Origin: Rhodothermia bacterium
GTDB lineage: Bacteria > Bacteroidota > Rhodothermia > Rhodothermales > JABDKH01
Direction of reading: 5' to 3'
DNA length: 36,907 bases
Assembly: GCA_018679295.1 (NCBI GenBank)
Contig: JAHHLP010000570.1
Location: 1 to 36,907 of the forward strand
Shown: positions 1 through 36,907 of the stretch, piece after piece
Layout: every line of letters begins with the position of its first letter
Numbering within the stretch: position 1 is the stretch's first letter
Made by a program: the position numbers and the translations under genes
The notes under the pieces: model-generated
Database searches by the model: none
What the model was told of the DNA's origin: nothing
Seen by the model: the letters and a program-made list of their open reading frames with translations, nothing else

Positions 1-20
1 CCAAGGCGATCGTCGGTGGC

Positions 21-1016
21 TTGGCGCGGAAGTTTAACCATTTTGGATTGATTTTGCACGGTGCGCATGACCATCAGCATTCAATTGGTGGAGCTGACCG
101 ACCGGATCGGCGCCGGCTTGCCGCATCTATCGCGCTCAACCTCGCTATCACCGTCGCCGAAGTCATAGGCGGTATCGTTTCCGGCAGCCTGGCCTTGCTG
201 TCCGATGCTCTCCACAACTTCACGGACACGGCGTCGCAAGTAATCAGCTATGTGGCGCAGACTATTTCAAGAAGAGGTGCCAACCCCCAGCACACGTTTG
301 GCTACGCCAGATTTGAGGTAGTGGCTGCCTTTTTCAATCTGGTGACGCTGTTTGTCGTGGCAGTCTTTCTGGCCAAGGAGGGAGTCGAGAGACTGATCGA
401 CCCGAATCCCATTCGCGGCGGTGTGATGCTCGGCGTGGCCGTCGCGGGCCTCCTCGTGAATGTGGCTTCGGCACTCCTGCTCCGACGCGACGCGCGCCAC
501 AGCCTCAACATCCGATCCGCTTACCTGCATATCGTAACCGACGCCGTGTCGTCGGTGGCTGTCGTTGCGGGCGCCGTAATCGTGATAACGTTAGGTTTTC
601 AACGGATCGACCCCATCCTGACGATTCTCATCTCGGGATATATCATTTATCACGGCTATGGGATGCTGAAGACGACGACCCGGATTCTGATGAACAGCAC
701 GCCGCCGGGCGTCAATCTCGAGGATGTCATTGGTGTGATTCGAGACACGCCGGGCGTAAAGGGAGCACATCATGTTCACGTATGGCTGATGGACGAAAAC
801 ACCGCTGCGTTGGAGGCTCATGTCGTGATCGAGAGCGTTGATCTGGAGGCGATGGAGCGCATCAAGGCCCGGATCAAGGATCGCCTGGTCGAGGAATTCT
901 CTATCAGGCACTCCACCCTCGAGTTCGAGCACGAAGAAATTCTGGATCGAGCCAACTGCGAGGACGTCCACGGCGATGTCAACACACTGCACCACACGAC
1001 TAACCGCCCGACATGA
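21..1016 (+). CDS. Cation diffusion facilitator (CDF) family divalent-metal efflux transporter, CzcD/ZitB-like
   Basis: 331-aa ORF with a His-rich N-terminus (HGAHDHQH) and about six hydrophobic helices. Two HxxxD metal-site motifs (ALHNFTD and LHIVTDA) and a C-terminal cytoplasmic domain with HHVHVW. The called start is TTG and the frame stays open to the window edge, so the true start may lie upstream. Confidence 0.85.
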   Translation: MARKFNHFGLILHGAHDHQHSIGGADRPDRRRLAASIALNLAITVAEVIGGIVSGSLALLSDALHNFTDTASQVISYVAQTISRRGANPQHTFGYARFEVVAAFFNLVTLFVVAVFLAKEGVERLIDPNPIRGGVMLGVAVAGLLVNVASALLLRRDARHSLNIRSAYLHIVTDAVSSVAVVAGAVIVITLGFQRIDPILTILISGYIIYHGYGMLKTTTRILMNSTPPGVNLEDVIGVIRDTPGVKGAHHVHVWLMDENTAALEAHVVIESVDLEAMERIKARIKDRLVEEFSIRHSTLEFEHEEILDRANCEDVHGDVNTLHHTTNRPT

Positions 1017-2581
1017 AGAGAGAGGAGATGATCACCCGTGTTGAGTCGTCAGACACTCCCTGGGACGTATTGATTGTTGGTGGTGGAGCTACAGGACTGG
1101 GGGTGGCTGTGGAATCGGCCTCTCGCGGCTATGGGACCTTGTTGCTCGAGATGTCCGACTTCGCAAAGGGTACTTCAAGCCGAAGCACCAAGCTCGCGCA
1201 CGGAGGAGTTCGTTACCTGCGTCAAGGCAACGTGTCCCTGGTTCTGGAGGCACTCAAGGAGCGAGGAAGACTCCTCCGGAATGCCCCCCACCTGGTCCGA
1301 GACCTCCCGTTTGTGGTCCCGGTTTACGACTGGTGGGACGGGCCGTTTTACGGCATTGGGCTTCGTCTGTACGATCTGCTGGCGGGGCGAGAGGGCTTTG
1401 GTGCGTCCCGCAACCTAAGTCGCGACGAAACGCTACGGCGTTTGCCGACGATCGAGCCGGAAGGCCTGCGTGGGGGTGTGGTCTATTATGACGGGCAGTT
1501 TGACGATGCGCGGCTTGCCATCAATCTTGCTCAGACAGCTGTAGACCTTGGTGCCACCATCGTTAACTACGCGCGGGTGACAGACGTGACTCATTCTTCC
1601 GACGTGGTGAGCGGAGTCATCGCCGTCGACCTGGAGTCCGAGGCTGAATACGAGATATCCGCCCGCGTGGTAATCAACGCAACGGGGGTCTTCACCGATT
1701 CGATTCGCTCAATGGACGACCCCGAAGCTCAGCCTATGGTTCAGGCGAGTCAGGGGATTCACATTGTGGTCGACAGTTCTTTCATGCCGGGCGACTCGGC
1801 GATAATGGTGCCCGAAACGGACGACGGCCGGGTGCTGTTCGCCATTCCGTGGCACGATCGGATCGTCATCGGAACCACGGACACGCCAGTCGACAAGCCG
1901 ACGCTCGAACCACGCCCGTTCCGCGAGGAGCTGGAGTTTGTGCTGCACCACGCGGCTCGCTATCTGACCAAGGACCCATCACCTTCAGACGTATTGAGCA
2001 CTTTTGCGGGTCTGCGGCCGCTCGTCGGCAGTTCCGACGAAGGAGAGACATCCGAGATCTCGCGAGATCACACGGTCCACATATCCCGATCAGGATTGGT
2101 AACGATTACCGGTGGGAAGTGGACGACCTACAGAAAGATGGCCGAAGATACGATCGACCAGGCCTCTATCGTGGCGCAGCTCGAGGAGCGACCCTGTGTT
2201 ACGCGCGAGATGCGCATTCATGGCTGGGTCGAGGATCCTGATGAGGAGAAGGAGTATGGTGTCTACGGTGCCGATGCACCCCTTGTCGCTCAGATTTGCC
2301 GTGAGGTGAAGCGGGGCGAGGAGTACCTCCATCCATCGCTGCCGTATCGGCGGGGCGAGATCATCCATGCCGTCAGAAATGAGATGGCACGAACGGTCGA
2401 CGACGTCCTTGCGAGACGACTCCGAGCACTCCTTCTCGACGCGAGAGCAAGCATTGAGGTCACACCCTTGGTAGCCGCAATGATTGCCGGCGAATTGGGT
2501 CTGGGTGATGACTGGATCGACGAACAAACGGAGTCCTTCCGCGACCTTGCCAGGGGGTACCTCGTTCCCTCATCGATTTAG
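1013..2581 (+). CDS. glpD: FAD-dependent glycerol-3-phosphate dehydrogenase
   Basis: 522-aa ORF with an N-terminal dinucleotide-binding fold (DVLIVGGGATGLGVAVESASRG). It is followed by SSRSTKLAHGGVRYL and YYDGQFDDARL, which are typical of GlpD/GlpA-type enzymes. The length fits GlpD with its C-terminal helical domain. The ATG overlaps the upstream stop (ATGA). Confidence 0.85.
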   Translation: MKREEMITRVESSDTPWDVLIVGGGATGLGVAVESASRGYGTLLLEMSDFAKGTSSRSTKLAHGGVRYLRQGNVSLVLEALKERGRLLRNAPHLVRDLPFVVPVYDWWDGPFYGIGLRLYDLLAGREGFGASRNLSRDETLRRLPTIEPEGLRGGVVYYDGQFDDARLAINLAQTAVDLGATIVNYARVTDVTHSSDVVSGVIAVDLESEAEYEISARVVINATGVFTDSIRSMDDPEAQPMVQASQGIHIVVDSSFMPGDSAIMVPETDDGRVLFAIPWHDRIVIGTTDTPVDKPTLEPRPFREELEFVLHHAARYLTKDPSPSDVLSTFAGLRPLVGSSDEGETSEISRDHTVHISRSGLVTITGGKWTTYRKMAEDTIDQASIVAQLEERPCVTREMRIHGWVEDPDEEKEYGVYGADAPLVAQICREVKRGEEYLHPSLPYRRGEIIHAVRNEMARTVDDVLARRLRALLLDARASIEVTPLVAAMIAGELGLGDDWIDEQTESFRDLARGYLVPSSI

Positions 2582-2756
2582 GAGGCGCCGTAAGGCCCGT
2601 CGTCCTCGCGATGCCGCATTTGGAAGGGATAACAATGGTGGCCGGTCCTCCCTGGCTGTATCCGCAAGTCGCAGCCATCCATCTGAGGTAGTCAGTACCT
2701 GGCGGCGGCCCGCCTCGCGCGCGGTTTGCGGGTCAAGCAAGGACTACCGCTGGACG

Positions 2757-4022
2757 TCAGGCTGCCTTCGAGAGGACGTGATCCATCATGCGGAATAGTT
2801 GCTGCTTGGTAAACGGCTTTCCGATATAGCCGTCAAAACCGGCCTGAAGAAATCGCTCGCGGTCGCCCGGCAGCGCGTAAGCCGTTACGGCGATAAACGG
2901 CGTGGTTTCGTAGCCGCTAAGCTTGCGGATATTCAGCATCACGTCCACACCGGTCTCGTCCTCTCCAAGGTTGATATCCATCAGCACGGCATCAAACTGG
3001 TTTTCGCGGGACAGATTCAATGCCGTGGTCCCGTCCGAAGCCGTCGACACTTCGCAGCGACTGCTCAGAAGGTGTTGAAGAAGAATGAGCATGTCCGGGT
3101 TGTCCTCAACCGCGAGGACGCGGGGCTTCTCCTCTGGCTCTGACTGCTCATCGGACGTCGTGACAGCGGAACTGTTCGTTCGGCGGTCGGCCTGCACGAC
3201 TTGTGCGAACGTGTCTGCGGCAGAATTGTCGATGACACCGGGTATTGTGACGAGGAATGTGCTTCCTCGACCGGGCTCCGATTGCACGGCAACTTGACCG
3301 TTCATCAAATCAACCAGCCGCTTCGTGATGGTTAGGCCCAGTCCGACGCCGTCATAGCTTCGAGCCACGTCCGCCTCCTGACTGAACGCGTCGAACATTA
3401 CCTCCTGAAACGATGGCCGGATACCGATGCCGGTATCAGAGACGCGTATCTCCAGAGCCGAGCCGGCAGTTGTTACTTCGAGTTCGATGGATCCGTTATC
3501 AGTGAACCGAATCGCATTCTCCAGAAGGTTGTGCACGATCCGGTCGATAGCGGTGCGGTCTACTGTAGCTACGAGATCCTGTGCTTCGTAGTGAACCTTG
3601 AGCTCTATGCCTTTTTCCTCAGCAGCTCTCTTTAGGCCGCCTATCTCCTCCTCGATCTGCTGAACAATATTGACCTCATCGAGATGGAGCTTGTAGCTGC
3701 CTTCCTCGAGCATCGAGAGGTTGAGAATGGAATTGAGCGCGTCCATGAGCCGCTTGCCGCTGCGCTCGATAAATCCCAGAAACTTGCCGTGGCGCTCGGA
3801 CAGTTCTTCCTCGAGAATCGACGCAAAGCCGACGATGGCGGCAAGCGGGGTACGGATCTCGTGACTTAGGTTAGTCAGGACGGTCGACTTCATCGTCCCC
3901 AGCTTTTCCGAATCGGAGAGCATTCGCTCGAGATCTGCTACTCGGGCTTGAAGTTCGTCGACGCGGCTGCGTCGGTCCGGAGCCGCTGTGGCACCGGCTA
4001 TAGGTTCTCTTTCCTGCTGCAT
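2757..4022 (-). CDS. Hybrid sensor histidine kinase/response regulator, cytoplasmic, no recognisable sensor domain
   Basis: 421-aa ORF. A short coiled-coil N-terminus (DELQARVADLERMLSD) runs directly into the H-box LSHEIRTPL. N-box HNLLENAIRFT, G-boxes SDTGIGI and GVGLGLTI. C-terminal receiver domain (RVLAVEDNPDM, DAVLMDINLG, GKPF). No TM helix seen. Confidence 0.85.
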   Translation of the reverse strand: MQQEREPIAGATAAPDRRSRVDELQARVADLERMLSDSEKLGTMKSTVLTNLSHEIRTPLAAIVGFASILEEELSERHGKFLGFIERSGKRLMDALNSILNLSMLEEGSYKLHLDEVNIVQQIEEEIGGLKRAAEEKGIELKVHYEAQDLVATVDRTAIDRIVHNLLENAIRFTDNGSIELEVTTAGSALEIRVSDTGIGIRPSFQEVMFDAFSQEADVARSYDGVGLGLTITKRLVDLMNGQVAVQSEPGRGSTFLVTIPGVIDNSAADTFAQVVQADRRTNSSAVTTSDEQSEPEEKPRVLAVEDNPDMLILLQHLLSSRCEVSTASDGTTALNLSRENQFDAVLMDINLGEDETGVDVMLNIRKLSGYETTPFIAVTAYALPGDRERFLQAGFDGYIGKPFTKQQLFRMMDHVLSKAA

Positions 4023-4205
4023 GGGAGTCCGGCTTGAAGGACGGTTGGCGGTTTTCGGCGGTGCTGCCGAGGCAGATCGCGTCTGGTGGGACAGGACAGC
4101 GCGCCGGAATCACGAATTAGTTGCAGTATCGGCGAAGAGGAGACGAACAAAAGTCAGGAATTTCCGGTGGCAGACGGAAGGCAACTTATCCCTCAGCCAC
4201 TCTGG

Positions 4206-4976
4206 TTATCCTTCGTTCGAGGCTGTTCCGAAGGGCTTCTCGAAGAACATGAGATGCTGCCGTGGCAATATGTCCAGCGTCTTGGTCCAGCCGAGTCCCA
4301 CGTACTCCATTTCCTTCCGCGCTTGTGCCTCCGTGAGCCGGTGCAGGGTCGAGAGAGGAAGTGTTTCATCCTCGCCGCGGTACTCGGCAAGCGCTACCCT
4401 GCCGCCAGGCACGAGAGCAGCCTCGATTTGCCGCATCATCTCATATGGATACGAGAACTCGTGGTAGGATCCGACTATCAACACCAGATCCACGGAAGCC
4501 GCAGGAAGATTGGGGTCGTCCGCCTCCCCCTGAATTACCTCTACGTTGTCGTATCCCTGAGCCTCGGCGCGCGCGCGAAGGTCGACCAGCATCTCGGGCT
4601 GAATATCAACGGCCAGCACCCGGCCATGGGGAACCATGTCTGCGATACGAAACGTGTAGAAGCCGGTACCGGCGCCGATGTCCGCCACGACGTCGGACGG
4701 CTTCAAGTCGAGCGCTTTGACGAGTCTCTCAGGGAACTCCGCCAGTTCTCTCTCCGGCCTGTCCAGCCACGACGCTATCTCACGGTGTGACCTAATTCGA
4801 GCGATTTCCCGACCCAGATAGTAGCGCCCCGTCCCCAAAGAATCGGATGGCTCAAGCTCCCGATAGTGACTGGCGGGCGCATCCTCCGCACCACGACACC
4901 CGATCCAGCCGGTGCAAATCAGCAGAATGGCAAGAGTCCCAGAGCCACCCTTCATCGAAACCTTGATCATGCGCAT
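4206..4976 (-). CDS. Class I SAM-dependent methyltransferase with N-terminal signal peptide/possible lipobox
   Basis: 256-aa ORF. Motif I VVADIGAGTGFYTFRIA, motif II RVLAVDIQPEM, later DLVLIVGSYHEF. The N-terminus GSGTLAILLICTGWIGCRGAED looks like a secretion signal with a Cys candidate for lipidation. Exact start among several Met codons is uncertain. Confidence 0.75.
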   Translation of the reverse strand: MRMIKVSMKGGSGTLAILLICTGWIGCRGAEDAPASHYRELEPSDSLGTGRYYLGREIARIRSHREIASWLDRPERELAEFPERLVKALDLKPSDVVADIGAGTGFYTFRIADMVPHGRVLAVDIQPEMLVDLRARAEAQGYDNVEVIQGEADDPNLPAASVDLVLIVGSYHEFSYPYEMMRQIEAALVPGGRVALAEYRGEDETLPLSTLHRLTEAQARKEMEYVGLGWTKTLDILPRQHLMFFEKPFGTASNEG

Positions 4977-5171
4977 TCCCTATCCCTTCGAGGTCAGGAA
5001 AGATACTAACACGATCTTCTCGAAAATGCCGAATGCACGCACCTTTGGTCGGCTTAAGGACTATGTGCCACGGTCGATTTTTTGAGTGTCCGTCCCGGCT
5101 ATTGGTTCCATTCCTGTGCCGCCGACATAATTCCCGCCAGCCACATCAGAATCCGCGCCGGAGAGCCACCG

Positions 5172-8021
5172 ATGTTTCCAAAAGTGCAGCCTTTGACCTG
5201 GGGTGGACTGCGTGGGAAATTCATGCTCTTCATCGGTACCCTGCTCTTCGTGATCACAGGCGCCCTCACGCTGATCAACTTCAAGTACCAGCAGCGGACG
5301 ATCACGGACCGAGAAGCCGGCAAGGCACGTGCCCTCGCAGAGGTAATCCGCGCTACGGTGAGGGAAGACATCCTGTCGCTAAATCAAGATCATCTTGATG
5401 AGCATCTTAGTGCGGTCAAGGCGGTACCCGAGGTACTGTACGTCTATGCCTACAACGGCGAGGGTCACATTCTCGCCGATGGCACGCCCGAGAACAAGTT
5501 TCGCGGCATCCTTCTGAAGGACAAGACGAGTCTGCGCAGCGTTACCGCTCACGAACCGCTTCTACAGTTCGAGGACGACCTGCTCGATGCAACAGAACCA
5601 ATACTCGCCGGCGAAGACCTCCTTGGCGGCGTCCGAGTTGGCTACTCACTTGAACAGCTCCGAAGCGACATTGCGTTTGCGCGGAATCTGAGTTTCGGGG
5701 TTGGGACCATACTGAGTATTCTCGCTCTACTCCTCTGCTACATTTTGACGAAGCGGATAACTGACCCCCTGATGGAGGTCACCGAGGCAACCGAAGCCAT
5801 TTCCGATGACCGTTTCAAGGAGCCGCTCCGCATTCGATCGGGTGATGAAATCGAGTCTCTTGCCAACGCGCTAAACCGAATGGCGCGATCACTTAAGGGG
5901 TCTCGCGAAGCACTGATCAAGTCGCGAGAGTACACGGACAAAATCATCGCCTCGATACTCGACATGCTTGTCGTAACCGACTTGTCCGGTGTTATCAGCA
6001 GGGTGAACGACGCGACGTGTCAAACGCTCGGTTATGAGCGCAACGAACTTGAGGGAGAACATATACAGAAGATCATACACGCGTCCCCTTTCGCGGCCGT
6101 CAACCCCGGCAAGCATCCCGAGGGACCGCACGTCTTTGTGGGTGAGAAATGCAACTTCACGACGAAGGACGGTCGCACGATCAAGACATCCTTCTCCGGT
6201 TCGATTATCTATGACGACGATCAGGAGGTTGCGGGCTATGTCGGACTGGCGCAAGACATTACCGATCGACTCGCCGCCGAGAACGAACTTCGCATGCGGG
6301 CGATGCAGCATACCGCCGTAGCCGAACTGGGGCAGTTAGCCCTGTCAAGTCCCAGCTTGCAGCAGGTCATGGATGAGGCCGTACAGCATGTCGCGAACAC
6401 TCTTGATGTTTCTCACAATTCCGTCTGTGAGCTTCTGCCCGAAAAGAATGCCCTGCTGCTTCGTGCCGGCAAGGGTTGGCCGGAAGGCGTCATCGGCAAG
6501 GCGTGGGTGAGCGCAGATATCGATACGCACTCCGGATATACGCTGTCGGTGAACCGGCCGGTGGTGCTGATGGATCTCGCTACCGAACAGAGATTCAAGG
6601 GAGCACCCCTGATGCGCGAACACAATCTTGTGAGCGGCGCAAGCGTGGTGATCCACGGTAAAGACGGCCCATGGGGAGTCCTCGCAGCACACGCGCAGGT
6701 AAGACGCAACTTCTCCGAAGACGATATCAACTTCCTGCAGTCCGTCGCGAACATCATCTCAACGTCGATCGAACGGCATCGTCAAGAGGAGGCGCTGATC
6801 GAGGCCAAGAACGAGGCCGAAGAGATGTCGCGACTCAAGTCGTCCTTCCTTGCGAACATGAGTCACGAGATACGTACCCCTCTGACGATAATGATCGGAT
6901 ATGCCGAAGCTCTCACCGAGATGGTGCCCGATGGTGTCCGGGCGTTTGCCGAGCGCATCGAGCAAGGCGGTCACCGGCTTCTCGCCACGTTGAACTCAGT
7001 CCTCGAGTTGTCACGGATACAGGCCAAAGAACTCAAGCTCAATCTTGAAGACATAGACATCTCCGAGGAAGTCGAGCTCGCATCCCGCCTTCTCAATGAG
7101 ATGGCTAGTGCAAAGGACTTGGATCTGCGGTTCGAGCGCCCCGAAGAGGTCTCGCTCGCCCGGATCGATAAGGGCTCGCTGCAGCGAATCATCGACAATT
7201 TGGTCGGAAACGCCATCAAGTTCACCAGCAGAGGCCATGTAGAACTCAAGGTGTACGAAGACGCCACCAGAGTCTACATGACTGTCGAGGATACGGGGAT
7301 CGGCATCGGACAGGAGTTTCTTCCGTATCTGTTTGACGAATTCAAGCAGGAATCCACCGGGGAGGCACGTTCCCACGAAGGCAGTGGCCTCGGTCTGACG
7401 ATCACTCGCCAGATGGTTGAAATGCACGGCGGACGCATCACGGTTGAGAGCGAGAAGGGTGTCGGCACCAAGTTCACGGTATGGTTCCCCAAGATTGCCA
7501 GCACGTCTTCGCGTCCGGCCGGAATCAAGAGAGCTGGCGACAGAAAACCTTCAGCTTCGAAGCGGTCGCGCGACCGGGCCACGTTGCCAACCCGTCGAGC
7601 GCTCGTGCTCGATGATTCACTCGAAACGCGGGAGCTGATTCGCTTCTTCCTCGAACCTTTCTTCGACATGACTATCGTGGAGTCGGCCGACGCCGTCTTC
7701 AACAGCACATGGGAGGGCACCTTCGACATCGTGCTCCTCGACATAAACATTGGCGACGAGGAATGGTCGGGCCTCGACGTTATGGCGGTACTCCGCAAGC
7801 TTCCCGAGTACGAGAAGATCCCGATCATTGCGGTTACGGCCTATGCTCTGCCAGGCGATGAGCAGCGATTTCGGGAGGCAGGGTTCGACGGCTACCTTTC
7901 AAAGCCGTTTGTGAAGGCAACGCTGCTGGGCGAGATCGAGCGGCTACTCGGGGCCCTGGATGAGGAGGAGCCGTCGGAGCGCCTCGACAATCGGACGGGC
8001 GCAGCCGGGACGGCGGCGTAG
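5172..8021 (+). CDS. Membrane-bound hybrid sensor histidine kinase (TM-periplasmic loop-TM-HAMP-PAS-GAF-HisKA-HATPase_c-REC)
   Basis: The track ORF starts at 5082, but the ATG at 5172 is preceded by GGAGAG and is followed by TM1 (FMLFIGTLLFVITGALTLINF). After a ~170-aa loop come TM2 (LSFGVGTILSILALLLCYIL) and a HAMP-like segment (ITDPLMEV...LANALNRMARSL). PAS-like and GAF-like regions follow. H-box MSHEIRTPL, N-box DNLVGNAIKFT, G-boxes EDTGIGIG and GSGLGLTI. A basic Ser/Arg-rich linker leads to a receiver domain (RALVLDDS, DIVLLDINIG, SKPF). Confidence 0.85.
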   Translation: MFPKVQPLTWGGLRGKFMLFIGTLLFVITGALTLINFKYQQRTITDREAGKARALAEVIRATVREDILSLNQDHLDEHLSAVKAVPEVLYVYAYNGEGHILADGTPENKFRGILLKDKTSLRSVTAHEPLLQFEDDLLDATEPILAGEDLLGGVRVGYSLEQLRSDIAFARNLSFGVGTILSILALLLCYILTKRITDPLMEVTEATEAISDDRFKEPLRIRSGDEIESLANALNRMARSLKGSREALIKSREYTDKIIASILDMLVVTDLSGVISRVNDATCQTLGYERNELEGEHIQKIIHASPFAAVNPGKHPEGPHVFVGEKCNFTTKDGRTIKTSFSGSIIYDDDQEVAGYVGLAQDITDRLAAENELRMRAMQHTAVAELGQLALSSPSLQQVMDEAVQHVANTLDVSHNSVCELLPEKNALLLRAGKGWPEGVIGKAWVSADIDTHSGYTLSVNRPVVLMDLATEQRFKGAPLMREHNLVSGASVVIHGKDGPWGVLAAHAQVRRNFSEDDINFLQSVANIISTSIERHRQEEALIEAKNEAEEMSRLKSSFLANMSHEIRTPLTIMIGYAEALTEMVPDGVRAFAERIEQGGHRLLATLNSVLELSRIQAKELKLNLEDIDISEEVELASRLLNEMASAKDLDLRFERPEEVSLARIDKGSLQRIIDNLVGNAIKFTSRGHVELKVYEDATRVYMTVEDTGIGIGQEFLPYLFDEFKQESTGEARSHEGSGLGLTITRQMVEMHGGRITVESEKGVGTKFTVWFPKIASTSSRPAGIKRAGDRKPSASKRSRDRATLPTRRALVLDDSLETRELIRFFLEPFFDMTIVESADAVFNSTWEGTFDIVLLDINIGDEEWSGLDVMAVLRKLPEYEKIPIIAVTAYALPGDEQRFREAGFDGYLSKPFVKATLLGEIERLLGALDEEEPSERLDNRTGAAGTAA

Positions 8022-8410
8022 GCCCGGGGTGACGACATTCGTCATTGCCGCCTCTCCCTGTCATTGCCGCCTCTCCCTGTCATTGCCGCGCAAGCGGCAA
8101 ACCATACCCTCAAACAATCCATGGGCCCCCGGTCAGGCCCGGGGTGACGACATTTGTCATTGCCGCCTCTCCCTGTCATTGCCGCGCAAGCGGTAAACCA
8201 TACCCCTCAAACAACCCATGGGCCCCGGGTCAGGCCCGGGGTGACGACATTCGTCATTGCCGCGCAGCTTGTCCTCGCGACCGCGAAGGGCGGCAATCAG
8301 AGGGCCTAAGGAGCCCGCAGCCTTTGCATGGGCCCCGGGTCAGGCACGGGGTGACGACATTTGTCATTGCCGCGCGGCCTGTCCTCGCGCACGCTGTGGG
8401 CGGAATCCAG
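8021..8410. repeat. Array of four structured intergenic repeat units (REP/MITE-like or structured RNA leader)
   Basis: The 31-nt core GGCCCGGGGTGACGACATT(C/T)GTCATTGCCGC occurs at 8021-8051, 8136-8166, 8233-8263 and 8343-8373 (the last has one extra mismatch). Copies 2-4 are preceded by CATGGGCCCCGGGTCA. Each unit contains hairpins CCCCGGG-tcagg-CCCGGGG and TGACGA-cat-TCGTCA. Copies 1-2 also have TTGCCGC-gcaa-GCGG(C/T)AA. A 19-nt sub-repeat CTCTCCCTGTCATTGCCGC is present twice in copy 1 (8052-8070, 8071-8089) and once in copy 2 (8167-8185). Confidence 0.9.
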
Positions 8411-8456
8411 CGCCTTTCCAGTTAACCCCGAGCCCCTCAATTCCCCGGGAATGCAC

Positions 8457-8485
8457 TTTATCTTCCGTGCCGCCCTCTGTATTAT
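8457..8485 (+). promoter_or_regulatory. Candidate sigma70-type promoter for the downstream secreted-protein locus
   Basis: TTTATC (8457-8462), 17 nt, then TATTAT (8480-8485), about 80 nt upstream of the ATG at 8566. The -35 match is weak, and FCB-group promoters often follow a different consensus, so this is tentative. Confidence 0.2.
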
Positions 8486-8565
8486 CCGTACCAGCATTCA
8501 TCACGCCTTTCTCGGGGCGTACCCCAACGCACGTCTTGAAAACACACAGTGGCCGAAGAGCGCAC

Positions 8566-10746
8566 ATGAAGAGATGGAGATCGGTCTGGCTGGCGATCTG
8601 CCTCTTCACGCTGATGCCGCTGCGATCGCCTGCGCAGTCCTTTGAAGAGGCGGTGATTGACGTCGGTAATGTCGGCGTCACGATCACGAATGCGGGATTC
8701 GTTGGAAAGTCCGCGATTCGCAACAATCCCACCGGACCGCCGTCGTTCGAGTATCCGCTGGACTCAGGTGTGGAGCATCTCTTTGAAGCGGGTCTCTGGA
8801 TAGGCGCGATTCGATCAGATGGGGTCATTACCGTTCGTACCGGCGCCGTTACTGCATCCTCCGGATATACACCCGGCGGCACTGGTTACGAGCTGGCACA
8901 GGCATCCACTATTGTTGAGCGTTCAAGTCTGACGACGGAGGACGCGTTCAGTGCGCTGGCTACAAGTCATCAGGACTTTCTCACTTCATTTGTTGACACG
9001 GCGACCGTCCTTCCCGGCACATTCATCGAGATGCCAGATGTTCAGGGTCAACTTGGAGCGGCGGTAGAAATGCGGTCCTTCGCGTGGAACTTCCCGTTCA
9101 CCGAATACTTCGCGATACTCAATTTCGACATCATCAACATCAGCGACGCTCCCTGGGATAGTGTTTGGGTCGGACTCTACCACGACCTCGTCGTGCGCAA
9201 CGTGAACACCACGCTTGACGCCGGGGGGTCGTTCTTCAATAAGAACGGATTAGGGTGGATCGATAGTCTCGGCGCCTCCTATGCGTTCAACGCAGCCGGG
9301 ACCGAAGAAACTATCAACACGTACGGGGCCATTTCCTTCCTGGGCGCCGAGTGGCGCGATCCAGCAACGGGTCAGCGTCGTTTCTTTCATCCGAACGTTG
9401 CGGAAGATCTCGTCGCCGACGGCTATTCCGCGCCTCGCGTAAACTTCCGCTGGTGGCAGTTCAGCGGCGGCACGGCGGAGTTGAGCCGACCGTCGACCGA
9501 CGACCTCAAGTACCAGCGCCTATCCATCCCCTTCCCAAACCCCAATGCGTTCGAAACCGAGGATGAATACCTAGCGGAGCTCGCCGCCTGGCGTAGCAGG
9601 CTGAGAACGGATGGGCAAACTTCACAGGGGAACTGGATCGGGTTGACGCCCATCGGACCCTTCCCCACCGTTCTGCCCGGCGATACCCTGCAGGTAACCT
9701 ATGGATTGGTGGCCGCGCTCAAACCGGAAGAATTCCAGGGCAACGCCGGAAAACCGATTGATACAGAGGAGTCCCGAGTCTTCCTCGCCAACAACCTGAA
9801 CTGGGCACGTCGTACGTACGCTGGGGAAGACAACAACTTCAATGGCCGGCTCGACGGCAACGAGGATGTGAACTCCAACGGACGGCTCGACCGTTACCTG
9901 ATTCCGGAGCCGCCAAACTCACCGAAGGTTAAGATCGTCTTCGAAGAGCCAGAAGGCTCCGACAATCGACAGACCAATCGCGTCTCGGTCTACTGGGATA
10001 AGACCGCCGAACGATCGCTCGACCCGGTGTCGGGAGATTTCGATTTCGAAGGCTACCGGATTTATCGGAGCGATCCAGGAGACGATCGCGCCGGCAACAT
10101 ACTGGACGAGGCTTCACTCATCGCGCAGTACGACAGACCTGGCAATAGGACCGGGTTCAATAACGGTTTCGCTGACATAGCACTCGCCGAGCCCGTCGTG
10201 TTCCCGGGAGACACGACGCAGTACTGGTACCGATTTGATGCTCCCAGTCTCCTTGGGGGATGGCAATACCTCTTCTCCGTCACAGCATTCGACCAGGGTG
10301 ACCCAGACGCCGGCCTTCCTTCGTTCGAATCTTCTCGCGTATCGAACGCTACGCGCGTTTTTCCCGGTACTCCACCCGTTTCCGACGGCAGTCGCAGCGT
10401 TGGCGTCTACCCGAATCCCTATCGGATCGAGGCGGCATGGGACGGCGGGACATCTCGCACCAGGAAACTGAATTTCTATAACCTGCCTCCCAAGTCAGAA
10501 ATCCGGATTTACACACTGGCGGGCGAAATCGTGGCCGAAATCGACCACGACGCCGAGACATACGTGGGAGACATCCGCTGGTACGACAGCTTTAGCGCGG
10601 AGAATCGTCAACAGCCGGGTGGAGAGCATTCGTGGGATATCCTTTCGGACAACAGCTTGGCGATTTCGGCAGGTCTTTACCTGTATACCGTCAAGGACAT
10701 GGATTCCGGCGAGGTGCAGCGAGGCAAATTTGTTATCATCAAGTAG
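8566..10746 (+). CDS. Secreted protein of unknown function with T9SS-type (FlgD-Ig/Por_Secre_tail-like) C-terminal domain
   Basis: The track ORF begins at 8257 inside the repeat array. The Met at 8566 starts a classic signal peptide (MKRWRSVWLAICLFTLMPLRSPAQS). Tandem DxNxNGRLD loops (DNNFNGRLDGNEDVNSNGRLD). An FN3-like stretch (VSVYWDKT...FEGYRIYRSD). The C-terminus VYPNPYRIE...IRIYTLAGEIVAEI...GLYLYTVKD...KFVIIK resembles a T9SS sorting domain with an insertion. Confidence 0.8.
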   Translation: MKRWRSVWLAICLFTLMPLRSPAQSFEEAVIDVGNVGVTITNAGFVGKSAIRNNPTGPPSFEYPLDSGVEHLFEAGLWIGAIRSDGVITVRTGAVTASSGYTPGGTGYELAQASTIVERSSLTTEDAFSALATSHQDFLTSFVDTATVLPGTFIEMPDVQGQLGAAVEMRSFAWNFPFTEYFAILNFDIINISDAPWDSVWVGLYHDLVVRNVNTTLDAGGSFFNKNGLGWIDSLGASYAFNAAGTEETINTYGAISFLGAEWRDPATGQRRFFHPNVAEDLVADGYSAPRVNFRWWQFSGGTAELSRPSTDDLKYQRLSIPFPNPNAFETEDEYLAELAAWRSRLRTDGQTSQGNWIGLTPIGPFPTVLPGDTLQVTYGLVAALKPEEFQGNAGKPIDTEESRVFLANNLNWARRTYAGEDNNFNGRLDGNEDVNSNGRLDRYLIPEPPNSPKVKIVFEEPEGSDNRQTNRVSVYWDKTAERSLDPVSGDFDFEGYRIYRSDPGDDRAGNILDEASLIAQYDRPGNRTGFNNGFADIALAEPVVFPGDTTQYWYRFDAPSLLGGWQYLFSVTAFDQGDPDAGLPSFESSRVSNATRVFPGTPPVSDGSRSVGVYPNPYRIEAAWDGGTSRTRKLNFYNLPPKSEIRIYTLAGEIVAEIDHDAETYVGDIRWYDSFSAENRQQPGGEHSWDILSDNSLAISAGLYLYTVKDMDSGEVQRGKFVIIK

Positions 10747-10822
10747 CGCTTTCCATGGGCAACGGCACAGGCTCGCTCAGAGCCGACTGAAATCGGAAAT
10801 CAACACAAACACAGAGTACACG

Positions 10823-13033
10823 ATGAAACGTTTCTTTACTGTGAGTCTGACGCTGTTTGCCCTGGCCGTGCTATGGGCTCCGCTAGCGGAGGCTCAAATC
10901 ACGGACATCACGATCCGCGAGATCAACGCGATTCCCGCGGATTCGATAGACGCCCTCAACGCAGCGGCTGAGGCACTCAACGATCCGCGAATCGAGAACG
11001 CCATTTTCAATGATCTCGTCGGCGACACGGTTCGCGTCGGTGCGATCGTCATGAGCGATCCGACACTTTCGGGTCTCTCGTCGCCGGACGGCAGCGGCCT
11101 CCCGAGTCGCGTTCATTTCTTCGTTCGCGATACAGCAGCCGTGTCGCTAGGAGTTGAAGGGATGGGCATTCAGGTCGTGGACGGCTCCTGGCAGGAGAAT
11201 GGCGTCCTAGGGCTTCTGATCGGAGATGTGGTGGAACTGGTCGGCACGGTATCGCCATTTGACGAGGTCATGCAGATCGCGCCCGTCAGTATTACCGTTA
11301 TCGGCACGGTCGGCAGCTTCGATTTTCCGGCCTCCGCCATGGATCCGGTAGTGATAACTACGGCCGACGTACACAGGGTCGTGACGGGTGGTATTCAGGC
11401 CAACTGGAGCAACCTCGCCGACCTCCGCGGCCAGTACGTGCGCTTCGAAAACGCCCTAGTACAGCGCCGCGACATCAGCTCGGACCGGCCAAACTGGACC
11501 TTCAGCACCGATGGGGGTGCGACCCAGCTGTACATCCGCGACATCTCGCTTGCTTATAGGAATGATCGGGACGGCGCCTACGATGACAGTCAGTTCCGCG
11601 TCTTCTTCGACGACTTCACACCCCCTCCTCCAGGGTCGGGCATCAACCTTCAAGGCTTCCTCGCCTTCGACGACTTCGATCCGTTCGGAATTGGCGCGCC
11701 GGATGACGGTCTGATTGCCATCGGACCGATGGAGCGGGAGGACCTGGAAGTGACAGTGACTCCGCCAATTGTCACAAATGTAACCCGGCCGACCACCGTC
11801 GTGGGCGCTGAGACCGTCTCAGTCTCAGCAGACGTGACAGCCGATCCGGCCCGCGCGCTGGCTTCCGTCAACCTCAACTACTACACGAGTGCGGCCCCCG
11901 ACACGGTGACCGTCGCTGGGGTTGTCGCCCCCAACGACACGACATACTCGGCGGACATTCCGGCTCAGTCGGACGGAGACTTCGTGACCTACTGGTTTGA
12001 AGCAACCGACGACCAGAACGCATCGACAGTATCAGAGGACCAGGTCTATCGGGTGCTGACAGGCGGGATTGACTCGATCTCGGACATTCAGCTTACCGTG
12101 GACGGAGGTGAAGGACCTAGCCCCTTCGAAGGCCTGACGACGGCGATGAATATCACGGGGTCTATCAATAGCCGACCGGATTCTTCCGGATACTACATCG
12201 TGCAGGACGACGTCACGGGTGCGCCCTGGACCGGGATCGTCATTGAAGCAACGGACGCGGTGGTAGCCCTTGGGCTTGGACCCGGAGATCTCGTGAACAT
12301 CACCGCCGGCACGATCGTCGAAATTCGGGGAGACAATCGGTTTGATCGGTCCGGTGATGTAACCGGTATCGCCGAACCCACAGTCACGATCGTAACCCCA
12401 GGGGTTGCGGGACAGAACTATAAGACGGTCACGACCGACGTTCTTCAGGACGAGTCGGTGGCAGAAGGTCACGAGAGCATGCTGCTCCGGTTTGAGAACG
12501 TCACCCTGACGACCAACCAGGCCGACGATCCGAGTGACTTCGGTGAGTGGGCGATTTCGTCCGATGGAACAGCCGACAATCAGATTCGGGTCGACGACTC
12601 AAGTCCGCTTGTCTCGTCGAGTTATAACGATGATCTCGTTCCCGGCACCGTCTACTCGTTCCATCAGGGTATATGGTCCAACACCTTTGGCAACTTCAAA
12701 CTGATCCCCGAAGACCTCTCGGATATCGGCGACGTCTCGAACGTGGCCATCGAGAGCGAGGAAATCCCCGATGGATTTGCCCTCGAGCAGAACTATCCGA
12801 ACCCGTTCAACCCGGCGACGACGATCCGGTTTGACGTTGCACAGACGTCTCACATCTCTGTCGAGGTGTTTGACGTGGTGGGACGTCGCGTCGCACAGCT
12901 GGTTGATGGAGAACTGGCTGCGGGCACGCATTCGGTGACGTTCGACGCTCGCAATCTGGCGAGCGGCATGTACGTCTATCGACTGACCGCCGGCTCGGAA
13001 GTGATCAACAAAACCATGATGCTGCTGAAGTAG
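10823..13033 (+). CDS. T9SS-secreted protein with repeated OB-like modules (unknown function)
   Basis: The Met at 10823 gives the signal peptide MKRFFTVSLTLFALAVLWAPLAEAQ; the track ORF start at 10619 overlaps the upstream gene. Canonical T9SS type-A CTD at the C-terminus: LEQNYPNPFNPATTIRFDV...VEVFDVVGRRVA...GMYVYRLTAG...KTMMLLK. Three internal modules are described under findings. Confidence 0.85.
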   Translation: MKRFFTVSLTLFALAVLWAPLAEAQITDITIREINAIPADSIDALNAAAEALNDPRIENAIFNDLVGDTVRVGAIVMSDPTLSGLSSPDGSGLPSRVHFFVRDTAAVSLGVEGMGIQVVDGSWQENGVLGLLIGDVVELVGTVSPFDEVMQIAPVSITVIGTVGSFDFPASAMDPVVITTADVHRVVTGGIQANWSNLADLRGQYVRFENALVQRRDISSDRPNWTFSTDGGATQLYIRDISLAYRNDRDGAYDDSQFRVFFDDFTPPPPGSGINLQGFLAFDDFDPFGIGAPDDGLIAIGPMEREDLEVTVTPPIVTNVTRPTTVVGAETVSVSADVTADPARALASVNLNYYTSAAPDTVTVAGVVAPNDTTYSADIPAQSDGDFVTYWFEATDDQNASTVSEDQVYRVLTGGIDSISDIQLTVDGGEGPSPFEGLTTAMNITGSINSRPDSSGYYIVQDDVTGAPWTGIVIEATDAVVALGLGPGDLVNITAGTIVEIRGDNRFDRSGDVTGIAEPTVTIVTPGVAGQNYKTVTTDVLQDESVAEGHESMLLRFENVTLTTNQADDPSDFGEWAISSDGTADNQIRVDDSSPLVSSSYNDDLVPGTVYSFHQGIWSNTFGNFKLIPEDLSDIGDVSNVAIESEEIPDGFALEQNYPNPFNPATTIRFDVAQTSHISVEVFDVVGRRVAQLVDGELAAGTHSVTFDARNLASGMYVYRLTAGSEVINKTMMLLK

Positions 13034-13055
13034 TCCTTCAGCGTAAGCCGACGCG

Positions 13056-13082
13056 GGAGGTCCTGCCTCGAGCAGGACCTCC
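13056..13082 (+). other. Perfect 11-bp GC-rich stem-loop between two genes of the locus (possible attenuator or RNA stabiliser)
   Basis: GGAGGTCCTGC (13056-13066), loop ctcga, GCAGGACCTCC (13072-13082). It lies 23 nt after the stop at 13033 and 27 nt before the GTG at 13109. No U-tract follows. Confidence 0.5.
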
Positions 13083-13108
13083 GCCGTCGGATCGAATCAG
13101 CTCGCTTA

Positions 13109-14731
13109 GTGAATCGCGTACTCACGTTTCTTCCGATCGTGCTGGCGGCCCTGGTGTTGGGTGCGTGCGATAGCGACATCACCGGATCGCGACTCGACAA
13201 CCTCCCGCCGGATACCCAGCTGTCCGTCCGTGATACGTCATTGACCGACAACCTGGGTGACGACGAACGGCTGACCAGTACTGTCTTCGTTTCGTGGACC
13301 GGCGACGATCCAGACGGCTTCGTCGCAAGCTTCGAGTTCAGGTTCTTTCCGCCGGATAGTGCCCCGGCGAAGGAGGAGGCTTGGTCACTAACAACGAATA
13401 GCGACTCTTTAATACTCCTTCCCATCCCTCCCGGGGAAAAGGAGGCGAACGTGGTCTTTGAGGTCCGGGCAATCGATAACGATGGTTCGGCAGACCCCTC
13501 GCCTGCGAGAACGGTCTTCCCAATTCAGAACTCGCCCCCGGACATCGCATTTCGTCCGTTCGACCTGTCACCCGACACTACATTTGCCGTCTTCTCTTTC
13601 GGTTGGACCGCATCTGATCCCGAAGGCCTCGAAAACCTGGATCGCATCGACGTAAGCCTGAACGACAGTCTTCAATTCGTGTCGCTTCCGCCGGAGACAG
13701 AGTTCGTCACATTTGTCGGCGATGTTGATAAAGGCGATCCCGGCCAGACGACAACAGACGCCCGGGTTTTCCTCGGCCGCGGCTTTCAGACGTCGGGACT
13801 CAGCGTGTCTGGACTCGTCCTTGGAGCCGAAAACACCATCTATATACGCGCGGTTGACCGGACGGACACGACCAGTACCGTTGAGTCCTTCTCCTGGTAC
13901 GTGAAGAAGTCCCGAGGCGAAGTCCTCTACGTTAACGACTACCGCAAGTCTACTTTCCCGACGGTACAGCGCTTTCACCTCGCCTTGCTGCGGGAGTATC
14001 TACCGGATGGCACCGGCATCGATCTGTGGGACATCTCGACACCCTTTGTCAGTGGAAATGCGGGCGACACGCCACGATCGCCACTGATGCCGCCCAGTCC
14101 TGATCCGACGCTAAGGCAGTGGCTCGCTGATTACTCATACATCTATTGGGTTGCCACAAGTACGACGGCGAGCGTGAGTGCAGATAACCTGCCGTTCGTG
14201 GCATCAGCGTCTGATCTCTTTTTTGAGAATGGCGGCAAGATGATGGTCCACAGCCCAATCACGCTGCCGTCCAACCCCGAGGATATCGTTGGCAACCCGG
14301 CTTTGCTGCTTCTGCCGTTGTCAGACCTGATTTCTTTCCCGGATACACTTAGACCGGCGCTAAGGATGGGTGTGGGGGCTGAAATCCCGGCCGCGGATGC
14401 CGTGCCTGGCCTCGGCGTAACCCTTCCCGCTCTTGAATCGAACGCCTTCTTGACGAACACCCTCCCCTACGCCACCGACGGTGCCAACGTGATTCCACTC
14501 GCAACCGGCGAGTACACGTACATCTCCAGAGACGGAAGACGGCAGGGACCGTGGTTCGGGCCGTCCGTAATTGCGTCGCTAAGTGCGGATCAGCGAGTTG
14601 GACTGTTTGCGCTTCCGCTCATCAACGAACAGTCAGGCGCACAGAACTTCGTCGGCGCCGATGGAGACTCTGAAGCGCCTCGCACGGCGATCAAGATGAT
14701 GCTCGAAAGTCTGGGATTTCCGATGCGATGA
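13109..14731 (+). CDS. Lipoprotein of unknown function
   Basis: 540-aa ORF with a GTG start. Signal peptide with lipobox (MNRVLTFLPIVLAALVLGAC|DSD). Two similar N-terminal modules carry W-T-x-x-DP(D/E)G motifs (VSWTGDDPDGFVASFEFRF and SFGWTASDPEGLENLDRIDVS), suggesting Ig-like repeats. No catalytic motif recognised. Confidence 0.75.
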   Translation: MNRVLTFLPIVLAALVLGACDSDITGSRLDNLPPDTQLSVRDTSLTDNLGDDERLTSTVFVSWTGDDPDGFVASFEFRFFPPDSAPAKEEAWSLTTNSDSLILLPIPPGEKEANVVFEVRAIDNDGSADPSPARTVFPIQNSPPDIAFRPFDLSPDTTFAVFSFGWTASDPEGLENLDRIDVSLNDSLQFVSLPPETEFVTFVGDVDKGDPGQTTTDARVFLGRGFQTSGLSVSGLVLGAENTIYIRAVDRTDTTSTVESFSWYVKKSRGEVLYVNDYRKSTFPTVQRFHLALLREYLPDGTGIDLWDISTPFVSGNAGDTPRSPLMPPSPDPTLRQWLADYSYIYWVATSTTASVSADNLPFVASASDLFFENGGKMMVHSPITLPSNPEDIVGNPALLLLPLSDLISFPDTLRPALRMGVGAEIPAADAVPGLGVTLPALESNAFLTNTLPYATDGANVIPLATGEYTYISRDGRRQGPWFGPSVIASLSADQRVGLFALPLINEQSGAQNFVGADGDSEAPRTAIKMMLESLGFPMR

Positions 14732-17700
14732 TTGGCAACGGTAACGACATATTGAAAGCAGCGAAGGCCGGGACAGCCCATCTCATGCGCATCGTCGCAG
14801 TCGTAACGGGATTGTCGGTCCTGGCATTGGGTGGCGTACCCTTTTCAGCGGCCGGGCAGGGCAGCATTGAGGGGGTCGTGTCCGACGAGCAGACTGGCGA
14901 GCCGCTGATTGGTGTGAACGTCATTGTCGTGGGCACATCAAGCGGTGCAGCGACAAACCTCGAGGGCGGTTACTCAATTCCCGGCCTCCGCTCGGGAGAT
15001 TACGCGGTCAAATTTTCATACATCGGATTTGAGACTAAGCTGTTCACAGGTATTAGCGTTACGTCGGGGCAAACGACGCGCCTCAACGTTACCCTCAGTG
15101 AAGCCGTCCTCTCGGCCGAAGACGAGATCGTTATTGTGGGGGATCGACCCCTGCTCGACGTCGAACAGTCGACGAGCACGTTTGCCATCTCCAAGGAGCA
15201 GCTTGAGGTAGCACCCCTGCGCGACGTGCAGGCCGCGGTAGCCACGCAGGTCGGCGTCATTCGGGACCCAACCGGCCTCTACATTCGTGGCGGTCGATCC
15301 GAAGAGACTGGCTTTGTGGTCGACGGCGTTTCAGCGAAGGACCCGCTGGCAGGAACGGGCTTCGGCCTAGACATCGGCTCCAATGCCTTCAGCGAGATCG
15401 AGGTGACCACCGGTGGCGTTGGCGCGGAATTCGGAGACGTGACATCGGGAGTTGTATCCGTTCAAACGCAGGACGGCGGCGATCGATTTTCGGGGTTCTT
15501 CTCGCACAAGCGCGACAACTTCGGGGTCAACGACGATGCGGACTCGAATTTCCAAGAGGACATCTACGAGCTCAATCTCAGTGGTCCGATCGTCAAGGGT
15601 AAGCTGCGGTTCTTCCTGTCGGGCCAGGTGCAGGTATCAGACGGATTCACGCGCGAGACCGCCAACCCGGATCAGGTTTTCTCCTCCCTCGTGGACGGTA
15701 CCTTCTTCATGCCGCGCACCGGAAACCGCTGGAACGGTATCTCCAAACTGACCTACGACGTCGCGCCAGGCAAGAAAGTCCAAGTCTCGTACCAGCGATC
15801 ACTGACGGTCAATCAGAACACGCGGATGCTTCAGGTGACCGGCAACGACGCCGTGGTGTCGCCCGGCTTCCAATACGCATTCGTCCTCTCACCCGAAGAC
15901 GCGAACTCGTTCACGCACGACAACATCATCAGCTATGCCAAGTGGTCGCAAGTCCTGAATGAGCGGTCGTTCTATGACGTCCAGTTGAGTCGGCTCTTTA
16001 CGCGACTCCGCTCCGACGCCAACGGTCGACCGTGGCGACCAGACAACGTCAATACCGAGCTCGATCCAGAAAGCATCGTAGAGTATCCGGCCAACATCTT
16101 TGTGGGTGAAGACGGGCAGCCGATCAATCCCAACGCGCTATTCGTGTTGCCGGGGCCGGGGCTCATCAATAACGGCGGCGTAGCCACGCGCTTCCACGAT
16201 CACTTTGCCGAAGAGTACACAGTTCGGGCTACGTACACGCGGTTTTCCCAATCGAAGAATCATCGGACGACCATCGGCTTCGAGTCCAAGTTCAACGACT
16301 ATCAATGGATAGACATCATCCGGCCGTGGGTGGGAGCTCCGATTGGTGACGACCCCTCCTCGAGTTCGTCTAACAGACTGGGAGAATCTTCCGATATCTG
16401 GCGCGTCAAGCCGAGGCGTGGTGGGCTCTTCGTTACGCACCAAGTCCGGTACCGCGGGCTAATCGGCAACGTGGGTACGCGTATCGAATATTGGGCCCCG
16501 GGCAAGTACGTGGATGATCTTGTCGACGACGAACGCGCCCCGATCCTCGACGCTGTGCGCGAGGCCTACAAAGACGAGACGGTGAAGCTGTTCGGACTGC
16601 GGTACAAGTTCCGCATCCTGCCAAAGATTCGCGTGTCTTTCCCGATTCAGGACAACCGCGTAATGTTCTTTAACTATGGGCACTCCACGCGCATCCCGCA
16701 TCCGACCTTTGTGTACACAGGCCTCGACCCGTTCTTCCAGGATAGAAGTTTCTTTGCCGACCTCGGAAATCCCAACCTCGATCCAGAGGTGGACATCTCG
16801 TATGAACTCGGGCTGCGCAACCAGTTCTCCAGCAATGACGTGCTGAATGTCGCGGCGTTTTGGCGCGATAAGTTTGATTTCATTACGGTTGAGAGCGTCA
16901 TCATTCGGGACGCGACTGGAAGGGAGACGACGCGAGCTTTTCGCGTCAATGGTGACTTTGCCAGAGTCCGTGGCATCGAGGCGAGTTATTTGAAGCGCGT
17001 CGGCGACTGGTTTCAAGGGCAGGTTTCGGGGTCTTTCTCCAGAGCCACCGGCCTGAGCTCAACGAACAATGACGCACTGGCCCAATTCCTGGCGAGAGGC
17101 GACATCGACAATACGTTCGAGACGCCGCTCGCGTGGGATCGTCCATTCGACTTCAAGACCAGCGTCACACTGTCGCATAACCGAAATCGGCCATTCCTCG
17201 GCGTGCCCGGTCTGAACAACCTTAAGGTCTACCTCGCGGGTACGTTCAGAAGCGGACAGCGATACACACCTGTCGAGTTCAGGGGCAATGAAGTGAATCC
17301 ATTCACCGGCGAGCTTGACTGGCGTCCGATCTATGAGCGTAGCCAGGACCCCGAGGATCGCTTCTCTGAAATCGGCGACCCGTGGCTGTGGTTCGACATG
17401 AACATACAGCGCAACGTCGACCTGCTCGGAGGCAGCCTTACGTTCTCGCTGGAAGTCACGAATATCTTCAATCAGAAGAACGCGATTATTGTCAACCCGG
17501 TCACCGGCAAGGCGTACCCGGATGTTGATCCGGAAACGACAGACTTCATTTCACTACGCGGGGACAAAGACTTCGACGTACCGGCGGGCACGCGCGACCC
17601 GCGTTACGAGGATCCGACGACCAGCGGACTGCCTCCCTTCAACCCTGCCCGCTTCCTGCCGCAGCGTCATGTCGTGCTTGGAATATCCTATCGATTCTAA
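14728..17700 (+). CDS. TonB-dependent receptor with N-terminal CarboxypepD_reg-like domain
   Basis: 990-aa ORF. The ATG overlaps the upstream stop (ATGA); an alternative start at 14785 (MRIVAVVTGLSVLALG...) gives a tighter signal peptide. CarboxypepD_reg-like SIEGVVSDEQTGEPLIGVNVIVVGTSSGAATNLEGGYSIPGLRSGDYAVKFSYIGF. Plug-like LYIRGGRSEETGFVVDGVSAKDP. Long alternating beta-strand region ending VVLGISYRF (aromatic C-terminus). Confidence 0.9.
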   Translation: MIGNGNDILKAAKAGTAHLMRIVAVVTGLSVLALGGVPFSAAGQGSIEGVVSDEQTGEPLIGVNVIVVGTSSGAATNLEGGYSIPGLRSGDYAVKFSYIGFETKLFTGISVTSGQTTRLNVTLSEAVLSAEDEIVIVGDRPLLDVEQSTSTFAISKEQLEVAPLRDVQAAVATQVGVIRDPTGLYIRGGRSEETGFVVDGVSAKDPLAGTGFGLDIGSNAFSEIEVTTGGVGAEFGDVTSGVVSVQTQDGGDRFSGFFSHKRDNFGVNDDADSNFQEDIYELNLSGPIVKGKLRFFLSGQVQVSDGFTRETANPDQVFSSLVDGTFFMPRTGNRWNGISKLTYDVAPGKKVQVSYQRSLTVNQNTRMLQVTGNDAVVSPGFQYAFVLSPEDANSFTHDNIISYAKWSQVLNERSFYDVQLSRLFTRLRSDANGRPWRPDNVNTELDPESIVEYPANIFVGEDGQPINPNALFVLPGPGLINNGGVATRFHDHFAEEYTVRATYTRFSQSKNHRTTIGFESKFNDYQWIDIIRPWVGAPIGDDPSSSSSNRLGESSDIWRVKPRRGGLFVTHQVRYRGLIGNVGTRIEYWAPGKYVDDLVDDERAPILDAVREAYKDETVKLFGLRYKFRILPKIRVSFPIQDNRVMFFNYGHSTRIPHPTFVYTGLDPFFQDRSFFADLGNPNLDPEVDISYELGLRNQFSSNDVLNVAAFWRDKFDFITVESVIIRDATGRETTRAFRVNGDFARVRGIEASYLKRVGDWFQGQVSGSFSRATGLSSTNNDALAQFLARGDIDNTFETPLAWDRPFDFKTSVTLSHNRNRPFLGVPGLNNLKVYLAGTFRSGQRYTPVEFRGNEVNPFTGELDWRPIYERSQDPEDRFSEIGDPWLWFDMNIQRNVDLLGGSLTFSLEVTNIFNQKNAIIVNPVTGKAYPDVDPETTDFISLRGDKDFDVPAGTRDPRYEDPTTSGLPPFNPARFLPQRHVVLGISYRF

Positions 17701-18776
17701 TGGTTGGCACCCACGCACATATCACTGTACTTAGCGACGCCCTTCGTTCGCGTCTCGTGAGCGTTCTGACGGCCCACGTCGCGATGGCGCTAATGCTTGC
17801 CGGATCCGTCGTGCCAACCGCTACAGCCCAGATCCTGCCATCGCTCGGCGGTGATCGCGCAGGCACGTCGGGGTTTCAGTTTCTCAAGATCGCGGTTGAT
17901 CCGAGGGGAGCCGCGATGGGAGAATCGGTCGTCGCCAATGCCTCCGACGCTGCCGCTATCTTCTGGAACCCTGCTCTTGCGACAAGGACAGATCGGCTGC
18001 AGGTTGCCGGCAGCCATGTGGCCTACTTTGCCGACATCAATATGGAGTTCGCGGCGGCCGCGTACCGCTTCAGGGGCTCCAACATCGCGCTCGGCCTAAG
18101 CCTTCAAACGCTGACGTCCGGAGACATGGACGTAACGACAGAGTTCCAGCCATTCGGTACTGGCGAGACGTTTCAGTTCAGGGACCTTGCCGCCGGCCTC
18201 ACCTTCGCACAAAGCCTTACGGACCTCTTTAGTTACGGAATCACCTCAAAACTTGTCAGAGAGAGTACGGCCGGCATCTCCACAACGACCGCGGTATTCG
18301 ACGTGGGTGTGCTGTACCGCGTCGGCGACACAGGGGCCAGCATGGGAGTAGTAGTTCGGAACTTCGGAATCGACGGACAACCTTCAGGCAAAATAGACCG
18401 GGTTGTGATCGGCGAAAATCAGGTTGTCACCGAGGACGACTTCGACAACATAACACCGCCGACCACATTCCTTCTCGGCTTTAGCTACAGGATCTTGCAG
18501 AACAGCGCGCGCAGCGACCTGCTTCTGTCCGCACAGCTGAACAACCCCAACGACAACGCGGAGAACTGGAATCTGGGCGTCGAATACACCTGGAGCGACC
18601 TGCTGATTCTGCGCGCGGGTTACAGGTTTGGGATCGAGGAATTCGACGTACCCAGTTTCGGCGTCGGCCTGAACATCCCCTATGCGGGTCCCCACCTTCG
18701 TTTTGATTATGGATTTAACCGGCTGAGCCGCCTGGGATCCGTCCACCGGGTCGGCCTAAACGTGTCTATCAACTGA
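17700..18776 (+). CDS. PorV/PorQ-family (FadL-like) outer-membrane beta-barrel protein
   Basis: 358-aa ORF. Its ATG shares one base with the TAA of the upstream receptor (TAATG). After the signal peptide (...SVVPTATAQ) comes GFQFLKIAVDPRGAAMGESVVANASDAAAIFWNPA, matching my recollection of the PorV N-terminal signature (FL.I..daR...mG.a.vA...Da.a..wNPA). Alternative start at 17784. Confidence 0.8.
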   Translation: MVGTHAHITVLSDALRSRLVSVLTAHVAMALMLAGSVVPTATAQILPSLGGDRAGTSGFQFLKIAVDPRGAAMGESVVANASDAAAIFWNPALATRTDRLQVAGSHVAYFADINMEFAAAAYRFRGSNIALGLSLQTLTSGDMDVTTEFQPFGTGETFQFRDLAAGLTFAQSLTDLFSYGITSKLVRESTAGISTTTAVFDVGVLYRVGDTGASMGVVVRNFGIDGQPSGKIDRVVIGENQVVTEDDFDNITPPTTFLLGFSYRILQNSARSDLLLSAQLNNPNDNAENWNLGVEYTWSDLLILRAGYRFGIEEFDVPSFGVGLNIPYAGPHLRFDYGFNRLSRLGSVHRVGLNVSIN

Positions 18777-18876
18777 GACCTCCTCTTATCATAGCACGCA
18801 GTTTCGATAACGACGATGGTCGTCGATCCTGGTTTGAGCGTGAATCGGGGCGGGACGGCGAAAGACATGCTACCTC

Positions 18877-18899
18877 CGACTCCCTCGGCGCGGGAGTCG
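18877..18899 (+). other. 8-bp GC-rich stem-loop downstream of the PorV-like gene
   Basis: CGACTCCC (18877-18884), loop tcggcgc, GGGAGTCG (18892-18899), inside the 170-nt gap before the next gene. No U-tract, so its function (terminator or processing site) is uncertain. Confidence 0.3.
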
Positions 18900-18946
18900 A
18901 GCACGCGCATGGCGAGTGCGGCCACAACAATAGGCGTATTTGGGGC

Positions 18947-20185
18947 ATGCGACTGCCGACGTTGGCGATGCTCGCGTTTGTGATGGTTTGGACCGGCTGC
19001 GACGGCATCTTCGGTTCCAAGTCCGACGGGACGACTGAAGAGATTTTCGAAGTCGGTCGGCAGGAGCCCGGGCTGTTCAGCGAGGCGGAGTATGTCGCGC
19101 TTGTGCCGTTCTACACGTTGGCCGGCGACGGCCAGCAATTGATGGAGCCGTCCGACGTTTACTTTGGATATGACGAGTTTCTGTATGTAACGGACGCGCG
19201 CGGCCTTCACGTGCTGGATCGGGCGGGTCGGCCGGCTAACTTCATCCCCATAGAAGGCGGAGCGACCTCCGTTATTCAGGATCGAAGGCTCAACGTATAC
19301 GTGACGGCGCGCCGGGACACTTTTCTGAATGGCAGGACCTGGTCGCTTCCGGTCGTGATACGATATGCGAATGTAACCATTGGTACACCCCGCGTGGACC
19401 TGACGCTTTGGCATCCATTCGACGACGACTCACGCAAGTTCAATCTGCCGGATCCACGCGATACCGATGAGTCGGTGGACTTCACCGGCGTGGCCATTCT
19501 GTTCAACAACAACATCTATGTGTCGCGGCGGGGACCGGTGAACAATACGCGGAGCGTCATCCTTCCGCACAACACGGTACTCGAGTTCACTTTCGATGGG
19601 ATCAACACACAGTCGCTGCCGCTAGACCCAAATCGCGAGGGACTTCGCAGCGCGATCAATCCCACCGACGTCATGACGTTCGTACAGCCGCCGCAGGGTG
19701 AATTCTTTCCCTCGAGTAAGCATCTCGCCCTTGCGCAGACTTCCGAGGTAGCCGGGTCGGTTCGATTTGGTGTTCTGTCGCTTTTGGCGAACGTGACACC
19801 CGACGGCATCATCTACGAGCCGGACAGCCGGAAAGTGCAGATAGCTGGCGATACAACACGAGGAGACGGCTTCCTCTATGAGGAGTTCAAGTTCAGTCAT
19901 CCTTCCGACATCACGTTCGCAGGCGACAACACGCAGTACTGGTTTGTCGTCGACCGGGATAAGGACAGCCTCTTTGTGTTCACGGCAAATGGCGTCGAGG
20001 GTGTGGCACCGCCTCCCGGAGCTCGCAGTTCGAAGCCGGTGGTTGTCTCTTTCGGCGGCAATGGCAGCGGCGCCCTTCAATTTGACCGCCCCGAGGGTGT
20101 CGCCTATGGCGATGAGATCGTATATGTGGCCGACACGGGTAATAACCGCGTGTCGCGATTCCGCCTGAACACGGACTTTGAGTGA
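18947..20185 (+). CDS. NHL-repeat (beta-propeller) lipoprotein
   Basis: 412-aa ORF with a lipoprotein signal MRLPTLAMLAFVMVWTGC|DG. NHL-type repeats, e.g. FDRPEGVAYGDEIVYVADTGNNRVSRFRL and MEPSDVYFGYDEFLYVTDARGLHVLDRAG. Confidence 0.8.
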   Translation: MRLPTLAMLAFVMVWTGCDGIFGSKSDGTTEEIFEVGRQEPGLFSEAEYVALVPFYTLAGDGQQLMEPSDVYFGYDEFLYVTDARGLHVLDRAGRPANFIPIEGGATSVIQDRRLNVYVTARRDTFLNGRTWSLPVVIRYANVTIGTPRVDLTLWHPFDDDSRKFNLPDPRDTDESVDFTGVAILFNNNIYVSRRGPVNNTRSVILPHNTVLEFTFDGINTQSLPLDPNREGLRSAINPTDVMTFVQPPQGEFFPSSKHLALAQTSEVAGSVRFGVLSLLANVTPDGIIYEPDSRKVQIAGDTTRGDGFLYEEFKFSHPSDITFAGDNTQYWFVVDRDKDSLFVFTANGVEGVAPPPGARSSKPVVVSFGGNGSGALQFDRPEGVAYGDEIVYVADTGNNRVSRFRLNTDFE

Positions 20186-20208
20186 TCGCGTCGCGTGATC
20201 GTTTGTGT
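20184..20208 (+). terminator. Weak candidate terminator after the NHL lipoprotein gene
   Basis: GATCGCG-tcg-CGTGATC (7-bp stem with one G-U pair) overlaps the TGA stop and is followed by GTTTGTGT. Short stem and tiny loop, so confidence is low. Confidence 0.2.
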
Positions 20209-20304
20209 CGCCGGTCGAAATTGTAATCTTTAGATCGCGCGACGGCGCTGTCACCATCCCAGCCGCGCATTCCCACCTACCGACCTCAACCTATAGCTCA
20301 ACGG

Positions 20305-21513
20305 ATGAACGCTGCATCGAAACTCGCTTGCCTCGTCGGTTGCGCTGCTATGGTCGTGCCCGGAACGCGCGCTCAGTCGATACCCCCGAAGGGCAGTGCT
20401 GGAACGTTTGAGGTTGCCAGTTGGAATGTCGAGTTCTTCGGAGCGGCCGGCGGGCCGAGCGACGACGACAGGCAGATTGCGAACGTTCGAGATGTCATTC
20501 TCGCTTCAAATGTTGACTTGTGGGCGTTTCAGGAGATTGCGGATGAGGCCGACTTTGCGAGTCTCGTAGCCAGCCTCGGTTCGCCGTACGAAAGTCTCAT
20601 CGCACCCACCTCCTCCCGGCAGGGCCTCGGCCTCGCGTACGTGTATAACGCCGACGTAGTTCGGCTCCGTAGCGTAAGAGAAATCCTGACCCAGTTTGCA
20701 TCCGACTTTGCCGGTCGGCCTCCCTTCCAGATGGAGGCCGAGATCGTGCTGCCGGACACGACAGTTGTCGTCACGCTCATCAACCTACATATGAAGGCGC
20801 AGAGTGACCAGGACTCATACGACAAGCGGGCAGCAGCATCGATCCGGCTCAAGAACAACATCGACTTCAGCCTGCTAGCCTCGCGGCCTGTGATCATTCT
20901 CGGCGATTACAACGATCTGCTGCTCAACTCGATTACGTTTCGGCAGCCGTCGCCGTACAAGAACTTCGTCGATGATGTCGGCAACTACGGTACACCGACC
21001 GTGCAAATGCAGATCGACGAACGAAGTACCTTTTGCGGAAGCAGCCCTTCCTGCAACGGATCTACGATCGATCACATCATCGTCACAAACGAAGTGGAGC
21101 CCTGGTACGTAGGGGGTTCGGCGGATCACTACGACGAACTCCTGACGGCTGTCTCCGATTATGTTTTCACGACCTCAGATCACCTTCCCGTCTTGGCGGT
21201 ATTCGACGTCGCTCAGGGAGTGGGAGTTGAAGATCCGGCGACGGCGCAACCGCCTCGCGAAATCCGCGTCGCCGCTTACCCGAATCCTTGGAAGGAGGAT
21301 CTCACTGTAGAAGTAACAACGGATCGTCCAGGACATACCTTCGTGCACCTTTTCGACATAGTCGGTCGAGAGGTTTATTCCGAATTCCTCCATCTCCCCA
21401 CTGCGGGGACCTACGGTCTCAAGATCGCGCTGCCACGACTCCCGTCCGGTGTCTACATGTTGTCATCGCGCGGTCCGCTCGGAGAGGATTCGCGGTTGAT
21501 CGTTCGTCCGTGA
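20305..21513 (+). CDS. Endonuclease/exonuclease/phosphatase (EEP, DNase I-like fold) family protein with T9SS C-terminal sorting domain
   Basis: 402-aa ORF with the signal peptide MNAASKLACLVGCAAMVVPGTRAQS. EEP motifs in order: VASWNVEFFG, LWAFQEI, NLHMKA, IILGDYND, IDHIIVT, SDHLPVLAVF. C-terminal CTD: AAYPNPWKEDLTVEV...HLFDIVGREV...GVYMLSS...LIVRP. Confidence 0.85.
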   Translation: MNAASKLACLVGCAAMVVPGTRAQSIPPKGSAGTFEVASWNVEFFGAAGGPSDDDRQIANVRDVILASNVDLWAFQEIADEADFASLVASLGSPYESLIAPTSSRQGLGLAYVYNADVVRLRSVREILTQFASDFAGRPPFQMEAEIVLPDTTVVVTLINLHMKAQSDQDSYDKRAAASIRLKNNIDFSLLASRPVIILGDYNDLLLNSITFRQPSPYKNFVDDVGNYGTPTVQMQIDERSTFCGSSPSCNGSTIDHIIVTNEVEPWYVGGSADHYDELLTAVSDYVFTTSDHLPVLAVFDVAQGVGVEDPATAQPPREIRVAAYPNPWKEDLTVEVTTDRPGHTFVHLFDIVGREVYSEFLHLPTAGTYGLKIALPRLPSGVYMLSSRGPLGEDSRLIVRP

Positions 21514-21568
21514 GTTCAGGGCTGGCCGCTCCAGTCGGCAACAGCAATCGGTTGCCAACAAAAAGAAA

Positions 21569-21594
21569 GCCCCGGCCTGGGAAGTGGCCGGGGC
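21569..21594. terminator. Intrinsic terminator hairpin between convergent genes (U-tract on the minus-strand side)
   Basis: GCCCCGGCC (21569-21577), loop tgggaagt, GGCCGGGGC (21586-21594). It is preceded on the plus strand by AACAAAAAGAAA, which reads as a T-rich tail on the minus strand after the gene ending at 21641. It also lies 56 nt after the plus-strand stop at 21513. Confidence 0.75.
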
Positions 21595-21640
21595 TGATCA
21601 ACACCATCTTGTTGGCATCAGGTGGCTTTGAAAGGGAGAA

Positions 21641-21829
21641 TCAGTTGTCGGTGGTCTTCTGGTTGTATTCGAACCAGATCAGCATGGCGTCAACGTGCTT
21701 CCCGAAGGGGCATCCTGCCTCGCGGTACTCGTCCAGCGCCGTTCTGAAAAAAGTCGATAGGAAACGGCGAAGATGCGGCGTGTTTCCACGCTGCGTACTG
21801 CTCGGCTGGCCGTGATTCTCGTTGGTCAT
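21641..21829 (-). CDS. Small hypothetical protein (62 aa)
   Basis: ATG preceded by AGGAGAGC. Third-codon positions are GC-rich like the neighbouring genes. It is followed by the terminator hairpin at 21569-21594. No motif recognised. Confidence 0.5.
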   Translation of the reverse strand: MTNENHGQPSSTQRGNTPHLRRFLSTFFRTALDEYREAGCPFGKHVDAMLIWFEYNQKTTDN

Positions 21830-22023
21830 GCTCTCCTCTACAGGATTCTCGTCGATTCTCCTACCTGTAATCGGCGTGCGAGGGGATTTCTATAGCCGAA
21901 GAAGAAGCCCCAAAACCGGCAAATGAGGCGGCGCCTCGCCATCGATCTTCATCGACCACGAAGCGCCGCAACCGGTCGCTGAAAGGGGGACAGCGACGTT
22001 CCCAAGGCTGATTTTGGCCTGTA

Positions 22024-22557
22024 TCAGTCGTCAGCCAACTGGAAGTAGTTCTTCACCGCCTCATAATTGGTCAGATCCACTTCGGATTTTCCAAACGGGA
22101 AGCCGTCAATTATTACCGCCTTCATCTCGCGGTCCGGCATGTTCTCGAGCGCAATCCCTTCCGCGGAGGCTTCGTAAAAGACCTCCAGAAAGCCGTCGTC
22201 AAAGCCGAATCCGAGCGTTACGATGAAGTCGACTGCCTGCTGTTCCGGATTATCGAATCCGAACGTATAAGGCATCGCCGTCCACGTTCCCTGCTCGCGG
22301 AAGAAGACGAGCACCGCGCCTTCGTCTACAACAGTCGGGGTAATTCCCGGTACATCATACTGGACCGATGCGACCTTGCCGTTGATGATGGCATCCGCCA
22401 TCAGAAAGTCAAAGCTGACGGTGAATACGTTGGCGTTTCCGTCTGCTCCGCGCGGTCCCGGAGGTCCAGGAGGGCCTTGCTCGACGACGGTTGTCTCGCA
22501 TGCGCTCAACAACGCAAGGAAGAGAATTCCTAGTAAGCTGGTCGTTATCGTTTTCAT
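22024..22557 (-). CDS. Lipoprotein with short collagen-like (G-X-Y) repeat
   Basis: The Met at 22557 gives MKTITTSLLGILFLALLSAC|ETT (lipobox LSAC), followed by GPPGPPGPRGADG and a ~140-aa C-terminal domain. The track ORF start at 22605 adds 16 non-signal residues and is less likely. Confidence 0.75.
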   Translation of the reverse strand: MKTITTSLLGILFLALLSACETTVVEQGPPGPPGPRGADGNANVFTVSFDFLMADAIINGKVASVQYDVPGITPTVVDEGAVLVFFREQGTWTAMPYTFGFDNPEQQAVDFIVTLGFGFDDGFLEVFYEASAEGIALENMPDREMKAVIIDGFPFGKSEVDLTNYEAVKNYFQLADD

Positions 22558-22817
22558 GACTATCACCTGATCTGTTTGCGAAGGCCAGCGGGCCCCGGCG
22601 ATCATTCGAAACCAGGTGATTGCAAACGAGGCTCCACCTTCGATTCTGCGCCCTTATCGAGGCCCTCCCCGCAAAAAGCGGCCAGAAACCACGATAATTC
22701 GTCCAGCTTAATGGACACTTCACATTCTGTGAAGCGCTCCATAACGTCTGGGTAACGGAGCATTTGGCATAGCGACTCTCGATTGGACACGCGCCAGGCC
22801 TTTCCGCCCTGGCCGAC

Positions 22818-25499
22818 CTACAGGCTCACTACATGACCGCCCGCAGATCGCTCGAGCTCTGCCGCCATCCAGTCGTGACAGGTGAAGAAGAAAACCTGCC
22901 TTGATTCGGCGATATCGGCAATTAATTGAAGGCCGCGTTTCCGTCGTTCTTCGTCCCAATTGACAAGCACCTCGTCGAGGAAGAGAGGAAGTGGGTCGCT
23001 GGGATCGTCCAGGTGGTCGGCGATGGCGAATCTCAGCGTGAGGTAAATCTGGTCAAGTGTACCACGGCTCAGGGGCGGTCCCACAGGAGTGATCCTGCGT
23101 CGGTGTGCGTCGTGGACCATGAGCTGGCCGTCGTTGTCTTCGGTAAGTTCAAGGCGATCGTACCTACCCCCGGTGAGCGCCGCCAACATCATGGATGCTC
23201 GCTTGACGACATCAGGTTGGTGCTTTTCCCGAAAGGACTCGTCGGCTTCACGCATGAGGTTCGCGAGCAACACGAGACGGTCTCTTTCCTCTTCGGCGCT
23301 CCTTATCTCCCCCTCCAGGACCTCGACCTCACTTTCAAGTTCAGCCACTGTCGGCAAACTGCGCAGCGCTGACACGCGCGCTTCTCTCTCCGCGATGCTC
23401 TCAACCAGGCTTGCGATCTCGGCTCTGGTTTCCTCGATACGGGAATCCAGTTGCACGCGTGCCTTGTCCGTAAGAACCACGGCACCGTTGAGCGATGATA
23501 TCTCCTCTTTGAGCGTCGCGAGGTCCAGATGGCGCGTCTCCAGTTCTTCCCGGATTGATGATGCTCGCCGGCTGAGTGACCGCCTCTCCTCAAGGACGAG
23601 CGAACCCTTGTCCGGATCTCCCTCTCCCAATTGCTCAAGCGCCGACTCGATAATTTGGAGCTCTTGAACAACGCATTCCAGGCGCTGCTGCCGCTCGGAA
23701 GCTGCCGCCTCCTCCTCGTCAATCTGTGCCGATGCATGCGCAGCGGCCAACCGTTTTTCCTCCGCTCGTTCCAGCATGTCGGCCAGCAGGCGAACCAGGC
23801 GCTCGGCAGGCAGGGACGAGTCGATGCTCATCGTCTTGGCGACGGAGACGCCCCGATCCTCCTCCATGCCCACAAGATCAGCCAGCCGAGCGGATTCAGT
23901 CTCGTCAGCGGCTATACGTGTGAGCAATGTTTGAAGCTCCTGAACGCCTTCGACAAGTTCAGCGGTCTTCTCGAACCGCTCATCGAAATCTACTCCCAGG
24001 AATCTCAGCTTTTCGGCAATTCTCGTCCGTGACTTCTCGATTTCAAGGTCGATCTCGGCAACATGATTGACCGGACCGGTGGCATCAGCACGCGCCAGTC
24101 TGCGATTACTCGCGATGGCCTGCAGCAACAAGGCCGCTCCCGCCGAAGCGAACACAAGTGCCGGTCCCCACACCAGCGACCGACCGACCAGAAAACCGAT
24201 GATCGCTACGACGACGCCGAGCAGAAATACGATAGTCCACGGAGCTACCGCCACCGACTCCTCTCTATACTCCTTGCGGTCCGCCGCACGCGTCCGCCTA
24301 TCCAAAAGCGATTTCAGTTCCGCCAGCGACACACGGACATCGTCAACCGGAAAGGACCCGACACTACGTCGAGCCACCGCGTCTTGGGCGACAGGCATGA
24401 CGCGATTCCACATTTCGTCCAGCGCTAACCTGCGCTCATCCACCCGCCGTTTCAAATCGTCCAGTTGTGCCTGACGTTCGACCATGATACCGGATCGGGA
24501 TTGCAGCGACCGGATCTCTGAGGCATGACGAACCGCTTCCTTTGCAGCGTCATCAAATGCCTCAGATGTGGATCGAAGTCGATCCAACGTCCCGAGGCGC
24601 GTGCGGACTTCAGCCTTGAGTCGATCTTTCTCTTCGCGCAACCGGTTGAGAGTCAAGGCCGGCTCTGGAGGTATCATCGCATATGTAGACAGATCGCCCG
24701 CTTGCTCCTCGAGCCTTGTGATCTGCTGCAACCCCTGTTTCACGGGTATGAGGCGATCGGTGGTTCGTATTGCTGCCCGGTCCTCTTGAAGCTGACTCTC
24801 GAGCTCAGACTTGCGAGCGGTCATCGTATCGACCTCCTCCGAGAGACGCCGGGCCTCCAGGTCGCGATCGCGCGCTTCTCGAATCTGGCCGCGGATCGAC
24901 CTGACGTCCTCGCGCAACTCCGCCGACCGCGCCTTACCGCGACGATCGGTCCGCCAAAGGCGACCCGCTTCCCTATCAAGCTCGGCCGCGACCTCGCGAG
25001 GATTCCGCACCTGCTCGATATTCAACCCGCCAAGGAGACGATCCTGAATCGTGTCCCATGCCTTGCCCTCGATTCTGACCATGTCAGCCAGACTCAGAGC
25101 GTACACCGCCTCGAACAAGTCTCGACTGACGGGAGCCAGCTCTGGAATCGGTCTGTTCCGCAGATCTTCCTTTCTGCCAAACAGCCCATCCATTCCCACG
25201 TTGAGTTGGCCGCGGGGAGTACTTCGAAGAGAGCGCTCCAGCGAACAAGCCGTCTTGCCGGCGACAAACGCCATGCTGCCCGAGAGCCGGCCGGAGTCTG
25301 GACGGTACGGATGCTTTGCCGCGTTGGCGGGACTAAAACCGAACAGCATCGTCTTGAGGAACTCGAAGAAGGTCGACTTTCCAGCCTCGTTAGGACCGAG
25401 AAGCACGACCAATGCGTGGTCGAGGTCAGCAAATGTGCGCTCTTCCAGTGTGCCGAATTGCTCGATATGACAGCTTATTATCCGCACGTCTTGCGTCAC
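22818..25499 (-). CDS. YhaN-like SMC/SbcC-type AAA ATPase with central transmembrane hairpin
   Basis: 893-aa ORF. The GTG start overlaps the upstream stop (GTGA). Walker A LLGPNEAGKSTFFEF. Long heptad-rich Glu/Arg/Leu coiled-coil arms. Central hydrophobic hairpin (WTIVFLLGVVVAIIGFLV...GPALVFASAGAALLLQAIA). Signature-like LSRGTLDQIYLTLRFAIA. Walker B PLFLDEVLVNWD. No CxxC zinc hook anywhere in the protein. Confidence 0.85.
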   Translation of the reverse strand: MTQDVRIISCHIEQFGTLEERTFADLDHALVVLLGPNEAGKSTFFEFLKTMLFGFSPANAAKHPYRPDSGRLSGSMAFVAGKTACSLERSLRSTPRGQLNVGMDGLFGRKEDLRNRPIPELAPVSRDLFEAVYALSLADMVRIEGKAWDTIQDRLLGGLNIEQVRNPREVAAELDREAGRLWRTDRRGKARSAELREDVRSIRGQIREARDRDLEARRLSEEVDTMTARKSELESQLQEDRAAIRTTDRLIPVKQGLQQITRLEEQAGDLSTYAMIPPEPALTLNRLREEKDRLKAEVRTRLGTLDRLRSTSEAFDDAAKEAVRHASEIRSLQSRSGIMVERQAQLDDLKRRVDERRLALDEMWNRVMPVAQDAVARRSVGSFPVDDVRVSLAELKSLLDRRTRAADRKEYREESVAVAPWTIVFLLGVVVAIIGFLVGRSLVWGPALVFASAGAALLLQAIASNRRLARADATGPVNHVAEIDLEIEKSRTRIAEKLRFLGVDFDERFEKTAELVEGVQELQTLLTRIAADETESARLADLVGMEEDRGVSVAKTMSIDSSLPAERLVRLLADMLERAEEKRLAAAHASAQIDEEEAAASERQQRLECVVQELQIIESALEQLGEGDPDKGSLVLEERRSLSRRASSIREELETRHLDLATLKEEISSLNGAVVLTDKARVQLDSRIEETRAEIASLVESIAEREARVSALRSLPTVAELESEVEVLEGEIRSAEEERDRLVLLANLMREADESFREKHQPDVVKRASMMLAALTGGRYDRLELTEDNDGQLMVHDAHRRRITPVGPPLSRGTLDQIYLTLRFAIADHLDDPSDPLPLFLDEVLVNWDEERRKRGLQLIADIAESRQVFFFTCHDWMAAELERSAGGHVVSL

Positions 25500-26731
25500 A
25501 CGTCGAGCAGGCGAGCCGCCGCTTCGCGATCTAGCCCCGAAAGCAGCTTACGGAGATATTCGCTGCGCTCACCGTTTGATGAAACCTGCGCGGCTAACGG
25601 TTTGGGTGCAATTCTTTCGATCGACTCCGGCTCCTCCTCGTACCGCGAAATCAAGCGAAGCAATTCACCCAGCACGTGCGGCTCTCCCCGGTACGATTCA
25701 ATCTCGATCGGTTGATGCAGCCCGGACGTGCGAACCTCCACGGCGATAACCGAAAGGTGGTCGGCCAACAGGGCCTCGATCTCCTCGACAGGTTGACGAG
25801 AGACGAGGTCTTCCGCAATTGGACACGCACCCTGAAGATGCACGACGACGACGGCATCCCTGGCATCGCCGGAAGATTGGCTGTTTTCCTCCCATGCTTT
25901 GGCGACCGCCTGCTCCAGATCCGACAGGTTCTGCACACCTGCTAGAGATTCTACATGGAGGCTAGCCCACTCGAGAGGCGCTAGCGGTACAAATCTGACC
26001 TGCGGTGGCCTGGCCCTGAATACATCCACCAGCAACCCACCGCGGGCTCCGGTTTCTTTAGGATTCCGGCCTTGGATACTGCCCGGATACCACGCCTTTT
26101 GCTCCGCGTCAACTGCCTGACGATGATGAATGTGGCCGAGCGCCCAGTAGTCGTAACCTCGACTCGCCAGGTCGTCCACACTGCAGGGAGCATAGCGGTC
26201 ATGCGATTCCGACGATGAAGCAGAGGTCACCATTGTATGCAGGACCGCGACGTGTGGCACGTCGCCCTTCACAGCCGGAAACGTGGAGGCGAGGTTTCGA
26301 CTTTCCTTTGCGGTTTCGTGACCGGCTCCGGTTACGCGCCCTATGACCGCGCCCGACTCGTCCTGAATCTCGACCGTCTCGGGACGAGCAGAGTCAAAGA
26401 CCGTGCAGTTGTCCGGAAGAGCTATGCTACCCGCACGCGAGCGCAGTGAAGCAGGGTCGTGATTCCCGCACGCGTAGAACACCCGGATGCCGAGATCTCC
26501 AAGTCGACGAAACTGCTCGACGAGGATCTTTTCAGTCGTAAAGCTGAGGCGACTTCCGTCAAACAAGTCTCCGGCCACGATCACGGCATGGACACCGTCT
26601 TCAACCGCCATGTCCATCGCCCGAACGAACGACTGACGAATCGCCTCTCTCAGGCGGCTACGCAACTCGTCGGATCGGCAGGAAAACGTCGTGTCGAAAT
26701 GAACGTCAGCGATATGCAGGACTCTCAGCAT
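25496..26731 (-). CDS. Mre11/SbcD-family metallophosphoesterase (YhaO-like DNA repair exonuclease)
   Basis: 411-aa ORF. Calcineurin-like phosphoesterase motifs in order: LHIADVHFD, VIVAGDLFD, YACGNHD, VAVLHTMV, WALGHIHH. Confidence 0.85.
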   Translation of the reverse strand: MLRVLHIADVHFDTTFSCRSDELRSRLREAIRQSFVRAMDMAVEDGVHAVIVAGDLFDGSRLSFTTEKILVEQFRRLGDLGIRVFYACGNHDPASLRSRAGSIALPDNCTVFDSARPETVEIQDESGAVIGRVTGAGHETAKESRNLASTFPAVKGDVPHVAVLHTMVTSASSSESHDRYAPCSVDDLASRGYDYWALGHIHHRQAVDAEQKAWYPGSIQGRNPKETGARGGLLVDVFRARPPQVRFVPLAPLEWASLHVESLAGVQNLSDLEQAVAKAWEENSQSSGDARDAVVVVHLQGACPIAEDLVSRQPVEEIEALLADHLSVIAVEVRTSGLHQPIEIESYRGEPHVLGELLRLISRYEEEPESIERIAPKPLAAQVSSNGERSEYLRKLLSGLDREAAARLLDV

Positions 26732-26757
26732 TGCGGGTTGGCGTAAGGGCCGGCGGC

Positions 26758-29700
26758 TTAGTCGTTAATCGTTACGCTTTCACCGCTGCCGGTGAGCCAC
26801 AGCGAGGCGCTGTGGACTTCCTCGCCGGTGATGATCTCCCAGGCAGTCCGATAGCTGGCAAGCTGTCTTTCGTAGCGGCGCTTGAGCGTTTCCACCTTTT
26901 CGTCGGTGTCTGCACGATGCGACTTGAAATCGACAATTGCCCAGCCCGACGCAGAACGGTAGACGAGGTCGATCGTACCGCGGCGGATGACCGCCTCGTC
27001 GTCGTCCCGGTAGGAAAACGGGACCTCAGAATAGACCTCTGAAGCAGACTTAAGTTCACGGAAAAGGGCGGACGACTTGAGGGCCTCGATTTCTTCCACA
27101 AGTTGTTTAATGTGATCAACCGAGATTCCGGCTTTGCGCGCTTCAACCCTTGCGAAAGACTCGATGTCGGTTACCCGCTCTTCGATGAGCGCCTGGAACA
27201 CCTCGTGAATGACAGAGCCGTAGTCGGCGCCTCGTTCGCCCGCCGGAAACTCCTCAACACCGGTCGCTGGATCCTCCCCGGTAGCCGTCACAACCGCGTA
27301 GGTGGGTTCGCTCACCTTCTGCCATTGCTCGCGAATCCGGTCGACGGCCGCGCCAACATCGTCCATCTCTTCCGGCGTTGGAGGCGACCCGGCTGACTCG
27401 ATCGCAGCCAACCCGGGTAACGAATGAAGGGCCGGGAGGAGCCTGCTCCACGGTCCCTGGCCCTTACCACTCGGGTATGTCGAGACGATCAAATGGTCTC
27501 GCGCCCTTGTCGCTGCTACGTAGACGTTGCGAAGCTCTTCGGCATCCGAGTACAGCCTCTCTCTTTCGAGGTCCTCGGCCCAGCCAACCGGCTCGGCCAC
27601 AACCTCTGTGAACCGACCACCGCGGTCCGCGCTGATGGGGATCGAGAGATATTCGTGGCCGTGCTCCCGCGAAACGTGCTGGTTGGGATCTGGGCGGGAG
27701 GTATCGTAACAGTCAGCCAGAATGACCACGGGCGCTTGAAGGCCCTTGGCTTGATGCAGGTTCATGATGCGGACAACATCGGATCGCCCGACGTCCAGCG
27801 TCATTTGCTCGTATTGGTATTTCGAGTCCCGAAGGACCTCGCCTAGTTCAGCGACGACCTGGCTCCAGTTCATTCCCTGCTCCTCCCAACCGCGGACCAG
27901 CGATATGATTCTGAACAGGTTTCCGGCACGCGTCGCCCCACCCTCTAGCCCGGCAGAAAAGGCGACAAGGCCCGTCCACTCGATGATGCTGGAAATGGCA
28001 GCTGCCGGCGACAGTGACATCAGGTTGTCCCGCGCGCGGTCCAGTTGAGCTTTCGCGCCTTCAAGCTTTCCTGCAAGTTCCTCAGGCAAACCATCGGGAA
28101 CCAGGCGCCAGATTCTGAATCCGCCTCCGGCGAGACGCAACTGGTACAATTCATCGTCGCCAAGCCCCACAAGAGGCCCACGCAGATAGCCGAGCATGGC
28201 GACTTCGTCGGCCGGGCGTCGAATCACCTCCAGCATCTGCACCAGCGACCGCAACTCCTCAGACCCCGACAGCGAGTCACCACCGATGATGTCGTACGGC
28301 ACGGCACGCTTCTCGAGCTCCCGGGCATACAGGTCAAGATGGGTGCGCTTGCGAGTGAGGATCATGAAATCTCCCGGAGACCTGTCCGACCGCGTCATCG
28401 CGAGGATGTAGTTGGCGATTGAGACCGCCTCCTTGTCCGCAATTGCGTCCCGTCGGTTCCTGTTGACCTTGGGGATGTCCAAGCGCTGTACACACGGACC
28501 GTCCGCTGCCTCTGACCGAAACGGCAGCAGCCCGTCGTAGTCTGCCTGGTATTCGCGGTCGTGCTCCTCAAAGAGTTTGGAGAACGCAGAGTTGATCCAT
28601 TCGCACAACGGAGGCAGGGATCTGAAGCTGGTCTTCAAGCGATCCTTCCGCCCGCCAGACTCGAGGATCCGATCGGTCACGGCGCGAAAGACGTCGATGT
28701 CCGCCCTGCGAAATCGATAGATCGATTGCTTCTCATCGCCGACAATGAAGAGCCGGCCGGGCTCTGGCAACAGGTCCCGCCAATCAGCCGCGTCACCGCT
28801 CGACGCCAGGTACATGATGATCTCGGCCTGCAGTGGATCCGTATCCTGAAACTCATCGACATAGAAGGCGCCGAACTTTGTTTGAAAGAGCTGCCTCACG
28901 TCCGTCCGGTTTCGGAGCAACCTCGCAGTATAGAGGAGCAGGTCGTGGAATGTGACCAGTCCCTTGTCCCGACGATACGCGGAGAAGTCCTCGACGATAT
29001 CCTCGATGAGCGGCACGACCTTGCCATGCAAATACTGTCGCCAGCGGGTCAGCGCAGGATCGACGATATTCTCGAGCAGGTTCGGTGCCAACACGTCGCG
29101 GACATGCCGCGCCAGCTCTTCATCCGGCCACTTCTTGAGAGTGACGCTGCTCTTTTTCAGCGCCCTCTGATAGATGCGAAGTAATTCGGCCTTGTTCGCG
29201 GCGTCCTCGAAGGAGCGGTTTCGACGATAATATTCCGCTCGATCGATTTGGTCCAGGAACGTGTCGCGCTCAGGGGGAATACTGCCACCAAGCCGTGAAC
29301 GCACCTCCTGAATCTGCTCGAGAACGTCTTGAAGCGCCGGTTGCAGGTCCGGTTCAGAATCGAGACCTGGCCGCAGCGGCAGGTCGGAGTTTTCCGTGCG
29401 TGTGACGAAGAAATCATACAGCTCACCGACGTCTACGCCGAGGCGCCGAAGCTCGTCAATTCGCGTGTCTCCACTCGCATAGAGCTCCTGGATTGCGTCA
29501 CGCCAGAAATGGCGCCATAGGACGGTTACCTCATGTTCGTCCACCTCCGTGAAATCCGGCCGCAGTCCTGCCTCCAATGGACGCTCGCGAAGGAGCCGGG
29601 CGCAAAAGGCGTGAATCGTACCGATGAAGCAACGGTCTATTCTGCGAAGCGCCTCGGCAGCGCGTATGCTCTCTGCCGCCTTCTCACGGAGCTTCTCCGC

Positions 29701-29955
29701 AAACCTCGCCCGCATCTCTCCCGCTGCCATCCGGGTAAATGTGATGGCAACCAGCGAGTCGATTTCGACCGTGCCGGAGACGACCCCAGCAACCATACGA
29801 CGGATCAACGCCTCGGTCTTACCGGTCCCCGCGCTGGCTACGACTACGAGATTAATGCCGAGCTCTTCCTCGATAACGCGGCGCTCCGCTTCATCGGGAA
29901 GGTCCGTGGGCGCGGCGTCCGCCTGTGGCTTCATGTCTACAAGGATTTCATCCAC
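26758..29955 (-). CDS. addA: ATP-dependent helicase-nuclease subunit A (UvrD/Rep-type SF1 helicase with C-terminal RecB-type PD-(D/E)XK nuclease)
   Basis: 1065-aa ORF. Motif I VVASAGTGKT, FYVDEFQDTD (motif II), YRFRRAD, C-terminal helicase motifs (VYVAATRARDHL). Nuclease motif GTIDLVYRSASGWAIVDFKS at the C-terminus. The called GTG at 29955 overlaps addB by 19 nt; an ATG at 29934 lies 2 nt after the addB stop and is an equally plausible start. Confidence 0.85.
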   Translation of the reverse strand: MDEILVDMKPQADAAPTDLPDEAERRVIEEELGINLVVVASAGTGKTEALIRRMVAGVVSGTVEIDSLVAITFTRMAAGEMRARFAEKLREKAAESIRAAEALRRIDRCFIGTIHAFCARLLRERPLEAGLRPDFTEVDEHEVTVLWRHFWRDAIQELYASGDTRIDELRRLGVDVGELYDFFVTRTENSDLPLRPGLDSEPDLQPALQDVLEQIQEVRSRLGGSIPPERDTFLDQIDRAEYYRRNRSFEDAANKAELLRIYQRALKKSSVTLKKWPDEELARHVRDVLAPNLLENIVDPALTRWRQYLHGKVVPLIEDIVEDFSAYRRDKGLVTFHDLLLYTARLLRNRTDVRQLFQTKFGAFYVDEFQDTDPLQAEIIMYLASSGDAADWRDLLPEPGRLFIVGDEKQSIYRFRRADIDVFRAVTDRILESGGRKDRLKTSFRSLPPLCEWINSAFSKLFEEHDREYQADYDGLLPFRSEAADGPCVQRLDIPKVNRNRRDAIADKEAVSIANYILAMTRSDRSPGDFMILTRKRTHLDLYARELEKRAVPYDIIGGDSLSGSEELRSLVQMLEVIRRPADEVAMLGYLRGPLVGLGDDELYQLRLAGGGFRIWRLVPDGLPEELAGKLEGAKAQLDRARDNLMSLSPAAAISSIIEWTGLVAFSAGLEGGATRAGNLFRIISLVRGWEEQGMNWSQVVAELGEVLRDSKYQYEQMTLDVGRSDVVRIMNLHQAKGLQAPVVILADCYDTSRPDPNQHVSREHGHEYLSIPISADRGGRFTEVVAEPVGWAEDLERERLYSDAEELRNVYVAATRARDHLIVSTYPSGKGQGPWSRLLPALHSLPGLAAIESAGSPPTPEEMDDVGAAVDRIREQWQKVSEPTYAVVTATGEDPATGVEEFPAGERGADYGSVIHEVFQALIEERVTDIESFARVEARKAGISVDHIKQLVEEIEALKSSALFRELKSASEVYSEVPFSYRDDDEAVIRRGTIDLVYRSASGWAIVDFKSHRADTDEKVETLKRRYERQLASYRTAWEIITGEEVHSASLWLTGSGESVTIND

Positions 29956-32900
29956 TCCGATAGCAGCTCCAGTATCTCGTTCTTTGATTTCGTTTTCTCC
30001 AGTGCTGCCGGCAGATCAGACTGGAACTTGCGCTCGCTCGAACAGACCGAACGATAGTCGCAAAACTTGCATGGAGAACTCCTCGTGTCTCTCTTCTGGA
30101 AATGGAAGAAAGCGCCGCGCTCGGCCATCTCCAGTAGGGGTGACAGGTATCTGCCGACCACGTCACGATCGGGAACCTCGTGCGATATTCGGCGACCATA
30201 CTCACGATCGCCGACAAAGAAGTAGCCCGACTCGGTTACCTCCAGATTGGTGGGCAGACCCTTCATGAGATTCTCGAAGGCAAACGCGTAAAGCGCCCAC
30301 TGAAGCTTCTCGCCCTTGAAGGGATTTGTCCGGTCGAAGGGTGCCGACGAGCCCGTCTTATAATCCCAGATCTTGAACCCCGATGAAGTCCTATCAACAC
30401 GGTCGATGCTTCCGCGGAGCCTGATGGTCGCGTACTTGCCCAATCCAATCTCCACTGGCCGTGGGTGACGACTGCCTTCGGCGCCGCCACCGAACTTCAG
30501 CTCAAAGTGAATCGGTTCTACGTCCGGGTCGCTCCGGCTTTCCGCAGCCAGAAAGATCTGAGCCGCCGTCTTGATTTGGCGCAGCCCGGCTCGATACGCC
30601 AAAGGAGTCTCCGGCGGGATTCGCTCGCAAGCTGATTCTGCATATTGTTCGGCGAGGTCCAGGATCTCCGAACGATGACGGTCAAGGTCGGGCCGCTCGG
30701 ACCGCTCCTGCAGACGCATCATGAATTCGCATAACAGCTCGTGAACGAGCTTGCCAAATTCACGCGCATCAAGCCACCTGTTATCCTCAGGGTCGATTTC
30801 ATCCGGCGGTTCAACATAAAGCACGTGCTGAAGGAAGTACCGATGAGGGCACTCTGCCAGCCTCTCAAGGCGAGAGGCTGAAATCGCCTTCTGATCGCGC
30901 AGGCTGAGTTCGGGCGCCGCGCGGCCGAGATAGCCGTCGAAACGGGTGAGCTCGGGACTGTTGCGGGCTGTCGTCGCCGTCAGACCGGCGGCAAGTAACG
31001 GATAACGGTTCACGGCAGCGTCGACAAACTGAGCGCTTCGACGCTGCGACAGCCACGCATCAGACTCGGAAATAGCTTCTTCAAGCGCCGGTACTGATGT
31101 GTACCGGATTGGATTTTCGAGATCGAGGTCCTCGCGGCACTGAGCGTAGATCGACGACGCGTAGCGTTCTCGACCGTCGACGACGTCGAAACGATTTGCC
31201 GTGAGAGTTACCGGACCCTCGAGCGTCCCGAGCATCCGTAACAGATGCCATGTTCTTTCGGCGGGTCGCGAGCGAAAATCCGGCAGACGCGAGGATATCT
31301 TCGCTCGCTCTTCGTCTAGCAGCACGGGGCTTTCCATCCCCCCGCCAGGAAAGGAACCTTCATCAAGCCCAACAACAAAGGTGTAGGGGCGCCCGCTATA
31401 GCCGGCACGCTCGACAGGAACGACATAAAGATGGCCCTCGCGAGCGACGGATGCCGCGGAGTGATGCGATTCGAGGAGCTGCTGTATCAACGATGACAGG
31501 GAGGCCGTTGGGCCGGAGATATCCATCTCCGATATTGCACGCAGCCGGTCCAAAATTGACTCAAGCATCTGCGCCTCGACCTCACTCGCAGGACGAAAAT
31601 AATCCGCGAGAAATCGGAGGCCGGCTTGCGCAAGTTTGGCCACTGAGGAATGGTCCATCTCTGGCACGATACCGAGGAGGCGCTCGACGGCCTCTCTGCC
31701 AACCGTCAGGCGTTCGATCTTTCGCTTGGAATCACGTCCAAACCCCGACGCCTCTTCCGCTTCTATCTGGCGTCGCTGTCTCGCAAAGGCATCGAGAATC
31801 TCATCCCGCCCTCTGCCTGCTTTCCTGACGTCCAGCGTCTCTGCGATGTCACAACGCCGGGGCTTCCGAGCCTGGCCACCTTTCCACGGGATTCGAATGA
31901 CACGAGACCTCAAAAGGTGCGACAAGCCGTTGGCATCGAGGCCGTTCGCAATCCATCGGTAGAACCCGATCACAGCCTGACCACAACGGCCCAACCGGAT
32001 CGGCAAGCCTTCCGAGAGCGTGATCGGAAGTCCCAACGAATACGCAGCGTTGGCTATCAGCGGGAGGTACGGTTGCGAGGTCGTGTACGCAACTTCCACC
32101 GAGTCAAGTGGCACGTCCATGGACCGGACGTCACGAAAGACGCCCCGCACCTCTGCGTCCACGCCCACAGCATCCCGGAGCTGCACCTTCGACTTGTCGT
32201 GTGGCTCCAGTTCGCGAATGCGGATCTGGCCGGCGGGATGCACAGCCTGGGTTCCGGTGGTGGGAAACGAGATTTCGTCAAAGCGAGACGCGACCGTTCG
32301 ACGCGGAGGATCGACCTGGAAATCATTCCGCCCGATCCGCGAGAACTCGCCGCAGGCGTCGCGCAACAACGTGAAGAATTTGAAAGGCAGGAAGGCAACT
32401 TCGACCTCGTCGAGTACGGCGACCGATTCGTATCGGCAACCTAGACTCTTGACTCGTTCGATACCGACGCGATAGACGTCGGCGGAATCGTATTGCCCCT
32501 CTCGCGCGATCGCACGTTCATAGGCCTGGTAGACCTCACCGAGAAAAGACGCTTTGGCCGGGTCGATTCCGGCTTTGGCGAGGCGAGCCGATGACACGCC
32601 CGCGAGGCGGAGATCCGAGATTGTATTCGCTATTGCCCGAACCAGGCCGGGCGAGACGGCCAGCGACTTCCGAAATTGATCGTCAGGTCCTGCGGCATCC
32701 AACGCCGACGATAGAATGCGATGGACCACGAAAGCGGCCCCATCGGCAGAAAGCCGCTCAGCCTTTTCGTTAAGAACAGGCGCTGCATACCACTCGGCGA
32801 GGGACAGTGGAGTCTCGACGTGCAGGTTGACCCAGCGGAGGCCGTGCAGCGCCAGAGACGTTGTGAGATTGTAACCGACCTGCTTACTCGGGACAATCAA

Positions 32901-33017
32901 CAGTTTTCGACCGACGGGATTCTTTCGGCAGAACTCCTGAAGTTGCTCTATGACGTATGAGATCTTCTCCTCACCTCCTGGATGGGTAACTCGAGCCTCG
33001 CGGTGGCTCTCAAACAA
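29937..33017 (-). CDS. addB: Helicase-nuclease subunit B (PD-(D/E)XK nuclease with Fe-S cluster cysteines; inactivated helicase-like N-terminus)
   Basis: 1026-aa ORF. C-terminal nuclease motif GSIDRVDRTSSGFKIWDYKTGS. One upstream Cys (LAECPHRYF) plus CKFCDYRSVC downstream give the 1+3 Cys pattern of AddB iron-staple domains. No GxxGxGK(T/S) Walker A at the N-terminus (LLIVPSKQVG instead). Immediately upstream of addA. Confidence 0.8.
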   Translation of the reverse strand: MFESHREARVTHPGGEEKISYVIEQLQEFCRKNPVGRKLLIVPSKQVGYNLTTSLALHGLRWVNLHVETPLSLAEWYAAPVLNEKAERLSADGAAFVVHRILSSALDAAGPDDQFRKSLAVSPGLVRAIANTISDLRLAGVSSARLAKAGIDPAKASFLGEVYQAYERAIAREGQYDSADVYRVGIERVKSLGCRYESVAVLDEVEVAFLPFKFFTLLRDACGEFSRIGRNDFQVDPPRRTVASRFDEISFPTTGTQAVHPAGQIRIRELEPHDKSKVQLRDAVGVDAEVRGVFRDVRSMDVPLDSVEVAYTTSQPYLPLIANAAYSLGLPITLSEGLPIRLGRCGQAVIGFYRWIANGLDANGLSHLLRSRVIRIPWKGGQARKPRRCDIAETLDVRKAGRGRDEILDAFARQRRQIEAEEASGFGRDSKRKIERLTVGREAVERLLGIVPEMDHSSVAKLAQAGLRFLADYFRPASEVEAQMLESILDRLRAISEMDISGPTASLSSLIQQLLESHHSAASVAREGHLYVVPVERAGYSGRPYTFVVGLDEGSFPGGGMESPVLLDEERAKISSRLPDFRSRPAERTWHLLRMLGTLEGPVTLTANRFDVVDGRERYASSIYAQCREDLDLENPIRYTSVPALEEAISESDAWLSQRRSAQFVDAAVNRYPLLAAGLTATTARNSPELTRFDGYLGRAAPELSLRDQKAISASRLERLAECPHRYFLQHVLYVEPPDEIDPEDNRWLDAREFGKLVHELLCEFMMRLQERSERPDLDRHRSEILDLAEQYAESACERIPPETPLAYRAGLRQIKTAAQIFLAAESRSDPDVEPIHFELKFGGGAEGSRHPRPVEIGLGKYATIRLRGSIDRVDRTSSGFKIWDYKTGSSAPFDRTNPFKGEKLQWALYAFAFENLMKGLPTNLEVTESGYFFVGDREYGRRISHEVPDRDVVGRYLSPLLEMAERGAFFHFQKRDTRSSPCKFCDYRSVCSSERKFQSDLPAALEKTKSKNEILELLSEWMKSL

Positions 33018-33079
33018 AAGACGACAACGGTTGGACGCCCAATCTAGGGTGTGGGGGTGACACCCCTATGTCACAGCGG

Positions 33080-33172
33080 CTATGTGATCAGGCCGATGAT
33101 CGTCATGATCAGAACGACACCGATGAGGATACCGATGGCGACAACGATGTCTTTCTGCAGTCGTTTGTTCAT
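33080..33172 (-). CDS. Possible 30-aa hydrophobic micro-protein (single TM helix)
   Basis: Not in the supplied track (below its length cut-off). The reverse complement reads ATG AAC AAA CGA CTG CAG AAA GAC ATC GTT GTC GCC ATC GGT ATC CTC ATC GGT GTC GTT CTG ATC ATG ACG ATC ATC GGC CTG ATC ACA TAG, which is MNKRLQKDIVVAIGILIGVVLIMTIIGLIT. Host-like C-ending codons. It lies 62 nt upstream of addB and downstream of a terminator. No clear SD or promoter. Confidence 0.3.
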   Translation of the reverse strand: MNKRLQKDIVVAIGILIGVVLIMTIIGLIT

Positions 33173-33237
33173 TGCTTACCCGCGATGCGTGGGACCGGGC
33201 GGTGGCGCAATACATGGAGCCCGATAAGTGCAGAGGC

Positions 33238-33277
33238 AAAAAAAGAAAAAAGGACCGGCTACTCAAGTGCCGGTCCT
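33238..33277 (-). terminator. Rho-independent terminator of the 69-aa gene
   Basis: On the minus strand: AGGACCGGC-acttgagta-GCCGGTCCT (plus-strand arms 33251-33259 and 33269-33277), followed by TTTTTCTTTTTTT. It lies 35 nt after the stop at 33312. Confidence 0.85.
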
Positions 33278-33311
33278 TCTAAAACGCATCTCTTTTCAAA
33301 TGAAAGTCCGC

Positions 33312-33521
33312 CTATTCGTTAGAGACCTGCTTATAGAGCGATTTGAGGCGGATAACCACACGCGTGGCCATGGTGGCCGCGTCCGAGAAAACCTCGTGCG
33401 TTACGTTGCCGTCCTTAAGACCGGCTTCGAGAAACTCCTTGAGCTCGTCGTACCAGCGGTGCAACGTCTCAATCTCTGCTTCGAGCCGGTCCTCGGCCTC
33501 GTTTGACGGAATGGTGGACAT
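33312..33521 (-). CDS. Small acidic helical hypothetical protein (69 aa)
   Basis: ATG-initiated ORF with host-like codon bias and a helix-forming acidic sequence (EAEDRLEAEIETLHRWYDELKEFLEAGLKDG). It has its own strong intrinsic terminator. No family recognised. Confidence 0.6.
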   Translation of the reverse strand: MSTIPSNEAEDRLEAEIETLHRWYDELKEFLEAGLKDGNVTHEVFSDAATMATRVVIRLKSLYKQVSNE

Positions 33522-33642
33522 GGGTGACCCACATTAGAGGTACGAAATCCCCGTTTGTATCGACTTGGGGGACCTATACTTAAGGCGGTTCAGCACGCTT
33601 GATTTCCCTTTTTTTACGGGTTTCAGTGGCTTTGTGCTGGAC

Positions 33643-34842
33643 TCATGCAATCAGACTGGCCATCCAGCCGAGCAGAGCCCCTCCACCGACGAGCCACGGC
33701 GCACCGAGCCGAAACCGAAAGAAGGCGACCGCAGCCGCCACGATGACGACCGCGGCGGGCAGGGAGGTTAGCGTGGCGCGAGCAAGCTCGATCGTGACGG
33801 CCAGCATGAGTCCTACCGCTGCGACATTCACTGCGTCGAGGAAGGCTGACGCCCACACCGACTCGCGCAGCCTGGGAATGATGGGATTCAGAATCAGGAC
33901 GAAGAAGAACGAGGGGAGAAAGATGCCAAGCGTTGCAACGACAGCTCCGGCGGGTCCGTCCACCAGGTAACCGATAAAGGTGGATGTTGACAGCACTGGA
34001 CCCGGAGTGAACTGCCCGATCGCGATCGCATCCAGCAGCTGCCCCTCGGTCAGCCATCCGTAATCATTCACCAGCCCGCCCTCGAGAAAGGCGACGAGCA
34101 CGTATCCACTTCCGTACAGGATCGCTCCGATTTTCAGAAAGAAGAGGCCCAGCTTCCACGTCGACACGGCGACGCCTGCGCCCGCAGCAGCCGCCCCGGC
34201 TGCTACGGCAGTGCTGTCCTGAAAGAGAATAGGCAGAAAGCGAGCCGCGGTGTCCGTCTTCGGTGAACCGCTCACGCGCAACCATACCATCCCCACAATG
34301 CCGCCGACCAGCAAAGCCGTCACCTCATTCGTACCGAAGAGAGACGCAGCACCCACAGCCAGGCCAATAACACCCAGGCGCCAACCCGTCACTGCCTGCC
34401 GGCCGAGCCGCCACAAGGCGCCCGCAATGATAACGATTACAGCCGGCTTGATTCCCACGAGAAAGGGCTCTACTTCCGGTAGAGCGCCGTACCTGACGTA
34501 GAGCCAAGCTAGCCCCGCCGTAAGCGTAACTGCCGGCAGAATGAATGACGCTCCGGCCGTAAACAACCCCGGCCAGCCGGCCCTTTCGTAACCGAGGTGC
34601 ATCGTCATTTCAGTCGAATTCGGGCCAGGAATCAGATTGGTGGCGCCGACCAGATCAAGGAAGTGTTCTCGACCCACCCAGCGACGACGGACAACGAACT
34701 CGTCCTCCATCATTGCGATGTGTGCTGCGGGACCTCCAAAGGCAACAACGCCAAGACGGAGAAAAAGGCGCGCGATCTCTCCAAGCGGACCGCGCCTGCC
34801 GCCATCCACCGAGCCCGAAACGTCTTCCGATTCGCCGGTCAT
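33643..34842 (-). CDS. chrA: Chromate ion transporter (CHR family, long two-domain form)
   Basis: 399-aa polytopic membrane protein. The N-terminal half has FLRLGVVAFGGPAAHIAMMEDEFVVRRRW, typical of ChrA. The second half repeats the domain (LFFLKIGAILYGSGYVLVAFL...GQFTPGPV). The ATG overlaps the xthA stop (ATGA). Confidence 0.85.
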   Translation of the reverse strand: MTGESEDVSGSVDGGRRGPLGEIARLFLRLGVVAFGGPAAHIAMMEDEFVVRRRWVGREHFLDLVGATNLIPGPNSTEMTMHLGYERAGWPGLFTAGASFILPAVTLTAGLAWLYVRYGALPEVEPFLVGIKPAVIVIIAGALWRLGRQAVTGWRLGVIGLAVGAASLFGTNEVTALLVGGIVGMVWLRVSGSPKTDTAARFLPILFQDSTAVAAGAAAAGAGVAVSTWKLGLFFLKIGAILYGSGYVLVAFLEGGLVNDYGWLTEGQLLDAIAIGQFTPGPVLSTSTFIGYLVDGPAGAVVATLGIFLPSFFFVLILNPIIPRLRESVWASAFLDAVNVAAVGLMLAVTIELARATLTSLPAAVVIVAAAVAFFRFRLGAPWLVGGGALLGWMASLIA

Positions 34843-35621
34843 TCCTGGATCTCAAACTCGGCGACGACGGGAGCATGATCTGACGGCTTCTTGCCCTTGC
34901 GCTCATCCCGATCTACGTAGGCATCGACGCACGTGTCTGCAAGCTTCTTCGTAGCCAGAACATGGTCAATCCGAAGCCCGTCCCCCTTCGGAAAGGCCAG
35001 CCGCCGATAATCCCACCACGAGAACGGACCTTCGCCGTCATGGTGCATACGAATCGTGTCCACGAGTCCCCAGTCGATGAGGCTCTGAAGACGCTCCCGA
35101 CCACCCTCGTGACACAGAACCGATTCTCTCCACTTGTCCGGGTTCGCTACGTCCCGCTCCTCCGGAGCAACGTTGAAGTCGCCCCCGATGGCGACCCTCT
35201 TGTTCTTCGTCAGATTCTCGTCGAGATACTTCCTGAAGCGGGACAGCCAGTCGAGTTTGTACTCCCACTTGTCGGAGCCTACCTCGCGGCCATTGGGCAC
35301 GTAAACGGACACCACGTCGATCCCATAGGTTGACGCCTTGATCACGCGCGCCTGGGGGTCATCAACGCCATCCCCCATTCCGCTGCTGATGTCAGAGATC
35401 TCCTTACGGCTTAGGATTGCGACCCCGTTGTAGGTTCGCTGACCGTGAGCGGCGGCGTTGTAGCCTGCATCGGCGAGCGCTTCGGCGGGAAAAGCCTCGT
35501 CGGTAACCTTAAGCTCCTGCAGACACACAACGTCGGGCTCGGCCTTGTCCAGCCACACGAGGAGCCGTTCGAGTCTGGCCTTGACAGAGTTCACGTTCCA
35601 CGTTGCAACCTTTATTGCCAT
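34839..35621 (-). CDS. xthA: Exodeoxyribonuclease III (AP endonuclease, EEP fold)
   Basis: 260-aa ORF. MAIKVATWNVNSVKARL, DVVCLQELK, YNGVAILSR, IGGDFNVAPEERD, SWWDYR, LRIDHVLAT and PSDHAPVVAEF are canonical Xth/ExoIII motifs in order. Confidence 0.9.
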   Translation of the reverse strand: MAIKVATWNVNSVKARLERLLVWLDKAEPDVVCLQELKVTDEAFPAEALADAGYNAAAHGQRTYNGVAILSRKEISDISSGMGDGVDDPQARVIKASTYGIDVVSVYVPNGREVGSDKWEYKLDWLSRFRKYLDENLTKNKRVAIGGDFNVAPEERDVANPDKWRESVLCHEGGRERLQSLIDWGLVDTIRMHHDGEGPFSWWDYRRLAFPKGDGLRIDHVLATKKLADTCVDAYVDRDERKGKKPSDHAPVVAEFEIQE

Positions 35622-35626
35622 TCGTA

Positions 35627-36907
35627 CTAGAGGTCGATCTGCAGCTTGAGTGTAACGCTACGTGGCGGTGCGAGCAGGGCTGGTCGCTCGAGGTAGTAGT
35701 AGTCGAATACATTCGACAGAATCACTGAGGCGGTAAGGCCCTTCCATCGGGCGATTGCCCGGGCGTCCGTCACGTGCGTAGTCTCAAGAACGCTTGCATC
35801 CGGCACGAAGATGGCGAAATCGGAATCAATTTTGTCCGGAATGCTCGCGTAGCGATAGTCTATCCCCGCGTCGAGCCAGCGGGTTAGCTTTGCTGTCGCA
35901 CCGGTAACGATGAGGTGCTTTGGACGGTAGGGCAGGTCCTCGCCTTCCGCGTCTTCCGTGTCGAGGTAGGTATAACCAAACGTTACGCGCACGCGCTCCG
36001 CAAGCGCGACGCCGGACAGCGTCACCTCAAGCCCGGCGATCCGGCTTTCGTCGAGATTCACAAACTGGAATCCCACGACGCGTTCGCCTTCGCTCGATAC
36101 CCCATTCACAAATCGCGGTTCAATGAGATCGTCGTACGTGTTCCAGAATGCCGCCACATCCCACTCGAGCCCCTGCAGAATGCTTCCCGTCGCCAACCAC
36201 CCTCGAAGCCCGCCCTCAATGCTGGAACTTGTCTCCGGCTTGAGCCGAGGGTTTCGGAAGATGGGAATGAAGCTTTGATCATCGGTGAAGCGCTCGGCGA
36301 GACTTGGAACGCGAAAGCCCATCCCGCCCGCCAATCGTGCTACAAGACCATCTCCAAACGACTGCGAAACGGCGACCTTCGGGCTCAGGCGGGTGACCGT
36401 TTCGGTCGCATCAACACGGTACAGGTCGTATCGCAGGCCGGCCACCAGAGCCGCACTCCGGGTGAGGTCGGTTTCCCACTGACCGAAAGCAGCAACCTCG
36501 GGTTGACTACCCAACTCGTCGCCGTCGCGTGTCCGGAAGAACGACGAGCGTGTGGTGTTCGCGTCAAAGCTGGTTCCTGCGGTGATCGTACCCGCGCGAG
36601 CGAGCGTGGCGGAGTACTGGACCTCACCACCGTATCGAAGTCCCCACGTCCCATCGCTGAGTGGCTTGACCTCACCGGTGTCGTCATCAATCGGTCGAAT
36701 CACGGTTCCGAAGAGTCGCAGGCGACCCGTTACAAGTGAGTTGGAGCTCGCGAAGAACCGCAGTGTCGGGAGAAAGCTGAATTGGTTCGAGAAGTTGTCA
36801 TTGGAGCCCGTGGGCACCGATGACTGCGTGATGGAAAGCGAGCCAGGATTGAGCGCGTCGGTAAGACCGTTCCAAAACAGGAAGCTGTCCTTCTCGCGAA
36901 ACAGCGC
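35627..36907 (-). CDS. TonB-dependent receptor, C-terminal barrel portion (5' end outside the window)
   Basis: The track start at 36817 is a GTG, but the frame stays open to the window end (...ALFREKDSFLFWNGLTDALNPGSLSITQSS-VPTGSND...). Alternating beta-strand pattern with GLRYDLYRVD, FRVPSLAERF and VTFGYTYLDTEDAEGEDLPYRPKH, typical of TonB_dep_Rec barrels. The stop is 5 nt before the xthA start. Confidence 0.8.
   Translation of the reverse strand, partial: ALFREKDSFLFWNGLTDALNPGSLSITQSSVPTGSNDNFSNQFSFLPTLRFFASSNSLVTGRLRLFGTVIRPIDDDTGEVKPLSDGTWGLRYGGEVQYSATLARAGTITAGTSFDANTTRSSFFRTRDGDELGSQPEVAAFGQWETDLTRSAALVAGLRYDLYRVDATETVTRLSPKVAVSQSFGDGLVARLAGGMGFRVPSLAERFTDDQSFIPIFRNPRLKPETSSSIEGGLRGWLATGSILQGLEWDVAAFWNTYDDLIEPRFVNGVSSEGERVVGFQFVNLDESRIAGLEVTLSGVALAERVRVTFGYTYLDTEDAEGEDLPYRPKHLIVTGATAKLTRWLDAGIDYRYASIPDKIDSDFAIFVPDASVLETTHVTDARAIARWKGLTASVILSNVFDYYYLERPALLAPPRSVTLKLQIDL

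Follow-up and report, generated by a model that had tools for sequence, protein, structure and literature searches.

Introduction

Seven consecutive genes on one strand of a Rhodothermia contig encode exported proteins, among them a TonB-dependent transporter, a paralog of PorV and a DNase I-fold enzyme. This raises the question whether the genes form a conserved unit and, if so, which substrate it handles. A first-pass annotation of the window, i.e. the whole 36,907-nt stretch of DNA that was analyzed, had compared the locus in its logic to a PUL and had suggested extracellular nucleic acid as a possible substrate. Here, we analyzed gene order, domain composition and neighboring elements of the locus and compared it with known systems.

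Organization of the locus

The locus comprises the following features:

8566..10746, plus strand: g1, exported 726-aa protein with no assigned fold family
10823..13033, plus strand: g2, T9SS cargo with two DUF5689 / ExeM-NucH-type OB-like modules
13109..14731, plus strand: g3, lipoprotein (LGAC) with two FN3-like domains and a C-terminal alpha/beta domain
14728..17700, plus strand: g4, TonB-dependent transporter
17700..18776, plus strand: g5, PorV/PorQ-family paralog, 14-strand FadL/PorV-type outer-membrane barrel
18947..20185, plus strand: g6, lipoprotein (WTGC) with an NHL-repeat beta-propeller
20305..21513, plus strand: g7, T9SS-secreted EEP (DNase I-fold) phosphodiesterase, accessory seventh gene
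21568..21595, minus strand: GC-rich hairpin, 55 nt past g7, with the U-tract on the minus strand

All seven ORFs reported before were present at these coordinates, and the gaps recomputed from them (76, 75, −4, −1, 170, and 119 nt) had the same values. The −4 overlap of g3 and g4 arises because the g4 start was chosen at 14728. Homologs of g4 align from residue 18–40, and the in-frame ATG at 14785, which is probably the true start, results in a gap of +53 nt like in other genomes. Export signals and lipoboxes were judged by eye from the translations. Thereby, N-terminal hydrophobic signal sequences ending in AQ were seen, and the lipoboxes LGAC (g3; CDSD next) and WTGC (g6) were visible as claimed.

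The upstream repeat array and the downstream hairpin, taken as locus boundaries in the first-pass annotation, are both real, but the terminator is that of the opposite strand and the array is not part of the conserved system. In the region 8041-8415, TRF confirmed the array with repeat periods of 19, 97, and 110 nt, and a 24-nt core was present in four copies with zero expected. Since none of the 85 related loci (L001-L085) carries the array, not even the closest relative L003, it lies outside the conserved system. The hairpin (dG −37 kcal/mol, z −3.6) has its T-run on the minus strand and is thus the canonical terminator for a convergent ORF of 62 aa that lies beyond it on that strand (21641-21829). 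For the locus it may at best be a bidirectional terminator, possibly stopping plus-strand transcription too.

Conservation of gene order

The order g1-g6 was identical in about 60 Rhodothermales loci and collinear in every one with room (L001-L073). It was also found in Ignavibacteria and Chlorobi OLB5 (L075, L076, L078-L080), in Marinimicrobia (L082, L085), on an unassigned metagenome contig (L083) and in a Bacteroidota MAG (L084). As the same order recurs in every locus with enough sequence, the arrangement is not due to chance. The synteny that the first-pass annotation had proposed to check is strongly conserved across phyla, and the genes flanking the g1-g6 cluster vary from locus to locus. 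Judged from the sequences, the locus is a real outer-membrane operon of six to seven genes with a gene order kept across at least three bacterial phyla. One copy only of the g1/g4 cluster was seen per locus examined.

Seven ORFs are indeed present in the window, but the conserved unit consists of six genes and the EEP gene is accessory: of the 46 loci with room, 33 have it next after g6, and it is lacking in nine Rhodothermales. A nuclease gene was missing beside the cluster in nine Rhodothermales loci and in L083-L085.

A trio of transporter, g1-like and PorV-like gene recurs beyond the cluster. Distant proteins sharing mainly the g1 tail had a transporter before and a PorV-like gene after them in three of five loci examined, and in a distant paralogous cluster exbB-exbD-exbD-tonB lay between the transporter and the g1-like gene (seen once).

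Domain composition

Profile-HMM searches of the seven proteins upheld the transporter, the PorV/PorQ-family barrel, the NHL lipoprotein and the EEP enzyme with sorting domain; no enzyme of an ordinary PUL was matched, and g1 and g3 were left without a family. The PUL-like logic lacking SusD, glycosidase and peptidase was borne out by all seven proteins, and family profile searches detected no CAZyme, peptidase or lipase family in any locus member.

The transporter g4 consists of an N-terminal CarboxypepD_reg domain (PF13620, 1.4e-18), a TonB-box-like strand, a plug (Plug, PF07715, 2e-08) and a barrel (OMP_b-brl_3, PF14905, 2.3e-13), with all three domain matches above the cut-offs. Across phyla, the motif EE(I/V)VV(V/I)GE is retained together with the plug motifs, and g4 homologs are 62-83% identical within Rhodothermales and 29-42% identical in other phyla. 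The conserved TonB-box-like strand, plug and barrel, together with the distant cluster carrying exbB-exbD-exbD-tonB, argue for a genuine transporter. The barrel g5 belongs to the PorV/PorQ family NF033709 (182.8 bits, cut-off 90), stays under the equivalog cut-offs of PorQ (98 vs. 220) and PorV (66 vs. 250), and matches the PorV structure 6h3i_F (E 7e-5). Its gene always directly follows the transporter gene and here overlaps it.

In all loci, a g3 ortholog is encoded directly upstream of the transporter. Pfam and NCBIfam searches assigned g3 to no family, and Foldseek with its AlphaFold model (pLDDT 78.5) gave tandem FN3 matches only. The NHL repeat of g6 (E 1.1e-7) was matched by all 23 of 23 orthologs, a few of which also gave weak arylesterase, SGL or phytase-like propeller matches and likewise weak PhoX-type ones; the position of g6 is conserved in all phyla examined. 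Together, g1 and g3 account for a third of the core.

In g2, an Ig-like domain resembling the PPAD Ig domain lies between two OB-like modules (aa ~22-330, nt 10886-11812, and aa ~445-650, nt 12155-12772), followed by a type A sorting domain (aa 658-731, nt 12794-13015; Por_Secre_tail E 8e-10). The OB-like modules suspected in the first-pass annotation turned out to be real and specific, both being homologous to DUF5689 / ExeM-NucH N-terminal domains: in hhalign, modules 1 and 2 aligned to the DUF5689 domain of Ignavibacteria PLD proteins with 98% (E 3e-13) and 97.6% (E 2.9e-12), respectively. Furthermore, an Ignavibacteria g2 ortholog matched NCBIfam ExeM_NucH (E 1.4e-12), module 2 matched the N-domain of the EEP proteins in PDB 9sf9/9sf8, and 7 of 25 orthologs matched the OB-fold family PF01336. 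The central Ig domain gave weak CBM_56 matches in 6 of 25 orthologs. The g2 protein of the window is very acidic (pI 4.05, net charge −69), its Ignavibacteria ortholog has a pI of 8.66, and conserved basic residues are few; such acidity appears unusual for a simple DNA binder.

The g1 protein contains an N-terminal domain that is conserved, a linker with a Ca-binding-like DxDxDG motif, an FN3-like domain and a tail (aa 614-726, nt 10405-10743) that is divergent, insertion-bearing and unusually conserved. For g1, no Pfam, NCBIfam or PDB family was found, and Foldseek matches of its AlphaFold model (pLDDT 64.6) were generic FN3/Ig only. Three T9SS-type sorting domains had been claimed; those of g2 and, as a borderline case, g7 stand (g7: Por_Secre_tail 27.1 bits vs. 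27, TIGR04183 22.1 vs. 23), but in g1 neither Pfam nor TIGRFAM recognized one. We class its C-terminus as a divergent, insertion-bearing CTD-like domain on two grounds: it weakly matches the C-terminus of PorZ (E 0.005), and in an hhalign profile comparison it aligns end to end with the g2 sorting domain (E 6e-5, probability 65%). Across Rhodothermales, g1 sequences are 54-80% identical, Ignavibacteria sequences reach 40-42%, and the CTD-like tail ranks with the best conserved portions of g1 across phyla. The family comprises 1853 clusters of 50% identity at E ≤ 1e-3, with relatives in Marinimicrobia and Zixibacteria.

The EEP enzyme g7 matched Exo_endo_phos (E 1.3e-14) and, marginally, solved EEP structures (EEPD1, E about 1e-3); residues N41, E77, D201/N203, and D292/H293 were invariant in 25 orthologs. 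In Ignavibacteria and one Marinimicrobia locus, the seventh slot is occupied by a NucT-like PLD protein instead, which has an ExeM/NucH-type OB (DUF5689) domain, FN3, two PLDc_2 domains and a T9SS sorting domain. Among the named matches of these PLD proteins, the nuclease NucT ranks first, and cardiolipin synthase was matched once, marginally. The seventh slot thus swaps between two unrelated nuclease families, and the presence of two unrelated phosphodiesterase folds in one slot points to a shared substrate.

Function of the locus and alternative explanations

Our preferred reading, to which we assign about even confidence, is a TonB-dependent machine that is assembled via the T9SS and handles extracellular nucleic acid; judging from its domains, it would probably capture extracellular DNA, cut it and import it with TonB power. 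In this model, g1, g2, and g7 would cross the outer membrane via the type IX secretion system. The conserved CTD-like tail of g1, possibly also that of g2, would remain docked on the dedicated PorV/PorQ paralog g5, thereby parking the cargo proteins beside the transporter g4, in the way that PorQ retains PorZ and PorV retains PorU. The two OB modules of g2 would catch the polymer, the secreted phosphodiesterase (EEP enzyme here, NucT-like PLD nuclease in other phyla) would cleave it, and TonB energy would draw the fragments through g4. The lipoproteins g3 (FN3-FN3-alpha/beta) and g6 (NHL propeller) may complete the assembly as lid, scaffold or further esterase.

A physical complex with the tail docked on g5 is suggested by the PorV/PorQ family match of g5, the conservation of the g1 tail and the PorV-like genes following distant g1-like genes. 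DNA is the presumed substrate because both g2 modules are homologous to DUF5689, a domain of DdbD and RA0C_RS04920. The nucleic-acid idea of the first-pass annotation gained independent support from the NucT-like PLD nuclease with OB domain filling the EEP slot in Ignavibacteriota/Marinimicrobia, but is weakened by the acidity of g2, by the ability of OB-like domains to bind sugars, by the loci that lack a nuclease gene beside the cluster, by the merely marginal matches of g7 to solved EEP structures, and by g1 and g3 having matched nothing that would assign them a function. The imported DNA could serve as nutrient or in transformation. Conservation of g1 and g4 at housekeeping level (g4 62-83% within the order) would be unusual for nutrient-specific uptake and counts against it.

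The same architecture might act on another substrate, such as a glycan, a teichoic-acid-like polymer, phospholipid head groups or organic phosphate, with the nuclease-type genes as loose neighbors, which we consider rather unlikely. The persistence of the six-gene core in the loci lacking an adjacent nuclease (nine Rhodothermales loci and L083-L085) and the acidity of g2 are compatible with it. OB stands for oligonucleotide or oligosaccharide binding, and OB-like domains may bind sugars, to which the weak CBM_56 matches in the central domain of g2 can be added. The propeller of g6 gave weak arylesterase, phytase-like and PhoX-type matches, and phospholipases and phosphatases are also members of the EEP and PLD superfamilies. 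However, the g2 modules belong specifically to the DUF5689 / ExeM-NucH type, which accompanies DNases and the Ddb and Riemerella DNA systems. Also, NucT and not the single marginal cardiolipin synthase match is the best named match of the PLD proteins, and the absence of CAZyme, peptidase and lipase families from all members argues against this explanation.

Improbable in our view is an outer-membrane DNA entry gate for natural transformation instead of feeding, in parallel to RA0C_RS04915/RA0C_RS04920 of Riemerella anatipestifer, and equally so the corresponding route, in which the surface nuclease would trim captured dsDNA and the transporter would thread DNA to periplasmic and inner-membrane competence proteins encoded elsewhere. 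The near-housekeeping conservation of g1 and g4 and their single copy would fit a core cellular function better than one nutrient system of many. A NucT-like nuclease replaces g7 in other phyla, and NucT of H. pylori is implicated in transformation. RA0C_RS04915 and the DUF5689 protein RA0C_RS04920 have been tied to Riemerella transformation (PMC8459023, PMC12478041). Yet no comEC, comEA, comF or dprA was present in or beside the cluster in any locus inspected. We know of no report of natural competence in Rhodothermales or Ignavibacteria, and transforming DNA would not survive on a surface rich in endonucleases.

A housekeeping envelope or T9SS accessory complex, e.g. for alternative attachment or surface-layer assembly, with the barrels as structural platforms and no import, would agree with the very high conservation of g1, g4, and g5, the occurrence across FCB lineages, the PorV/PorQ family of g5, the use of FadL-type barrels such as BamG as pure platforms for surface lipoproteins (PMC12578637) and the lack of enzymatic or binding signatures in g1 and g3 in family profile searches and Foldseek, but is very improbable given that the TonB-box-like strand and plug motifs of g4 are kept in all phyla, that exbB-exbD-exbD-tonB inside the paralogous cluster argues for energized transport, that no sortase, PorZ or PorU equivalent was found (g1 as PorZ was rejected with 15 bits vs. 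a model cut-off of 260), and that the recurrent recruitment of secreted nucleases and nuclease-type OB domains would be left unexplained.

Comparison with known systems

The former statement that the locus has no characterized counterpart is outdated, as ddbABCDEF (PMC12478041) and Riemerella RA0C_RS04915/RA0C_RS04920 (PMC8459023) combine transporter, DUF5689 protein and secreted nucleases. The ddbABCDEF loci are DNA-utilization loci of gut Bacteroidales, in which DdbD carries DUF5689 and is proposed to bind DNA as partner of the transporter DdbC (PMC12478041). A Riemerella transformation-null screen yielded three hits in RA0C_RS04915, and the domain content of RA0C_RS04920 includes DUF5689 (PMC8459023); both were described as indispensable parts of the machinery for natural transformation (PMC12478041). 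On our preferred reading, the locus would be an analog of the ddbABCDEF loci. Shared with the Ddb and Riemerella systems are a DUF5689-type OB-domain protein as presumed DNA binder, secreted nucleases including EEP-fold enzymes encoded in the same locus, and a PUL-like logic without SusD or CAZymes. In Ddb, however, DUF5689 resides in a lipoprotein adjoining the transporter, whereas here tandem modules are found in the T9SS cargo g2, the nuclease bears a T9SS sorting domain, and g1, the g3 lipoprotein, the PorV paralog g5 and the NHL propeller g6 have no Ddb counterpart. The likeness of g4 to DdbC and RA0C_RS04915 is limited to the common CarboxypepD_reg architecture, and the locus occurs in Rhodothermota, Ignavibacteriota and Marinimicrobia instead of Bacteroidia or Flavobacteriia.

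With the PorQ-PorZ, PorV-PorU and PorV-cargo CTD complexes of the T9SS (PDB 6h3i, 8glj, 8glk), from which the idea of a retained CTD docked on g5 was taken, the locus shares a 14-strand FadL/PorV-family barrel co-encoded with CTD-bearing surface proteins. It differs in that g5 is below the PorV/PorQ equivalog cut-offs, g1 is not PorZ, a PorU sortase is missing, and the barrel has a TonB-dependent transporter as its partner, a component absent from the attachment complex. SusC/SusD-type PULs and utilisome complexes likewise co-encode a transporter with N-terminal extension domain, surface binders and degrading enzymes, but the locus has neither a SusD-like protein nor a CAZyme, its surface partners are partly T9SS cargo instead of lipoproteins, and g4 was rejected as a SusC/RagA member (63 bits vs. 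368). The N-terminal OB-like domain of ExeM/NucH (NF033681) recurs in g2 and in the PLD proteins of sister clusters, whose PLD domains match NucT-type nucleases, whereas g2 has two OB modules and no catalytic domain; scores far below the family cut-offs (47 bits vs. 300; 44 vs. 297) thus indicate shared domains, not family membership. BamG, a FadL-type barrel serving as platform for surface lipoproteins in the Bacteroidota BAM complex with BamH (PMC12578637), resembles g5 as a would-be platform beside another barrel, but its partner is BamA instead of a TonB-dependent transporter, BAM components are missing here, and g5 is of PorV/PorQ type. New beyond the first-pass annotation are the synteny of the six-gene core across phyla, the accessory nuclease slot with its EEP/PLD swap and the DUF5689 nature of the g2 modules.

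Organization of the locus and its flanks

The seven plus-strand ORFs of the locus, named g1 to g7 in gene order, were recovered from the window with the same coordinates and intergenic spacings as in the first-pass annotation. They are given here together with the flanking features.

2757-4022: hybrid histidine kinase, upstream of the locus
5082-8021: hybrid histidine kinase, upstream of the locus
8566-10746, + strand: g1, ORF call
10823-13033, + strand: g2, ORF call
13109-14731, + strand: g3, ORF call
14728-17700, + strand: g4, ORF call; an ATG at 14785 agrees better with homologues
17700-18776, + strand: g5, ORF call
18947-20185, + strand: g6, ORF call
20305-21513, + strand: g7, ORF call
21641-21829, - strand: small ORF of 62 aa, convergent to the locus, with a canonical intrinsic terminator (hairpin 21595-21568, then TTCTTTTTGT)
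22818-33017, - strand: four DNA-repair-type genes for an SbcC-like ATPase, an SbcD-like metallophosphoesterase, an AddA-like UvrD helicase-nuclease and an AddB-like PD-(D/E)XK protein

The overlap of g3 and g4 noted before exists with the called g4 start and is lost with the ATG at 14785, which the homologues favour. Also, the hairpin at 21568-21595 had been taken as the terminator of the locus; its U-tract lies on the minus strand, and it terminates the convergent 62-aa ORF. The upstream repeat array is present as described (8028-8415, intergenic between a hybrid histidine kinase and g1), but it is genome-specific: it was found in none of the 85 related loci then fetched, including L003, the closest relative (89-94% identical). 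Its 24-nt core GGTGACGACATTYGTCATTGCCGC occurs four times, with none expected by chance, at a copy spacing of 97-115 nt, and includes the palindrome TGACGA-N3-TCGTCA; a 19-nt sub-repeat (x2.6) is located at 8041-8089. Possible identities of the array are a REP-like element and an operator array. An Rfam scan of window positions 7900-22100 gave no match.

One of the two upstream kinases, a 979-aa protein with a receiver domain, is encoded directly before the array. Sensor kinases are also found upstream of the cluster in the related locus L001 (Rhodothermaceae bacterium KatS3mg044) but not in L002, so that a regulatory link between kinase and locus is unproven. A functional tie to the locus was considered for the hybrid histidine kinase and for the genes of SbcCD-like and AddAB-like type, and rejected because the flanks differ in other genomes. 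Since the repair-gene neighbourhood is not conserved elsewhere, its nearness to a putative DNA-uptake locus looks coincidental.

Conservation and distribution of the gene cluster

For the synteny survey, the g3 alignment was scanned against one genome per GTDB species, yielding 79 loci, with which the seven window proteins were compared by tblastn. Thereby, g1-g6 were found to be collinear in each Rhodothermales locus with enough sequence, and the same order was detected in Ignavibacteria and in Chlorobi bacterium OLB5 at 25-43% identity. An exhaustive HMMER search (E<=1e-3) placed 1853 50%-identity clusters in the g1 family, with members in Candidatus Marinimicrobia and Zixibacteria. The contigs of four more distant full-length g1 homologues, namely L082 and L085 from Marinimicrobia, the unassigned metagenome contig L083 and the Bacteroidota MAG contig L084, carry the six genes in unchanged order. 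Conserved synteny, which the first-pass annotation had put up for checking, was thus confirmed in Rhodothermales, Ignavibacteria, OLB5 and these four contigs. As the genes flanking the cluster vary from locus to locus, the conserved unit is g1-g6. Three loci with g3-like sequences and no other cluster genes (L074, L077, L081) were set aside.

Some of the hosts have been cultured, among them Rhodothermus marinus, R. profundi, Rhodocaloribacter litoris and Roseithermus sacchariphilus. Within Rhodothermales, leaving out the near-identical L003 and one partial g2 match, identity is 62-83% for g4 and 48-80% for g1, while g2 (30-50%) and g7 (36-50%) evolve faster; g4, g1 and g5 are conserved there at housekeeping level. 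For both g1 and g3, all of the closest relatives are Rhodothermales proteins annotated as "hypothetical". A g1 search with a two-phylum alignment returned the same Rhodothermales proteins as the best 120, and no distant named relatives were among the matches listed.

Some loci contain additional sequence. In L001, a gene for a 142-aa protein with 23S_rRNA_IVP / bAvd-like four-helix-bundle matches (14582-15010) lies between g2 and g3 of an otherwise intact cluster. Some 1.9 kb of additional sequence lies between g1 and g2 in L028, L029 and L057, and an 805-aa ORF in L055 (16865-19282) separates g6 from the following gene of the EEP (DNase I-fold enzyme) family.

Transporter, PorV-like barrel and lipoproteins

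Bit scores are given versus the respective cut-off. The g4 protein matches Plug (35.1 versus 23.9) and OMP_b-brl_3 (50.4 versus 27) and has an N-terminal CarboxypepD_reg domain (PF13620). Its plug motifs and the pre-plug strand motif EE(I/V)VV(V/I)GE are kept across phyla; from general knowledge of SusC-like transporters, we take this strand to be the TonB box. With plug, barrel and TonB-box-like strand, g4 is predicted to be a TonB-dependent transporter. The g5 protein passes the PorV/PorQ family model NF033709 (182.8 versus 90) and matches the PorV structure 6h3i_F in the PDB (E 7e-5), while it stays under the equivalog cut-offs for PorV (NF033710, 65.7 versus 250) and PorQ (NF033711, 98.4 versus 220). 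By these scores, it is a predicted PorV/PorQ-family paralogue other than the housekeeping PorV or PorQ.

For g6, an NHL-repeat lipoprotein (propeller), further matches were generic esterase-type propellers only. The AlphaFold model of g3 (pLDDT 78.5) has two FN3 domains and an alpha/beta domain. The acidic residues after the g3 lipid cysteine (CDSD) seem to be like a signal for surface export in Bacteroidota that PMC12478041 and PMC12578637 describe.

Another pairing of transporter and T9SS cargo lies beside the Marinimicrobia cluster of L085 (3936-9604, - strand), formed by a second transporter of CarboxypepD_reg/Plug type and a Golvesin_C + Por_Secre_tail protein.

The g1 family and its recurrent partners

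Profile searches gave no family match for g1 and g3, nor did the g1 and g3 families match Pfam at E up to 1 or the g1 profile the PDB. Foldseek searches of the PDB with the AlphaFold models of g1 (moderate quality, pLDDT 64.6, N-terminal 140 residues poorly modelled) and g3 returned generic FN3/Ig matches only, with low TM-scores, and no function was assigned to either, which together make up a third of the core. Most domain calls of the first-pass annotation were borne out by profile searches (g2, g4, g5, g6, g7); the exception is the sorting domain of g1, for which no Pfam or TIGRFAM sorting-domain match was obtained. In hhalign, the g1 tail aligns end-to-end, with two insertions, with the T9SS C-terminal sorting domain (CTD) of g2 (E 6e-5, probability 65%), and it is best read as a divergent CTD-like domain only. 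Because the g1 N-domain is found elsewhere fused to canonical sorting domains, g1 is considered T9SS cargo. The metagenomic P0291 (1688 aa) is an example of its use in other proteins: this giant protein has the g1 N-terminal domain (aa 25-454) at its end, along with a canonical T9SS sorting domain and six PKD-like repeats. The g1 N-domain thus acts as a surface module that moves between proteins. Across phyla, the CTD-like tail ranks with the best conserved segments of g1, and in this strong conservation it is unlike ordinary sorting domains.

Distant g1-like proteins have an N-terminal motif and the last ~175 residues in common with g1. In three of five loci (L087, L088, L090), their genes are preceded by a CarboxypepD_reg/Plug transporter gene and followed by a gene for a PorV-like barrel; no recognisable partners were found beside the g1-like gene in L089 and L091. 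The recurrence of this triad points to a mechanical core of g1, g4 and g5, in which the g1 tail would dock on g5 as PorZ does on PorQ and PorU on PorV. L087 (4545-14200) encodes in order the transporter, exbB, exbD, exbD, tonB, the g1-like protein (1096 aa) and the PorV-like barrel, and is a distant paralogous cluster whose triad encloses a complete TonB system of its own. In a second subfamily, with the triad in the order transporter, g1-like protein and PorV-like barrel, the next gene is of conserved length (~600 aa; L088 13680-15503, L090 11633-13405) and without Pfam family, and may encode a fourth component.

Nuclease-type modules in g2

The g2 protein ends in a type A CTD (Por_Secre_tail PF18962, 39.3 versus 27; TIGR04183, 39.1 versus 23). 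The profile of its orthologues matches residues 11-231 of the solved EEP proteins 9sf9 and 9sf8, which correspond to their non-catalytic N-domain, and the OB-fold family PF01336 is matched by 7 of 25 orthologues. In profile-profile comparisons with DUF5689 of Ignavibacteria proteins of the PLD type, an unrelated nuclease fold, module 1 reached 98% (E 3e-13) and module 2 97.6% (E 2.9e-12), while the Pfam DUF5689 model itself gave no match to g2 orthologues. The Ignavibacteria g2 orthologue matches positions 34-215 of 546 of the ExeM/NucH model NF033681 (E 1.4e-12, 47.3 bits versus 300), i.e. its N-terminal OB-like part only and not the full length. The Ig-like domain of g2 is similar to the Ig domain of PPAD. 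From these matches, g2 is predicted to consist of two nuclease-type OB modules, an Ig-like domain and a sorting domain, without a catalytic domain. The "OB-like modules" seen before in the second gene can thereby be specified as DUF5689 / ExeM-NucH type.

The window g2 is very acidic (pI 4.05, net charge -69), and its Ignavibacteria orthologue has a pI of 8.66. Glycan binding by g2 was rejected: CBM_56 matches on the central Ig-like domain were weak, with just one barely at the cut-off. Single-sequence PDB searches with g2 and with g7 returned nothing useful, and a PDB search with the DUF5689 domain alignment gave no match.

Two nuclease folds at the seventh position

Where at least 1.5 kb of sequence is available downstream, an EEP gene is next after g6 in 33 of 46 loci; nine Rhodothermales loci lack it. 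The g7 protein is such an EEP enzyme with a borderline CTD (PF18962, 27.1 versus 27; TIGR04183, 22.1 versus 23). N41, E77, D201/N203 and D292/H293 are invariant among 25 g7 orthologues and are read as the putative EEP catalytic set. Profile matches to solved EEP enzymes were marginal, and g7 did not match NF033681.

In all four Ignavibacteria loci and in L082, the seventh position is occupied by a different, non-EEP protein. Full-length Ignavibacteria proteins comprise an N-terminal DUF5689/OB domain, FN3, two PLDc_2 domains and a T9SS sorting domain, and for L082, where the gene extends beyond the locus, the matches were to OB-fold, Pur_ac_phosph_N and PLDc_2. Among named NCBIfam models, those matched best by the Ignavibacteria proteins are nuclease NucT and the ExeM/NucH DNases, the latter in their N-domain. 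Thus, at domain level, secreted nucleases are predicted for the locus and its sister clusters, and two unrelated phosphodiesterase folds, both T9SS cargo, appear to have been recruited to one position after g6. Of the contextual arguments, this shared position speaks most strongly for a phosphodiester polymer, most simply nucleic acid, as the substrate.

Proposed function

The reading we prefer, with about half of our confidence, is a TonB-dependent, T9SS-assembled surface machine for extracellular nucleic acid. In this machine, g2 would capture extracellular nucleic acid, g7 or the PLD nuclease would cleave it and g4 would import the fragments, with g1 docked on g5 and g3 and g6 as accessory lipoproteins. 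Its weak points are that the nuclease gene is not universal beside the cluster and that g2 is acidic.

More tentatively, the locus may be the best-preserved example of a class of uptake machines that has so far gone unrecognised and belongs to FCB phyla outside Bacteroidia (Rhodothermota, Ignavibacteriota, Marinimicrobia and relatives). A dedicated PorV paralogue would permanently hold a g1-family protein by its specialised CTD beside the TonB-dependent transporter, and this subfamily would be specialised for extracellular DNA. The held g1-family protein would be a functional stand-in for the SusD lid or the surface lipoproteins of Bacteroidia. Such a machine might even be how DNA enters through the outer membrane in these phyla, which would tie type IX secretion directly to TonB-dependent import.

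Less probable is the same architecture serving another substrate, for which the two weak points above speak. The shared nuclease position argues for a phosphodiester polymer, and window proteins and scanned orthologues matched no glycoside hydrolase, lyase or esterase family. A dedicated DNA-uptake gate for natural transformation, of the kind that the Riemerella genes bring to mind, is improbable beside the predicted secreted nucleases. Least of all do we expect a non-transport envelope or T9SS accessory complex, for which a PorV/PorQ-family barrel is at hand, as g4 is a predicted transporter and, in the attachment-complex comparison, g1 scored 15.2 versus 260 for PorZ (NF052228) and g2 19.7 versus 420 for PorU (NF033707, CTD only).

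What is understood of TonB-dependent polymer uptake in Bacteroidota comes almost wholly from SusC/SusD with lipoprotein partners; for sister-phylum transporters, the locus suggests another solution, in which surface partners delivered by T9SS would dock on a PorV paralogue. Such a role of the PorV/PorQ family outside secretion was not described in the sources searched. Extracellular DNA, the likely substrate, is a large reservoir of phosphorus and nitrogen as well as of genetic information in the sediments, hot springs and ocean waters inhabited by these lineages. The six-gene unit and the cultured host Rhodothermus marinus provide a defined target for the function of two large unannotated protein families, one of which is the g1 family.

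Comparison with known systems

The first-pass annotation recognised no characterised counterpart, but its hypothesis has one in the Ddb locus and the Riemerella genes (PMC12478041, PMC8459023). In Bacteroides thetaiotaomicron, ddbABCDEF is needed for depletion of exogenous DNA and encodes the TonB-dependent transporter DdbC, the DUF5689 lipoprotein DdbD, modelled as DNA-binding partner of DdbC, and three nucleases (PMC12478041). DdbC and DdbD are homologous to Riemerella anatipestifer RA0C_RS04915, a CarboxypepD_reg protein, and RA0C_RS04920, with DUF5689 and DUF5017 domains (PMC8459023). From architecture alone, the N-terminal CarboxypepD_reg (PF13620) is what DdbC (WP_008762511.1) and RA0C_RS04915 are each known to have in common with g4. 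DUF5689 resides in a lipoprotein in Ddb, whereas the DUF5689-type modules here belong to g2, which is T9SS cargo and no lipoprotein, and g3 intervenes between g2 and g4. Experimental proof of a TonB-dependent DNA system exists only for gut Bacteroidales (2025, PMC12478041), and such a system is implicated in Riemerella competence (2021, PMC8459023); a conserved, deeply branching relative, if true, would show this principle to be ancient and widespread.

The earlier impression of a PUL-like locus without SusD or glycosidase was upheld, as no SusD family match was found in any of the seven proteins and g4 scored 63.1 bits versus 368.25 for TIGR04056. Literature searches for PorV with TonB-dependent in Rhodothermus found no paper, and those for PorV-like with TonB-dependent found only BAM papers and one T9SS review. 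The components of the locus are of known kinds (TonB-dependent transporter, PorV/PorQ barrel, T9SS cargo, nuclease-type OB modules, EEP/PLD nucleases), and DNA utilisation by a locus that centres on a TonB-dependent transporter is already published (PMC12478041). What is new, and not described in the literature searched, is the combination: a PorV-paralogue gene overlapping the transporter gene together with T9SS-delivered partners, in a six-gene unit found across several FCB phyla.
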